Assembly: GCA_965198115.1 (NCBI GenBank)
Contig: OZ240241.1
Span: 6,304,001 to 6,368,000 of the forward strand
Direction: 5' to 3'
Length of the DNA: 64,000 nt
Source of the DNA: Candidatus Latescibacterota bacterium
Lineage (GTDB): Bacteria; Latescibacterota; UBA2968
Shown here: positions 1 to 64,000 of the stretch, piece by piece
Layout: the number at the start of each line of letters is the position of its first letter
How positions within the stretch are numbered: the first letter of the stretch is position 1
Position numbers and translations under genes: made by a program
The notes under the pieces: model-generated
What the model saw: only the letters and a program-made list of their open reading frames with translations
What the model was told of the DNA's origin: nothing
Database searches by the model: none

Positions 1-2028
1 CCCGCACCGAACGAAGATGCCCTGTACGACGGTGTTCGCAAGATTCCGTGGGAGGATCATCTCGACGTCGACGCCACACTGGTCGTCGATGCGCATACGG
101 TTCGATCGACCATCACACACTCCCATTTCGCGGCGTTGAAAGTGAAGGATGCTGTCGTCGATCGCCTACGCGATCGTTTCGGCCACCGGCCCTCCGTCGA
201 TCTGCAGGATCCCGATCTTCGAATCAATCTCTACCTCTATCAAAACGAAGCCACTGTCGCCATCGACCTGAGTGGCCACGGTCTCCACCGTCGCGGGTAT
301 CGTCAGGCGGGCCACGAGGCTCCGATTCGGGAGAATCTGGCGGCCGCGATCCTGATGCAGGCGGGATGGCCGGATATCGAGGGGCCGCTGCTCGACCCGA
401 TGTGCGGATCGGGGACCTTTCTGGTCGAGGGTGGGCTGATGGCGGCTGATGTGGCTCCGGGACTTTTGAGACAGCGATTCGGGTTCGAAGGATGGCTGAA
501 GCACGATGTTGGAGCTTGGAAACGTCTTCGAATCGAAGCGGAAGGGAAACGACGAACGATCGGACGTCCCATTGTCGGGTATGACGTGGATCCCGAGGCG
601 GTGGCTCTGGCGAAACGACACGCGTCCCGGGCCGGGTTGGGCGAGTTCATTCTAGTGGAGCAGCACGATTTGTCCTCGATGACCGATCTGGATTCGCAAG
701 TTCCCGGATTACTCGCGACGAATCCACCCTACGGAAAGCGGATGGGCGAGTTGGACGAGGTTCGTGGATTGTATGCCACGCTGGGGGAAAAGCTGAAGGA
801 GGGTTTTGCCGGATGGATGGTCGCGCTCTTTACGGGGAACTCGGAGCTCGGTTCGGCCGTGCGTTTGCGTCCGAGAAGATCTTACGTGTTCGACAATGGG
901 GGGATCGAGAGTAAGCTTCTGTTGTACAAGATGGATGCGAGACGCGGCCGAAGCTCTGCGGACAATTCTGGTGATGGTTTGGAATCCAAGCAGAGCGGAG
1001 CAGGCGAGAAGGCGAGCCCTTCGATACGCGACCTGCGGTCGCCACTCAGGACAGGCAGGCGTGGTGAGGTGGACTTCATCGCGAGGTCTTCTGCAGATGG
1101 TGTTGAGATGTTTGCGAATCGGTTGAGGAAGAACCTGCGGCATTTTGGGAAATGGGCTCGGCGACAGGGGATCGACTGTTTTCGGGTGTATGATGCGGAC
1201 CTTCCTGATTTTCCGTTCGCCGTCGATATCTACTCGGGATCCGACTGCCGTTGTGCACTCGTACAGGTTTACGAGGGGGAGCGGCTGGATGAGGGAAAGC
1301 TCGGCGCAGGGATCGAAGCGGTCGGAACCGAATTGGAGATTCCAGCGAACGACGTGATCATGAAGAGGCGGCGGAGACAACGGGGGGATGCCCAGTACGA
1401 TCGCGTGGCGAATGAGGTCCGCGAAGTGGTCGTGGAGGAAGGACCGGCTCGTTTCTGCGTGAACCTGACGGATTACGTCGATACAGGTCTGTTCCTGGAC
1501 AACCGGATGGTGCGGGATCTCATCAGGAACAGGGCAGACGGTGTTCGATTCCTGAATCTGTTCGGCTACACGGGGACCGCGTCGGTTCACGCGGCTCTGG
1601 GTGGCGCCGTTTCGACGACGACGGTCGATCTGTCGAACACCTATCTGGATTGGGCGCGACGAAACCTGTCGCTGAACGGGTTCGACGATGACGCGCACGG
1701 ATTCGTCCGCGCAGACTGTCTCACGTGGCCACAATCGGCGATGGAACGATACGATCTGATCTATCTGGATCCGCCGACATTCTCGAACTCGAAGGCGATG
1801 GATGTGTCGTTCGACGTTCAGCGTGACCACGTGGATCTGATCGAACAAAGCCTGCGACTGTTGTCCGATCGCGGAACGCTTCTCTTTTCCTGCAATCGGA
1901 ACCGTTTCGAGTTGAAGATGGAGGCACGAGAAGGGCTACGGATACAGAATCTGTCGGGGGCGACGCTACCGAAGGATTTCGAACGGCGGCGGGCGTATCA
2001 TCACTGTTATGTGCTCAAGAAGGCGTAG
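1..2028 (+). CDS. rlmKL: Bifunctional 23S rRNA m2G2445/m7G2069 methyltransferase RlmKL (5' end outside window)
   Basis: Frame is open from base 1 (PAPNEDALYDGVRKIPWEDHL...). Motifs: LHRRGYR, APIRENLAAA, DPMCGSGT, NPPYG, FANRLRKN, DTGLFLD, NLFGYTG, DPPTFSNSK. Confidence 0.95.
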   Translation, partial: PAPNEDALYDGVRKIPWEDHLDVDATLVVDAHTVRSTITHSHFAALKVKDAVVDRLRDRFGHRPSVDLQDPDLRINLYLYQNEATVAIDLSGHGLHRRGYRQAGHEAPIRENLAAAILMQAGWPDIEGPLLDPMCGSGTFLVEGGLMAADVAPGLLRQRFGFEGWLKHDVGAWKRLRIEAEGKRRTIGRPIVGYDVDPEAVALAKRHASRAGLGEFILVEQHDLSSMTDLDSQVPGLLATNPPYGKRMGELDEVRGLYATLGEKLKEGFAGWMVALFTGNSELGSAVRLRPRRSYVFDNGGIESKLLLYKMDARRGRSSADNSGDGLESKQSGAGEKASPSIRDLRSPLRTGRRGEVDFIARSSADGVEMFANRLRKNLRHFGKWARRQGIDCFRVYDADLPDFPFAVDIYSGSDCRCALVQVYEGERLDEGKLGAGIEAVGTELEIPANDVIMKRRRRQRGDAQYDRVANEVREVVVEEGPARFCVNLTDYVDTGLFLDNRMVRDLIRNRADGVRFLNLFGYTGTASVHAALGGAVSTTTVDLSNTYLDWARRNLSLNGFDDDAHGFVRADCLTWPQSAMERYDLIYLDPPTFSNSKAMDVSFDVQRDHVDLIEQSLRLLSDRGTLLFSCNRNRFELKMEAREGLRIQNLSGATLPKDFERRRAYHHCYVLKKA

Positions 2029-2077
2029 GGGTAATACATCCCTACGACCCAATACCTCCGTGTGATGCGATAACCAA

Positions 2078-3538
2078 ATGAATAAACCGAATATTCTGAT
2101 TATCCAGGCCGATCAACACAGGTGGGATTGTCTGGGGGCGACAGGCAATCCCGACGTGCGTACACCCAACATCGATGCAATCGCGAATGATGGGGCAACG
2201 TTCGATCAGTCGTTTTGCCCGTATCCGGTTTGCACGCCTTCGCGGTATTCCTTTCTGACGGGTCTCTGGGTCCATCAGCACCTGGGATGGACGAACCACT
2301 GCACGATTCCGAACGGGATGGTGACCTTCCCGCGTATTCTGCGAGATCACGGTTACCGGACGAAGGCGGTCGGGAAAATGCATCTCACGCCCACGTATCT
2401 GGATGTGGGATTCGAGGAAATGCAGCTGGCGGAACAGAATGGTCCCGGCCGGTACGAAGACGACTACCATCGGTACCTGCGCGACGAAGGGTTGTGCGAT
2501 GCGGTCGATCTGGTCGATCAGGAGCGAGAGTATCGCCCCAGAGCGACCCCGGCGATACTGGGACACATTCGGGGCGCTCGTGTCGGATCTGGATGAGGCC
2601 CACCACTCGACGACGTGGATCGGGCTATCGAAACACTGGATTCGTGGGAAGGCGAAGGCAACCTGCTGATGGCGAGCTTTATCAAGCCGCACCATCCGTT
2701 CGATCCGCCCGCGCCGTGGCACGAGATGTACGATCCGTCGTCCCTGACGCTTTTACCCGGCTGGACGGATCCCGAGGACATTCTGTTCAGCAAAGGATAT
2801 TTTCCGCACGCGGATCTGAATGAACGGAAGCTGCGACGGGTGATGGCTTACTACTATGGATCGATTTCTCACATCGACCATCACCTGGGCCGGATGATCG
2901 ATTCGTTGCGTGCGAGCGGGCTATACGACGATACGTTGATCGTCTACAACAGCGATCACGGTGAGTATCTGGGGTTCCACCATATGAAAGGGAAAGGGAA
3001 CCGGATGTACGATCCGCTCGTCCGCGTTTCCGCTGATCGTCAAGTGGCCGGATCAGACGCGCGAAGCTCTACGACGGGACGATCTGGTCAACACGATCGA
3101 TCTGGCGCCTACTTTTTTGAACGCTGCAGGATGTGAGGTTCCCGATACGATGGGCGGGTTCGATCTGCGTGAGGAGACGTCGCGAGAGACGATGTTCGTG
3201 GAGTCGGGACGCGGGTCCGAATATATGGCTCGGTCCAGGACCCATAAGCTGCTCTTGTGTGAGGAGTCCGCATTCGATCGGCTTTACGACCTGGAGAACG
3301 ACCCACTGGAGATGACGAACGTGCTTCGCCGGAGCGAGCACGCGGAGGCACGGGATGGTTGCGTGATGAGCTGATGCGGTGGGCGTTGTTCGATGCACGG
3401 ACCGTGGTCCATTTGGATGAGCACGCGCAGGTGGTGGCTGGACGGCCCGAACCGGATCCAAAGGGAAAGGAATGGCAGTCGATGTATGGTTACTTCGCGG
3501 GGATGATGGAACGCGTTTTCGAGGCCGGACGTGTTTGA
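2078..3538 (+). CDS. Sulfatase (choline/arylsulfatase-like), split by several frameshifts
   Basis: KPNILIIQADQHR, the CTPSR formylglycine motif, GKMH, PHHPFDPP, SDHGE and LYDLENDPLE are spread over ORFs 2078-2596, 2615-3136 and 3117-3374. The last frame ends at TGA 3536-3538. Confidence 0.9.
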
Positions 3539-4543
3539 CATCGTCTGGTGCGACGCGCAGGAGTTGACGGTGGCGGGTCAGGGTTTCGTGGACACGGCAT
3601 TGCCCTACGATCGGCTTCCGGCTCGGGCGGAGGGTGTGGTTCGACCGGAGGTCTGGAATCTCAGTCGGCATTCGGCAGGTATCCGCATCGGGTTCCGGAC
3701 GGATGCGACGTCGATTCATGCGCGCTGGACACTGACGGAGGCACAACTCGCCAAACACCATATGGCGGCCACGGCGGTGAGTGGACTCGACCTTTACGTC
3801 GACCTCGGCGATGGATACAGGTGGGCGGGGATCGGTCGGCCGGAAAATTTCCCCGACAACGAAGCGGTCCTGCTGGATGGTGCGGTAGAGGGGAAAAAGC
3901 GCTGTTTGATTTATCTACCGCTCTACAATGGTGTCTCGTCCGTGTCGGTGGGGGTGCCCAAAGGGTGTGCGCTCGAGTCTATTCCGGATCTGGCGGAGTC
4001 ACTGCCCATTCTGTTCTATGGCACGTCGATTACGCACGGCGCGAGCGCTACGAGACCAGGCAGTGCGCACGTGCAGAAGATCGGTCGGGGCCTGGGGCTT
4101 CCGACGATCAACCTGGGCTTTTGGGGTAATGGAAAGATGGAGCCAGAGGTCGCCGAGCTCGTGGCCGAGGTCGACGCACGTCTCTATCTGATCGATTGCC
4201 TGCCGAATATGGATGCCGATCTGGTCACGGAGTGTGGCGAAGCGTTCGTCCAGATTGTGCGAAAAACGCGACCGACCGCCCCGGTCCTGATGGTCGAGGA
4301 TCGCACGTATGGGGACGCCTTCGTCAATCCAGGTCGGGCGCATCGAAATGAGACATCCCGCGCAGCCTACAAACCTATCTATGAAAACTGAGTTCGTCGG
4401 ATCCGAACCTCTACTATCTGGAGGGGGCGGGACAGCTGGACACGGATGATACGGTCGACGGGTCCCATCCAACGGATCTGGGATTCGCCCGGATGGCGAA
4501 CGTTTTTTCGACGAAAATCCGTGAGATACTCGACGCACGGTAA
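3531..4543 (+). CDS. SGNH/GDSL hydrolase with N-terminal GxDLY domain (frameshift near 4385)
   Basis: SGLDLY, YLPLYNG, FYGTSITHG, NLGFxGNGK, DCLPN. The DGSHPTDLG catalytic motif continues in another frame to TAA 4541-4543. Confidence 0.85.
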
Positions 4544-4556
4544 GTGAGGGAGATCT

Positions 4557-5660
4557 ATGGCTTTTGAGATACACGAAATCGATGGTGAGATCAAAGGCGC
4601 CTACGGTTTGACGGTTGCCGATATGAACGGGAATGGGCGTCCCGATGTCGTCGCAGGCTCGTTGGGTGACAAGATGATCGCGTGGTACGAAGGCCCCAAT
4701 TACAAGAAGCACGTAGTGTCGACGGATCACGTTGGGACGATCTGTGTCGCGACGCACGACGTGACGGGTTCGGGCAGACGGGACATCATTGCGGGCAGCG
4801 GGTTCAGCCGGCGGGATCGCTCGATCACCGAATACGTTCATTGGCTCGAAGCGCCGGAAGGTGATGGGGAATGGAAGAGTCATTTGATCGATGAGCTCCC
4901 CTATGCCCATCGGCTCGGGATGGTGGACGTGAACCAGAATGGCGAGCCGGTTCTGATCGTGGCGGCGATCAGAGGCGTGGACGGCAATATAGAGGACTGG
5001 CGCGATCCGGGCCCGATCTGGCTGTTCGAGATTCCGGAAGATCCTTACGGGAAATGGACACGTCACCGAATCGGCGAAGCGTGCCTGAGCCACGGCTTCT
5101 CGGTGGGTGACGTCGACGATGACGGTCGAATGGATGTGTTGATCGGTTCGCGAGATGGCCTGCTGTGGTATGAGCCACCGGCAGAGGATCTGGGCGATCC
5201 CTGGACCCGCCACGTCATCAGCGAACTGGAAGCCAGCGAAACGTGGACGGCGGACCTGGATGGGGATGGGTTGAACGAGATCTTTTCGATCGAGCCGTGG
5301 CACGGGAACGAGCTGGCGTGGTATAAATGTGTGGGCGGGGATTTACGGACCGGCCCGTGGGAACGGCATCTGATCGACGATTCGTTGAATCGGGGTCACT
5401 CGGTACAGTGTATCGACATCGACGGCGATGGCAGAATGGAGATTGTTTCCGGCTACAATGGCGAAGGACACACGCTCAGTCTCTATCGAGCCAAGGACGA
5501 TACGTTCGAGACGTGGGATCGGGAAGCGATCGACCCGGGCGGCCTCGGGATCGGGCAGATGGTGATCCTGGATATGAATGGGAGCGGTGCGCTGGACATC
5601 GTGGCGACGGGGATGTCGACGAGTAATGTGAGGTGGTACGAGGGGGGTGGTGCTCGTTAG
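4557..5660 (+). CDS. FG-GAP/VCBS-repeat beta-propeller protein, similar to the aldos-2-ulose dehydratase propeller
   Basis: Repeated DxNGxGxxD motifs, AHRL, IEPWHGNE; no signal peptide; GGAG RBS. Confidence 0.75.
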   Translation: MAFEIHEIDGEIKGAYGLTVADMNGNGRPDVVAGSLGDKMIAWYEGPNYKKHVVSTDHVGTICVATHDVTGSGRRDIIAGSGFSRRDRSITEYVHWLEAPEGDGEWKSHLIDELPYAHRLGMVDVNQNGEPVLIVAAIRGVDGNIEDWRDPGPIWLFEIPEDPYGKWTRHRIGEACLSHGFSVGDVDDDGRMDVLIGSRDGLLWYEPPAEDLGDPWTRHVISELEASETWTADLDGDGLNEIFSIEPWHGNELAWYKCVGGDLRTGPWERHLIDDSLNRGHSVQCIDIDGDGRMEIVSGYNGEGHTLSLYRAKDDTFETWDREAIDPGGLGIGQMVILDMNGSGALDIVATGMSTSNVRWYEGGGAR

Positions 5661-5811
5661 GTGGCGGGGTGCTAGGGAGGAAGAGCGGGGTTCTCAGGAA
5701 CTGAGAACTGTTGGCCGTGGACCGTTTGCCGGGGAAACCCTGGTCCGTTGCTGCTGATCAGGGAGGAGATCGATGAAGGTCTTGACATCGGCGGAGGCGG
5801 TCAACGGCCCT

Positions 5812-6714
5812 CTAGTTATAAACCACGTTGTTTCGGCCGGCGCGCTTGGCTTCGTAGAGACGGTCGTCGGCCCGCTTGATCATTCGTTCGGGGTCGGCGG
5901 CGTCGACGTCTTCGGGATGGGAAGAGATTCCGGCGCTGATCGTGATCTTGACCGAGCCTCCATCGACACGGAATTCGTGGCTTTCCACGTTTTCGCGCAG
6001 ACGCTCGCCGAAGATGGCGGCGCCCTCGCGTGACGTGTGGAGGAGCATAATGAGGAATTCTTCGCCGCCGTAGCGAATGACAGCATCTTCCTGGCGACAG
6101 AGCACCCTTACGAGATGGGTAACCTCTTTGAGGACGAGGTCGCCGGCGTCGTGGCCGTCGTTGACGTCCTTGAAGTGGTCGATGTCAAACATCAGGCAAG
6201 ATACAGGAATATCGTGGCGGGAGGATTCGGCCAGCCGAGCCTTGAGGAAGGGATCGAGGGCCCGCCGATTGTAGGCGCCTGTCAACGGATCAGTCAGCGA
6301 CAGTTCCGACAGGCGCTTGTATTCTTCGAAGATCTGATCGAGTTTCAGTTTCTGTCGGACAAGGGCCCTGACGCGGGCGGCCAGTTCCTTGGGGTGGAAT
6401 GGCTTGACCAGGAATTCGACGGCGCCGAGGTCGAGACCCCTGACCCGGGTGTCGACTTCGTCGGTGGCTGAGATAAAAACGACGGGGACCGCATCGTAAC
6501 GGGGTTCGACCCGGATCGATCGAAGGACGTCGAAGCCGTGTTCGTCGGGGAGCGCGATGTCGAGAAGGATCAGATCGGGAATACGGCGAGACAGGAGCTC
6601 GAAGGCGTCCTGGCCGTTCGTCGCCGTTTCGATATCGAGGTTTTCCCCCCGAAGGGCGGTCTTGAGCAGGGTTAGCTGAGCGGTGTCGTCGTCGACGATG
6701 AGCAGGCTAGGCAT
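5812..6714 (-). CDS. PleD-like response regulator / diguanylate cyclase (REC-GGDEF)
   Basis: MPSLLIVDDD...LLDIALP REC domain; DPLTGAYNRR, DIDHFK, RQED I-site, RYGGEEF, AKRAGRN. Confidence 0.92.
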   Translation of the reverse strand: MPSLLIVDDDTAQLTLLKTALRGENLDIETATNGQDAFELLSRRIPDLILLDIALPDEHGFDVLRSIRVEPRYDAVPVVFISATDEVDTRVRGLDLGAVEFLVKPFHPKELAARVRALVRQKLKLDQIFEEYKRLSELSLTDPLTGAYNRRALDPFLKARLAESSRHDIPVSCLMFDIDHFKDVNDGHDAGDLVLKEVTHLVRVLCRQEDAVIRYGGEEFLIMLLHTSREGAAIFGERLRENVESHEFRVDGGSVKITISAGISSHPEDVDAADPERMIKRADDRLYEAKRAGRNNVVYN

Positions 6715-6838
6715 TCGGGTCCCAGTCCGATGGCAGTCAGTTGGAACGTGAAAGCCGAAAGGTACTCGAATGGACGGTCGCAGGAAAGCGAATAATGAGA
6801 GGAACGGCCTGTGAAATCTGATACTTAGAGCGGTCCTG

Positions 6839-7420
6839 CTACTCACCCTCGCGACGCGGCGTGACTAGCGCTTCGCCATCTTCTTCGATCAGCGGGCGGT
6901 TATAAACATAGGGGGGCTCCAGGACAGCCTTCTGGGCCTCCGTCAGTTCGGACACCCATCCGGACAAGCTTGTTTCGTAGACCCTCCGATGTAGTGCAGA
7001 TATTTGGGTGTGTAGCGATAGAAAAGCGAGCGTCGCTCGTGGTTCGCAGTCCACGGGAGCGTGCCGTGCGTGGTGGCTTCGTTGAAAATGACGAGGTCGC
7101 CAGCCTTCATCGGGACGTGATACACGATTTGACGATCCGCTGTCCACTCGGCGATGTCGCGCGGGATGGGATAGTTCGTCTTATGGCTGCCGGGGATGAC
7201 GCAGAGTCCGCCGTCGCCCGGGTTGACGTCGGCGAGCTGATACTGGCAGTTGATCAGGCCACACCGCATACGGCCATTCTGATACGCGTAGAAGCGGGAG
7301 CCGTTGAAGTTGACGGCGCCGTGACCGTGCAGGGAGAGGCCTTCCGTCCCCTTCTTCGAGGTATAGATGAAGAGGTCGTGATCGAGCTTCCAGCCACGGC
7401 CGAGGAGGGTGTTGAGATAA
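6839..7420 (-). pseudogene. PhyH-family (Fe/2-oxoglutarate) dioxygenase, 5'-truncated at the IS and frameshifted
   Basis: YLNTLLGRGWKLDH...LHGHG...DGGLCVIPGSHK...AGDLVIFNEATTHGT...ELTEAQKAVLEPPY across three frames. The N-terminus is absent. Confidence 0.8.
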
Positions 7421-8712
7421 GGGTTCGGAATAAATAAACGGTCGATCTCAATGTTGAGCCATTGGCCGGATCGTGTAGTTCCAGTCGCCGTGGAAATCGT
7501 GCGGAGTGAGATCGATTTGGGTCATCTGTTCATCGGTCACCTTGACCCCGTTAGGGTAGGGTCGCTTGTCGATCTCGGAGCGTACTCGGAGACCGGCTTG
7601 AGTGGTCGTTCCGGCAATGAGATTCACGGTTGCAGCCAGGCTGACCAGGGGCTTGCCTTGCCAGTTCATAGCGATGAAGGAGAACAGGCGATGTTCGATC
7701 TTGTTCCACTTACTAGTGCCAGGAGGGTAGTGGCATACGGTGATCGTCAGGCCAGTGCGATTCGCAAAGCGCTGCAGCTCCCACTTCCACAGCCGCGTCT
7801 TGGCGCCGTTGCTGCCGCTGCGTCCGCCGTGATTAGCAGACGCGTCGAAGTGCCGTAGGCGGGCCGTCCCATGTTCTTCCACCAACTTCGGATCGCATTC
7901 ACGGCGAAGCTGGCCGTGTCGTGATCGATACCGACACTTACCCAGCCTTCATCACGGCTCAGATCATACACTCCATAAGGGATCGCCTTGCCCTGAGCAG
8001 GCACTATGAAATCGTGTACCTTCACACGCTCCGGGTCTCCCTTGGGTCGCCATTCTCGGCCAGGATTCTTGAAGTCGCCGATCAACTCTTTCTTCTTGGT
8101 GTCCACCGAGATAACGGGAAGGCCCTGCTGCTGCTGCTGGCTAATCCGATCATCGAGGTAAACGAACTGAGCGTCCCGATCCGGGTGTGCAGATCCCTCC
8201 CTTGTCTTCCGATTCGCCTGCAGCGTGTAATCGTGTTCGTGCAGGAGATTGGCAACGATCCTGGGGCTCACCGAATGCCCCATCGCTTGCAACTCGGCGG
8301 CCAGTTTGCGAGTGCTCTTCGATGTCCATCTCAGAGGATTGTCGTCAGGCGACCCCGCAGTCGTTGGCTCGACCAGATCATTCAGGTCCTGCCACAGCGT
8401 CGGGTCCGTGTCGGCCTTCCGCTTACGACCGCCGCCTGGACGCCGGATGCGAGCCGGGTCCAAAGGTTCGTCCGACCTCAACTCCTGAATGCCACGAAAG
8501 ATCCGCTCTCTGGACATTCCTGTCGCCAGAGCCACAATCGCGATCCCACCGTGACCCAACGCTTCGGCTTCCGTGGCGGCCCACAGACGACGCGTGCGTT
8601 CCGTCAGCACCGGAGCCAAGGCTTCATACTTCGTTCGGAGAGTTTCGACGTCCACACTCCGAGCGTAAGATCATTACCTTGAAAAGTGCAGCACTTATTT
8701 CGTGGCAAACCC
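7421..8712 (-). mobile_element. ISAzo13-family insertion sequence (1292 bp)
   Basis: Imperfect terminal IRs GGGTTCGGAATAAATAA / GGGTTTGCCACGAAATAA, flanked by TAA at 7418-7420 and 8713-8715, enclosing a transposase. Confidence 0.88.
7448..8655 (-). CDS. ISAzo13-family DDE transposase (frameshift near 7815)
   Basis: RIRRPGGGRK, LRWTSKS, HPDRDAQF, ISVDTKKKE, HDTASFAV, ITAD/GSNG, PPGTSKWNKIEHRLF, FHGDWNYTI. Confidence 0.93.
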
Positions 8713-8846
8713 TAAACATCCCTGAGCAGATTCCGAAGAGGTTCCGCACACTCTAACCGCGCCCCCATGCCAGGAACCACGGCACCTTCACCCACTTCAT
8801 CTCGTTGAGAGATCCGGATATAGCCCTTTTTCTTTGAGGTGGATTC

Positions 8847-9881
8847 TTGCCTGGTCGATTTCTTGCAGGCGTCGGCGCGGTTATTCAGCGGGAGGATGGT
8901 CGGTTCCTGCTTCTCCAGAGGTCGACGGAGAAGGATTTTGCCGCCGGTGTTTGGGAATGCGTGACAGGCCGGCTCGAGCAGGGCGAGGGATATGAAGATG
9001 CGCTCGTGCGAGAAGTGTTCGAGGAAACGGGTCTGACCGTCCGAATCGATCGAATCCTGGACACGACGCACTTCTACCGGGGAGAACCGACTCGAGAGAA
9101 CGAACTGGTCGGGGTACTCTTTTTGTGCACGACACGTAATCCGAAGGCATTCGGACCGTCCGAGGAACACGTCGAGCATCGCTGGGTCACGACGGACGAG
9201 GCGATGGCCCTTTTGGGTGGAGAAGATCCGAGCACGCGATGGATGCGCGGTGTCGTCGGGCAGTTGCAGAAACTCAACCCCCCCAAGACGAAGGAACCCG
9301 TTGGAAAGCACTCTGAGCTTCCGACGCTGAAGACGGAGCGATTGATTCTACGCCCGTTTGTGGTCGACGATGCGGATCGTGTCGAGGAATTGGTGAGTGA
9401 CAAGGAGATCGCTGCCACAACGCTGAATATTCCGCACCCTTACCCCAAGGGCGGGGGTGAGAAATGGATCGCCACGCACCCCCGTGCATTCGCGAAGGAT
9501 AGGGGTGTGACGTTCGCTGTGACGTGCGAAGGCGAGCTGGTTGGCGCGATTTCGCTCCAGGGGATGAGCCGCAACCATCGCCACGCCGAGCTCGGATACT
9601 GGATCGGAAAGCCATACTGGGGAAAGGGATACGCGACAGAAGCTGCGAGAGCAGTCATCTCATTCGCGTTCGACGAACTGAACCTCATACGCGTTCATGC
9701 TCACCACATGGCCCACAACGCAGCGTCCGGCAGGGTGATGGAAAAGTGTGGGATGCTGCGTGAGGGGATGATGCGTCAGCATGTTCGAAAATGGGACGAG
9801 ATGCACGATGTCGTGTTGTATGGGATCGTGAGGAACAGCGCCACTGAGAGTGCTGAGGACACAGAGGGGAACCACAAATGA
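8847..9881 (+). CDS. NUDIX hydrolase fused to a RimJ/RimL-type GNAT acetyltransferase
   Basis: Nudix box GRLEQGEGYEDALVREVFEETGL, then LKTERLILRPF, AELGYWIGKPYWGKGYATEAA, NAASGRVMEKCGM. Confidence 0.88.
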   Translation: MPGRFLAGVGAVIQREDGRFLLLQRSTEKDFAAGVWECVTGRLEQGEGYEDALVREVFEETGLTVRIDRILDTTHFYRGEPTRENELVGVLFLCTTRNPKAFGPSEEHVEHRWVTTDEAMALLGGEDPSTRWMRGVVGQLQKLNPPKTKEPVGKHSELPTLKTERLILRPFVVDDADRVEELVSDKEIAATTLNIPHPYPKGGGEKWIATHPRAFAKDRGVTFAVTCEGELVGAISLQGMSRNHRHAELGYWIGKPYWGKGYATEAARAVISFAFDELNLIRVHAHHMAHNAASGRVMEKCGMLREGMMRQHVRKWDEMHDVVLYGIVRNSATESAEDTEGNHK

Positions 9882-9938
9882 ACACGAAATGGACACAAAT
9901 GCGAGATGGTCTAAACGTATTCCCTGTTCTGGCTAAAA

Positions 9939-10373
9939 TTGAGGTCTGACGTGGCGGTTCGGAAAGCCTTGCCGTCGGATGCGGCGAGATTGGCAGAGTC
10001 GAATCTTGCGTTCAATGAGGTCGATACTGCCGAGGTGTCCATCGAACGAAAACTGAAAGACGGATCATCTCCAGAGATCGTCTTGGTCGCGGAGTCCGCA
10101 GGAGAAGTCGTGGGTTTCGCGACGGCCCAAACGCAATCGTCGATCTGCTACGATGAGACGTGGGCGGAACTGGTCGAGCTTTTTGTTGACGAAGGATCCC
10201 GCAGAAAGGGCTGCGGACGCGCGCTGGTAGAAGGTATTGAACGAGCCATCCGCGATCAGGGCGGGTCATCCCTTTTTCTACGTACGAACCGAACGAACAA
10301 TGACGCACAAGCACTCTACCATTCTATGGGTTTCGAAAAGCAGACCAACGTGGTGTTTGAAAAGCGACTTTGA
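9939..10373 (+). CDS. GNAT N-acetyltransferase
   Basis: ELFVDEGSRRKGCGRAL acetyl-CoA motif; NNDAQALYHSMGF. Confidence 0.85.
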   Translation: MRSDVAVRKALPSDAARLAESNLAFNEVDTAEVSIERKLKDGSSPEIVLVAESAGEVVGFATAQTQSSICYDETWAELVELFVDEGSRRKGCGRALVEGIERAIRDQGGSSLFLRTNRTNNDAQALYHSMGFEKQTNVVFEKRL

Positions 10374-10395
10374 TCGTAGGCCAGGAGGGTAGATC

Positions 10396-11304
10396 GTGAG
10401 TGACGCCAGCCCACGGATCGTAGAATTCGATAGCAAACACGCCGAAGCACTCCGCCAGGTCTTCGAGACGACGACGGCAGATTGCGCCCATTGTCATTCG
10501 GTAGATTCAGCCATCTTCGTAGAGACGCTGAGCGGCAAGACGGAGTCCGCTGTCAATGAGTGCGTTCTCGTTTCAATCGGACCGGAGGGTCCATCGGGAT
10601 TCTGTCACGCCTTGATTCAGAATCCGGAGGATCAGGAGGGGACGCTTGGGGCCATTCGGTTTCTGGGCTACGCACCGGGTGATCGCGGTTCGGGGCTGGC
10701 CCTACTCAGGGCGGCGGTTGACTACTGCCAGTCGTCGGGGGTGGCGCGAATACGCGCCTTCCATCAGAGGGAGCGGTACCCGTTTTACCATCGAAACCAC
10801 GCGTATCTATCCGACCGTATCGGCCATATTCAAGCACTTCTGTCGTGCGAAGGATTCAGGAAGCAGGGTGGTGAGGTCCACCTCGACTGGGAGAACTGCG
10901 AACCCGGCGAGCCGTTTGAAATCGAGCAACCCGTCGATCTGACGTGGGTGTCGGAGGAAAGCGCGGGATCGATACCCGCTTTCAAGGGTAAGGCGATGAT
11001 GGACGAGACGCTTGTCGGCGAGTGTCACGTGGCGTCGTGCGCCGACTGCCACGCGAGTCAGGGCGAGCGCCTTTTCGTCAACTGGCTGGGCGTCGAGGAA
11101 GATTTCCAGGGAAAAGGCTACGGCCGATACATTCTGCAGGAAGCGCTCAGGGAAGGAAGACGGTTGGGCTACCAACACGCGGCGATCAGTACGGCGTTCA
11201 ACAACCACCGGGCCTATGCCTTCTACACCAACTATGGATTTCGGGTGACGGATTGGACGTATGGCTGGGAGCTGAGCGACGATGGTAAAGGCGCCCAAGG
11301 TTGA
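10396..11304 (+). CDS. Tandem-domain GNAT acetyltransferase
   Basis: AGGAGG RBS; C-terminal LGVEEDFQGKGYGRYIL and NHRAYAFYTNYGF; degenerate N-terminal GNAT domain. Confidence 0.8.
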   Translation: MSDASPRIVEFDSKHAEALRQVFETTTADCAHCHSVDSAIFVETLSGKTESAVNECVLVSIGPEGPSGFCHALIQNPEDQEGTLGAIRFLGYAPGDRGSGLALLRAAVDYCQSSGVARIRAFHQRERYPFYHRNHAYLSDRIGHIQALLSCEGFRKQGGEVHLDWENCEPGEPFEIEQPVDLTWVSEESAGSIPAFKGKAMMDETLVGECHVASCADCHASQGERLFVNWLGVEEDFQGKGYGRYILQEALREGRRLGYQHAAISTAFNNHRAYAFYTNYGFRVTDWTYGWELSDDGKGAQG

Positions 11305-11408
11305 AACCACTGAGCACACAGAGTACACCGAAGAAGCGCCACTGAGAGCACCGAGGATTTCAGGAAGCCGATGCGGATGAAGATGTCGCCTCGGTCTACC
11401 GTCCAGCC

Positions 11409-12965
11409 TCAAGTCGTGTGGCGTTGTTCTAGCGCTTCGTAGGCTTGGGTGAGGTCGGCGTAGACTTCTGCTGTGGCGGGGTCGGGGCGAACGGTCGAGC
11501 CGGCGATGGGCTGCGTGTAGGGATCGACGATTTCCTGCCAGGGAACGTCCGGACGGTGGCCTTGGGAAGCGCGAAAGGCGGCGCCGAGGGCTGCTCCGTT
11601 AGTCGTTTCGAATCGGTGCACGGGGCAGCCGTGCACGTTCGCGAAGATCTGAAGGATTTCCTCGTTGGCAGAGGCGCCACCCGTGACGTTGATGGATGTA
11701 ATGGCTACTTCCATCCACCGTGCGTGAATCTTGGATGACAAGGCTTGTGCTTCGACGACGGCTCTTACGTTGGCGGATGCATCGTCGTCGGCCAGGTTCT
11801 CGCGGACGACACCCGCGTTGGGGACGTGTGGCACGATTTCGGGATCGAAGTAGGGGAGCATCACTCCACCTTTGTTCCCGGGTGGCGTTGACCTGAGACT
11901 TTGCGTGAAGCCGTCCCAATCGAGGACGTAGCGATCGCGGATGGCCTCGCGGGCGAGACTGCCGTTGAGAAAACAGATCAGGGCCATGTAATGAACGTCG
12001 TCGGGGGATGCGAACAGACACCCCTCGCCTTCTTCGGAGACGACCGGTTCCGGGATGCAGGCGAACAAGGTGTCGCCCGTGCCGAGGCTGACGGCGACCT
12101 GTCCGGGTTCGACGAGCCCGAGCCCGATGAGGCTGCACGGGTTGTCACCCGAGAAGGGCAAGATGCGGCAGATGTCGTTCAATCCGAATCGTTCGACAAA
12201 ATAGGGGCTGATAGTGCCAACTGCCCGTGTCGATGGTGTGACAGGGAGTAGGCGGGCTGCAAGGTCAGGGGCCGTAGCGTCGAGGGCGGTCGGCGCCCAT
12301 TGTCGGGTACGGATATCCATCATGTTCGTACCGCTGCCGTCGCCTGCGTCGACGGGGACCAATTGTCCGACCAACAGGCTGGCGATGAACGAGCTGACGA
12401 GGCAGACGCAATCGGTCTGTTCGTATCCTTCCGGATCCTCTTGCCAGTATTTGCGAATCTGAGGACCACTGAACCGCTCGAAGGCGGTATTCCCGGTGAG
12501 TGCCAGCAGCTGAGCCGTGCCACCTACGTTGGATTCGATTTCGCGACACTGAGAGCCTGTCGACGTGTCCCTCCATATGGGCGCGGTCGCGCGGGAGAAA
12601 ATCCCGGTCACCTGGTCCCTCAATGGCCGATCGTGCGACAGCGACCCGAGGGTTTCTTCAGCAGTGTCGTTCAGGTAAACGGTTCCGTGTTGCTGACCGC
12701 TTCCAGCGATGGCTTCGATCCGGCCTACATCCACCGCCTCACGAAGACGATCGAAGAGCGCATCGAGTGCCTCGACCCACACGAGGGGATCACTGTGAAC
12801 CACGCCATCGCCCAGGTCGAGCGCGCCGCTTTCAAGACCATAGGCTTCCCCGAAATGTTCGTCGAAGTTGACGGAGATTTCAGCTACGATCGCCGCATCG
12901 TCGGTGCTGATGACGAGACCGGTCATCGATTGGGTGCTGGAATCGATTCCGAGGTAGAGAGACAT
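11409..12965 (-). CDS. xylB: Xylulokinase, FGGY family, eukaryote-type (XYLB-like) subgroup
   Basis: MSLYLGIDSSTQS, GSGQQHG, AFERFSGPQIRK, GDGSGTNMMDI, GDNPCSL, SLGTGDT, CFLNGSLARE, TGGASAN. Confidence 0.85.
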   Translation of the reverse strand: MSLYLGIDSSTQSMTGLVISTDDAAIVAEISVNFDEHFGEAYGLESGALDLGDGVVHSDPLVWVEALDALFDRLREAVDVGRIEAIAGSGQQHGTVYLNDTAEETLGSLSHDRPLRDQVTGIFSRATAPIWRDTSTGSQCREIESNVGGTAQLLALTGNTAFERFSGPQIRKYWQEDPEGYEQTDCVCLVSSFIASLLVGQLVPVDAGDGSGTNMMDIRTRQWAPTALDATAPDLAARLLPVTPSTRAVGTISPYFVERFGLNDICRILPFSGDNPCSLIGLGLVEPGQVAVSLGTGDTLFACIPEPVVSEEGEGCLFASPDDVHYMALICFLNGSLAREAIRDRYVLDWDGFTQSLRSTPPGNKGGVMLPYFDPEIVPHVPNAGVVRENLADDDASANVRAVVEAQALSSKIHARWMEVAITSINVTGGASANEEILQIFANVHGCPVHRFETTNGAALGAAFRASQGHRPDVPWQEIVDPYTQPIAGSTVRPDPATAEVYADLTQAYEALEQRHTT

Positions 12966-13094
12966 CTGGTTAGCCAGAATGCGACGTTGAAGGACTGAAC
13001 GATTGTTGAAGAAACAAAGGGATAGACTGGAGGGCAACTCGTGGGGACACAGTCCTTGAAGAACGGTCTGAAACGTGGTGTGGAGGGGTGTTGA

Positions 13095-14843
13095 GTGAAA
13101 GTCGGGGAGCGTGTTTCCCGTTTGCTTCGGTCGCCGCGCGTGGTCGTCTATGCGGTCGGTGTCGCGGTTCTGCTGAATTTGCCGTCGCTCGGCAACGGGT
13201 GGCAGATGGACGACCTGACCCATCGGGCTCAGTTTTTGGAAGTCGGTCCGATGACCGATTCGACCGACATGACGAATCGGATGTTCGATTTTCTGCGGGG
13301 AGACCCGGAGAAAATCAAGGCGTGGAAGGACATCGGTGTGTTGCCGTGGTGGGGCAACGACCGGTTGAAGTTCGCTTTTTGGCGACCGGTTTCGGCTCTG
13401 ACGCACGTAATCGACTATGCGCTCTGGCCTGATTCAGGTCCTTTGATGCACGCGCAGAATCTGGTCTGGATGGGGGCGCTGGTTGCCCTTGTCGGTCTCC
13501 TTTACCGTCGCTTGCTGTCTGTTTCCATCGCCGGTCTCGCTGTTCTGCTCTATGCACTGGACGATGCCCACGGTATTCCGGCGGGATGGCTCGCGAATCG
13601 GAACGCCGTGGTTGCCGCCGTGTTCGGATTCCTGAGTCTGATTGCACACCATCGCTGGCGGCAAGATGGGTGGCGTCCCGGTGGCCTGTTGGGTCCGCTG
13701 GCTTTCCTTGTTGCTCTGTTGGGTGGGGAGAGCGGTACCGGCATCGCAGCTTACCTTTTCGCCCACACCGTGTTTCTGGATGGGGAACGTGCGGCGTCTC
13801 GATTCAAAGTGCTGCTGCCTTACGTAGGTGTCGGTGGCGCGTGGTTGCTCTACTATAAAGCGGCCGGCTATGGAACATCCGGGTCCGGTTTCTATCTGGA
13901 TCCTCTCTCGGAGTCATCGGCGTTTCTCTCCGCGATGGTCGTTCGTGCACCCGTCCTTCTGCTGGGTCAGTGGTTTCTCCCGCCGTCTTCCTTCGCATTC
14001 ATGTGGACACCGGACCAGATGGTCATCGTCGCCTGTGTCGGTGTGGGTGTACTTACTCTGATCGGGTGGCTTCTATGGCCTATCCTGAAAAGCCGCGTGG
14101 AAGCCCGATTCTTCGCGATCGGTATGCTGATCGCGGTCGTCCCGACCTGTGCGACCATACCGCACGACCGCCTGCTGTTGTATGTCGGTTTCGGGGCGAT
14201 GGGTCTGTTGTCGCTGCTGATACACGCTTTAGCCGATGACATCGTGCGTTGGCGTCGTGTGCTGGGCTGGGTTTTCGTGGTCGTGCACGTCGTCATCGCG
14301 GCTCCCTTTCAAACGATTTTCGCGATGTCTCCAAAGACAATCGAGCCGGCGATTATAGGTCCTGGGCTCAGTCTGCCGGACGATCCAGCCCTGATCGACC
14401 AGCGCCTTGTGATCGTCAATGCGCCCTCGTTTTTCTACGCGCAGCCGACCATGCTCGTGCGTCGATTCGCCGATCGGCTATCGCCGAGGAGCTTGTTGAT
14501 GCTGGCTCCGGGAGTTACGGAGGTCACAGTCCATCGGCTTTCCGAGAACGAGATGACGGTCGATGTCGAAGATGGCTATCTGCTTTCGCCCCTGGACATT
14601 CTCTTTAGATGTTTGGACGATCCGATCGAAGACGACTATCGGATCGCATTAACCGGTGTGGAAGTTGCGCTGATGGAGAAGACCTCGGACGGTCGCCCGC
14701 AGTCGGCTGCGTTCACGTTCGATGTGAACGTCGAGGACGAGTCCCTCCGGTGGGTCAGATATGAAGAGGAGGTGTTCATTCCATTCGAGCTGCCCGCTGT
14801 TGGAGAGACCGTGACGCTCGAGGCGGTGGCGATTCCGTTCTGA
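13095..14843 (+). CDS. Polytopic membrane protein, possibly a GT-C-fold glycosyltransferase
   Basis: N-terminal DD motif, FWRPV, WLANRN, ~10-12 hydrophobic segments, DRLLLY. Confidence 0.6.
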   Translation: MKVGERVSRLLRSPRVVVYAVGVAVLLNLPSLGNGWQMDDLTHRAQFLEVGPMTDSTDMTNRMFDFLRGDPEKIKAWKDIGVLPWWGNDRLKFAFWRPVSALTHVIDYALWPDSGPLMHAQNLVWMGALVALVGLLYRRLLSVSIAGLAVLLYALDDAHGIPAGWLANRNAVVAAVFGFLSLIAHHRWRQDGWRPGGLLGPLAFLVALLGGESGTGIAAYLFAHTVFLDGERAASRFKVLLPYVGVGGAWLLYYKAAGYGTSGSGFYLDPLSESSAFLSAMVVRAPVLLLGQWFLPPSSFAFMWTPDQMVIVACVGVGVLTLIGWLLWPILKSRVEARFFAIGMLIAVVPTCATIPHDRLLLYVGFGAMGLLSLLIHALADDIVRWRRVLGWVFVVVHVVIAAPFQTIFAMSPKTIEPAIIGPGLSLPDDPALIDQRLVIVNAPSFFYAQPTMLVRRFADRLSPRSLLMLAPGVTEVTVHRLSENEMTVDVEDGYLLSPLDILFRCLDDPIEDDYRIALTGVEVALMEKTSDGRPQSAAFTFDVNVEDESLRWVRYEEEVFIPFELPAVGETVTLEAVAIPF

Positions 14844-14910
14844 TGGAGCCATTCAGTGATCGGTGACCATTGACAAGTGACCAAAGTAGTCGTTAAGACC
14901 AAGACGATAG

Positions 14911-14934
14911 AACGCCCCCTTTGTGGGGCGTTTT
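14911..14934 (+). terminator. Intrinsic terminator
   Basis: AACGCCCC/GGGGCGTT stem followed by a T run, downstream of 13095-14843. Confidence 0.6.
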
Positions 14935-15004
14935 CGCGTGAGTCCGGCGCGCAACCTATCTTAGACGCCCTTTCATACAGGATGGCAGCCATAGGAGATC
15001 GAGT

Positions 15005-15792
15005 ATGGGAAGATTCGACGGTAAATCGGTGATCGTGACCGGGGGGCGAAAGGAATCGGCCGGGGGATTTGTCTGGCTTTTGCGGAAGCCGGGGCCGGAG
15101 TGGTTTGCGCGGATGTGGATGAAGAAGCGGGAGCTGTGATCGTTGCGGACGCGGAGAAGCTCGCCGACACGCTCAGGTTCGAGGCGGCGGATGTTGCCAC
15201 TGCCGGACCGTGTGAGAAGCTCGTGGCGACCGCACAGGAGGCGTTCGGTGGACTGGACGTGATCTGCAATAACGTTGGAATCCAACCTACGAACAGTTAC
15301 ATGCGCGCCCACGAGCTCCCAGAGGAGATGTGGAATCGAATTCTGGACGTCAACCTGAAGAGCGCGTTTCTGATGATGAAGTACGGTTTTCCAGCGATGA
15401 AAGCTCGAGGCGGTGGCGTCGTGATCAATACCGCGAGCGTGCAGGGACTGCAGTCTGCACCGCAGGTATCGGCTTACGCGGCGACCAAGGGCGGGATCCT
15501 GTCTTTGACACGGCAGCTGGCGCTCGACTATGCGGTGGACAATATCCGAGTGGTCGCCGTGAATCCAGGCGCGATCGACACACCGCTGCTCGTGGGAGCT
15601 TTGGAGGCAACCGGGGGTGACACGCCGGAGGTGAGGAAGCAAATGGCCGAGGCGCATCCGATCGGTCGTACGGGGAAGCCCGAAGACATCGCGCGAGCGG
15701 TACTCTTTCTCGCAAGCGACGAGGCGTCGTTCATGACAGGATCCTACGTGAACGTGGATGGTGGGTTGATGGCCAAGGGTGCCTGGGCTTGA
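15005..15792 (+). CDS. SDR family oxidoreductase (frameshift in the G-run near 15040)
   Basis: AGGAGA RBS, MGRFDGKSVIVTGG then GIGRGI after the shift; NNVG, YAATKGG, NPGAIDT, VDGG. Confidence 0.9.
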
Positions 15793-15825
15793 GCTGCGCG
15801 CTATAGCTGTGGACGGTGGACGGTG

Positions 15826-15844
15826 GACGGTGCACGGTGGACGG
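15826..15844 (+). repeat. Heptamer tandem repeat (TGGACGG)n, extending left to about 15810
   Basis: gtggacggtggacggtggacggtgcacggtggacgg just after the SDR stop. Confidence 0.75.
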
Positions 15845-15992
15845 AAACTACGGGCTTCGCCCTCTCTGTAGAGATGGAAGACAGAGACGACGGCTTCGTA
15901 CGATCGCCGGTGGGAGCGGTCGCCCGACTGCGAACGGTTGGCGATTGGTCGTGGGCGGCAAAAACGGGCTCCGCCACTATGATGACGTGTGA

Positions 15993-17101
15993 GTGATAAT
16001 GTCTTCGATTCCATTCATATCTGAACCCGGCGAGATTACGACGGAGTGGTTGACGGGGGCCCTTCGGGAGTACAGGCACCTGACACGTGGTGCCGTGTCG
16101 GATGTGGTGTTCGACGAGCGGATGAAAGCCGATCGCCAGATCAATCGGGTGTCCGTGAAGTATTCTGCCGATGCAGCCGGGACGTTGCCTTCGACGATCG
16201 TGTTCAAGCAGAGCTCGAACGGGTCACGGAACGTTTCTGATGTTCGAACGTGCGCGGCTGTTCGAGAGGTGCTGTTCTACGATCACTTCGCTTCGATGAC
16301 GCCCGGATTAAACGTCGCGCGGTGCTATGCGACGGGCGTGGAGGAGACGGTCGGGCATTCGTTCCTGTTGTTGGAGGATCTGAGCGAGTCGCACGAGCTG
16401 GTTCCCGACAGTGGCACGCCTTCCCCGTTCGGCGGATGGAAGTGTTTCGATAATGTGACATCGTCCGAGTTCTGCGAGCTCGTCGAGACGGTGGCGGAAT
16501 TACACGCCGCGTGGTGGGGGAAACCCGAGATTCGGGAAGGCGTCTTCGCTTCGTCGACGGGCGATCTACCCAGCGTGGTCGATTCGGTGACAGACGCTTA
16601 CATCGATAGGGGAGTGGCGAAGTTCGAAGAGAAGGACGTGGATGATGAAACGCGGAGCATCTGTGTACGATGCCTTCAGACGTGGCCCACGCTTTACGCG
16701 AATGGGTGGACTCGGGCGGTGTCGAAACGTTGATCCACAATGACTATCACCTTAGAAATGTGTTGATGCCAATCGCGGACGATGGTCAGGTGATCATATT
16801 CGATTGGGAGAATCTCTGTCGAGGCATGGGTGTTTACGATGTCGCGCACATGCTCATTTGCTCCATGCTGGCGCCGACACATCGCAAGGTCTGTGAGAAG
16901 GCAGTGCTCGAGACATATGTGCAAACGCTCGAGGCGAACGGCGTCGAGGGGTATGACCGTGCTGCGTGCGAGCACGACTACCGGCTTGCGGTGATAGGAG
17001 CGATCGTTCACGTCTACGGGCCCTCGTCCATGCGGAACTCGGCGGTCGATGCCTTTCGCGCGTGGGACTGTGACGCTTTGCTTCGTGAGGTCGGAGCGTG
17101 A
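15993..17101 (+). CDS. Ecdysteroid-kinase-like / APH-superfamily phosphotransferase (frameshift near 16700)
   Basis: ITTEWLT, REVLFY, LLLEDL, AELHAAWW, then LIHNDYHLRNV and IFDWE in the second frame. Confidence 0.82.
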
Positions 17102-17475
17102 AGAAACTCCTGCTCGTCGGCCTCGGAGGCTTCGTTGGATCCATCTTGCGCTATTCGGTGAGCGGAACGGCTCATAGGATGACGGCGATGGTCACTTTTC
17201 CGATCGGTACCTTCACGGTCAACGCGCTGGGCTGTCTGGCAATCGGATTTCTGAGCGGCCTGGCCGAAGCGCGGGAGGTCATCAGCCCGCAGACAAGACT
17301 GTTTCTGATGATCGGTCTGCTCGGTGGATTCACGACGTTTTCCGCATTCGGTTACGAGACGTTTGCACTCGCGCGGGATGCGGAGCGCCTTCCCGCGCTG
17401 GTGAACGTGCTGGCGAGCGTCATCCTGGGCCTCGGCGCAGTATGGCTCGGACAGATTCTGGCGAGGTTGATGTGA
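17098..17475 (+). CDS. crcB: Fluoride channel Fluc/CrcB
   Basis: GGFVGSILRY, FPIGTFTVN, GLLGGFTTFSAF; 125 aa with 4 TM segments. Confidence 0.95.
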   Translation: MKKLLLVGLGGFVGSILRYSVSGTAHRMTAMVTFPIGTFTVNALGCLAIGFLSGLAEAREVISPQTRLFLMIGLLGGFTTFSAFGYETFALARDAERLPALVNVLASVILGLGAVWLGQILARLM

Positions 17476-17490
17476 TACATACGTGGAAGG

Positions 17491-19605
17491 ATGGCTATGG
17501 CTGAGAAGAACAATCCGTTTCTGGTCCGCGAAGGACTGCCGCCTTTCGACAGGATGAAGGCCGAACACGTCGTTCCAGCGATGGAGCAGATTCTGACAGA
17601 GGTCGCAGAGCAGCTCGAGAAGATCGAGTCCGACGTGCAGCCGACGTGGGACGGATTGATGGCACCCCTAGAGGCTCTGGACATCCCGTTTGAATACGGC
17701 TGGAGTCCTGTGAATCACCTGTTGAGCGTGAAGAATGCGGATGACCTGCGGAAGGCGCACGAGGAGATTCAGCCGAAGGTCGTCGAGCTGAGTCTGTGCA
17801 TCAACCAGAGCCGAACGATCTACGAAGGAGCGAAGGCACTTCGAGATGGCGATGCGTGGGGGTCACTGGATGAGGCCCAGCAGCGCGCGGTCGAACTCAA
17901 ACTGCGCCACGCCGAACACGCGGGTGTGGGTCTCGAAGGAGCGGAAAAGGAGCGTTTTCAGGAAATCTCGCGCGAGCTGGCCAAGCTGAGTACGGATTTT
18001 TCGAACCACGTTCTGGATTCGAGGAAGCAGTTCGAGCTGATTATCGAGGATCCCACTCGTGTAGAGGGATGGCCACAAACGTTAAAACGGATTGCCGCGC
18101 AGTCCTACACGATGGCGCGAGAAGAGGACGCCTCGGCGATTCCCGAGGACGTAGCAGAAGCGGATCCGGAGACGGGGCCCTGGCGTATCACGCTCGATTA
18201 CCCGTCCTTCGGCCCCTTCATGCAGCATCACCGCGACCGGGACGATCGAGAGCATCTCTACCGTGCTTTTGTGACGGTCGCGTCGTCGGGTGAGTTCAAC
18301 AACACGGATCTGATCACGCAGACGCTCGCGCTTCGAATCGAGAAGGCGAACCTGCTGGGCTACGACACGTATGCGGATTTCAGTCTGGCCTCGAAGATGG
18401 CCCCGGGTGTCGATGCGGTCGGTGAGATGTTCGACGCGCTGAGTGCCCCGTCACGCCCGCACGCCGAGTTGGACCTGGAGGAGATGCGCGCCCTTGCCGC
18501 CGAATCTGGTGAGACAGAACCCCTCGCGCGGTGGGATCTGGCGTTCTGGGGCGAGCGGTTGCGTGAAAAGCGGTTCGATTACACGGACGACCAGCTGCGG
18601 CCTTTCTTCCCGCTGCCGAAGGTCCTGGACGGTCTGTTCGGGTTGACGGAACGGTTGTTCGACGTGACGATCGAGGTCGCGGACGGCGAAGTACCCGTTT
18701 GGCACGAGGATGTTCGCTACTTCTGCGTGCGTTCGTCCAACGGCGATCCCGTAGCGACGTTCTACCTCGATCCGTATAGCCATCCGAGCGAAAAGCGGGG
18801 AGGGGCGTGGTACAATGATTGCCTCTCTCGGCGGGTGTTAGATGGGGAGGTTCGGCTGCCCGTGGTGTATCTGTGCTGCAACGGAACGCCACCGGTTGGC
18901 GACACGCCCTCGTTGATGAGCTTTTCAGAAGTCCTCACGCTGTTCCACGAGTTCGGTCACGGCACACAGGGAATGTTCACGACGGTGAACTACGCAGACG
19001 TGTCGGGCGTGAGTGGCGTCGAGTGGGATGCGGTCGAACTGGCATCGCAGTTTCTCGAAAATTTCTGTTACCATCGCAAGACACTTCTCGGTTTGACTGA
19101 GCACGTGGAGACCGGGGAGCGTCTTCCGGACGATCTGTTCGAGAAGATCGTGGCGTCCCGGAACTTCCAGGCGGGGACGCAGATGTTGCGTCAGCTGGAG
19201 TTCGGGAAGGCGGACGTGCGTCTGCACGATGGATTCGACCCGGATGGGGCAGAGACGCCGTTCGATGTGTATCGTGAGGTATCGGAGGAGATGTCCGTGA
19301 TGGCTCCGGTCGAGGGAGATCGATTCCTCTGTAGCTTCGGGCATATCTTCGCCGGAGGATACGCGGCCGGCTACTACAGCTACAAGTGGAGTGAGGTTCT
19401 GAGCGCGGATGCCTTCGGTGCTTTCGAGGAGGCGGGACTGGACGACTCGGAGGCCGTGAAGAGGCTCGGGCGAAAGTATCGGGATACGATTCTGGCGTTG
19501 GGCGGTGGACGCCATCCGATGGATGTGTTCAGAGACTTCAGAGGGCGGGACCCGGATACGGGGGCGCTGTTGCGACAGCAGGAGCTGGCGAAGAACAGCG
19601 ATTAG
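17491..19605 (+). CDS. prlC: Oligopeptidase A (M3 metallopeptidase)
   Basis: KRGGAW, TLFHEFGH, VEWDAVELASQFLEN, HIFAGGYAAGYYSYKWSEVLSADAF. Confidence 0.95.
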   Translation: MAMAEKNNPFLVREGLPPFDRMKAEHVVPAMEQILTEVAEQLEKIESDVQPTWDGLMAPLEALDIPFEYGWSPVNHLLSVKNADDLRKAHEEIQPKVVELSLCINQSRTIYEGAKALRDGDAWGSLDEAQQRAVELKLRHAEHAGVGLEGAEKERFQEISRELAKLSTDFSNHVLDSRKQFELIIEDPTRVEGWPQTLKRIAAQSYTMAREEDASAIPEDVAEADPETGPWRITLDYPSFGPFMQHHRDRDDREHLYRAFVTVASSGEFNNTDLITQTLALRIEKANLLGYDTYADFSLASKMAPGVDAVGEMFDALSAPSRPHAELDLEEMRALAAESGETEPLARWDLAFWGERLREKRFDYTDDQLRPFFPLPKVLDGLFGLTERLFDVTIEVADGEVPVWHEDVRYFCVRSSNGDPVATFYLDPYSHPSEKRGGAWYNDCLSRRVLDGEVRLPVVYLCCNGTPPVGDTPSLMSFSEVLTLFHEFGHGTQGMFTTVNYADVSGVSGVEWDAVELASQFLENFCYHRKTLLGLTEHVETGERLPDDLFEKIVASRNFQAGTQMLRQLEFGKADVRLHDGFDPDGAETPFDVYREVSEEMSVMAPVEGDRFLCSFGHIFAGGYAAGYYSYKWSEVLSADAFGAFEEAGLDDSEAVKRLGRKYRDTILALGGGRHPMDVFRDFRGRDPDTGALLRQQELAKNSD

Positions 19606-19617
19606 GGAATCAGGAAA

Positions 19618-20184
19618 TTAGGGAATCGTGGTGAGGGGTTGGGAGTCGGCCTTCCGGTAGACGTAGACGTTTGTTTGGTAGACGTCGGGAACGGTTTCGG
19701 TGCGAATGGGGTGCCATCCAGGTACGGCGAATGTATTGCTGACGACGTGGGCGGTGTCTTTGAGTTCCGAGTCGAATTTCGTTCTTAATTTGCTCATCGT
19801 GGCAGGCGATTGATAACAGACGATGAGATCCGCATCGCTGAGGTCCACGTCCAGGAAGTTGGCCCGATCGACAAGGACTCCCTTCCCCTGGAAGGATGCG
19901 CGTAACCGGGCGACCCAGAACGGCACCGGCGAGTTTTCGTAGCCGAAGACCTGGATCTGGGGATGGTTCGCGGCAATCGGAAGGGCGAGGGTTCCCCATC
20001 CTATGCCCAGCTCGAAGACCTTTCCCCTGGGCTGTATCTGCGCGATGACTACGAGAATGACGCGTTTAACTCTGCGACCGGTTGGAGAGGGCGGAATGCC
20101 GTTCTCCATGGTGTAGATGACGATGGATGCGCCCGACAGAGCCACGGCGACGAGGAGCGAGAGAGACAGCACGGTCCAGAACAT
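19618..20184 (-). CDS. Membrane-anchored class I SAM-dependent methyltransferase
   Basis: N-terminal TM segment, GIPPSPT, FELGIGWG, GYENSPVP, VVSNTFAVPGW. Confidence 0.82.
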   Translation of the reverse strand: MFWTVLSLSLLVAVALSGASIVIYTMENGIPPSPTGRRVKRVILVVIAQIQPRGKVFELGIGWGTLALPIAANHPQIQVFGYENSPVPFWVARLRASFQGKGVLVDRANFLDVDLSDADLIVCYQSPATMSKLRTKFDSELKDTAHVVSNTFAVPGWHPIRTETVPDVYQTNVYVYRKADSQPLTTIP

Positions 20185-20231
20185 GGGGGGACGATAGGTC
20201 GTCGTGGCCACAATGACAAGGAGGCTGGCCG

Positions 20232-20968
20232 TTGGGCGTTTACACTGCACGTTTGGTGGATGAAGTTCGACTCGAACGGATGCGACCATCGCAGATCGAA
20301 GCGGCGATGGCCCGTTGCCCCGCCATTTATGTGCCTTGCGGTGCGGTGGAGTGGCACGGGTATCACAACCTGGTGGGACTCGATTGTCTGAAAGCTCACG
20401 AGCAACTCGTGGGTCTCGCCTTGCGCGTCGGAGGTGTCGTGTATCCCCCCGTCTATTTCGGCTCGGGGGGCGGTCACACCGACTGGCCGCACTCCTACAT
20501 GGTGGATGCAGAAGCGATGGCTTCGATTCTAACATCGCTGCTGCACGGGTTCGAGCGGGATGGCTATGGATCTGTCATTCTGCTTTCCGGCCACTATCCG
20601 AATCGAAGGCAGTATCTCGATTCCGCAACGGCGAGATATGCGGCGGAGGGGGGCGGGATGCGGGTACTCGCCGTCGTGGAAAACGAATTCGATGGGGTCG
20701 GGGGAGACCACGCGGCAAAGTTCGAGACATTATCGATGATGTTCCTCGACCCCGATGCACAGGATTTGTCGACCCTGGAGGGTGCACCTGTTGATGATAT
20801 GGGTGAAGCCGATGAGCGAAAAATTGGATGGATCGAGCCCTCGAGGGGCACCCGTGCTATGGGCTCGTGGGCATCGATCCACGTAAGCACGCCAGTGTCG
20901 CGGTTGGACGGGAATCTTCTGAGCGTCTGATCGATGCCCTCTCGGTGTGGCTACAGGGAGATTCGTAG
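20232..20968 (+). CDS. Creatininase / mycofactocin MftE-like amidohydrolase (frameshift near 20820)
   Basis: VPCGAVEWHGYH, LSGH, DHAAKFET; the C-terminal GIDPRKHAS frame ends at TAG 20966-20968. Confidence 0.82.
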
Positions 20969-21025
20969 CTCGGATTTCAGTTTGCGGTTGTTCCTGTTCG
21001 TGTATCTTAAAAGCCATTACGAAAA

Positions 21026-21409
21026 ATGGAACAGACGGAGGATTTGGTGGCCAAGGTTCTGGATCACTTTCCAGATGTTTCGGACAGGGAGTTCGTCTAC
21101 CTGAGGAACTTGATCGAAGATCTGGATGAAAATATAGCGAGGGCGTTCGCTGCGGAATACTACCGACGACGACGCAGTCCGGGGTTGATCATGGTGTTGA
21201 CTTTGATCGGGTTCCTGGGACTCGCCGGTCTTCAGCGCTTCGCCCTGGGTAAGGTTGGAACAGGGTTTCTGTATCTCGTGACACTGGGTCTCGTGGGAGT
21301 GGGTACGATCTTCGATCTCATTCGGTACGAGCAGATGGCCTACGACCACAATCGTTTCGCCGCGCAACGTGTGGATATCATCGTTCGAGGAGATGCGGTC
21401 GAACTATAA
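21026..21409 (+). CDS. TM2-domain membrane protein
   Basis: GLAGLQRFALGKVGTGFLYLVTLGLVGVGTIFDLI. Confidence 0.85.
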   Translation: MEQTEDLVAKVLDHFPDVSDREFVYLRNLIEDLDENIARAFAAEYYRRRRSPGLIMVLTLIGFLGLAGLQRFALGKVGTGFLYLVTLGLVGVGTIFDLIRYEQMAYDHNRFAAQRVDIIVRGDAVEL

Positions 21410-21482
21410 CGACCGTGAGCTGCGTCCTGTCACGCGCCGGCGACAGACGTGGATTCGAAAGCCGGCGAGGAAAGAGGATCGT

Positions 21483-21764
21483 TTGGCTCGCGCGAGTGCA
21501 CGTCACATTCTGGTCGAGTCCGAGGAGGACTGTCAGAACCTGAAGCAAGCCATCGAAGAGGGTGGCAATTTCGCCGAACTGGCCAAGGAACATTCCACGT
21601 GTCCTTCGGGGAAGTCGGGCGGCGATCTGGGTGAATTCGGACCTGGAGATATGGTGCCTGAATTCGACGCCGTGGTGTTCAGCGCCGACGTTGGCGTCGT
21701 CCAGGGTCCGGTGAAGACGCAGTTTGGCTACCATCTGTTGGAGGTAACGGATCGGACGGAGTAG
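21483..21764 (+). CDS. ppiC: Parvulin peptidyl-prolyl isomerase PpiC
   Basis: TTG start after GAGGA; ARHILV, FAELAKEHSTCPS, GGDLGEF, VKTQFGYHL; 93 aa. Confidence 0.92.
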   Translation: MARASARHILVESEEDCQNLKQAIEEGGNFAELAKEHSTCPSGKSGGDLGEFGPGDMVPEFDAVVFSADVGVVQGPVKTQFGYHLLEVTDRTE

Positions 21765-21796
21765 ATCGAGAATCGAATATCGAGAATCGAGTATTG

Positions 21797-21827
21797 GCGC
21801 CGCGACAGAGGTTGTTGCGGCGCTTTT
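21797..21827 (+). terminator. Intrinsic terminator after ppiC
   Basis: GCGCCGCGACA/TGTTGCGGCGC stem followed by TTTT. Confidence 0.65.
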
Positions 21828-21892
21828 GTATCTGATGTGATGGGGGTACGTTAAGTACACCGGTTGAAATCCCAACTATCGAGAGCAGGGCT

Positions 21893-23575
21893 ATGAGCGT
21901 TCGAGCAATCATTCTTCTGATCGCTGTTATGTCAGGCAGTGTGCGGGCTGAACCTTTTCCTTCGGACGACGCCATTCGAGAGATTCTGCGTGCACGCGTG
22001 GACACGTTCAAGCAGAGCGTGGGCATGGTGGTCGGGTTGATCGATGAGACGGGGACCCGGACGATCGGCTACGGTCGGAGCCACGTGGAGGACGGACATG
22101 CCGTTCACGGCAGCACTATTTACGAGATCGGATCGATTTCGAAAGTGTTTACCACCGTTGTGCTTGCCGATATGGTACGGCGGGGTGAGGTGAGACTGAC
22201 GGATCCCGTCTCGCGCTACGTGAATGACGTTCGATTGCCGACACAAAGAGGGCGGGAAATCGCCCTCGTCGATCTTGCGACCCATCGATCGGGTCTTCCG
22301 AGAATGCCAGACGACGTGACGGTCGACATGGAAGCGGAGTCGGATGTCTATTCGGTCGAACAGATGCACGACTTCCTATCGCGCTGCTCGTTGATCGACG
22401 ATATCGGGGCTCGCTATTACTACTCCAACCTGGGTTTTGGTCTTCTTGCGGAGGCGCTTTCGCGTCGTGCTGGAAAGAGGTTCGAACAATTGCTGGTCGA
22501 GCGGATCTGCGACCCACTAGATTTAGCGGATACGAGATTCCATCTAACAGCTGAACAGCGTGAACGTAAAGCGGGTACTCACGATTGGCGCCACGGAGAG
22601 ACACCCGAACTGGTTTTTGAAGGGATGGAAGGTGCAGGCGCTCTGCGGTCGACCGCTCGCGACCTCCTTCGTTTCCTCGCAGCGAACGCAGGGCTAGACG
22701 ACAGCGTTCTGTGGGAGTCCTCCCAAGTCTCTCACCTGGATCGAAAGTCAGCGGGAGAAAACGTGGAGATCGGCCTGGGCTGGCACACCATCGTACGTGG
22801 TGGGCGAAGGCTGGTTGTACACGGTGGCGCGACGTATGGGAACCTTTCATTCGCAGGGTTCGACCGGGAAGGACGACGAGGCGTGGTGGTGTTGTCCAAT
22901 GCACGAGGCATCATTGGCGATATCGGATTCCACCTCCTGGATCCAACGGTCCGGCTTGCGCGATTGAACGAGGAAGAGGAACGTCCACCTACCGTGGATA
23001 TGCCCTTCGAAAAGCTAGCACGTTTGGCGGGCGAATACGAGCTTGGACCCAATTCGGTCTTTGTGGTGACCGCGAAGGATGAGACGATCTACGGATCCTT
23101 CAACGACGGGTTGCAGTTTCCGCTACGGGCCACGTCAGATCACGAGCTCTTTACCGATTTGGCTCCGTCTGTGATGGATTTCTCGGAGTTCGAGGAGAAT
23201 CGACCCCAGAAGGTCACTTTTAGATATCGCGGGCACGAAACGACGGGCAATCGGATTGAAGACTACCATCGTGCACCCAGTAGAGTGGTGACAGATGAGT
23301 CGAATTTGGGACGATATGCCGGTACCTACGAGGTGGAAGACGGTCTTACGCTGACTGTACGAGATCGCGACGGAGTTTTGACGATTCAGGGAGAGGGACA
23401 GGGAGAGTTGCAAACGGTAGCCACACGGGCTGGATTCTACTCTGCGCCCGCGCAAGCCGAGATCGTTTTCGAACAGAATGAATCTGGCGTCGTCACGGGG
23501 CTTATCCTGAGACAGGATGGCGAATTTCGGGCGGAGAGAATCGGGGACATCAAGGCGGGACAGAACGATGATTGA
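21893..23575 (+). CDS. Exported serine hydrolase (class C beta-lactamase / D-aminopeptidase fold) with two DUF3471-like C-terminal domains
   Basis: Signal peptide; SISK, YSN and HGG motifs; LAGEYEL and YAGTYEV repeats. Confidence 0.85.
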   Translation: MSVRAIILLIAVMSGSVRAEPFPSDDAIREILRARVDTFKQSVGMVVGLIDETGTRTIGYGRSHVEDGHAVHGSTIYEIGSISKVFTTVVLADMVRRGEVRLTDPVSRYVNDVRLPTQRGREIALVDLATHRSGLPRMPDDVTVDMEAESDVYSVEQMHDFLSRCSLIDDIGARYYYSNLGFGLLAEALSRRAGKRFEQLLVERICDPLDLADTRFHLTAEQRERKAGTHDWRHGETPELVFEGMEGAGALRSTARDLLRFLAANAGLDDSVLWESSQVSHLDRKSAGENVEIGLGWHTIVRGGRRLVVHGGATYGNLSFAGFDREGRRGVVVLSNARGIIGDIGFHLLDPTVRLARLNEEEERPPTVDMPFEKLARLAGEYELGPNSVFVVTAKDETIYGSFNDGLQFPLRATSDHELFTDLAPSVMDFSEFEENRPQKVTFRYRGHETTGNRIEDYHRAPSRVVTDESNLGRYAGTYEVEDGLTLTVRDRDGVLTIQGEGQGELQTVATRAGFYSAPAQAEIVFEQNESGVVTGLILRQDGEFRAERIGDIKAGQNDD

Positions 23576-24341
23576 AATCGAGCATCTCTGGAAGACTTTT
23601 AGACTCTCGAAAAAACAGCAGGCCGAGTCGGATGCTCCCGCCCCTGGAGGTGTCGCCCACGCCGTGGCCGGAATCAGTCTCACGTGTCAACCAGGTCGCA
23701 TCTTCACGCTGCTCGGACCGAACGGGGCGGGCAAGACAACGACGCTGAGGATGATCGCGACGCTCATGAAACCGACTTCCGGGTCGATTCGAGTTGCGGG
23801 CATCGACGCCGTCGAGAATTCTGGAGGGGTTCGGAGGAAGATTGGGTTTCTGACGGGATCGACGAAGCTCTACGATCGCCTAACCCCTCTCGAGGTCGTT
23901 CGCTTCTATGCCGACGTCCACGGGATCGACAGGGCCACATTCGATCGTCGATCGGATGAACTGTTCACGCTGCTGGACATGCACGACTTCGTGAACAAGC
24001 GGATCGGAAAGCTCTCAACCGGTATGACGCAGAAGGTGTCGATCGCCAGGACCATGATCCACGATCCGGAAGTCGTCGTGTTCGACGAGCCGACTGTGGG
24101 GCTCGATGTCATCACCTCACGGACGATCGTCGACATGATCCGCCGATGCAGGGAGGCCGGGAAGACCGTGATCTTCTCGACCCACATCATGGGCGAAGTC
24201 GGTCTGTTGAGCGATGACCTTGCGATTATCCACAACGGTGCGCTCTGTTACAATGGATCTTACGACGACTTCCGATCCGTGGCGCAGAGCGATTCGATGG
24301 AGGAGGAATTCATCCGCTATCTGGAAGGGGCACCCGGATGA
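23568..24341 (+). CDS. natA: ABC exporter ATP-binding subunit (NatA-like)
   Basis: GPNGAGKT, LSTGMTQK, VFDEPTVGLD, FSTH. Confidence 0.85.
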   Translation: MIEIEHLWKTFRLSKKQQAESDAPAPGGVAHAVAGISLTCQPGRIFTLLGPNGAGKTTTLRMIATLMKPTSGSIRVAGIDAVENSGGVRRKIGFLTGSTKLYDRLTPLEVVRFYADVHGIDRATFDRRSDELFTLLDMHDFVNKRIGKLSTGMTQKVSIARTMIHDPEVVVFDEPTVGLDVITSRTIVDMIRRCREAGKTVIFSTHIMGEVGLLSDDLAIIHNGALCYNGSYDDFRSVAQSDSMEEEFIRYLEGAPG

Positions 24342-25549
24342 TCTACACGATCTTTCGGAAGGAACTCCTCGATACGATTCGCGATCGGCGGACGATCATC
24401 ACCGCGATCCTAGTCCCACTGCTGCTTTTTCCGGTTCTTGGAGGTGTCATCATCAAGGTGGTCGAGTCGCAGCAGGAGCAGGCGCGAGAACGGACGCTGG
24501 ACGTATTGTTGATCGACCACGGACAGGCCTCACGGTTCAGAGATCTGCTCTACCGCGAGGGGGATCTCCTCCTGAAAAAGGGGGATATCCGGATTCGTGA
24601 GGATCTCTCTCTCGATGAAGGTCGAGATCTGGTCGTGTCGGATAGCCTGACTGCCGTCTTGTACTTCGATCCTGAGTTCGAACGTCAGCGGAGTGAGGGC
24701 CTGCCAGGCGTTCTGTCCGTCTACTACAAGCGGACGGACAGCGGCCGGATCGAGCGAGATCGAATTTTGGACCTTGTAGAGCGGTATGAGACGCTGCTGT
24801 ATGAGGAGCGTCTCGAATCGATGCGCCTCGACCGGGAGACTTCGCTGAATCCCCTCGTGGTGAACGAATTCAACGTCGCCTCCGAAAAGGAGCGATTTGC
24901 GAGTGTCATTGGGGGTTTTCTCCCGTATTTGTTCGTCGTATTCGCGATGATGGGCTGCTTTCATCCGGCGACCGATCTTGCCGCCGGAGAAAAGGAGCGC
25001 GGCACGTTCGAGACACTGCTGACGATCCCAGCGTCGCGCCTACAGATTTTGACGGGTAAGTTTCTCGTCGTGCTTCTGAACGGGCTTTTGTCGGCCGGTT
25101 TGGGACTCGCGAGTCTATATTTCACGTTCCATATTGCGATCGATGTACCCGATCGTATTCAATCCGCGATTGTGAGCATCCTGGAGATCGAATCGATTCT
25201 GACGATTCTATCGTTGTTGATTCCGATTACGATCTTTTTTGCGGCGGTGATGCTGATGTTGTCGGTTCACGCTCGCTCTTACAAAGAAGCACAGTCGACC
25301 ATCAACCCTCTTATGATCGTCGTGTTCGTTCCGATTTACGCCGCGGCTATTCCCGGTGTCCGACTAACCGTGAAGACTGCATTCGTCCCCATCCTGAACA
25401 TGGCCCTCGCCATCAAAGCGGTCGCAACTGGGACGGCGACTTTCGTGCCGATGGCGATCGTCTATGGATCCTTGATCCTGCTTGCTGCGCTGAGTCTGTA
25501 TTTCTGTGCGAAAATGTTCGAGCGGGAAAGCGCGGTTTTCAGGAGCTAG
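24338..25549 (+). CDS. natB: ABC-2 permease (NatB-like)
   Basis: KELLDTIRDRRT, AGEKERGTFETLL, ARSYKEAQ; overlaps natA by ATGA. Confidence 0.85.
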   Translation: MIYTIFRKELLDTIRDRRTIITAILVPLLLFPVLGGVIIKVVESQQEQARERTLDVLLIDHGQASRFRDLLYREGDLLLKKGDIRIREDLSLDEGRDLVVSDSLTAVLYFDPEFERQRSEGLPGVLSVYYKRTDSGRIERDRILDLVERYETLLYEERLESMRLDRETSLNPLVVNEFNVASEKERFASVIGGFLPYLFVVFAMMGCFHPATDLAAGEKERGTFETLLTIPASRLQILTGKFLVVLLNGLLSAGLGLASLYFTFHIAIDVPDRIQSAIVSILEIESILTILSLLIPITIFFAAVMLMLSVHARSYKEAQSTINPLMIVVFVPIYAAAIPGVRLTVKTAFVPILNMALAIKAVATGTATFVPMAIVYGSLILLAALSLYFCAKMFERESAVFRS

Positions 25550-25646
25550 GAATTCTTAACGCAGAGAACGTCCTCAACTACGCTCGGGATAGACTCCAGG
25601 CGTGGGGTCGGACCGCGGATGATCGTTAGACATATAGAAAAGCAGA

Positions 25647-25675
25647 AAGCCCCTGGCACGAGATGCCGGGGGCTT
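25647..25675. terminator. Stem-loop between convergent genes
   Basis: AAGCCCCTGGCA/TGCCGGGGGCTT; the A-run on the left gives a T-tail on the minus strand. Confidence 0.7.
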
Positions 25676-25714
25676 CATTGGTTTCTGGACCTGGTCGAAT
25701 ATGAACTCGGCGAA

Positions 25715-25882
25715 TCAGGATTCGGTTACTCTGATGCATTTGTACCAGACACCGTCGCGGCAAGTGTAGCCCTCCTCGACGACCTCGACTGACTTCTCGC
25801 CAGAGACGCCGATTCGGTGATACCAGGTGTCGTCTTTTCTAACGAATCCGCCATCTTTGAGGGCTTTTTTGCGGTCTGCCAT
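25715..25882 (-). CDS. Small hypothetical protein (55 aa) with an internal duplication
   Basis: GGAG RBS, followed by a terminator; GFVRKDDTWYHRI and GYTCRDGVWYKCI repeats. Confidence 0.6.
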   Translation of the reverse strand: MADRKKALKDGGFVRKDDTWYHRIGVSGEKSVEVVEEGYTCRDGVWYKCIRVTES

Positions 25883-26046
25883 GGCTCGTCTCCGGTGTGT
25901 GGGGTGTAGGGCATCCCTTAATCTTATTTTCGGCATATTTTGGCGTGGAGATGAGTCTTTTTTCGCCACTTTCGGCAAGTTCCGGAGGATGGGGGTCGTA
26001 GTCTTCCGAGGCATATATTATGAACGGGTGGAGGGAGACTAAGACG

Positions 26047-26433
26047 ATGTCGCAACCATTCGGATTGTCCCAGATTGGCCAAATCGCCATACCGGTGACT
26101 GACCTGGATCGCTCGACCGAGTTCTACGAGAAGCGTCTCGGGATGAAGCTGCTGTTTCAGATTCCCGGTAAATTCTCTTTTTTCGACAACGGTGGCGTTC
26201 GGCTGATGATCACTTTGCCAGAGGGAGAGCCTTCGGAGCATCGTGCGTCAATCATCTACTACAAGGTCGAAGGGCTCGAGGAAGCGACCGGCACCCTGAA
26301 GTCACGTGGTGTCGACTTCGTGGACGAACCTCATCTGATCGCCAAGATGCCAGATCACGAACTTTGGATGGCTTTCTTTGAGGATCCTGACGGGAATACG
26401 CTGGCGATGATGGAGGAAAAGCGAGGGGAATGA
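26047..26433 (+). CDS. VOC/glyoxalase family protein
   Basis: IGQIAIPVTDLDRSTEFYEKRLG, WMAFFEDPDGNTLAMM. Confidence 0.92.
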   Translation: MSQPFGLSQIGQIAIPVTDLDRSTEFYEKRLGMKLLFQIPGKFSFFDNGGVRLMITLPEGEPSEHRASIIYYKVEGLEEATGTLKSRGVDFVDEPHLIAKMPDHELWMAFFEDPDGNTLAMMEEKRGE

Positions 26434-26475
26434 CCATGACGGTACAAATGACCGATGGTTCCTGAGGTTGGTGAA

Positions 26476-27282
26476 ATGGCCGACGAACTGAAGGACAAAG
26501 TCGCTGTGGTAACGGGCGCAGCACAAGGCCTGGGTCTGGGAATGGTCGAACGGCTGGCCGAGGATGGTGCCGAGGTCATCATCGCCGATGTTCAGCTGGA
26601 GAAGGCGGAATCTGAAGCCGAGGGCCTGAAGAGGAAGGGCCTGAACGTGGAAGCTTCCCACCTGGACGTGGGTGATAGCAACGCGGTGAATCGCTTCTTC
26701 GACACCGTGATCGATCAGCGTGGGCGGCTCGATATTCTCGTCAACAGCGCTGGGGTGGGTCAGATGGTGACGCACACGGTTGACTTGAGCGACGACGAGT
26801 GGGAGCGAGTCATTCACATTACTTTGACGGGGACCTTTTACTGCTGCCGAGCTGCGGGTCGAATCATGGAAAAGCAAGAGGGCGGATGCGTGGTGAACGT
26901 TGCATCGATCAACGGTCAAAGCCCTGCTGCTCTTGTGGCTGCCTACAACGTTGCGAAGGCCGGCGTGATTAGCCTGACGAAGACTCTGGCGTTGGAACTC
27001 GCAGCATACGGGGTCCGCGTGAATGCAGTGAGTCCCGGTCCGGTCTACACCGAGTTTAATCGAAGGAACATGGCACAACGGTGTGAGACGCTGAATATCG
27101 GGGAACAGGAGATGATCGAACGTGTGAGGGCCTCGATTCCGTTGGGTCGCTGGGGCGAGCCCACCGACATCGCAGACGGTGTTGCTTTTCTGTGTAGTTC
27201 GGCATCATCCTGGATGACCGGGGAGGTTCTACGCGTCAGCGGGGGGCTCGCTGGTGTTTCGGCAACTCCACCCAAGCGGTGA
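26476..27282 (+). CDS. SDR family oxidoreductase
   Basis: TGAAQGLG, NSAG, YNVAKAG, VSPG. Confidence 0.92.
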   Translation: MADELKDKVAVVTGAAQGLGLGMVERLAEDGAEVIIADVQLEKAESEAEGLKRKGLNVEASHLDVGDSNAVNRFFDTVIDQRGRLDILVNSAGVGQMVTHTVDLSDDEWERVIHITLTGTFYCCRAAGRIMEKQEGGCVVNVASINGQSPAALVAAYNVAKAGVISLTKTLALELAAYGVRVNAVSPGPVYTEFNRRNMAQRCETLNIGEQEMIERVRASIPLGRWGEPTDIADGVAFLCSSASSWMTGEVLRVSGGLAGVSATPPKR

Positions 27283-27320
27283 AATAACCAGGATGAGATT
27301 GCCGATACCAGCGAGAATCG

Positions 27321-27896
27321 ATGATTGAGATTCGGCAGACGATTGGCGAATTGCCCGCAGGTTACGCAGGAATACCGATTTCTTTCGAGGTGAGGTCGGT
27401 GCTCGAGCCTGAGTCGATTGCGCGGGGTCTGGAGGGCATTGTTCTTCGAGAACGCGTTGTGGAGAAAGTCTGGGTCAAGGATTACGATGGCACTACCGAT
27501 GGGGGCCCGGAACGATGGTCGGAACGATTCGACACGACGAAGTGGTGCTTCCTGACGGCAGAAGAAGATGGTCGCCTGGTCGGAGGGAGTGTGGTCGACG
27601 TTGGGAATCCGGCAACCGGAGCGCCTGCGGGTCGATCCGACGTGGCCGTGCTATGGGACATCCGGGTTCGTCCCGCTTGCCGGGGGGCGGGTGTTGGGAC
27701 CCGCACTTTCGAGGCAGCAGCGGATTGGGCCCGGCGTTGTGATTGCGTACAACTGCAGGCAGAAACACAGAATGTCAATGTCGTGGCGTGTAAATTCTAC
27801 GCGAATCTGGGATGCGAGCTGGCGACGATCGATCGATACGCCTATTGGGCAGACTGGGCGGCTCCCGAGACGCGCGATGAAATCATGCTGAAGTGA
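27321..27896 (+). CDS. GNAT acetyltransferase, streptothricin-acetyltransferase-like
   Basis: WVKDYD, LWDIRVRPACRGAGVG, AETQNVNVVACKFY. Confidence 0.8.
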   Translation: MIEIRQTIGELPAGYAGIPISFEVRSVLEPESIARGLEGIVLRERVVEKVWVKDYDGTTDGGPERWSERFDTTKWCFLTAEEDGRLVGGSVVDVGNPATGAPAGRSDVAVLWDIRVRPACRGAGVGTRTFEAAADWARRCDCVQLQAETQNVNVVACKFYANLGCELATIDRYAYWADWAAPETRDEIMLK

Positions 27897-27924
27897 GTGC
27901 TTGCACTCTGAACGGCTGTGTCAG

Positions 27925-28800
27925 ATGACCGTGACGGAAACGCTGGTGAAAGGTATCCTCACCCGGACGACGGGTTTTTTGAAGACCGTGACCTCACACT
28001 CCGTTCAGCCGTATCGGGGGTGTGCGTATGGGAATTCGCTCTGCGGAGTGGGTTGCTACGTTCAGCACAATTTCTGGATTACGAAAGGTCGACGGTGGGG
28101 CAGTTTCCTCGAGGTTCGGACGAACGCGGCTGCCGTCTACCGTGCCTCGGTGGATCGCGAGCGGCGGTGGGCACGACAGCGAGAAGACGGTGTGTTCGGT
28201 ATCTACATGTCGAGTTCGACGGATCCGTTCGTGCCCCAGGAAGCCCGGTATGGGGTCACGCGATCACTTCTGGATGAGATGGTGGTGTCGCCTCCGGACT
28301 TGCTGATTGTTCAAACGCACGCTCACCGCATTTCGGATGAGGTCGATCGGCTCGTGGCTCTGTCGAGTGTGTGTGATGTTCGCTCGCACATTTCGATCGA
28401 GACCGATCGAGAAACATTCCCAAGATTACCCCCCCACGCGAGTTCGATCGACGATCGATTCAAAGCGGCGAAATATTTGAAGTCGAAGGGTCTACGAGTC
28501 GTCATCACCGTGTCACCTCTGTTGCCGATTGAGGCTCCCGAGCAGTTCTTCGACAGGGTGGCGGAAAGCGCGGATGCGGTCGTGATCGACCATTATGTCA
28601 AAGGGGATGGGTCGCAGGACGGGCGCCGCACCTTGCAGACGCCTTTGCCCGGGGCCGTGCAAAACGTCGACGAGGAGGCTGTCTCGCTGGACTACCGGGA
28701 CCGGATGGTTGAGGTCGCGGAAAGGGCGATGCCTGGTCGGGTCGGTGTGCATATCGACGGATTTGCGGGACGGATGCTGGGAGGGGGCAATGACCAGTGA
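27925..28800 (+). CDS. SPL-like radical SAM protein
   Basis: QPYRGCAYGNSLCGVGCY, MSSSTDPFVPQE, ISIETD, ITVSPLLP. Confidence 0.8.
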   Translation: MTVTETLVKGILTRTTGFLKTVTSHSVQPYRGCAYGNSLCGVGCYVQHNFWITKGRRWGSFLEVRTNAAAVYRASVDRERRWARQREDGVFGIYMSSSTDPFVPQEARYGVTRSLLDEMVVSPPDLLIVQTHAHRISDEVDRLVALSSVCDVRSHISIETDRETFPRLPPHASSIDDRFKAAKYLKSKGLRVVITVSPLLPIEAPEQFFDRVAESADAVVIDHYVKGDGSQDGRRTLQTPLPGAVQNVDEEAVSLDYRDRMVEVAERAMPGRVGVHIDGFAGRMLGGGNDQ

Positions 28801-28850
28801 CAGGTGACCATCGACCAGTGACCAGAGTTGGACTCTTGCGTGCTGGTTGT

Positions 28851-29849
28851 CTAAACGAATGTGGTCTCCGAAAACCGTTCACGGATCTGTTCGGGTGTAG
28901 CGACTCCTGTGGTGCCGATTTGCTGGATTGTGATGGAAGATGAGAGGACCCCGAGATGGACAGCGTCTTCGAGGGAAGCGCCCGCCGCGAGCGCGCTGAC
29001 GACGCTGGCGGACACACTGTCGCCCGCGCCGACCGTGTCGATGGGGGTCGGTACTTCGATGCCCGGGATGGTGAACATGGCATCGCCATCGGCTGCGATG
29101 AGACCTTCGGAGCCGCGTGTGATGATGACCGGTTTCCCATTTCGGTTCGATAGAGCTGTGGCCGCAGTTTTCAGGCCGCCATCCTCGGCCGTCTGCCGGC
29201 TTTCTGTTTCGTTCGGTTTAACGATGACGTTACGGAAGTCATCGATTCGCTCGCGCGAGTCAGCCAGTACGGGTATGTCGGGATACGCCCTGGCAAAGTC
29301 GATCACTGCCTGCCGCACTTTTGTCGTGACCACACCGCATTCCGCCTCCTGAACCTGATCCAGCACGATGATTCCGTTCACTTTCGTAGTGAGGGATTCT
29401 AAACGCTGCAATAGCTCCGTTTCGATCGACTCGGGTGTGTGCGTTCGATTCTTGACGTCGAACCGCTCCTGTTCTTCCCCGGACGATGTAAGCATTGGTT
29501 TGGTATAGGTCGGGGTGACTCGATCAGAAGTCTGCAGGAGATGCGTGCAGTCGACACCCGATTTCTCCAGCCCGCGCATAAGGTCGAAACCGTGACCATC
29601 CTCTCCGATGCAGCCGAGAGCCAATACGTTTCCGACCCCGAGGACGCACAGATTGTTCGTGACGGTTCCAGCGGCACCAGGGCTGTTGCGGATGTCGACG
29701 ATCTGGTGGGCCGTGAGTCCCGTTTCGAGTGAGGTCTCTGCGAGATTCGGGTCGATGTCGAGGTAACGATCGAGGAAGAAGTCGCCGATTACGAGGAGGG
29801 TTAGAGAGGGAAATCGGGTGAGGATGCTGTCGAGGGATTCTGAGGTCAT
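28851..29849 (-). CDS. PfkB/ribokinase-family kinase (HldE/RfaE kinase-like)
   Basis: GDFFLDRY, PGAAGTV, KPNETE, ITRG, DTVGAGDS. Confidence 0.88.
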   Translation of the reverse strand: MTSESLDSILTRFPSLTLLVIGDFFLDRYLDIDPNLAETSLETGLTAHQIVDIRNSPGAAGTVTNNLCVLGVGNVLALGCIGEDGHGFDLMRGLEKSGVDCTHLLQTSDRVTPTYTKPMLTSSGEEQERFDVKNRTHTPESIETELLQRLESLTTKVNGIIVLDQVQEAECGVVTTKVRQAVIDFARAYPDIPVLADSRERIDDFRNVIVKPNETESRQTAEDGGLKTAATALSNRNGKPVIITRGSEGLIAADGDAMFTIPGIEVPTPIDTVGAGDSVSASVVSALAAGASLEDAVHLGVLSSSITIQQIGTTGVATPEQIRERFSETTFV

Positions 29850-29901
29850 TTAGGCAGCAGGGGGGCAGGGGAGCAGGGAGCGGGGGAGAACGGCGCAAGA
29901 G

Positions 29902-30897
29902 CTATCCATTCCCCGCTGCCCCCTGCCCCCTGCCCCTCTTCGGTATTAGCTGCCGGTGGAGGTTGGGGAGCGTAGTCGTGTGGTCTCCGCGGATGTAGAA
30001 GCTTTCTCCTCCGTCGCGCACGGTACGGACGAGAATTGTCTTGAACGGGCGGTAGTAGTAACGCGGATCGTCTTTGGGCGCTTCGGTGTTGAGATCTTCA
30101 CCCAGGGGAATGAGGTCGAAGACGGCTGTGGTGAAGTGGGCGATCCGTTCCCCTTTTGGGTGAGCAACGTTGCGAACCATGGCCAGTGCCTTTAGGTAGA
30201 CTTCGGGCCCCATAATGGCCGAACCGTAGTTGAGCAAGACGCCGCCTTCGAGTTGTGTGACGGAATGTGTGAAGACGAGGAAGTCCGTGTAGGAGGCGGC
30301 TCCGATGGCCGCGCCATCGCAGTTGGGATGCTGGTGAACGATGTCGTAGCCGAGGCTGACGTGAATCGTGACGGGGATTCCTAGACGCACGCCGGCGGCG
30401 TGGATGCTGATGTCCTTGTGGGGGAAATCGCCATCAAGAATCGTTCTGCCGACGGCTTCACCGAACCCGACGTCCCGTTCGGCTGCGGCGACCGCGATGT
30501 CGTTGAGCGCCCCAGTGTCGGTCCACAGACCGAACTGGCCGGAGCGAATGTAGTGAGCCACACTTTCCGTCGTGGCGCCGACCAGGGCGAGTTCGTAGTC
30601 GTGGATGGCGCACGCGCCGTTGCCCGCCACGTGGGTGATGAAACCACGTTCCATGAGGTCGATCACGAAGCGTGATAGACCGACTTTGATGACGTGAGCG
30701 CCAGCCATCAGGATGACGGGTCGATCGTTTTCGCGTGCTGTGGCGATCCGGGCGACGACCGTTTCGAGTCCATCGTGTTCGAATGGCGGGATAGCTGCGT
30801 CGAGGGCGATGACGTCGTCGACCGAAAAATCGTGTGTGCGGTCCGAAAGAGGCCGAAGGTTCAGTTCGCTACGATCGAATCGCGGAAACATGGCCAT
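29902..30897 (-). CDS. Deoxyhypusine-synthase-fold hypothetical protein
   Basis: MAGAHVIKVG, NGACAIHDYE, GFGEAVG, IPVTIH, GSAIMGPEVYLKAL resemble the DHS-like NAD-binding family. Confidence 0.65.
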   Translation of the reverse strand: MAMFPRFDRSELNLRPLSDRTHDFSVDDVIALDAAIPPFEHDGLETVVARIATARENDRPVILMAGAHVIKVGLSRFVIDLMERGFITHVAGNGACAIHDYELALVGATTESVAHYIRSGQFGLWTDTGALNDIAVAAAERDVGFGEAVGRTILDGDFPHKDISIHAAGVRLGIPVTIHVSLGYDIVHQHPNCDGAAIGAASYTDFLVFTHSVTQLEGGVLLNYGSAIMGPEVYLKALAMVRNVAHPKGERIAHFTTAVFDLIPLGEDLNTEAPKDDPRYYYRPFKTILVRTVRDGGESFYIRGDHTTTLPNLHRQLIPKRGRGQGAAGNG

Positions 30898-30906
30898 TGG
30901 CGTTTC

Positions 30907-31756
30907 TTAGTTGTCGCAAAAGAGGTGGGCAAGGAGGATGTCCTGCTCTCGGTATTCGGGAATGATGTAGTCAGCGCCCGCGTCGACGAGTCGGTTGCGC
31001 TTCCATTCATCGATTCCCTTTCGGGTCACCTCGTTCGAGGCGACGCCAACCGCCGTTCCTCCGACCTGTGAGACATTTTCGATTTCGACATATCCGTCGC
31101 CGAACCCGATCAGATGGGCGCCCGCGAGATCCGGTGCGAGCATCTCCTGGATGAGTTTTGCTTTTGAGAATTTTTTGTAGTCGTCGAGTGCCCCGAAGAT
31201 CCGGTTGCCGAAGAAAGGGGCGATCCCGAGGAGATGGGCTTCCTCGACGACGTATGCGTGATCCGTACCGCTCGCTAGGTAGAGATTCAGACCGCGTTCG
31301 GTCAGCGCCTTCAGGAGACGGCGGCTCTCCGGTACGAGCATGTCATCCGGATCGATCGCGCCGCTTTTCAGCCCCTCGATTCGACGTTCGATGTGGGTGA
31401 GGAGGCGGTCGTGGTATTTTTCCTTATAAGTCGCGGGGTCTTGAGGACGACCCCCACGAGAAGCGATTTCTTCGGTCAGGCGGATCATCTGGTAGATGGT
31501 CTGCTGCCCGGTGAGCGCATCGACGAAGTCGGCTACGACTTCCTCTAAGTGGGACTGGGATTCGTCGGTCCCCAGTTCGGAGAGAATGTCGACCATCATG
31601 GGCACCATGATGCTGCGCCCAACCTTCTCGGATGAGCGAAATCGTTCCGTCGAAATCGAAGATCGCGTATCGGTAGTCGCCGGTTGGAAGGTGATCGGAT
31701 ATCGCTTCAATCTGCCGGCTACCAGCCAGCCGTTTGGGCACGAGTGCACACTCCAT
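30907..31756 (-). CDS. HAD-family phosphatase (frameshift near 31620)
   Basis: FDFDGTISLIREGW (motif I), LASGT, FSK, FGDGYVEIE. Confidence 0.85.
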
Positions 31757-31930
31757 TTTTTCGCAGAATTAGAGAGGAATAGAGGGATGAGGGTGGTGAA
31801 AGTCAAGGTCTTCCTCCGTGTTTCAGGCGTGCTCTGGAAGGCCGAATGCGCCGATATGGCTTGAAAAACGTGCCCCGAAGCGTATATTGAGCAGTCCCGC
31901 GGACGAGCTCTTTCACATCCGAGACCATTC

Positions 31931-32584
31931 ATGTCGAACACGTCGCGAATCCTGATCGATCAGGATTCGTCACGGAAAAAAGAGCTCTGTCTTTACGAGG
32001 TCGAGGGTTCGGCCTACGAGGTTACTTGCGACGGACAGCTTTTTCGCGGGTCGACCGACGAGCAATGCGCAACCCTGGCCATGGAGACGATCCACGGCCT
32101 CCTCGGGAGCAGGAACCAGATCGACCTCCTGATCGGAGGCCTCGGATTCGGCGCGTCACTCACGCGTAGTCTTGACGAGAGCGGCCTGCGATCGGTCACC
32201 GTCGTGGAGCCCGAGTATCGGATGCTCGATTGGGCTCGTCGCCACTTGAGTCTCTCTACCGTGTTGGACGATCGGCGGGTGGAACTCGTCGAAGGGGCTT
32301 TCGAGGTGTTTGTCAGGGCATCGCCCCAAAGCTACCACGGTATTCTGATCGACTTCGACCGGGGGCCGGCCAACGCTATCCTGGACTCGAATCGACGCGC
32401 CTACAGCGTAACGATGCTCGATCTGCTGGCGCGGCGTCTCAGGGCGGACGGGATCCTGGCCGTTTGCACGGATGAGGAAGACACGGGATATCGGCGCGCG
32501 CTGGCTGAGGTCTTCACGGAGGTCGGGTCGCGCCCTGTTGGAAATCAAACACCCGGTCGAATGATTCATTTCGGCCGTTCGTAA
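31931..32584 (+). CDS. Spermidine-synthase-like SAM-binding protein
   Basis: LIGGLGFGASL, VTVVEPE, IDFDRGP. Confidence 0.75.
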   Translation: MSNTSRILIDQDSSRKKELCLYEVEGSAYEVTCDGQLFRGSTDEQCATLAMETIHGLLGSRNQIDLLIGGLGFGASLTRSLDESGLRSVTVVEPEYRMLDWARRHLSLSTVLDDRRVELVEGAFEVFVRASPQSYHGILIDFDRGPANAILDSNRRAYSVTMLDLLARRLRADGILAVCTDEEDTGYRRALAEVFTEVGSRPVGNQTPGRMIHFGRS

Positions 32585-32690
32585 ACCCAGTTGCACGTGA
32601 CCGTTCGAATCAGTCACTCTCCCCCGGAGGATGGGGCATTCGGCCGTACGAAGCCAGACGGGTGTGGGGGTCGTGGAAAGGAGCTGCAGG

Positions 32691-33998
32691 ATGGCGAAGG
32701 ATTCTCTGACGATCACGGACAATCGGACCGGTCAGACTTACGAGGTGCCGATTTTTCACGGAACGTACCCGAAGTATGCGTCGGCTATCCGGACGGCGGA
32801 TTTACGCGAAATCAAAGTCGACGAGGATGATTTCGGTCTGATGGGCTACGATCCGGCCTACCAGAACACGGCCTCGTGCAAGAGCTCCATCACCTTCATC
32901 GACGGCGACGAGGGAATTCTTCGGTATCAGGGCTACCCGATCGAGCAACTGGCCGAACAGAGCACGTATCTCGAGGTGGCCTACCTCTTGTTGAATGGAG
33001 AGCTTCCGAATCAGAACGAGCTAAACGAATGGAAAGAGACGATCGCCAGCCACGCGATGATCCACGAGAGCATTCGGAATTTCCTCGACGGATTCCGCTG
33101 GGGATCGCACACGATGGGAATGTTGGTGAGCGTGCTCGGCGCCAAGTCGACATTCTACCCGGACTCCCGAAACCTTTCGAGTCCGGAGCTCATGGAGCTC
33201 CACATCGCACGGCTCGTCAGCAAAGTCGCGACCGTGGGAGCCTTCTGCTACCGCCACAGCAGAGGGCTTCCCTATATCTATCCTGACGCGACGCTCGGCT
33301 TCTGCGAGAATTTCCTGAATATGCTTTTCAACGCACCGAACACGAAGTACGAACCTCATCCCGCCCTCGCACGGGCGGTGGAGGTTCTCTTCATCCTCCA
33401 CGCCGACCACGAGCAGAACTGCAGCGCGAGCACGATGCGGGGGATCGGGAGCGGGTTGGCGGACCCCTATTCCTCGACGGCCGGCGCTGCGGCGGCCCTT
33501 TTTGGGCCCCTCCACGGCGGAGCGAACGAGGCCGTCCTGAAAATGTTGGCGGCAATCGGCGATGTGAAGAACGTGCCCGCCCACATCGAGAAAGTTAAGA
33601 ATCGAGAGGTCCTGCTACAGGGATTCGGCCACCGCGTCTACAAAAACTACGATCCGCGTGCATCGATTATCAAGAAGACGGCCGAGGAAGTGTTCGAAGT
33701 GACAGGTCGCAATCCACTGATCGATATCGCGACGGAGCTGGAGCGGATCGCGCTCGAGGACGACTTTTTCGTGTCCAGAAAGCTCTACCCGAACGTCGAC
33801 TTCTACTCGGGCATCATCTATCAGGCCATGGGACTGCCGGTCGATATGTATCCGGTGCTGTTCGCCATTCCGCGGACGGCCGGCTGGCTCGCCCAGTGGA
33901 AAGAGATGATGAACGACGATGAGCAGAAGATCGCCCGCCCCCGCCAAGTCTACACAGGAGAGGATGATCGGGAGTTCGTGCCGATGTCGAAACGATAG
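32691..33998 (+). CDS. gltA: Citrate synthase
   Basis: HADHEQNCS, GPLHGGANE, GFGHRVYKNYDPRA, YPNVDFYSG, KIARPRQVY; AAGGAG RBS. Confidence 0.97.
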   Translation: MAKDSLTITDNRTGQTYEVPIFHGTYPKYASAIRTADLREIKVDEDDFGLMGYDPAYQNTASCKSSITFIDGDEGILRYQGYPIEQLAEQSTYLEVAYLLLNGELPNQNELNEWKETIASHAMIHESIRNFLDGFRWGSHTMGMLVSVLGAKSTFYPDSRNLSSPELMELHIARLVSKVATVGAFCYRHSRGLPYIYPDATLGFCENFLNMLFNAPNTKYEPHPALARAVEVLFILHADHEQNCSASTMRGIGSGLADPYSSTAGAAAALFGPLHGGANEAVLKMLAAIGDVKNVPAHIEKVKNREVLLQGFGHRVYKNYDPRASIIKKTAEEVFEVTGRNPLIDIATELERIALEDDFFVSRKLYPNVDFYSGIIYQAMGLPVDMYPVLFAIPRTAGWLAQWKEMMNDDEQKIARPRQVYTGEDDREFVPMSKR

Positions 33999-34098
33999 AC
34001 GGAAACACAGCCACTGAGAACACGGAGGGGCCTCGGACCTTAACGACCAGGCCCTATCGGGAACAGGAGCGTAGGAGAACTCTGGCTACGTTGTGGAA

Positions 34099-34138
34099 GG
34101 GCGCGTTCTTGAGGTTACGAGAGCGCGCCGTTCTCTTT
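34099..34138 (+). terminator. Probable terminator after gltA
   Basis: GGCGCGTTCT/AGAGCGCGCC stem followed by TTCTCTTT. Confidence 0.5.
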
Positions 34139-34143
34139 GGTTG

Positions 34144-34181
34144 TTGACACCAACACGCTTTAAGGTGTATAGTCACTTATT
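34144..34181 (+). promoter_or_regulatory. Sigma70 promoter for a probably leaderless marR, with an overlapping imperfect dyad
   Basis: TTGACA 34144-34149, 18 bp spacer, TATAGT 34168-34173, ATG 8 nt later, no SD. Confidence 0.65.
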
Positions 34182-34631
34182 ATGAGGGCGAGCAAGCGCC
34201 ATCGATTTCTGAATTGCACGTGTTACCATCTCAGGATGGCTACGAGAACGGTCACCCAGTACTACGACAATCGGCTGCGTCCGTCGGGTCTCCGGGGCAC
34301 ACAGTTTACCGTCCTAGCTGCGGTGGGGGAAGTTGGCCCAGTCCCCATCACGAACTTGGCCCGCGAGCTGATGATGGATCGGACCACGTTGACTCGAGAC
34401 ATCAAGCCCCTGCAGAAACGGGGTCTTATCGATGTGACAGAAGGTTCGGACCGCCGTGTGCGACTCCTCGCATTGAGCGAGGACGGACAGAGAGCGCTCG
34501 ATGCTGCAGTTCCCCTTTGGGAAGCTGCCCAGGAAGAAATCTACCAATCACTGGGTAAAAAGACCTGGAAGCGACTCATGGGTGATCTGGATCAAACGGC
34601 TTTGAAGGCTGCATCGAGTAAATCAGTTTAA
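34182..34631 (+). CDS. MarR-family regulator
   Basis: CTCYHLRMATR, GLRGTQF, MDRTTLTR, DRRVRLLALSEDG. Confidence 0.92.
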   Translation: MRASKRHRFLNCTCYHLRMATRTVTQYYDNRLRPSGLRGTQFTVLAAVGEVGPVPITNLARELMMDRTTLTRDIKPLQKRGLIDVTEGSDRRVRLLALSEDGQRALDAAVPLWEAAQEEIYQSLGKKTWKRLMGDLDQTALKAASSKSV

Positions 34632-34791
34632 CGCAGTGCAGGATCGGCAGTCGCAATACGGGGATGGTCCGGGATTAGAGTGTAGATACACTAAGATGCG
34701 GTTGGCAGATGCCTTGGGCGTCGTGGGGTTGAGAAGGGGGTCCGGATGGTGTCTATTCAAGCCGAATGCCGACCCCACAATAGGATTTACC

Positions 34792-35148
34792 GTGAGGAAG
34801 TCTATTTCAATTCTGTCCGTTACTTTCGCTGTCCTGGCGATGACGGCTTTTAGCGTTCAGTGCTTCTGCCCGGCCGTGTCTGTCAAGGTGGTCGACGCGA
34901 CGTGCCATGCCGAGCAGTCTTCGTCCTGTTGTTGCAGCACGGATGTCGAGCAGAGCACAGCGACGAGTAGCTTGCCGTTTGTCGGATCCACTCAGGAGGT
35001 GCCGAACGGACCCTCCCTTTTGCTTATGCCAGAGCGTGTTGGCGCGCTCGCGCTACACATCCAAACGGTTCTTCCCAGAAGCATTGCGGTCTCCGCCGGT
35101 CGAAACGCTTCCCTGCTTTACCTCTCGCATCAAGCCTTCCTGATCTGA
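34792..35148 (+). CDS. Cys-rich membrane-anchored leader protein upstream of the cus operon (start uncertain)
   Basis: N-terminal hydrophobic helix, CFC, CH, CCC, C-terminal LYLSHQAFLI. Confidence 0.65.
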   Translation: MRKSISILSVTFAVLAMTAFSVQCFCPAVSVKVVDATCHAEQSSSCCCSTDVEQSTATSSLPFVGSTQEVPNGPSLLLMPERVGALALHIQTVLPRSIAVSAGRNASLLYLSHQAFLI

Positions 35149-35300
35149 TCGTCCTTCCGGGTACTTCTATGCCCAACCGGAGAAGTCTGTACGCGATCCG
35201 GCGCTCTGAGGGTGACGCGTCGCGTCATTCCACATTCGTTCGATCCATTCCATCGATTTCCTGTAAACGGATCCGTCTACGTGACGGAGAGGAGTTCGTC

Positions 35301-36608
35301 GTGCGCATTCGATTTTGGACGCTCGCGCTGTTGGTATTGCCGGTGGTGTCGACGGTTCAGGGCGATACCCTGGACCTCGATGTTCTGATCGAGGAGGCGC
35401 TTCGCGAGAACCTGTCTCTCCGCGCCTTCGAACATCGCGTCGCGGCCTTCGCGGCACGCGTGCCTCGCGCCGGAGCATTGGAAGATCCAGTCGTCAGTCT
35501 CGAAGCCAGGAATCTACCTGTATCCCGGTTCGACTTCGACAGCACGCCGATGTCTGGCAAGATGATTTCGGTGAATCAGACTGTCCCCCTGCCCGGTCTG
35601 CTTCGCGCAAGGACGACGGTTGCGCGCAATGAGGCCGATGAGGTGGGGGCCGGCCTGGAAGACCGAAGGCGGATGATCGTCAAGCAGGTCAAGCAGACTT
35701 ACTTCGAGCTGGATTTCCTGGATCGTGCGATCGATCTGACACGAGAAAACCAGAGACTCCTGGACGATGTAGGCGCGATCGCCGAACGGCAGTACGCGGT
35801 CGGCAAGGGCATCCAGGCGGACCCTCTGAGGATTCGTGTCGCACGTGGGATGGTCGCCGACCGACTGCTCGAGCTAGAAGCCTCGCGAAGAACCGCAGCT
35901 TCGCGTCTGAGTCTGATTCTCAACAGGGAACCGGACTCGTCTATCGGCCCTATCCCGCCGTGGACGCCCCGGAAGCAGACCTGGCCTTTTGGTGAACTCG
36001 TGAGCATTGCTCTGGAACACCGCGGACGATTGATCGCACTCGGTCACGCAAAGGCTCGCTGGGAGGCTGAAACAGACGCGGCTCGTCGCGAATCCTGGCC
36101 GGGGGTTCGACTTGGTGTGGGTTACGTTCAGCGAACGGCAGCGCTCGGGGATCCGGCTCAGGGAGCCGACTTCCTCACCTTTCGAGCCGCGTTCACGATT
36201 CCTCTTTACAAAGGACGAAAACAAAAACAGAAGGAAATCGAAGCCCAACAGCGCTTACTGGAGAAAACGTCAGAATGGGACTGGGAATTGAAGCAGCTTC
36301 GTCAGGAAATTCAGGATAAGATCGTCAGGATGGAACAGCACCACGGCCAGCACGTGCTTTTCGAGGAGACCGTTCTGCCCCAGTCTGAAATGGCGATGTC
36401 TTCCGTGCTGTCCGCGTACCGCGTCGGGCGCGCCGATCTGAGCGCGGTGCTGGAAGCGCAATCGGCGCTGTTGAAATCGGAATTGATGAACCACCACCAT
36501 CGGGTCACGCACGCCAGAGTTATGGCGGAACTAGAGTTCACGGTCGGCGCCGACCTGACCCGATTCGAAGCCGGCGCGGATGGTTCTACGAGAGGAGAGG
36601 GAGAATGA
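35301..36608 (+). CDS. TolC-family outer membrane factor (CusC-like)
   Basis: GAGGAG RBS, signal peptide, ALRENLSL, GALEDP, VKQTYFEL, YRVGRAD. Confidence 0.88.
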   Translation: MRIRFWTLALLVLPVVSTVQGDTLDLDVLIEEALRENLSLRAFEHRVAAFAARVPRAGALEDPVVSLEARNLPVSRFDFDSTPMSGKMISVNQTVPLPGLLRARTTVARNEADEVGAGLEDRRRMIVKQVKQTYFELDFLDRAIDLTRENQRLLDDVGAIAERQYAVGKGIQADPLRIRVARGMVADRLLELEASRRTAASRLSLILNREPDSSIGPIPPWTPRKQTWPFGELVSIALEHRGRLIALGHAKARWEAETDAARRESWPGVRLGVGYVQRTAALGDPAQGADFLTFRAAFTIPLYKGRKQKQKEIEAQQRLLEKTSEWDWELKQLRQEIQDKIVRMEQHHGQHVLFEETVLPQSEMAMSSVLSAYRVGRADLSAVLEAQSALLKSELMNHHHRVTHARVMAELEFTVGADLTRFEAGADGSTRGEGE

Positions 36609-37942
36609 CTCGCACTGGATGGCTCGCGGCGATTGCCGCGTTGGTGCTCGCCGGAGTTGGAGGCTGGGTCCTGCGTGGGTCCGCACCCACGCCCGTGGTG
36701 ATGGTTGATGAGCACGATCACGCCGAGGACGTCGACTATTACACCTGTCCGATGCACCCTTCAGTCAAGGCGCAGGAGCCCGGTGCGTGCCCGATCTGTG
36801 GCATGGACCTGACGCCAGTTCCGAAGCTGAGAACAGAAGCAGGACAAGGTGAAGATGGAATAGCATCCGTGCCCGGTATGTCTGCCCCGGGGTCACGACC
36901 GAGGGTGGACTTCATCAAGGTAACGCCGTATCAGCAGCAGTTGATCGGGGTGACCGTTGGTGAAGTGACAGAGCAGTCCGCAAAGACGGAGGTCAGAACG
37001 ATCGGGCGCGTTGTCTACGACGAGACCCGTTTGACGGACGTTAATCTTAAGGTATCGGGGTGGATCCAGGATCTTTATGTGGATCATGTTGGCAAGTCCG
37101 TCCGGAAGGGTGAGCCCCTGTTCACCCTTTACAGTCCCGAGCTCGTTGCCAGCCAGGAAGAATATCTCCTGGCTTACGAGGGGCTGCGCAGAGTTCAGGC
37201 GCCGGCTCTGCAGGACTCGGAATCGCCCGAAGGTGAGTCCGCGGTCTGGAGCGAACGGCTTCTTCAGTCTGCACGGGAACGCCTCGAGTTGTGGGATCTG
37301 ACGGACAGGCAGATTCGGGAACTGGAGTCCACCGGGAAGCGCAGCAGGGCCGTGACGGTCTACGCGCCCTCGGATGGGATCGTGACGGAGCGGATGGCGG
37401 TCTCCGGTATGTTCGTGAAACCGGACATGCGGCTCTACAGGATTGCGCGATTAGACTCGGTGTGGATCAGGGTAGACGTCTACGAGCAGGAGCTGCCATT
37501 CGTTCACGCGGGACAGCCCGCGACGATCTCTCTCTCTTATCTGCCCGAAGCGTCCTTGGAAGGCACGGTGGATTACGTCTACCCGTATCTGGACCCCAAG
37601 ACGCTGACTGCCACGGTACGCGTTCGTGTATCGAACCCGGACGGAGCGCTCAAGCCCGGCATGTTCGCGAACGTACTTCTGCATCGGTCCGAGGACACCC
37701 GGCTGCTCGTCCCGGAAGCCGCCGTCCTCTTTTCCGGACGCCGCCGGATCGTGTTTCTGGCGCTTGGCGACGGGCGGTTTCAGCCACGTGAAGTTTCTCT
37801 CGGCCGGCAATTTCGGTCAGGCTACGAAGTGATCGCCGGGCTTCGATCGGGTGATCGTGTGGTGACATCGGCCAACTTCCTGCTCGATTCGGAGAGCAAG
37901 TTGAAGAATGTGACGGCAGCCGTGCTGCCGACCGAATCGTAA
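36605..37942 (+). CDS. cusB: RND membrane fusion protein with a heavy-metal-binding domain
   Basis: YTCPMHP...PGACPICGMDL, YSPELVASQEEY, LKPGMF, ANFLLDSES. Confidence 0.92.
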   Translation: MTRTGWLAAIAALVLAGVGGWVLRGSAPTPVVMVDEHDHAEDVDYYTCPMHPSVKAQEPGACPICGMDLTPVPKLRTEAGQGEDGIASVPGMSAPGSRPRVDFIKVTPYQQQLIGVTVGEVTEQSAKTEVRTIGRVVYDETRLTDVNLKVSGWIQDLYVDHVGKSVRKGEPLFTLYSPELVASQEEYLLAYEGLRRVQAPALQDSESPEGESAVWSERLLQSARERLELWDLTDRQIRELESTGKRSRAVTVYAPSDGIVTERMAVSGMFVKPDMRLYRIARLDSVWIRVDVYEQELPFVHAGQPATISLSYLPEASLEGTVDYVYPYLDPKTLTATVRVRVSNPDGALKPGMFANVLLHRSEDTRLLVPEAAVLFSGRRRIVFLALGDGRFQPREVSLGRQFRSGYEVIAGLRSGDRVVTSANFLLDSESKLKNVTAAVLPTES

Positions 37943-37951
37943 GAGAACGCC

Positions 37952-40900
37952 ATGATCGAGAAAATCATCGAATACAGCGCTCGGAACCGGATGATGATCA
38001 TCATCCTGGTACTTTTCGGCGCCACGTGGGGTGGATGGGCGCTGCGGAACGTTCCGCTCGATGCCATTCCGGATCTGTCGGACGTGCAGGTCATCGTGTT
38101 CACAGAATGGCCGGGTCGGAGTCCAGATCTGATCGAGGACCAGATCACCTATCCCGTGATTACGACGATTCTGGCCGCGCCGAAGGTGAAGTTCGTACGG
38201 GGGCAGTCGTTTTTCGGACTGTCGTTCGTCTACGTGATCTTCGAGGATGGCACGGACATGTACTGGGCGCGAAGCCGCGTTCTGGAGTTTCTGAACGAAG
38301 TGACCGGACAGTTGCCCGAAGGCGTGACGCCGTCGCTCGGCCCGGATGCGACGGGCGTAGGCTGGGTGTATCAGTACGCGTTGGTCGACACGACCGGACA
38401 GAACAGCCTGGCAGACCTTCGGAGCTTCCAGGACTGGTCCCTGAAATACTGGCTCGAGAGTGTCCCCGGCGTAGCGGAGGTCGCATCGGTCGGCGGATAT
38501 GTGAAGCAGTATCAGGTCAATCTGGTTCCGAACAAGCTCCTGGCGTACAACCTGCCGATCAGCGCGATTATCCACGCGATTCGCCAGAGCAACAATGACG
38601 TGGGTGGCCGTGTGATCGAGATTGCTGGGACCGAGCACATGATCCGGGGTCGGGGATACATCGAGTCGGTCGGAGACCTCGAGCAGATTCCCCTCGGTTC
38701 GAACGCCGACGGTACGCCCATTTACCTGCGGGATGTGGCTCAAGTTCAGATTGGTCCGGACATGCGTCGCGGTCTGGCGGAGCTCGACGGCAAGGGCGAG
38801 ACTGTGGGCGGCGTGATCGTGATGCGCTACGGAGAGAACGCTCTCAGTGTGATCGACCGGGTGAAGGAGCGTCTGAAGGAGGTCGAACCTTCACTGCCAG
38901 AAGGCGTTCGGGTCGTGACGACGTATGACCGCTCGGACCTGATTCTGCGGGCGATCGACGTGCTCAAGCGCGGACTGACCGAGGAGATGCTTGTCGTCGC
39001 GATCGTGATCGTGATCTTTCTGTTGCACATTCGAAGCGCTCTGATTCCCATCATTACGCTGCCCATCGCGGTCCTCATGTCTTTCGTCCCCATGTACTAC
39101 ATGGGGTTGACTTCGAACATCATGTCGTTGGGAGGTATCGCGATCGCGATCGGCGCGATGGTGGACGCCGCTGTGGTGTTGGTGGAGAACGCACATAAAC
39201 ATCTGGACCGATGGTCCATCGATCAGTCCCGCTCTACGGTCGGGCCTACTCGGGATGAAAGAATCGAAATCATCATTCGTTCCGCGAAGGAAGTGGGCAA
39301 ACCGATCTTCTACTCCCTGTTGATCATCGCGGTTTCGTTCGTGCCGGTGTTCACGCTCGAGGCGCAGGAGGGACGGCTGTTCAAGCCGCTCGCCTTCACG
39401 AAGAACTTCGCGATGTTCTTCGCGGCGATCCTGGCGATCACGTTGGCGCCGGCGCTGATGGGACTCTTGATCCGGGGCCGCATTCACTCCGAAGAGAAAC
39501 ATCCGATCAGTCGGGCGCTGATCTGGCTCTATGGACCGGTGATCACCCTGGTCCTTCGATTCAAGAAGAGCGTCATCGGGATCGCGATGGTGGCTCTTGC
39601 GCTGACGGCCCTCCCTTTCGGGCAACTCGCGTCGGAGTTCATGCCGCCCCTGGATGAAGGGAGTATTCTCTACATGCCGACGTCGCTGCCCGGTATGTCT
39701 ATCACGGAAGCGAAGAAAGTGCTGCACGCTCAGGACAAACTTCTGGTTCAGTTTCCGGAAGTGGAGCGTGTGTTCGGAAAGGTCGGACGCGCTCGAACCG
39801 CCACGGACCCCGCTCCGCTTTCGATGGTGGAAACGACGATTACACTCAGACCCCGTTCGGAATGGCGGGACGGGATGACCTGGGACAAGCTGGTCAAGGA
39901 GATGGACTCAGTGCTGAAATTTCCCGGTATGCCCAACATCTGGTGGATGCCGATCCAGACCCGCACCGAGATGCTGGCGACGGGGATCCGAAGCCCGATC
40001 GGCATCAAAGTCTTCGGGCCAGACCTGGAGACAATCGAAAAGGTGGCCCTGGACATCGAGAGAGCCGTCCGGGATGTCCCCGGAACACGAAGCGCGTTCG
40101 CGGAACGCGTGACCGGTGGGAATTTTGTGGATTTCGTCGTGCGGCGGGGGGAGGCAGCAAGGTATGGTCTTCAGGTCGAACAGGTCGAGCAGATCATACA
40201 GACGGCCATTGGAGGCCTGAACATCGATCAGACGGTCGAGGGTCGGGAACGTTACCCGATCAGCGTTCGCTACGCCAGGGAGTTGCGTGACAACTTGGAT
40301 GACCTCAGGCGCGTCCTGGTACCTACACCCACTGGGACACACGTACCGATCGCCCAGCTCGTGGACATCCAGACGGTGACCGGGCCGCCGATGATCCGTG
40401 ATGAGTCGGCACAGCTGGTGGGATTCGTGTTCGTGGATATCGTGGATCGTCCCCTGGGCGAGTATGTGGCCGAGGCGCAGCAGGTGGTTTTGGACAGGGT
40501 CGACATCCCGGCGGGGTATCGCATCGCGTGGGGCGGTCAGTTTCAGTATATGGAACGGGCCAGAGAGAAGCTCATGCTCGTGGTGCCTCTGACGCTTTTC
40601 ATCGTGTTCTTCCTGCTCTACATGAACTTTAATTCGATCGCGGAAACGTTGATCGTCATGCTGTCGGTGCCTTTCGCGCTCGTAGGTGGTGTGTGGTTGC
40701 TCTATTTGCTCGACTACAATCTTTCCGTGGCAGTGTGGGTTGGGATTATTGCACTGGTCGGCGTGGCCGCCGAAACGGGCGTGGTCATGCTGGTCTACCT
40801 GGATGAAGCGTGGGAACGGAGGGTCAGCGAAGGAAAGACGTCTTTCGCCGATCTTCGCGAGGCGGTGGTAGAAGGGGCGGTCCAGCGCGTCCGGCCCAAG

Positions 40901-41549
40901 ATCATGACCGTGGGGACGACGATCATCGGTCTACTCCCGATCATGCTCGGGACGGGAACGGGTTCGGATGTGATGAAACGCATCGCCGCGCCGATGGTGG
41001 GTGGACTGGTCTCGTCAACTATTCTGACGTTGGCCATCATCCCAGCGATCTATGTCATCTGGAAGGGACGGGGGCTGGCGAAGGAAGAAGAGGCTGGAAC
41101 GCCGCTGCCGTCGTGGGCGCGGTTCGTATTGATCACTACCGGGCTCGTCGTGGCTCTCTCGGGGGTACACTTCCTGTCGGGATTATCCGATACCTCCCCG
41201 GGCGGACCGCAGGCGGTGATCACGACGGTTCAGAGCGGTAGTGTCGAAATTTCCGTTTCCGGAGCCGACGGGAGGATGGTGTCGGGAAAGAACCGGCTGA
41301 GTCTTTCCTTCACGGACGCGGCGACGGGGGTCTCCGCCGACGTTCAGGGCGTTGCTTTGGAACTGTTCATGCCCGCCATGGGGGGGGCGATGGCGCCTAT
41401 GCAGAGCGAGGCCGACATCACGTCCCTGGACGCACCGGCCGATTCTTGGCCGACATCGAAGTTCAGATGCTGGTGAGTGGCAAGTCACAGTCAGGTTTTC
41501 GGGGCCCGGAATCGACGGAAAACGAACGTTTGCCGTTACTGCGCAGTGA
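37952..41549 (+). CDS. cusA: CusA/SilA Cu(I)/Ag(I) RND transporter with a C-terminal YtkA/FixH-like extension (frameshifts in the last ~120 nt)
   Basis: LDAIPDLSDVQVI, GAMVDAA, EFMPPLDEG, TDPAPLSMVET, RTEML, AAETGVVM, RVRPKIMT; tail LFMPAMG...GEWQVTV. Confidence 0.93.
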
Positions 41550-41592
41550 TTTGAAAACCCAGGATTGAGAGGATCAGGACATCCACGGCGAT

Positions 41593-41655
41593 TTGACATT
41601 GGAGATCGAAGACAGTATTATAACCGCTCACTTGAACAAGTGTTCAAGTGAGCGG
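41593..41655 (+). promoter_or_regulatory. Sigma70 promoter plus a perfect 15-2-15 ArsR/SmtB-type operator
   Basis: TTGACA 41593-41598, 17 bp spacer, TATTAT 41616-41621; CCGCTCACTTGAACA-AG-TGTTCAAGTGAGCGG at 41624-41655. Confidence 0.85.
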
Positions 41656-41742
41656 GAGAACTGGCGAGCCCATTGGTTGTAGGCGCTCGCGGCAGGATTG
41701 GGCAGTCATTGTTCCAGCCTGCTCGAGTCATCATTTGCTACT

Positions 41743-42147
41743 ATGAGAAGAGTGAACAGTAAGGGCATAGGTCTTCTGCTGACCGCGACGATGTTGATCG
41801 CTACCCATCTCTCGATGGGTGGACGTGTCATCTGTGTGGGACCCGACGGCCACGTCGCGATCGAGGCTTCCGATTGGCGTGGGACCTGTGCGGACTCCAA
41901 TCCTAAGGATTTGCTTTCGTGTTCTTTGATCCCTTCTACGCACTGCGGTACGTGCCTCGATTTTGAAATTACAATCGATCGGGCTCCGAAGGTCGGGGGT
42001 AAGACCATCGAGCTACCAGTTCTATCCCGCGCCGATCTTATTGTGCCCTTGGCGTCCATCATCCCATTCAAACGTCTATCGCACCTACCTCCCACCAGCC
42101 ATATCCCTCCAGGTCATCTGGCTCAGAACGCCGTTCTGATCATCTGA
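41743..42147 (+). CDS. Cys/His-rich membrane-anchored leader protein upstream of the czc operon
   Basis: N-terminal hydrophobic helix, CVGPDGHVAIE, HCGTCLD, C-terminal HLAQNAVLII. Confidence 0.7.
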   Translation: MRRVNSKGIGLLLTATMLIATHLSMGGRVICVGPDGHVAIEASDWRGTCADSNPKDLLSCSLIPSTHCGTCLDFEITIDRAPKVGGKTIELPVLSRADLIVPLASIIPFKRLSHLPPTSHIPPGHLAQNAVLII

Positions 42148-42230
42148 CACTTCCTGATCCTCACGGGTTGTCGTAGTTCGCAGCAGCGCCCTCCGCGCTC
42201 TGCCAGATTCCGTGTATCAGGAGGCGTTTT

Positions 42231-43426
42231 ATGTACACCGCTCTCAATCTGTTGACAGGTCTCATTCTCGCCGTGTGGTTCACTCAGGCCAAGACGGCGT
42301 CTGCCCAGGTGCTGACTCGGTCCGAGGTCGTGCGGATCGCCTTGGCTGATAACCCAAGGGTTTCCGCCGCGAGGGCCGCGTGGGATGCGGCGAAAGCCCA
42401 GCGACTGGTCTCGCTGGCTCTGGAAGATCCGAGAGAAATATCGGAATCACGCAAAGAATCGAGTCGCCTCTGAAGTGGTGGTTTCGCCAACGCGCTTCCG
42501 GTCAACGGGCGGAAGCCGTGCACTTCTCGACTTTCGAGGCGACACGTCTGGACATTGAAGTCGAAGCAAAAACGATCTTCGACCGCGTGCTGGCCGATCA
42601 GGCGATCTTCGCCGCTTCTGAAGAGAATCTTCGGCTTGCTCGGGACCTTGCTTTCAAGGCTCGTAGTCGATTCGAGGCGGGAGATGTCGCCCGCCTGGAG
42701 GTGATGCGGACCGAAGTCCAGGTTGGCCTTGCGGAAATCGCGCGGACCGATGCGGAGGCCAGGTCAACCACGTCGAAAGCCTCTTTGAATACCATCCTGG
42801 GAAGAGAAGTCACTGCGCCTACCGTGATTACGGGCGAACTCACCCTGGAGCCTGCCTCCTTCGAACTCGCCTGTCTGAAGCACCGGTCCTCAATCCAGCG
42901 ACCCGATCTGAATGGTGCTCGCCAGTTGCTGATGAGCCTACGATCGGCGAAATCTGGCACGGTCGTGTCCCTGGTTCCCGATCTGAGCCTTGGCTTTTCG
43001 CGGCAGACGATCGCGGGTCCTGGTGGAAGGTCGTCTTTCTGGCGGACCACACTCGGGATCGAGATACCCGTGTGGGCGCCGTTTCGGCAGCGAGGAGAGG
43101 TAAGTGCTGCCGCCGCGGAGGTTCGACAGGCTGAGGCCAACTACGAGGGTCTCGAGCAGAAGGCTATGCTGGAAGTGGAGTCGAGTCTTTCGGCGCTTAC
43201 GGCCGCCCAAAAGCGAGCGGCGGTGTTCAAGACCGGCGTGCTAAGATTGGCGGAGGCGGCATACGACGCGGCGTCCGAAAGCTATCGACAGGGTAAGGCA
43301 ACGTATCTGGAGCTTCTGGAAGCACAGAAGACTCTTACCGAGACCCGGATCGCCTATTTCGAATCGATCTTCGACTACCGGCGTGCGTTGGCTGAGCTGG
43401 AACGGGCGACAGGAGGATCACTGTGA
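42231..43426 (+). pseudogene. czcC: CzcC-like TolC protein, frameshift/deletion near 42430
   Basis: AGGAGG RBS; signal peptide and ALADNP in 42231-42473; the remainder (RFEAGDVARLE, YRQGKATYLELL) is in another frame. Confidence 0.75.
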
Positions 43427-44718
43427 TGCGAATCAGCGAGCGGAAGAATTGGACATGGAAGACGACCTGGTGGGGTCTTCTACTGGGCGGACTGGCGGTC
43501 TGCTTTGTGACTGCTCACGTCGCCGCCCAACCCGAGGAGCATAACGACCACGGGGAAGACGTTCACGAAGAGGAACGGTCCGTGCATCTGAGCGCGGTGG
43601 AAATCGAGGAATTCGGAATCCGACTGTCTCGTGCAGAAGCGGGCGTGATCGGACCTATCATCGAACTAGCAGGAGAGATCGTGGCCAACCCGGACCGGTT
43701 CGCTCACGTCGTGCCACGCGTGGGTGGCATCGTGAGGCGCGTCGAGGCAAGTCTCGGGGACCACGTTAAAGCTGGAGCTGTGATGGCGACCACCGATAGT
43801 CGAGAGCTTTCCGATCTGAAATCAGCTTATCTGGCCGCGGTCGAAAGACGCGAATTGGCCAGAGCTGCTTTCGAGCGTGAGGAGCGGCTGTGGAAACAGA
43901 ATATTTCGTCCGAACGCGATTTCCTCGAGGCGAAGCAGTCATTCGCCGAAGTACGCATTGAAGCACGGTCGGCGGAGCATAAGCTCCACGCACTCGGGTT
44001 CTCGGAGGCGTATCTGAAAACACTTCCCCGCCAGCCGGATGTTTCGTTCACAGAGTTCGAGATTCGAGCCCCTTTCGATGGTGTCGTCGTCAGCAAGCAT
44101 CTTGCACTCGGCGAATCGGTGGATGAGGATTCGGATGTTTTTTCGGTCACCGATTTGAGTCGAGTCTGGGCCATCCTCGCGGTGTATCAGAAGGATCTTA
44201 AATGGGTTGTCCACGGCATGCGTGTGGCGGTTCAGGACCGCGAAGGAGGGACCGAACGCTCCGAGGGTAAGATTTCGTATGTGAGTCCCGTTATCGACGA
44301 GACGACCCGTAAGGCGAGCGTTCGGGTTGTTCTGGACAATCAGAGCGGAGCCTGGAGGCCCGGGATGTTCGTGAGAGGACGCATCGTGACGGAAGGGCAT
44401 TCGGTTGCAGTGGCGGTGCCGCGAACGGCGGTGCAGCAGCTCGACGGAGAGGACGTCGTTTTCGTCCACGACGGTACGGAGTTCGAGGCGCGCGATGTTC
44501 AAACAGGCAGAGCAGCGGGGGATCTGATTGAGATTGTGACCGGCTTGGAGGCCGGGGAGACGATAGCAGTTCAAGGCGCGTTCACGCTCAAGACGCAGAT
44601 CGAGAAGGGTGAGTTCGAATCGGGCCACAGCCTGAAACCGAGGCGTCAGTGTTCAGAACACCGAACGGTCCTGTCCAGATCGCCTGGCGTTGTACTTTCC
44701 TGTGTGTTTGAATCCTAA
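43423..44718 (+). CDS. czcB: CzcB-like membrane fusion protein (C-terminus runs into unrelated sequence after about 44630)
   Basis: His-rich N-terminus, IRAPFDGVV, WRPGMFV, VPRTAVQ, GAFTLK. Confidence 0.85.
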   Translation: MMRISERKNWTWKTTWWGLLLGGLAVCFVTAHVAAQPEEHNDHGEDVHEEERSVHLSAVEIEEFGIRLSRAEAGVIGPIIELAGEIVANPDRFAHVVPRVGGIVRRVEASLGDHVKAGAVMATTDSRELSDLKSAYLAAVERRELARAAFEREERLWKQNISSERDFLEAKQSFAEVRIEARSAEHKLHALGFSEAYLKTLPRQPDVSFTEFEIRAPFDGVVVSKHLALGESVDEDSDVFSVTDLSRVWAILAVYQKDLKWVVHGMRVAVQDREGGTERSEGKISYVSPVIDETTRKASVRVVLDNQSGAWRPGMFVRGRIVTEGHSVAVAVPRTAVQQLDGEDVVFVHDGTEFEARDVQTGRAAGDLIEIVTGLEAGETIAVQGAFTLKTQIEKGEFESGHSLKPRRQCSEHRTVLSRSPGVVLSCVFES

Positions 44719-44754
44719 CGACTTCTAGGGCTGACACGTAAGTCGCACTGTAGA

Positions 44755-47700
44755 ATGAACCGGCTGCTCGTTCTTGTGCTGGGTGTGCTTATGGCTGGCG
44801 CCGGGTACTACAGTTATGTACAGCTCCCTGTTGATGCTTTCCCCGACGTGTCTCCGAATCTGGTGCAGGTGTTCACGGAGACGGAGGGACTGGCGCCTGA
44901 GGAGATCGAGAAGTTCGTGACCTACCCGATCGAGACCGCGATGAACGGATTGCCCGGCGTCGTCAACGTTCGCTCGGTTTCCAACTTCGGGTTGTCCGTC
45001 GTGAACGTGTATTTCGAAGACGGAATGGACATTTACTTTGTCAGGCAACTCGTGAACGAACGTCTGCAGGAAGCGCGGGAGCAGATCCCTGAAGGGTTCG
45101 GCGATCCGACAATTGGCCCGATTTCAACGGGCATGGGGCTGATCCTGTTCTACTACTTGGAGGACCAGACGGGAACGCGAAGTCTCGAGGAATTGAGGAC
45201 GATCCAGGACTGGCTCGTCAAGTTTCACCTCCAGACCGTCCCGGGCGTGACGGAGGTCCTGGGAATCGGTGGTTACGAAAAGCAGTACCAAGGTCGTGAT
45301 CGATCCGGACGCTTTGGTTCAATATGACGTGACGATCCAGGAGGTCATCGAGAGGGTTCGGGCGAACAACCTGAACGTGGGCGCCCAGTTCATCGAAAAA
45401 GATGCCGAGGAGTATGTCGTTCGTTCCGTGGGTTGGCATCCACGATCGAGGATATCCGGGGGATCGTGATCAATGCGGTGGACGGTACACCCGTGTATCT
45501 CAATCAGCTTGCAGAGGTAAGGGTGGGAGGCGCCATTCGGCGCGGTGTGCAGACGCACGATGGGGTCGGGGAGGTGGTAGCCGGGATGGTGGTCAAGCTG
45601 TTCGGTACGAACTCCTCCACGGTGATCGAGCGCGTGGAGGCAAAGATGATGGAGATCAACCGGATCCTGCCCGAAGGTGTGAAAATCGTTCCCTACTACG
45701 AGCAGAAGGAGTTGGTGGCCGAGTGTGTGGCCACTGTCACGGACGCTCTTGTAGAAGGTATCGTCCTTGTGACGTTGGTCCTGTTCGCTTTCCTGGGGGC
45801 CCCTTCGACCCAGCCTGGTGGTAGCTCTTGCGATCCCGTTTTCTGTTCGCGACGCTTGGAATGGGTGCCTTCGGGATTTCCGCGAATCTGATGTCCCTGG
45901 GTGGCCTCGCTATCGCTATCGCTATCGGGCTACTCGTGGACGGTTCCATCGTCATCGTGGAGAACGTCGATCGACAGCTGCGGGAGGCCGGTCCAGAGGA
46001 ACCGCGTGGTGGCCAGGGCCTGCACGGAGGTCGGACGGCCGATCGCGTTCTCTCTCATCATCATCATCATCGTATTCGTGCCGCTGTTTACGCTCCAGGG
46101 CGTGGAAGGAAAGACCTTTCGTCCGCTTGCCTACACGGTTTCCCTGGCTATGCTGGGGTCGCTTGTCTTCGCGCTGTTCCTGTCTCCCGTTCTGTCCCAT
46201 CTGATGATGCGCCCGCCGAACGGGTCGCGTCGTGGGGAGCACGAGGAGGGTCGGGTGCTGCGGTGGCTGATCGAAACCTACCGGCCCATGGTCACGTTTT
46301 TCGTATTCCGTCGCCGGCTGGCGGTCGCAGCCGCAGTAGTCCTGGTTGCGTTCGGGGCGACGATCTTCCCGCTCCTCGGATCGGAATTCACGCCCTCTCT
46401 GCAGGAAGGGTCTATGGTGCTTCGCCTGACGATGGCTCCGTCGATTTCCCTGAGAGAGAGCACCCGGATCACACTTCTCGTGGAGCGGCGTCTCATGAAG
46501 TTGCCGGAGGTCACGGGGGCCGTGACCCGCATCGGCCGCGGTGAGATCGGGGCGCATACGGACCCCATCAACAGCGCCGAGATTTACGTGCTTCTCGAGC
46601 CTCGGGAGGCGTGGCGCACCGCGGAGACTCAAGACGACCTGGAGGACGTCATTCGGCAGGAGCTGGGGGACATCCCGGGGGTTTTGACGAATTTCACACA
46701 GCCGATCGCGATGACAGTGGACGAGCTTCTGGAGGGCGTGCGCGCCGAACTGGCGGTGAAGCTGTTCGGCGACGATCTGGATCTGATGAAGGAGAAGGCG
46801 GACGAGATCGCCGCGGTGGTGCGCACGGTCCGGGGCGCTGCGGACGTCCAGGTGGACCAGGTCGGGGGGACGCCGCAACTTCTCATCCGGGTGGATCGGC
46901 AGGCGATCGCCCGCTACGGGATCAACGTTGAGGATGTGCAGCAGGTCATTCGTGCCGCCGTGGGGGGTGAAACAGCCGGACAGATCTTCGAGGGTGTCCG
47001 CCGATTCGACATTCTGGTGCGATTCGCTGAACCGTATCGGAATACGCCTGATGCGATCGGCCAGATTCTCGTGCAGGCGCCCGATGGGGTTCGGGTTCCA
47101 CTGGCACAGATCGCACGGATCGAGGAGATCGTTGGTCAGCGTCAGATTACGAGGGAGAACAACCAGCGGTTCATCACGGTGCAGTGTAACGTCACAGACC
47201 GGGACATTGTGTCGTTCGTGGAGGAGGCTCAGGAAGCCATTGATGCCAGCGTGAGTCTGCCTTCCGGCTACCTGGTGACGTGGGGCGGGCAATTCCGACT
47301 GCAGCAGGAGGCCAACCGGCGGCTGGCCCTGGTCGTGCCCATCACCCTGCTGGTCATCTTTCTGCTGCTGTTTTCGAGCTTCAACTCCTTGAAGAGCTCC
47401 ATTCTTGTCCTTCTCAATATTCCGTTGGCCCTGGTCGGTGGTGTGGTGGGTCTTTGGCTGACCGGGCAGAACCTGTCCGTTCCCGCGTCTGTGGGTTTTA
47501 TCGCGTTGTTCGGCATCGCGTTGGCCAACGGGATGGTTCTCGTTACCTACCTGAACCAGCTTCTGCACGACGGCGTGGCTCTGGACGAGGCGTCGATTCG
47601 GGGCGCGTGCCTGCGCGTGCGTCCGGTGCTGATGACGGCATTGGCGGCGGCGCTGGGTTTGATTCCACTGTTGTTTTCCACCGGTACGGGCAGGGAGGTC

Positions 47701-47835
47701 CAGCGTCCACTTGCCACGGTTGTGGTGGGTGGACTAGTGACTTCGACAGCTTTGACGCTGCTTGTGATTCCGGCGCTCTACAAGTGGTTCGCAACTTCCC
47801 CCAAACACGAATCGGCCGCCTTGGTCGCCGATTGA
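44755..47835 (+). pseudogene. czcA: CzcA-like divalent-metal RND transporter with several frameshifts in 45290-46010
   Basis: LPVDAFPDVSP, GLLVDGSIVIVEN, EGKTFRPLA, VGFIALFGIA, RVRPVLMT, EVQRPLATVV; the first ~10 codons are missing. Confidence 0.85.
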
Positions 47836-47877
47836 AGGGAGGAATGACAAGAAACAGGAAAAGGATAAATTGGACGC

Positions 47878-47908
47878 TTGACCCTGTACCTCAGTACAGG
47901 GTTATCTT
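47878..47908 (+). promoter_or_regulatory. MerR-type promoter/operator
   Basis: TTGACC, 19 bp spacer, TATCTT; dyad ACCCTGTAC-CTCA-GTACAGGGT at 47881-47902. Confidence 0.88.
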
Positions 47909-47927
47909 TAGAGGAAGGAGGAACCAG

Positions 47928-48017
47928 ATGGGGCTCAGGACCGGGGATCTTGCGAAGTTGGCTCAGGTCAATACCCAGACTCTCAGGTATTACGAGCGGA
48001 GAAGATTGCTGCCTTAG
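47928..48017 (+). pseudogene. merR: merR N-terminal fragment (29 aa)
   Basis: AAGGAGG RBS; MGLRTGDLAKLAQVNTQTLRYYERRRLLP, then a stop at the IS junction. Confidence 0.8.
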
Positions 48018-48142
48018 TGCATGGGTTCATAAATATTATTACGTATGTCCTGAACATTATTTGTAGCTTATGTTCTCCTTCAAAAGGAGGAGAACAATGC
48101 CAAGACGTTCGCCTTATGTGGTGCTACTGTCTGAGAAGGAGA
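48015..48142 (+). mobile_element. IS630-like left-end remnant
   Basis: Begins at a TA; AT-rich; AGGAGG RBS followed by MPRRSPYVVLLSEKE at 48097, resembling IS630 transposase N-termini. Confidence 0.55.
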
Positions 48143-48156
48143 CAACATTGCCGCCC

Positions 48157-49125
48157 TCATCCTACCCTTATCTTCCCATCATCCACATCCTCTCCCACCT
48201 CGACCATCACCTGCAGCATCCGCAGCGAATCCTCGTCGTGCTCTTTCGATTGCTTGTCAAACCCCCATCCTGAGCCGGTTATCTTGTCACAGAACGCGCC
48301 CGCAAACGTGCGTTCCTCGCTCTCGCCCAGCACATCGCTCAGGATTCGAATCGACTCCAATAGAATCTCCCGCATCTCCGACTTTGAGGGATTGTCATCG
48401 AAGTCCATGGCATTGACGATAAACCTTCCCACGTCCAGGCAGGAGGCCCCGATCACCCCGCCCGGATCGATCGCCATCCAGCCTCTCGATTTGTCGCTGA
48501 GGATGTTCCAGTGGTGAAGATCTCCGTGAAGCAGCAACTGAGGTTCTTCCGGTGCCATAAGCGTATCCAGGATTGCCTGCGCGCGCGGCATCTGTTCGAG
48601 GTAAGGACGGGAACGCCCGAGATCGCTACAATTCCTTATGTCACGAAACGCTTCGTTCATCCAGTCCTGGAAGTGTGGAAGGTTGTGTGTAGCAGGCGGC
48701 GGTGTTTTATGCAGTTCGACTAGAATCCGTCCCGTGATCTCTGCGCGCTCCTCGCGATTCGGATTGCCCGCCAGCATCGTACCGGGATGTAACCGTTCAA
48801 GCAGCATGGCGCCAAGATCCTCGTCGAGGTCGATCAGCCTGCTGATGCCGCGCCCTTCGTAGATCGCTAGCGCTTCCATTTGGGCTGTGAGATCCGCGTC
48901 AGGCAGGACGACCTTCAGAATCGCCTCGTCCCCATTGGGCAACATCACGAATCCGACAAAGTTTCCCTTGATCTCGTCGACCGCACGCCCAAGTGTCAGT
49001 CCCCATTTCTCGCGGCAGCCCTTCAGGATTTCCGGAAGCTCCTCAAGCCATGTCTTGTCGCCTCTCGACGCGTGCCTGATCATGCGAGCTGGGAAATCAG
49101 GGATATCTGGTCCGTAACTCTCCAA
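48157..49125 (-). CDS. APH(6)/StrB-like aminoglycoside-hydroxyurea kinase family protein
   Basis: WLEELP, AILKV, AMLLERLHPG, LLHGDLHHWNIL, WMAIDP. Confidence 0.85.
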   Translation of the reverse strand: MESYGPDIPDFPARMIRHASRGDKTWLEELPEILKGCREKWGLTLGRAVDEIKGNFVGFVMLPNGDEAILKVVLPDADLTAQMEALAIYEGRGISRLIDLDEDLGAMLLERLHPGTMLAGNPNREERAEITGRILVELHKTPPPATHNLPHFQDWMNEAFRDIRNCSDLGRSRPYLEQMPRAQAILDTLMAPEEPQLLLHGDLHHWNILSDKSRGWMAIDPGGVIGASCLDVGRFIVNAMDFDDNPSKSEMREILLESIRILSDVLGESEERTFAGAFCDKITGSGWGFDKQSKEHDEDSLRMLQVMVEVGEDVDDGKIRVG

Positions 49126-49274
49126 GAGTTTCTCTCTCGTCTATCGCTATGACTATTCGCGTGATCTGAGCGCGGCCCGGGGATGGGCCGACTTTCAGGC
49201 AGCGGCATGGCACATAACGTTTGAGCGAGCGCGGAGCCGGTTTGGGTGGCTGGGTTCTTGGGGCGGGGGCGCGC

Positions 49275-49430
49275 CAGGACTGTGGGGAAAGCCGGATTGT
49301 TGGCTTCTCGTGCAAGAAACGGGGATTCTGTCCGAGTTGCACAGGACGGCGGATGGCCGATACAGCCGCACGGTTGACCGACGAAGTACTGCCGAGAGTG
49401 CCGGTCCGCCAGTGGGTGCTCAGCTTACCT
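49275..49430 (+). mobile_element. IS91/ISCR transposase fragment (Zn-binding domain)
   Basis: DCGESRIVGFSCKKRGFCPSCTGRRMADTAARLTDEVLPRVPVRQWVLSLP. Confidence 0.88.
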
Positions 49431-49549
49431 TGTTCTTCCTGACGGAGGACGAGCGCACCTTTATCACGGAGGGCGCCACTCAGCTCGTCGAGGACTACCG
49501 CCGGATGCTGGCCTGACCTCTCACGACGTGCCGAGGCCTTCGGGGCATC

Positions 49550-50881
49550 TCAGGGCAGCCTGAAGAAGCTCCCGGCGATGTGGCGGACTACCTGAACTTC
49601 CTCGATCGGTTCGTCCTGATCCTTGGCGCAGAACCAATAGGCGACGAAGATGCGGCCGTCGGGCAGCTCGGTCGGCATCTGGTACCCCAGATCATAACTG
49701 TAGCCGTCGCCGCGCACGACGAACTCCTCACTCCAGGTTTCGCCAAGATCGTCGCTGACGACGCCGAGAATGCCGCGGTTGCCCAGATTGGCGGTGCGGC
49801 GCGCGAAGAGGACTAGGATGCGGCCGTCCCGCAGCACCAGAGCCGAGGGACAGCGCCAGCGATTGGCGAGCCTCGGATCGTTCAGCGGACGCTCCGGCTC
49901 CGGATCGCTCATGCGGCCGAAGTGATTGCCCGGGCCGGTAAAGAAGCGGATGGGCGACCATGTCGTGCCGTCGTCGTCGGAAAAGGTGACGCAGGGCATT
50001 TCCGGCGGAATCTGGTACATCGTGCACATCAGCCGCCCGTCCGGCAGGCGGTGCACGCCGGAGTAGGTGTAGCCGTACTTGTCGACGCCCGGAGCCGTGG
50101 GGGCGAGATGGGGGCTGACGCGGGCGATCTCGCTGCAGTACTCCCACGAGATGCCGTTGTCGTAGCTGACGTAAAAGCACATGGCATGCCGCCAGTGATG
50201 GGCGCCGGCGATGCCGAGGACTCCGTTGTCGAAGCGGACACAACCCAGATTCGATCCCAGAAATCCACCGTCGGGGGCCCATGGTGGGGCGTCGATGAGG
50301 GTGGCGTGGGACTCCCAGGTACGACCGCGGTCGCTGCTGCGCAGGCTGAATGACGGCGGATGCCGCGGGTGACCGAGGTCGCCACCCTCTGATCCAACCA
50401 AACCGATCGGCGGTTTCAGATAGGTTCCGTGGCAGAAGTGGATGATGGAGTCCGGCTCACCCAGGTCGATTTCCTCGCGTTCGGCGCGGGGTCGCGGTCG
50501 GAGCCAGTCGAGGATCTCGTCGGTCGAGCGGTCGTTGTGCCAGAGCCACTGGCGCTCCTCGTCCGGCCAGGTCTCGCCGTGGTCGAAGGAGCGGCTGATG
50601 ATGCAGCCCGATTCGCCGCCCCAGCGCGGGTGATGGCTCCACATGCTGCGGGGGCCGCCGCAGTGCCGGCTCCAGGCCCGGTTGGGGCCGTCCCGCATGA
50701 CGTTGTAGTCCATCGGCAGCGCCAGGTAGGCCACGGCGATCTCACCATCGCCGAAGTTCCAGATGCCGCCGCGATTGACGGCATACAGATACATGCCCTC
50801 GTCGCGGTGGACGACGATGTGACGCAAGTCCTCGAGCTCCACCCTGTGCGTGCCGACGGTGCGTTTTGACGTGTGTGTCAT
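49550..50881 (-). CDS. BNR/Asp-box sialidase-fold protein
   Basis: Five Asp-boxes (SFDHGETW, SSDRGRTW, SYDNGISW, SDDDGTTW, SDDLGETW) and DLGY; no signal peptide. Confidence 0.85.
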   Translation of the reverse strand: MTHTSKRTVGTHRVELEDLRHIVVHRDEGMYLYAVNRGGIWNFGDGEIAVAYLALPMDYNVMRDGPNRAWSRHCGGPRSMWSHHPRWGGESGCIISRSFDHGETWPDEERQWLWHNDRSTDEILDWLRPRPRAEREEIDLGEPDSIIHFCHGTYLKPPIGLVGSEGGDLGHPRHPPSFSLRSSDRGRTWESHATLIDAPPWAPDGGFLGSNLGCVRFDNGVLGIAGAHHWRHAMCFYVSYDNGISWEYCSEIARVSPHLAPTAPGVDKYGYTYSGVHRLPDGRLMCTMYQIPPEMPCVTFSDDDGTTWSPIRFFTGPGNHFGRMSDPEPERPLNDPRLANRWRCPSALVLRDGRILVLFARRTANLGNRGILGVVSDDLGETWSEEFVVRGDGYSYDLGYQMPTELPDGRIFVAYWFCAKDQDEPIEEVQVVRHIAGSFFRLP

Positions 50882-50895
50882 GTCTCATTCTCCGG

Positions 50896-52269
50896 GAGCT
50901 ATAATCAAAAGGTGTGGAAAAAGAGAAAGGGCGACCCTACCCTTCCCGTGAGATAGTTGATTCACACAAAACCGGGTGAGAGGCCCGGTTGGGAAGGAGG
51001 ATCGCCGTGAAGGAACATACGCATAGAGCCCCATTGAAGTCCATGCCGACGTGGGAGACGGTTGACGATTGGATCCGTGAAGAGATCCAGGGCCGGTTCC
51101 AGTCCATTCTGGAGGAGGAGGCGACCGCGTTCTTGGGCCGGTCGTGGTATGAGCGCCGAGCCGAGGTCGATAGCTCCAGGGGCTACAGGAACGGCTACGG
51201 CAAGCCCCGGCGTCTCTCGACGAGCTGCGGAACGATCAAGGTCCGGCGTCCCCGGGTTCGTGGTCTGGAAGAGCGGTTTGAAAGCCGCATCCTCCCCCTG
51301 TTCGCCCGGAGAACCAGGGCCATTGGAGATCTGCTTCCCGACCTTTATCTCCACGGTCTCTCCCAGGGCGACTTCGAGTTGTCTTTGCGTGCGCTGCTCG
51401 GTGATGGCGCGCCGCTTTCGCCGACCTCGATCGCTCGTCTTCGAGGGAAGTGGGAGGTCGACTTCCAGGACTGGAAAGAAAGGCGTCTGGATAATCGCGA
51501 ACTGGTCTACGCCTGGGCTGATGGCATCTACGTCAAAGCCGGGCTCGAGCGCGAGAAGGCGTGTCTGCTGGTCGTGATCGGCGCGATGAGCGACGGCAGC
51601 AAGGAGATCCTGGCGATAGAACCCGGTTATCGAGAGTCTACAGAATCCTGGCTCACGGTGCTACGGGATCTCCGGGATCGCGGGCTCGAACATCCTGTCC
51701 TGATCGCCGCGGACGGGAATATGGGCATCTGGGCGGCCGTTGATCAGGTCTGGCCAGAGAGCCGGCAACAACGGTGCTGGAACCACAAGATCCTCAACGT
51801 GCTCGACAAGGTCGCCAAGCGTGCACAGGCTGAAGCCCGCGCACTGCTCGTCCAGATCCCCTATGCCGGCACGAAAAAGGAGGCCGAGAAGCTCCGGAAA
51901 CGCTTTGCCGCACGGTATCGCTCACAGTTCCCTGCCGCCGTGGAGACGCTCGAAAGAGACTGGGATCGGATGGTCACGTTCTACGACTTCCCGAAGGAAC
52001 ACTGGAAACACCTGAGAACCACGAACGTCGTCGAGAGCCCCTTTGCTTCCGTTCGGCTTCGCACAAACGCCGCCAGGCGATTCAAGAAAGTCAGGAACGC
52101 CACGACTCTCATCTGGCGTACGCTCAAGGTCGCAGAGAGCCGATTCAGGAAACTCACCGCGCCACACTTGCTACAACAAGTCTACGATCAGAAACACTCA
52201 ACCGAACCGCAGGTCGAAGCCGGGAAGATGGCCGCCTGATTTCTTTTACACACCTATTGACCTGAACTC
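50896..52269 (+). mobile_element. IS256-family element (1374 bp), no target duplication seen
   Basis: IRs GAGCTATAATCAAAAGGTGTGGAAAA and the reverse complement of the right end, GAGTTCAGGTCAATAGGTGTGTAAAA. Confidence 0.88.
51007..52239 (+). CDS. IS256-family transposase, intact
   Basis: GYRNGY, WADGIY, ADGNMG, QRCWNHK, LRTTNVVES; AAGGAGG RBS. Confidence 0.95.
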   Translation: MKEHTHRAPLKSMPTWETVDDWIREEIQGRFQSILEEEATAFLGRSWYERRAEVDSSRGYRNGYGKPRRLSTSCGTIKVRRPRVRGLEERFESRILPLFARRTRAIGDLLPDLYLHGLSQGDFELSLRALLGDGAPLSPTSIARLRGKWEVDFQDWKERRLDNRELVYAWADGIYVKAGLEREKACLLVVIGAMSDGSKEILAIEPGYRESTESWLTVLRDLRDRGLEHPVLIAADGNMGIWAAVDQVWPESRQQRCWNHKILNVLDKVAKRAQAEARALLVQIPYAGTKKEAEKLRKRFAARYRSQFPAAVETLERDWDRMVTFYDFPKEHWKHLRTTNVVESPFASVRLRTNAARRFKKVRNATTLIWRTLKVAESRFRKLTAPHLLQQVYDQKHSTEPQVEAGKMAA

Positions 52270-52413
52270 GATCCAACGGGAAGTTCAGCGACTGCGCCGC
52301 AACATGGGCGGCCGCGGACGGTTTGGTCAAGCGGGAACTCGGAGCTATCGTTGGAGTGCAATGAGGCGCCGTGGCGCGCCAACGCAAGATTCCGAGCGAG
52401 GAGGATGAGAGAG

Positions 52414-53301
52414 ATGAAATGGCTACAGACGACACAAAAGGTGCAGTTGCTGGGCTTATTCGCCCATCCCCACGATCTCACGCACGCCCTGGGGACCATG
52501 GGCAATCACATTGACAATGGCGACGGCGTCACGGTCGCCATCCTCACCGATGGCGGCGGTACGCACAACGAGCGCCTCTTCGAGGAGCTGCGCAAGGATG
52601 CGTCGGAGCGCGACGCCGGGGTCACCGAGCAGCAGCGCCAGGAATACACGGAGCAAAAGTACGACGAGGCGCGGCACGCCTGCTCCCTGTTCGGGATAGA
52701 CGATGTGCGCTTCATGGGGTATCCGGACAAACCCCTGCGCAGCAGTGACGAAATCGTGGACGCGGTAGCCGACCTCATCTGTGACGTGAAGCCGGACGTG
52801 CTGATCACGGAAACGCCGGAGAAGCAGACGCGCAGCCGCACTTCCGGCGGCGGGGATGACCACACGATGACGGCGACCATCGTCAACGACGCCCTCGTCA
52901 TCGCCAGCCATCCACGCCAGGGCCAGAAGCGCGTACCCCACAAACCCGCACGTATCTACTACTGCGCCCCGTCTGAACCCAATGATCAAGTCGACGTCTA
53001 CGTCGACATTTCGAAGTGGGAAGAGCAGCGCATCGAGGCGGAGATGAGTTACAAGTCCCAGGGTCACACGCCGGCCTACGCCCGCCAGCGCATCGTGCGC
53101 AATTACGGGCATTACGGCTGGTGCGCCGGCGTCAACTTGGCTGAGAAGTTTCTGCGCGGCAACGCCAACGTCACATCTCTGCTTCCAGTTACCGATCTCG
53201 ATCTGAGAAACTCGAAGGGCTCGGGTATCGATCGCGCCATGAGTGTGATGGGCGACGAATACAGAAAAGACGTGGAGGAGACGATCAGGACGGGGAGCTG
53301 A
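52414..53301 (+). CDS. PIG-L/LmbE-family deacetylase
   Basis: FAHPHD, ILTDG, EARHAC, KPDVLIT, DDH, YVDIS, SYKSQ. Confidence 0.8.
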   Translation: MKWLQTTQKVQLLGLFAHPHDLTHALGTMGNHIDNGDGVTVAILTDGGGTHNERLFEELRKDASERDAGVTEQQRQEYTEQKYDEARHACSLFGIDDVRFMGYPDKPLRSSDEIVDAVADLICDVKPDVLITETPEKQTRSRTSGGGDDHTMTATIVNDALVIASHPRQGQKRVPHKPARIYYCAPSEPNDQVDVYVDISKWEEQRIEAEMSYKSQGHTPAYARQRIVRNYGHYGWCAGVNLAEKFLRGNANVTSLLPVTDLDLRNSKGSGIDRAMSVMGDEYRKDVEETIRTGS

Positions 53302-53306
53302 CCACT

Positions 53307-53408
53307 GTGGAACGCGCGATCGGAACACAGAAACAGATCCTCTTCGACGACGCCCTGGTCGAAGACAAGCGCGGTTTCGCTTTCAGTTCACCGACTGAAG
53401 TCGTGTAG
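53307..53408 (+). pseudogene. Internally deleted gene remnant (33 aa)
   Basis: GGAG RBS; VERAIGTQKQILFDDALVEDKRGF resembles the N-terminus of larger beta-propeller hypothetical proteins. Confidence 0.4.
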
Positions 53409-53418
53409 GAGGATACGC

Positions 53419-54585
53419 ATGTCCGAGCGAGACAGGACCTACCGCGTCGGCATCATCGGCGCGGGACTGAAGGGCACTCAGCACGCACAGGCCTTTGCCG
53501 AGCATCCCGCCGCTGAGGTCGTGGCCGGGGCCGACACCGATGCAGCTAACCTGGCGATGTTCGGCGAACGGTTCGGCCGCACCGCTGGCCTGTACGCCGA
53601 TTACGACGAGATGCTGGCGCACGAGGAGCTGGACATCGTCTGCCCCATCCTGCCAACGGGCGTGAACCCGGATGCCGTGGTGGCGGCGGCCGAGGCGGGC
53701 GCACGTGGCGTGTTGTGCGAGAAGCCTATCGCCGCGACTCTGGCTGACGCCGACCGCATGGTCGACGTCTGTCACGCCCACGGCGTCAAGTTCGGCGCCG
53801 GTGACATGTACCGTAACTACGAGCAGCTGTGGCGCGCGAGGGAGATGATCGCGGCAGGGGAGATCGGCGACGTCATCTCCCTCGTCAACCGCGGGCCAGC
53901 GAGCTCAGGCAATGGGTGCCAGGACCTGAGCGTGGTGCGTCTGTTCGCCGGCGATGTACCGGTGGAATGGGTCGTCGGCTGGTCGAACGGCCGCCCCCTG
54001 GATGAGGCCCTCGGCGCCGTCGACGCCTCCAGCGATCACGACCAGGAGCTCGGCGGCGTGATCCGCTTCTCCTCCGGCCTGTCCGCTCAGATCGTCGACA
54101 AACCGGGCCCGCTCAACGGGATCGAAGTCCTCTGCGAACGCGGCGTGTTCACGAGTGACTACACCTCATTTCGACTGCTCGAGCGCTCCGCGCAAACGGA
54201 CAAAGGACGGAGTCTGTTCGACCTGGTGGAAATGCCCGGTCTGTTCGAGGACTCGGTCGATTGGGGTGGTCGCTACGAGGATGGCTACGATGCGGCTGGC
54301 TGGCTGGGAATGGCCTCGCGCCAGGCCGCCACGGCGCAGTCGATGATCGATGCCCTCGAAGAGGACATCGAGCCGCGGGCCAATGGCGAGAACGCGCGCG
54401 CCGTGCTGGAACTGGCCATCGCGATGCGCGAATCGGAGCGCCGCGGGCACCAACCGGTGACGTTGCCCCTGGAGGACCGGAGCCTGCAGATCCTCCCGGC
54501 TGCCCCTCGCATGTACTACAAGAAGGAAGTCCGCGGTGAGGAATGGTACGCGCAGCAGCTGGCGAGCCAGAAGCGCGAAACGTGA
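53419..54585 (+). CDS. Gfo/Idh/MocA oxidoreductase
   Basis: VGIIGAG, LYADYDEML, CEKPIA; AGGAGG RBS. Confidence 0.92.
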   Translation: MSERDRTYRVGIIGAGLKGTQHAQAFAEHPAAEVVAGADTDAANLAMFGERFGRTAGLYADYDEMLAHEELDIVCPILPTGVNPDAVVAAAEAGARGVLCEKPIAATLADADRMVDVCHAHGVKFGAGDMYRNYEQLWRAREMIAAGEIGDVISLVNRGPASSGNGCQDLSVVRLFAGDVPVEWVVGWSNGRPLDEALGAVDASSDHDQELGGVIRFSSGLSAQIVDKPGPLNGIEVLCERGVFTSDYTSFRLLERSAQTDKGRSLFDLVEMPGLFEDSVDWGGRYEDGYDAAGWLGMASRQAATAQSMIDALEEDIEPRANGENARAVLELAIAMRESERRGHQPVTLPLEDRSLQILPAAPRMYYKKEVRGEEWYAQQLASQKRET

Positions 54586-54710
54586 CGACCGGCGAATGGA
54601 TCATGATCCGGAACGGCGGGCTACTTCGCGACCGGCTGGCACCTGAGGAAATTCAGGAGCTCAACAGAGAACCATGACCGGAACGGAGGCGCACCATTCG
54701 GGGAGGGAAG

Positions 54711-55181
54711 ATGAACGCTCTGGAAGTCCGCAAGGCTTCGACAGAGGATTTCGAATTCCTTGCATCTTTGCTGGTCCTGGCCGATCAGGACAGACTTGCA
54801 GGAAGAGATGGTTGGGAGCGCGAGCAGTTCGTCGACCGATGTCGATCGCAAACCGGAGAAGAGGTAGCAGGAAAAGTAGCGAATAGCCTGACCTCCGTGG
54901 TTGAGGCAGATGGCATGCCAGTCGGTAGGCTGCGAGTGGTGCGAACGAGCGAAGAGCTGTACATCGCCGGGATTCAGGTTCTTCCTGAGCATCAAGGAAG
55001 AGGGATCGGCAGCAAAGTGGTTCGCTCCGTAATAGGCGAAGGAAGGAGGAAGGGCTTGCCAGTCAGACGGGAAGTTGAAAAGGCCAACCCGGATGCCAAG
55101 CGTCTATATATGCGGCTCGGCTTTAGAGTGATTGAAGATCGCGACACTATGGAGCTGATGGAGATACCTCATGGCGCATGA
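54711..55181 (+). CDS. GNAT acetyltransferase
   Basis: IQVLPEHQGRGIGS, NPDAKRLYMRLGF. Confidence 0.88.
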   Translation: MNALEVRKASTEDFEFLASLLVLADQDRLAGRDGWEREQFVDRCRSQTGEEVAGKVANSLTSVVEADGMPVGRLRVVRTSEELYIAGIQVLPEHQGRGIGSKVVRSVIGEGRRKGLPVRREVEKANPDAKRLYMRLGFRVIEDRDTMELMEIPHGA

Positions 55182-55210
55182 CAATCACCGCGGGGGAAAA
55201 CCTTGAGTGA

Positions 55211-55596
55211 CGAGTTCTACACGCGACCTGTGCTTTGCGTCTGCCGTCACGAGCTCCGCCCATCGCACCTCCAGCTTTCCGCTCATCCTGAGTAGCGGGC
55301 GGCTTCAAGCCCGCATATCGAAGGACCCCTTCCTCAGGCCCAATTCGAATACGCCGGCTGACGCGCCCTTTCCGCTGTCGCCTTGAGTGCGACCGGGGAG
55401 AAGTGCGTCCTCGCGGTGCCCCTTTCGTCTGCAGAGAGCCCCCCTGGTCGCCTGCCTTCGCCCAGGCTGCTGCAAGCGTGGCCACCCAACGATTCAAACG
55501 CCCCGCATTAGGCTGGCGCACCCCCCGCTCCGCCCAAACCTGAGCTCGATTCCCTTGTCAGGCTACGTGAGAACGCCGTTTATTCTTCCTATCCGC
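55211..55596 (+). mobile_element. IS91/ISCR 3' remnant: transposase C-terminal tail plus oriIS-like end
   Basis: LRLPSRAPPIAPP* at 55211-55291; ~300 bp non-coding; ends in CCGTTTATTCTTCCTATCC, similar to IS91/ISCR oriIS ends (..TTCCTAT..). Confidence 0.7.
55527..55596 (+). repeat. 70-bp direct repeat, copy 1 (oriIS-like)
   Basis: Identical to 56750-56818 except for one extra T. Confidence 0.95.
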
Positions 55597-55697
55597 CTCA
55601 GCTGTGGGTGATGGACGCTGACGGCGGCGGGCAGCGATGCCTGACGACCGGCGACAGCGGCAGTGGCGTCGACCATCCGCGCTGGCTGCCCGGTTGA
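55597..55697 (+). pseudogene. 3' remnant of a TolB-like beta-propeller gene
   Basis: QLWVMDADGGGQRCLT...DHPRWLPG* begins directly at the repeat end. Confidence 0.65.
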
Positions 55698-55707
55698 TGC
55701 CGGGCGG

Positions 55708-56718
55708 TCAGAAGGCGGGTATCTTCACCGCCTGCGCCTCTCCGGTACGAATCGAAGCCTCGATGCATTCCACGAGCACGGCCGAGCGGATCCCCTCGCG
55801 GGCGCCGATGGCCGGGTCCGTCCCGGTGCGAATGGCGCTCACGAGGTCGCACAAGCGGGGCGCCTCGGACGCTTTCACGGTCTCGGTGACAAGCTCGCCG
55901 GAGGCGGCGTTGGGGAGCGTGAAGGTGGCGGTCTTGAAGTGCTCGTGGAGGACGGCGGTGCCGGCACCGTCGAAGAACTCGAAGAACCACTTCGACAGGA
56001 TCTCGTTGCGGCCCGCATCCGTCATCAGGAAGGTGGCCACGGAGCCGTTGGCGAAGCGCAGCGTGGCGGCGCAGGTGTCGACCATGTCCGGGCTGCCGAG
56101 CTGGCCAGCATGGGTGATCTGGCCGCCGGTGGCGAAGACCTCCACGGGGTCGGCGTCGTGCACCCAGCAGAGCAGGTCGAGGGCGTGCACGCCGACGTCG
56201 TAGAGCGGCCCGCCGCCGATCGTCGGGTGCCAGCGCCAGGTCGTCAGGTCCGCGGGTGCCTGCGTGCACTGGCCGTGGCTGACGAGCGGCGTTCCGAGGC
56301 GCTGACGGATCGCGCGGGCCGCCCCGGAAAAGCGTATGGAGAAGTTCAGCTGCAGCCGGCACCCGCTGGCCTTGCGCGCCGCCTCGATGCGCAGGCAGTC
56401 GGCGACATTCATGGCCATCGGCTTCTCGAGGAACAGGTGCTTACCGGCTTCGAAGGCGGCCACGGCGAGGTCTGCGTGGGAGTCGTGGGCCGTGGCGATG
56501 GCGAGGATGTCGATCTCCGGGTCCTCGAGCAAGCGGGCCGGGTCGGTCGTGTGCACGGCGCCGTCGTGCTCGGCGGCGAGTCTCTCCGCAGTCCCCGCGT
56601 CGACGTCGCAGAACGCTCGTACGGTGACATCGGCATCGATGGTGGCATACTTCGCGTGCGCACGGCCAGCACCTCCGCAACCGATCAGGCCCCAACCGAA
56701 AACTTTGTTCGTCATCAA
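55708..56718 (-). CDS. Gfo/Idh/MocA oxidoreductase
   Basis: WGLIGCGG, GKHLFLEKPMA, GGGPLYDVGVHALD; AGGAGGT RBS. Confidence 0.93.
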   Translation of the reverse strand: MMTNKVFGWGLIGCGGAGRAHAKYATIDADVTVRAFCDVDAGTAERLAAEHDGAVHTTDPARLLEDPEIDILAIATAHDSHADLAVAAFEAGKHLFLEKPMAMNVADCLRIEAARKASGCRLQLNFSIRFSGAARAIRQRLGTPLVSHGQCTQAPADLTTWRWHPTIGGGPLYDVGVHALDLLCWVHDADPVEVFATGGQITHAGQLGSPDMVDTCAATLRFANGSVATFLMTDAGRNEILSKWFFEFFDGAGTAVLHEHFKTATFTLPNAASGELVTETVKASEAPRLCDLVSAIRTGTDPAIGAREGIRSAVLVECIEASIRTGEAQAVKIPAF

Positions 56719-56749
56719 TCACCTCCTGGTCGCTTGAGCAGTCGCTTGA

Positions 56750-56818
56750 GCTCCGCCCAAACCTGAGCTCGATCCCTTGTCAGGCTACGTGAGAACGCCG
56801 TTTATTCTTCCTATCCGC
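56750..56818 (+). repeat. 69-bp direct repeat, copy 2 (oriIS-like)
   Basis: GCTCCGCCCAAACCTGAGCTCGATCCCTTGTCAGGCTACGTGAGAACGCCGTTTATTCTTCCTATCCGC. Confidence 0.95.
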
Positions 56819-56946
56819 TAAGATCATCAATGTCCTCTGGATAGATCAGGGGGAATCCGAGCGTATCTCGGAAGAACTCGACCTGGGTTTGCATGTTCGT
56901 GACATACAGAATGACCCGATTCAGTCTGATTCCGGAAGGATGGCAT
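56819..56946 (-). pseudogene. VOC/glyoxalase N-terminal fragment cut at the repeat
   Basis: GIRLNRVILYVTNMQTQVEFFRDTLGFPLIYP runs into repeat copy 2. Confidence 0.7.
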
Positions 56947-57066
56947 GATTTCGCGCTCATTGACGTTACTCCGAACAAGATTACCACCAACGCTCAGAAG
57001 GCAGGCTCGGGACCGCTTCATCGCCTGTTCCTTTCACAGTCCTTGTGGCAGCTCACGAGGAATCCT

Positions 57067-57858
57067 TCAACTCATTCTCATTCCACCGTCGACATTGAGT
57101 GACTGGCCCGTGATATTCCTTGCACGGTCCGACGAGAGGAAGGCGACCGCCATTCCGATGTCCTTGGGCGTCTGTTCCCGTCCGAGAGGGCAGTTTGCCT
57201 CAAGGTAATTCTCGAACGTCTTCCGTTCCTCGATTTCCTCCTCAGTTTCGACCTCGCCGAACATTGACTCCAGTTCCCGCCACATATTTGTCCACAAGAG
57301 GCCCGGACAGACCGCGTTTACGTTGATGTTGTGCGGGCCGAGGGAGGAAGCCAACGACTGCGTCAGGCTGATGGCGCCCGCTTTCGAGGCTCCGTAGTGT
57401 GGCAGCCCGGCTGAACCCTTTCGTCCCGCGATCGATGCGATGTTGACGATTTTTCCGCCACCATTGGCCACGAAGTGATCCACGAGTCCGCTGCTGACAA
57501 TCCAGATTCCTTTGAGGTTCACGCTGTAACACGTGTCCCAATCGTCGAGGTCAACGGCTCCACCCACGTGTTTTCCCACGACGCCGGCATTGTTTACGAG
57601 GATGTCGATTCGATCGTGCTCCGCGAGTGCTGCTTCCAGTCCTGCGGAGACCGATATCTCATCGGCGACATCCATTTCGACGACAGTGGCCATGCGGTTC
57701 AGATCTTCGATGTCGCTTGCCGTCTTTTCGGCGTTTTCAAGGTCGAGATCCGCGATGACGATGTCGGAACCTTCCTTGGCCAGTTCCAGAGAAATACCAC
57801 GACCGATTCCGCGTCCCCCACCCTTGATCAGTGCTGTTTTGTCGTCGAGGGTACCCAC
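57067..57858 (-). CDS. SDR family oxidoreductase
   Basis: GGGRGIG, NNAG, YGASKAG, NVDGG. Confidence 0.93.
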   Translation of the reverse strand: MGTLDDKTALIKGGGRGIGRGISLELAKEGSDIVIADLDLENAEKTASDIEDLNRMATVVEMDVADEISVSAGLEAALAEHDRIDILVNNAGVVGKHVGGAVDLDDWDTCYSVNLKGIWIVSSGLVDHFVANGGGKIVNIASIAGRKGSAGLPHYGASKAGAISLTQSLASSLGPHNINVNAVCPGLLWTNMWRELESMFGEVETEEEIEERKTFENYLEANCPLGREQTPKDIGMAVAFLSSDRARNITGQSLNVDGGMRMS

Positions 57859-57874
57859 TTAGAGAGTCCTTAAA

Positions 57875-58864
57875 CTAGGCTGATACAGGATGGGCAGCTC
57901 TTACGAGGTCCACTCCGCGGTACACAGTTTCCGGGGTGATCCCCGCCTTTTTGAGACAGGCGTCGATAAACTGGATTTCATCGTGGGAGAGTTTGTGAAG
58001 GGGCGGCCTCACGTGTGCGGATTCGAGTCGACCCAACAGTACGAGGGATTCCTTCATTCGGTTATGCATGTCGAGGAATGGGTCGCTATAGAACGCCTGA
58101 ACCGTGTGGTAGATCCGATGGTTCACGGCTTGCGCGGTGATCAGGTCTTTCGAGGCGACAGCTTCCCACAGCGCTACTTGAAAGTCCGGAATCACGCTGC
58201 CGGCGCCGGAAAGGAGACCGTCACACCCGAGGACGAGAGATCCAAGGAGCCAAGCGCTGTGTGTCGAGAGGATGTTGACCGGTGTCTCGAGGCTGTGTAA
58301 CTCTCGAATGTGCCTCTCGTGCAGCGCTGGATCGTTGCACCAGTCCTTGATCGCCCGGATCGCGGGAAAACGACGACAGAGATCGAGCAACGTATCGAGG
58401 GGATATCCAAGACCGCTGCTCAAAGGGTACTGAAACAGGATGAGCGGTAACTGTGTCTGTTCCGCGATACATTCGAAATGACGAACGGCCATTTCGGGCC
58501 GTTTCTGGCCACCCATGGTCATGCTTCCCGGTGGAAAGACGAGGAGACACGCAGCGCCGGCCTCCTCCGCCATTTTCGCGATTTGTCCAGCCTCTATGCT
58601 GCCTCCGGTGAAGACGCCAGCGATGATGGGAAGTCGTCCTGCGAGCTCATCGACCGCGATCCGGATTCCTTCTCGCTGCTCGTCGAGAGTCATGGCATGG
58701 ATTTCGGCTGCATGGCCGTTTACGGTGATTGCGCTGATTCCGTGTACGGATGCGAGGTCGTTGAGGTGACTCCGATACGCGGCCTCGTCGATTGCAAGAC
58801 TTGCGTCGAAGGGCAGGAGGCAGGCGGGGATAACGCCTGAGGGAGTGTAGTTATCGAGTGACAC
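57875..58864 (-). CDS. DHDPS/NAL-family class I aldolase
   Basis: SGVIPACLLPF, NGHAAE, LFQY, AIKDW (Schiff-base Lys), VRPPL; GAGGT RBS. Confidence 0.88.
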   Translation of the reverse strand: MSLDNYTPSGVIPACLLPFDASLAIDEAAYRSHLNDLASVHGISAITVNGHAAEIHAMTLDEQREGIRIAVDELAGRLPIIAGVFTGGSIEAGQIAKMAEEAGAACLLVFPPGSMTMGGQKRPEMAVRHFECIAEQTQLPLILFQYPLSSGLGYPLDTLLDLCRRFPAIRAIKDWCNDPALHERHIRELHSLETPVNILSTHSAWLLGSLVLGCDGLLSGAGSVIPDFQVALWEAVASKDLITAQAVNHRIYHTVQAFYSDPFLDMHNRMKESLVLLGRLESAHVRPPLHKLSHDEIQFIDACLKKAGITPETVYRGVDLVRAAHPVSA

Positions 58865-59004
58865 GTCTACCTCATTGGATTTGTGTGCACATCGGAGAGG
58901 CGTTTCATCGAGCGCGAGTCGAGTATGCCAGCGGCGTAGAGGCCGGGGCAGGAGAAGAAACTGCTTTTTGCTTGTGCTCAATCTATTTATCCTCCAATCA
59001 AGCT

Positions 59005-59901
59005 TCAGATTTTCTGGGCGATCTCCAGCCGCAGCCCATCGAGCCCTTCGAAGGCGAACGCGCGCCTCGACATGCCTGGCAGGGGCGTTCGCGTGGACGG
59101 CGGAGCCCCGACAGCCACACCCCTTTGAGCCAGTTCGTCGTAGGCCTGTGCGACGTCGTCGGTCCAGAAGCCCAGTGCGCCGACCGCTCCAGGTCCTACT
59201 GGCCATCCCCTGGTGGATTCGCTTTGCGTGAGCTCCAGGTCGGTCATACCCGCAGCAAAAACCGATTCTTCGAACCCTTCTACGGCCGGTACTGTTTCTG
59301 TTCTGTGGCTCAGTTCTTCCAGGCCCAGCTTCAGGCCATAGAAATCTCTTTCGGCGCTGACGTCGCTGCAGATGATTTGCACGTGGTCGAAGCCTTGCAG
59401 CAGGCCTGGACCGCAGGCCGCCGCCCGCGCTCTTTTCTCATCGAGGCGACCCTGCAGATGCTCGCGCGGGTCGATCAGGTCGGCTATCTGAATGATATAT
59501 CCATCCGGGTCGTTGAACTGAAGAAGCGATCTTTGCATATACGCGTGGTCCATCGGTTGCACGCTGGGGCCATCAGGGGTTGTGAGCGGATTGCTCACCA
59601 GAGACTTTTTCAACACCCTGAATGCTTCATGGTTATCTGCCGTGTAAAAAGCAAAGTGCCCCACGGAACCGGGCACGTCCCTGGGGTCCTTTCTCTCGCC
59701 GGAAGGCAGCAACGACGTCACGGCATCGGCGTCTTCGTGCAGCTCGAGGACCGAATCGCCTATGGCAAACATCGACACTCGATCTCCGTGCGGACCTGCT
59801 CCGTGTGCCAATCCCTCCAGGCCGAGCTGTTCGCCGTATAGCGTGCGGCAGGCGGCCAGGTGGAGCACGCGCATCTCGAGATGGGCAATGCCAGTCAGCA
59901 T
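59005..59901 (-). CDS. Two-domain VOC family protein
   Basis: GIAHLEM...LELHE...GHFAF...DPDGYIIQI and FDHVQI...DGLRLEI. Confidence 0.85.
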   Translation of the reverse strand: MLTGIAHLEMRVLHLAACRTLYGEQLGLEGLAHGAGPHGDRVSMFAIGDSVLELHEDADAVTSLLPSGERKDPRDVPGSVGHFAFYTADNHEAFRVLKKSLVSNPLTTPDGPSVQPMDHAYMQRSLLQFNDPDGYIIQIADLIDPREHLQGRLDEKRARAAACGPGLLQGFDHVQIICSDVSAERDFYGLKLGLEELSHRTETVPAVEGFEESVFAAGMTDLELTQSESTRGWPVGPGAVGALGFWTDDVAQAYDELAQRGVAVGAPPSTRTPLPGMSRRAFAFEGLDGLRLEIAQKI

Positions 59902-59949
59902 GATTTCTCTTTCCCCCCGCTTCAGAAGGGCCCCCGATCGTTCTTCCGA

Positions 59950-61224
59950 TTAACTGTTTGCGGCTGTCAGCCACTCCAAGCTGAATCGCGCCACGCTGAT
60001 CTTTTCGCTGTCGCGGACCTTGCCGTTGGTATACAGACAGAGGATGGTCCCGTCGGCTGTCACCGCCAGGTCGGAATACCGGGACAGCCCTGGCTCAAGC
60101 GGCCGCGAAATGAGCCAGCTCCTGCCTTCGTCCCGGCTCAGGCGAATCGTCATCTCTCTGGCCGGACATGGATTGGAAAACAGCAAGATGCTTTCAGCCT
60201 GGCCATCCCGACGGTAGCGGGTCAGGCCCGCGTGGAGATTGGCGTCCGGTATTTCTTCGTGCTGGCCGTGTTCACAGAAGGTTTCACCGCAATCGCTACT
60301 GCGCGCGAAGTGGCGCTTGCCCGTGGCACGTGTGTTCTTGCGATAGCTGACGTAGATGCCGCCGTCCATCGTTTCCACGAGGCTGACTTCGTCAGAGCCC
60401 TCGGGCAGGACTGCGCCCGCTTGCCAATTTTTTCCGTGGTCGTCGCTGTACAACAAGCCCCCGCGCACCCCCGGTATCTGTCCCGGTTCGCCCTCCTTGT
60501 AAAGAAACGCCGGTATGAGCAACCGTCCCTTGCATTTCCCAAAGGCAAGTTGGATGCCGTGCACACTGTTGTTGGGCCATCCCACCCAGCCTTCATCGTT
60601 CGGCAGGGGTCTGACATAGAAGGGCTCAGACCAACTCCGCCCCTCATCGGTGCTCTTGAGCAGCCAGAAACCGCCTCCCTGTTTGGCATATTCGCTGAAG
60701 TAACCCAGATCGTCCAACACCTCGGCAGGCATCTTCCAGAAGGCAACGAATACGGCACCCGTCGTGCCATCCTCGAAGATGGGCCCGAGGTAGGTGTAAG
60801 CATTCTCTTCCTCGAAGATGACTTCCTGCCGCTGCCAGGTCACTCCGCCGTCTTCGCTGCGCGACATCGAGAGGTCGACCTGGTTGCCGCCGTCCCCCAT
60901 CGAATTATGCCGTTTTTGACACACGGCAATAGCCGTCCCTTGCGCTGTGACGATCAGCCCCGGTAGATGCAAACCAAACCCGTCGAAGTCGTGATACTTC
61001 AAGGCTGTAAGATCCACCTCGATCGGCATATCTGCGAGGGCATCCCTTTCCTGTCTGCTTATTCCTTTCAGATGGATGAGCACGGATTTCGGCTCCCGGG
61101 TGCTATAGTAGATGTGGCCGACGGCGTGCTCTGCCCGCTCCCAATGATAGGCTGGGGCCTGGGCCAATGTCTCGCCCTGCCCTGGCAGGAACACATCGAT
61201 CTTCTCAAAGAACGCTTCGCTCAT
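59950..61224 (-). CDS. GH33-like sialidase-fold protein
   Basis: Asp-boxes SEDGGVTW, STDEGRSW, SDDHGKNW, SSDCGETF, SRDEGRSW; HGIQL and YSDL; no signal peptide. Confidence 0.85.
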   Translation of the reverse strand: MSEAFFEKIDVFLPGQGETLAQAPAYHWERAEHAVGHIYYSTREPKSVLIHLKGISRQERDALADMPIEVDLTALKYHDFDGFGLHLPGLIVTAQGTAIAVCQKRHNSMGDGGNQVDLSMSRSEDGGVTWQRQEVIFEEENAYTYLGPIFEDGTTGAVFVAFWKMPAEVLDDLGYFSEYAKQGGGFWLLKSTDEGRSWSEPFYVRPLPNDEGWVGWPNNSVHGIQLAFGKCKGRLLIPAFLYKEGEPGQIPGVRGGLLYSDDHGKNWQAGAVLPEGSDEVSLVETMDGGIYVSYRKNTRATGKRHFARSSDCGETFCEHGQHEEIPDANLHAGLTRYRRDGQAESILLFSNPCPAREMTIRLSRDEGRSWLISRPLEPGLSRYSDLAVTADGTILCLYTNGKVRDSEKISVARFSLEWLTAANS

Positions 61225-61284
61225 GGATTGCAATTCCTGCATAAAATGGGAGAGCGTGTCAGCTTCTCGGAAACGCAAGTTATC

Positions 61285-61335
61285 ACCCAGGGTTGTTCCA
61301 ACCCTGGGCTAGGGGACACAACCCCTTCGGGGTTG
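61285..61335 (-). repeat. REP-like double-hairpin element
   Basis: CCCAGGGTTG/CAACCCTGGG and CAACCCC-TTC-GGGGTTG hairpins; a related copy lies at 63688-63734. Confidence 0.75.
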
Positions 61336-61471
61336 AGATCCCTCCGGAATCGTTCCAGATTTAGTGAAGCTACTTCCGGGACACCATACTAGGTGGTTTC
61401 GCCTCCATCAGCATTCATTCAGGGCGACAATCAGACCCACGCCATCATCCGCGCGCCTCGAGCCTGAGGCG

Positions 61472-62308
61472 TCAGATCGTTTTGCGGACCTTTTCGGCGT
61501 CGTTGAAGAGAATCTCGCGCACCTGATCGGTCGCCCTCTCGTGGAACGCGACGGCTTCCGGGTCGAAGTCCCGGGCGGGAACCGGCGTCGGGCGAAAGTG
61601 ACCGTAGCGGTCTTCACCCCGTACCAGTGCGGCACTGTCCCACTCGCCGACGATCTGCTTCGTGTGTGGGGGCACGTAGTGTAGCGAGAGGCCGATTCGA
61701 CGGTCGTTCGAACGGTTTGGGCTCGACGCGTGGGCGAGCCGCCCGTTGTGTAGGGATACTTGACCGGTTTCCAGCGGCATGGCGACGGTCTTCGACTCAT
61801 CGACTTCTACCGAGATCTCCTGTCCCCGCGTCAGCATGTTATCGTCCCTGTATTCGTCCTTATGGGGAAGAAGGTCGCCTCTGTGAGATCCGGGCAGGAC
61901 GTGCATACAGCCGCTTTCGAGCGTGGCCGGCGAAAGGGCCAGCCATGCGGTAATCAGGTCGCTCGTATCGAGACCCCAATAGCGCAGATCTTGATGCCAC
62001 GAGACGAAGGCTTCGCTTTTTGCTTCTTTAACCCAGAAGAGCGTGTTCCAGCACAGGATATCGGGGCCAATCAGATCCTCGATTGCATCGAGCATCGTGG
62101 AATGTCGCATCAGGTCGTCGACCCATTTGAATAGCAGGTGGGACTTGCTCCGCTGCGCTCCCCCAATCGGTTTGCCTTCGTCCGTCTCGAAGCGCTCGAG
62201 CAGCGACCTCTTCGCTACGGCCTCATCCTCGCTCAGAATTGTGACAGGGGAATAGTAGCCATCCCGGTCGAATTGCTCGATGGCGTTTTCACTCAGTAAT
62301 TTCGGCAT
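61472..62308 (-). CDS. PhyH-family Fe/2OG dioxygenase
   Basis: FDRDGY, WHQD, GCMHVLPGSH, HASSPNRSNDRRIG; AGGAGG RBS. Confidence 0.92.
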   Translation of the reverse strand: MPKLLSENAIEQFDRDGYYSPVTILSEDEAVAKRSLLERFETDEGKPIGGAQRSKSHLLFKWVDDLMRHSTMLDAIEDLIGPDILCWNTLFWVKEAKSEAFVSWHQDLRYWGLDTSDLITAWLALSPATLESGCMHVLPGSHRGDLLPHKDEYRDDNMLTRGQEISVEVDESKTVAMPLETGQVSLHNGRLAHASSPNRSNDRRIGLSLHYVPPHTKQIVGEWDSAALVRGEDRYGHFRPTPVPARDFDPEAVAFHERATDQVREILFNDAEKVRKTI

Positions 62309-62535
62309 AGAGTCCTCCTATGGATGTCCTTCAAGGTAAAACCGGGAACCACGAAAAGACACGAAAGAACACGAAAGGGTAGAGCACCGGGCATACCAGG
62401 CCCTATTCGGGGAGTGGGATCGAGATGCGATGAGCATCTTCTTGGAAGCCTTGACAGCTACTGGCGAAGACCCCTCCTTGGCAGCCATACGCAAGATAGT
62501 GCCTTTGTAGCTTGTACACGTAGAGGAGATTAGAA

Positions 62536-63579
62536 ATGTGGGACGACGCGATGCGCGAAACGTTTGCACGACAAGGCTATGTCGTCGTGCCCGATGTGCT
62601 CGATCAACAGCAGCTGGACGAACTCAATGAAGTCTACGATCAGGAGATCCTCAAGGGGGAGGAGACGCTATCTGCCAGCGCCAAGAACCAGACACGCTTC
62701 TCCGTCCGAGGGCGCGGCAAGCACGAGACGACGGACAGGCACGGCAACACCTACGTAGGGAGAAGGCTCTGGAGCAAGGCCTACCGGGACCTGATCGACA
62801 ACGAGACCATGCTGCCCATCCTTGAAGAGATTCTCGGCGACCCGGCGTGGGGCCACGCCCCGGCACACACGCCGGAAGAGCTTCGCCCCCTGTTCCGGCT
62901 GGATCACGACAATGTCCACTACAAGCCTGCGCGTAAACCGTCAGACGGTGATGACAAAGGCGGGACGCTCCACGGCGGCCCGAGCCACTTTCATGTCACG
63001 TGTGTGTATGAGCTCAAGACAGTCGGACCCAATGACAGAGGCTTCGGGTGTGTTGTGGGCACACACAAGCCGGCCAATGAGCAGAAGCTGCTGGACATGG
63101 ACGGCGACTGGCGGCGGAACTGGTGCGACACGGAGTGGACGTCGCAACTGCCGAACTGGGATGAAGATGTGCCGGTGCACCGCGTCGAGGCCAAGGCCGG
63201 GGACTGCATTTTGTTCAGTGAGAAGCTCAAACACGGTACGATTCCGTGGGCGGGGAGCGGCGAGCGGCGCACGCTCTTCTACAAGTACGTTCCTTTCGGC
63301 ATGCACCACGGTGACGCCGCCTACGACACCAACGACCCCGAACTCACTGAGCGGCAGAAACGCATCCTGGAATTCTCGCCGTGCTGGTTTAACGAGCCCC
63401 GGGAGGACAGAGACTACTCCGCGAACCCAGCCCTCACAGAGCTCCAGCCCCTAGCGCGTGTGGAGAGCGACCCGAGCGTGTTGCTGCCGGGCATGTCGCC
63501 GCCGCACATCCGGCTGACGGACGAGACCATGGCGAAGCTGCTGAACGGCGGTGGAGGTAGTGCCAACGCGAAGTTGTAG
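62536..63579 (+). CDS. PhyH-family Fe/2OG oxygenase
   Basis: FARQGYVVVPDVL, RLDHD, LHGG, VVGTHK, AGDCILFSEKLKHGT, RRTLFYKY. Confidence 0.88.
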   Translation: MWDDAMRETFARQGYVVVPDVLDQQQLDELNEVYDQEILKGEETLSASAKNQTRFSVRGRGKHETTDRHGNTYVGRRLWSKAYRDLIDNETMLPILEEILGDPAWGHAPAHTPEELRPLFRLDHDNVHYKPARKPSDGDDKGGTLHGGPSHFHVTCVYELKTVGPNDRGFGCVVGTHKPANEQKLLDMDGDWRRNWCDTEWTSQLPNWDEDVPVHRVEAKAGDCILFSEKLKHGTIPWAGSGERRTLFYKYVPFGMHHGDAAYDTNDPELTERQKRILEFSPCWFNEPREDRDYSANPALTELQPLARVESDPSVLLPGMSPPHIRLTDETMAKLLNGGGGSANAKL

Positions 63580-63687
63580 TCAGGGGTAGGTCTTTTTCAG
63601 TTTGGAGTTTTAGGGCGGCCAGGGATGGCCGCAACCAAAGTTGTCAGGCGTCAGTCGTCAGTTGTCAGGAAAGCCAGAGCGAGGGGT

Positions 63688-63734
63688 CAGCCCTGAAGGG
63701 GCTGTGTCCCTCAGCCCAGGGCAACGCCCTGGGT
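63688..63734 (+). repeat. REP-like double-hairpin element
   Basis: CAGCCCTGAAGGGGCTG and CCCAGGGC/GCCCTGGG hairpins; inverted relative to 61285-61335. Confidence 0.75.
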
Positions 63735-63851
63735 AAGTTGGCCGGCGATCAATGATCGCGCCGCCGTTCAGGAAAACGTCGTTAGAAAGTGCGACCACCG
63801 GCGCTCGGTCGCGGACAAGGCTTTCGCGTGGGCCCGTAGGAGGACACCGAC

Positions 63852-64000
63852 CTACAGCGCGGCGTCCCCTGCAGAAGACCGCAAGCTGTACTGCCCCTCC
63901 ATATGGGTGTGCCAGTCCATCCCGATCTCGGGCCGCGGCGGGGTCGGTTTGGGCAGCGTTGATGCCCGCTGTGCGACCACTGACGGTAAACCCACCTCGC
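63852..64000 (-). CDS. Possible 3' end of a gene entering from outside the window
   Basis: Open frame ...PPRPEIGMDWHTHMEGQYSLRSSAGDAAL* only; no recognisable motif. Confidence 0.3.
   Translation of the reverse strand, partial: EVGLPSVVAQRASTLPKPTPPRPEIGMDWHTHMEGQYSLRSSAGDAAL

Follow-up and report, generated by a model that had tools for sequence, protein, structure and literature searches.

The 64,000-nt window analysed here (Candidatus Latescibacterota bacterium, GCA_965198115.1, contig OZ240241.1, positions 6,304,001 to 6,368,000, forward strand) carries two metal RND operons, each headed by a small ORF rich in Cys and His, and raises the question of what these two ORFs do for the pumps behind them. 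The features concerned, numbered from the first letter of the window, are as follows.

34729..34757, + strand: weak sigma70-like promoter match (TTGAGA-17-TCTATT, 9/12) upstream of the cus leader, missed by a stricter scan
34792..35148, + strand: cus leader ORF, 118 aa, GTG start; anchor, CxC..CH..CCC head, ~70-residue linker, LYLSHQAFLI-stop tail
35301..36608, + strand: cusC-like outer-membrane factor (OEP), RBS at 35285-35293
36605..37942, + strand: cusB-like adaptor with heavy-metal-binding domain (HMBD)
37952..41476, + strand: cusA-like RND protein, TIGR00914 above cut-off, with a C-terminal extension
41593..41621, + strand: near-consensus sigma70 promoter match (TTGACA-17-TATTAT, 11/12) upstream of the czc leader
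41743..42147, + strand: czc leader ORF, 134 aa, ATG start; anchor, CxGxDGH..HCxxCxD head, 63-residue linker, LAQNAVLII-stop tail
42231..43426, + strand: czcC-like outer-membrane factor, frameshifted near 42410-42430
43423..44718, + strand: czcB-like adaptor
44755..47835, + strand: czcA-like RND protein, interrupted by four or more frame changes, about 45290 to 46010

Because czcC and czcA are frameshifted, a point absent from the preliminary description, the czc copy of this genome may no longer act. Promoter matches of at least 10/12 were found at 9/27 cus loci, compared with 2% in shuffles. No CusR or CzcR scored above cut-off in this genome, and none of 46 ORFs flanking 20 loci was a two-component gene.

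Both leader ORFs were confirmed at the positions listed (34792-35148 and 41743-42147), and the preliminary description was also correct in assigning to each a hydrophobic N-terminal anchor (KD17 maxima of 2.0 for cus and 1.7 for czc) and a Cys/His cluster. The cus leader contains Cys 24/26/38/46-48 and His 39 and ends in LYLSHQAFLI, followed by TGA; the czc leader contains C31xGxDGH37 and H67C68xxC71 and ends in LAQNAVLII, likewise followed by TGA. As had been stated, the heads are otherwise dissimilar, hhalign treating the cus and czc profiles as unrelated (probability 2.8%). No Pfam or NCBIfam family was assigned to either leader, and Rfam gave no match above gathering within 34000-43000. 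Single-sequence homologue searches returned only the query ORFs, so that profiles had to be built from genomic context. The cus leader was present in 28/30 related cusC loci and the czc leader in 7/7 CzcC-like loci; of 168 genomes of the phylum, 53 contained matches to the cus profile and 32 to the czc profile, and no further leader of either family was found elsewhere in this genome. The czc-type family is large and unannotated (1,568 clusters at 50% identity). The proposed association with metal RND operons was conserved, the head type following the pump: czc-type leaders preceded CzcA-like pumps in 12/12 cases and cus-type leaders CusA-like pumps in 8/8. Judged by sequence, both leader ORFs are real and conserved, and each heads a conserved leader family. 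In the ESM Atlas the nearest clusters were unnamed; DUF8199, DUF2946 (23% of members) and DUF6769 were the closest with a name and serve as leads only.

Conservation includes the extreme C-terminus, for which the czc family gave the consensus LRTxVLLI-stop (L at -3 in 139/150, L at -2 in 119/150, I at -1 in 104/150), with the tail retained in 141/150 proteins. Conservation holds at the amino-acid level and flush with the stop codon: exactly one residue followed the core motif in 108/109 czc-family proteins having it. The likeness between the two tails, noticed earlier by eye, exceeds chance, since the cus tail fell within the top 0.05% of 5,647 long-ORF ends of this genome on the czc-family matrix and the czc tail within the top 0.6% on the cus-family matrix. 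A DNA scan with the czc-type tail alone gave 76 matches, of which 61 were leader-like ORFs (anchor plus Cys/His), 41 of these directly upstream of OEP/MFP/RND genes; short chance matches stood before pump genes in 0/15 cases (13 with a downstream ORF to scan). With the cus tail, 21/36 matches were leader-like, 13 preceding OEP/RND genes and 4 preceding HMA or NosL domains. LI-stop tails precede metal pumps in many bacterial phyla. Tail codons vary synonymously while the amino acids stay conserved, by which a role of the tail as an RNA element was ruled out. The stop codon was TGA in 37/41 and 23/29 loci and otherwise TAA or TAG, which excludes a strict UGA/RF2 requirement. The literature search, with most subscription journals outside its reach, found nothing on LRTVVLLI-type or xLI-stop tails.

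The distance between head and tail is likewise constrained. From the last Cys cluster to the stop there are 63 residues in the czc leader and 70 in the cus leader (counted from CCC), with family medians of 69 and 72-73; from CxxC to the end, czc-type proteins showed a median of 69 residues (5-95%: 62-71; n=131 of 150). Among tail-scan leaders with a Cys pair, 36/40 had a Cys-to-end distance of 60-75, and Cys is nearly missing from the final 60 residues.

It had been proposed that a strand complementary to the next RBS follows each leader stop, and that a ribosome at the stop would free this RBS. For the czc spacer (83 nt) the two strands are:

42150..42166, + strand: anti-RBS strand, from 3 nt after the czc leader stop; CTTCCTGAT, then CACGG
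42210..42224, + strand: czcC RBS strand; CCGTG, ATCAGGAGG; hidden in the predicted helix

Here both parts of the proposal were supported by prediction. The helix 42150-42158/42216-42224 comprises 9 bp with one G-U and was predicted with pair probabilities of 0.89-1.0 in three folding windows, the CACGG/CCGTG extension being included in the MFE structure; the region folds at z -2.47, and only 0.02% of 5,000 random genome windows pair equally well with the czcC RBS. Across 70 czc-type loci, the first ~20 nt after the stop paired with their own downstream RBS better than with swapped ones by -2.85 kcal/mol (p<5e-5, overstated as the loci are related to one another). Five control windows gave -0.6 to +0.1, and ordinary gene pairs of this genome +0.19 (p=0.75, n=100); the locus-specific signal held within each GC tertile and after removal of this locus's clade. 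When a ribosome footprint was masked at the czc leader stop, the computed RBS opening energy fell from 15.1 to 9.6 kcal/mol. Reductions of at least 2 kcal/mol were obtained in 33/67 family loci, compared with 9/67 for an upstream mask and 7/52 for ordinary gene pairs; the remaining 34/67 showed little masking effect, and some genes downstream of czc-type leaders have no SD. A single compensatory pair appeared in the SD helix with RNAalifold, but three sequences are too few for it to count.

We consider it somewhat better than an even bet (roughly 0.55) that the two leaders are cis-acting metal-sensing translation switches. The leader would be exported via Sec while still being translated, and the ribosome would pause at the LI-stop tail, at termination rather than at an RAPP or PPP motif. 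About 70 residues would span the exit tunnel and the membrane; at this distance, the Cys/His head should lie just inside the periplasm once the stop enters the A site. Metal on the head, presumably Cu/Ag for CCC and Zn/Co/Cd for DGH-HCxxC, would lengthen the dwell at the stop and so switch the pump on. In the czc-type class the paused ribosome would likely melt the helix hiding the pump RBS, and in the cus operon here the same pause might act through weak generic anti-SD pairing or by shielding a C-rich Rho site.

All of the RNA evidence requires only a ribosome at the leader stop, and plain translational coupling, in which any terminating ribosome opens the helix and pump synthesis is tied to export capacity with no metal-tuned pause, would account for it. 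We regard coupling as unlikely, as it leaves unexplained the conserved tail residues, the ~70-residue Cys spacing and the matching of head to pump.

The cus spacer (152 nt) behaved differently, and the following elements bear on it.

35149..35160, + strand: pyrimidine-rich strand after the cus stop, generic anti-SD or rut-like; the claimed helix is not the predicted fold
35273..35287, + strand: local hairpin that lies just 5' of the SD core of cusC and competes with the claimed helix

The helix TCCTTCCG/CGGAGAGGA put forward for this spacer is complementary as described but is predicted to form with a probability of only 0-0.1; with the region folding at z +0.91 and 41% of random windows pairing equally well, it was rejected as chance-level. 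The hairpin 35273-35287 (probability 0.99) holds the CGG half of the cusC RBS pairing region. At the equivalent place of a same-genus locus, a hairpin of similar sequence was seen by eye. Masking the cus leader stop did not free the RBS (16.2 to 16.9 kcal/mol), and no SD-hiding stem is predicted at this locus. In cus orthologues own-RBS pairing was weak (p=0.06, n=19) and the masking effect not specific (-1.11 vs -1.06 for the control); the alternative windows 0..15, 5..30, -20..5 and -12..13 gave no specific pairing signal.

A pause that governs Rho-dependent termination in the manner of CruR or TnaC, rather than RBS access, might be envisaged, chiefly for the cus operon. In all three sets the sequence around the stop, from about -60 to +15, is richer in C than in G (+1..+15: C 0.38-0.41, G 0.13-0.16; control 0.28/0.28), Rho is encoded in this genome, neither spacer matched an intrinsic terminator, and the length of the cus spacer resembles the 162 nt of cruR-bfrG (PMC9426467). 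At fourfold-degenerate sites, however, czc-type leaders show a modest bias and cus leaders none (C 0.28, G 0.34), so that much of it stems from Pro/Ser/Leu codons. As the locus-specific RBS pairing of the czc class is also left unexplained, we judge control through Rho to be rather improbable.

Still less probable is that the ORFs encode released periplasmic metal-binding proteins acting in trans on the pump, as CzcI-like quenchers or chaperones, with the tail as a protease degron or docking tag. A nonpolar C-terminal tail is able to act as a degron, and the AlphaFold model of the czc-type member P0091 suggests a small beta-sheet head and a C-terminal helix (mean pLDDT 67, pTM 0.35; no PDB match at E<=0.001), which would suit such a protein. 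CzcI of Cupriavidus metallidurans (NF045614), likewise small, exported and containing His and Cys, is encoded immediately ahead of czcCBA and is reported to quench CzcCBA in the periplasm (PMC10127602). It ends, however, in RAPDRPQWQRLA, and the CzcI models NF045614/NF045615 recognised CzcI itself (172 bits) but neither leader family. A protein working in trans would need neither an anti-RBS strand next to the stop nor a linker fixed at 70 residues; the linker shows no sequence conservation (mean column identity 19%).

With respect to known nascent-chain sensors, the leaders are related in design to CutF and CruR, without the fixed proline motif on which both rely (PMC9426467; PMC9973294), and are likely ribosome-pausing metal sensors. 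CutF, which precedes cutO in Rhodobacter capsulatus, is likewise a small exported Cys leader before a metal-detoxifying gene with an SD-hiding stem (PMC9973294; bioRxiv 10.1101/2025.02.05.636593); such a stem is predicted here for the czc locus and family. Both leaders share several of the traits by which CutF-like proteins were defined (Ozturk 2023): fewer than 150 aa (118, 134), a hydrophobic N-terminus by hydropathy, a Cys/His site and a same-strand gene within 1000 nt. CutF differs in stalling at a C-terminal PPP 45 residues from its metal motif, whereas here ~70 residues separate the head from the stop and a Pro-free tail lies flush with it. CruR of Bordetella pertussis (Bp2923, DUF2946), for which arrest has been demonstrated (PMC12992588), is also a Cys-sensing nascent leader with fixed motif spacing and C-rich, G-poor RNA near its end (PMC9426467). 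It combines an RAPP elongation arrest with a spacing of about 45 residues from CxxC to the C-terminal motif (63 and 70 to the stop here) and an importer switched off via Rho, in contrast to the exporters downstream and the RBS helix of the czc class found here. Neither ORF nor any of 27 aligned members matched DUF2946 (PF11162), and this genome contained no match at E<=10. The preliminary description suggested that the arrest class could be distinct, which is overstated: CutF-like genes have been reported upstream of CusC/CzcC-type OEP genes (PMC9973294), and both the cus tail and a spacing of ~70 residues recur in the HYC_CC_PP proteins.

RAPP is absent from both ORFs, as noted earlier, and the cus leader has no PP anywhere; in the czc leader PP stands at -13/-12, so that it passes the published filter (PP within the last 15 residues), which the cus leader would fail. 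The region -30..-10 before the tail contains 15-24% Pro, which leaves room for proline-based slowing. PP occurs in the last 15 residues in 15/28 cus loci and 16/150 czc-type proteins; an RSPP-type motif (-15..-12) was found in 11/28 cus loci, the cus leader here not among them, and an RAPP-like motif in 3/150 czc-type proteins. That these are ordinary CutF-like leaders stalling at RSPP or PP 12-15 residues from the end, with the LI tail secondary, is very improbable: R at -15 in 45/47 near homologues of one genus (RSPP in most), the permissiveness of RSPP as an arrest variant (PMC12992588), the PP of the czc leader and that ahead of the similar HYC_CC_PP tail speak for it, but the tail persists where prolines are rare or missing, and the anti-RBS strand starts only behind the stop, where the 3' edge of a ribosome halted 12-15 codons before would barely reach it, if at all.

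The pause at the stop that we favour has precedents in peptides arresting at NSP-stop, NAP-stop and DGMK-stop (PMC10987492) and in PepNL (PMC11890864). These also carry a conserved motif flush with the stop, and arrest with the stop in the A site, suggested here, has been shown for them; the first three possess N-terminal localization signals comparable to the leaders' anchor. Their motifs are different ones, they precede secA/secDF or metabolic genes, and no metal head has been described for them. Should the LI-stop tail prove to arrest ribosomes, it would represent a new termination-stage arrest sequence. Published surveys were filtered on PP or RAPP, so most LI-stop leaders would have been missed. 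More tentatively, and with doubt prevailing, LRTxVLLI-stop and LYLxHxxFLI-stop may form a proline-independent termination-arrest module grafted at a fixed distance of ~70 residues onto several unrelated Cys/His heads, which would constitute the chief switch through which periplasmic metal controls RND pumps in Desulfobacterota, Planctomycetota, Verrucomicrobiota, Latescibacterota-like lineages and Bacteroidota (HYC_CC_PP) and include a Zn/Co/Cd nascent-chain sensor. If the tail does cause arrest, thousands of small genes so far without annotation would gain a role, HYC_CC_PP probably among them; this would also explain metal control of RND pumps lacking an adjacent two-component system and extend nascent-chain sensing to divalent-metal pumps.

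The HYC_CC_PP proteins (NF047658) are unstudied small proteins of Bacteroidota, and nothing was found in the literature on them, DUF8199 or PF26622, nor anything related on DUF6769. At its 28-bit cut-off the model matched neither leader, none of 27 aligned orthologues and nothing else in this genome; the HYC motif is missing from both leaders, and PP from the cus leader. In 23/24 members examined CC lies 69-75 residues from the end, a layout shared by the cus leader with 70 residues from CCC to a hydrophobic tail, and the members viewed had CusA-like or HMA-type genes downstream. Two matches of the cus-tail scan (L224, L228) were themselves HYC_CC_PP members above cut-off. The HYC_CC_PP tails are hydrophobic (FLI/FLL/LII/LRV) like that of the cus leader, which outscored all 5,647 long-ORF ends of this genome on the HYC tail matrix.

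The preliminary description had placed a small Cys/His-rich ORF at the head of each metal RND operon of the window, and both ORFs were confirmed as claimed:

34792–35148, cus leader, 118 aa, 152 nt 5' of the cusC-like gene starting at 35301
41743–42147, czc leader, 134 aa, 83 nt 5' of the czcC-like gene starting at 42231

Both leaders are followed by genes for the pump parts OEP, adaptor and CusA/CzcA-family RND. Compared with C. metallidurans, the second RND (czc operon) was nearer to CzcA (39.7% vs 34.5%), and three Met-bearing motifs in the first (cus operon) presumably represent the CusA Met triad. Beyond an extra hydrophobic segment, cusA carries a C-terminal extension with a Met-rich patch (41100–41600), which may run on in a different frame near 41460. 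A near-consensus sigma70 match was located 5' of the czc leader, and many cus leaders were preceded by a TTGACA-17 match. A MarR gene (34182–34631) lies immediately 5' of the cus leader, as in locus L301 and in none of the other scanned cus loci; 46 flanking ORFs picked from 20 loci with short upstream flanks comprised a single MarR and no two-component genes, and no CusR/CzcR was found above the cut-off in the window's genome.

Single-protein word searches returned no relatives of either leader beyond the ORFs themselves. Of 168 phylum genomes, 53 contained a match to the cus profile and 32 one to the czc profile; the latter yielded 1,568 clusters at 50% identity. Conservation of the LI-stop C-terminus (tail) 5' of RND operons was borne out for both types. 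A cus-type ORF with the shared signature CxC..CH..CCC plus (P/S)xLYLx[HN]xxFLI-stop preceded cusC in 28/30 loci from 41 related genomes (window counted); at one exception the leader was broken up by low-complexity sequence, and at the other no cus-type ORF was present within the 480 nt examined. All 7 top CzcC-like loci had a CxxxDGH..HCxxCxD leader. Among the best 150 czc-type proteins from these 1,568 clusters, 141 ended in a loose tail, with L at −3 in 139, L at −2 in 119, I at −1 in 104 and R at −7 in 89; exactly one residue followed the core motif in 108 of 109 carriers, the strict core being missing in 41. Tail codons showed synonymous variation. The Cys/His domains (heads) of the two leaders were unrelated in profile comparison and each tail scored in the top 0.05–0.6% on the other's matrix among 5,647 long-ORF ends of the genome, in agreement with the earlier claim of similar C-termini on otherwise dissimilar leaders; in P0078 and P0083, a czc-type head is fused to a cus-type tail. 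Judged from sequence, the leaders are a real feature and the LI-stop tail is a candidate arrest motif.

Genome contigs were scanned for the czc tail with the DNA pattern LRT[VTI][VI]LLI-TGA and without a head criterion. The 76 matches comprised 61 leader-like ORFs with anchor and Cys/His region (including one contig-truncated ORF and some near-duplicates) and 15 short chance frames, 13 of which were scanned downstream and gave no RND parts. The gene after the 61 leaders encoded OEP (36), adaptor (4), RND (1), PCuAC (1), DsbB (3), TPR (3), DUF2231 (1), GAF (1) or a family-less product (9), and two had no downstream gene in sequence. Matches occurred, among others, in records titled Desulfobulbaceae, Phycisphaerae, Verrucomicrobia, Poribacteria, Nitrospirota, Eisenbacteria, Myxococcota and Hydrogenedentota. 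Since 21/56 dereplicated tail-only leaders did not match the czc head profile, the tail is carried by several heads. The cus-tail pattern gave 36 metagenome matches, 21 of them leader-like and followed by OEP (12), RND (1), HMA (1), NosL-like (3), YtkA (1), ferric reductase (1) or family-less genes (2); 2/8 cus-tail leaders tested were HYC_CC_PP members above cut-off.

Several neighbours are recorded individually. Lipoproteins with a NosL-like domain follow the cus-tail leaders L225, L234 and L237. In records of Desulfobacterota type, the LRTxVLLI leaders L128, L146 and L166 are followed by DsbB-like genes and L139, L144 and L148 by TPR genes, a hint that the Cys head may sense redox state or disulfides; a GAF gene follows L133 and DUF2231 follows L147. 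The verrucomicrobial leaders L095, L096, L147, L151 and L164 join His-rich, Cys-poor heads to the same tail; their next genes have no clear SD, so a different output must apply. In L114, L153 and L159 (Desulfobacterota-type or proteobacterial records), the leader precedes a ~140-aa exported protein without Pfam family.

The CxxC-to-end distance had a median of 69 (5–95% range 62–71, n = 131), CCC stood 69–73 from the end in 45/47 cus homologues, a Cys pair 60–75 from the end in 36 of the 40 tail-only leaders having one, and CC 69–75 from the end in 23/24 HYC_CC_PP members; the last 60 residues of tail-only leaders were nearly free of Cys. About seventy residues span exit tunnel and membrane. 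In 20 hand-picked loci, the RND was nearer to CzcA after 12/12 czc-type leaders and CusA-like after 8/8 cus-type leaders, the latter pairing being partly circular because 4/8 loci came from a CusC search.

With a probability of roughly 0.55, and on the basis of sequence, spacing, co-segregation and complementarity, each leader would be exported during its translation, its head entering the periplasm while the ribosome arrives at the tail; metal on the head would prolong dwell at the stop, and the paused ribosome would hide an anti-RBS strand, so that the pump is translated. A helix between stop and RBS had been claimed for both operons, of which the czc one stood (9 bp predicted, probability 0.89–1.0, z −2.47, equalled by 0.02% of 5,000 random windows) and the cus one did not (0–0.1, z +0.91, 41% of random windows as good; hairpin 35273–35287 outcompetes it). 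For the families, pairing of the 25-nt stretch starting at each stop was computed against the RBS of its own locus and against that of every other locus; all p-values are inflated by kinship. The czc-type set (29 phylum and 52 tail-only loci, dereplicated to 70; 15 chance frames, 7 duplicates, 2 loci lacking a downstream gene and 1 frameshifted leader left out beforehand) favoured the own partner by 2.85 kcal/mol (p < 5 × 10−5), against −0.6 to +0.1 in five control windows and +0.19 (p = 0.75) in 100 ordinary gene pairs of the genome. The effect persisted within each of the three GC tertiles (p ≤ 0.001) as well as after removal of the window's clade. The paired letters vary between loci (e.g. 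L092, L093, L098, L140, L158), a pattern indicative of repeated selection.

With a ribosome-footprint mask at the stop, opening the RBS cost 5.5 kcal/mol less at the czc locus of the window, and at least 2 kcal/mol less in 33/67 czc-type family loci, compared with 9/67 for an upstream mask and 7/52 ordinary pairs. In the window's cus locus, opening went from 16.2 to 16.9, without release. Own-partner pairing was weak in 19 cus orthologues (p = 0.06), where no specific masking effect was seen, and gave p = 0.0006 in 12 tail-only cus loci and p = 0.003 in the pooled 29. Plain translational coupling of leader and pump is an improbable alternative, though the best placed. Positions +1 to +11 after the stop were 64–100% pyrimidine across 28 cus loci. 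Rho control is marginally less probable again: the genome encodes Rho and C outnumbers G near the stop, but this bias is modest or absent at synonymous sites.

Among known systems, neither window leader matched the DUF2946, HYC_CC_PP or CzcI models. CzcI, described as a periplasmic quencher (PMC10127602), has the C-terminus RAPDRPQWQRLA; a trans-acting CzcI-like protein, its tail a degron, appears a rather poor prospect. CutF-like leaders have been published 5' of CusC/CzcC-type genes, in a survey demanding PP within the final 15 residues (PMC9973294). Pro content at −30 to −10 of our tail-only leaders was 14–24%, and a proline stall is the least credible reading. The metal-dependent dwell at the stop proposed here is, by analogy, CutF-like yet outside DUF2946, and in CruR and CutF metal and stall motifs lie 45 residues apart (PMC9426467, PMC9973294; background also from PMC12992588 and bioRxiv 10.1101/2025.02.05.636593), against ~70 from last Cys pair to stop here. 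Known stop-codon arrest peptides bear other motifs (PMC10987492, PMC11890864). No description of the LI-stop tail was found in the literature searched, nor the tail in three small supplements of PMC9973294; File S1 and Fig. S6 of that paper may show it.

Within 42231–47835, frame changes were found in czcC (one) and czcA (at least 4); cusC and cusB are intact, as is the core of cusA. Contigs of run X1, which may be the source sample, had identical letters over 40873–48042, and a contig from a second sample (X3) spans one czcA break without gaps and with the same letters. The window's czc copy may be decaying, so that the evidence rests on the leader families. A HAD-type hydrolase-like gene at 30907–31941 is seemingly divided between two frames (31424–31756 and 30907–31941), thus indels extend beyond czc. 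A short ORF (47927–48016) without Pfam match at 1e-4, which by eye we take to resemble the helix-turn-helix at the N-terminus of MerR-type regulators, terminates at a stop codon, and an IS256-type transposase-like ORF (50989–52239, by eye) lies ~3 kb 3' of the broken czc operon.
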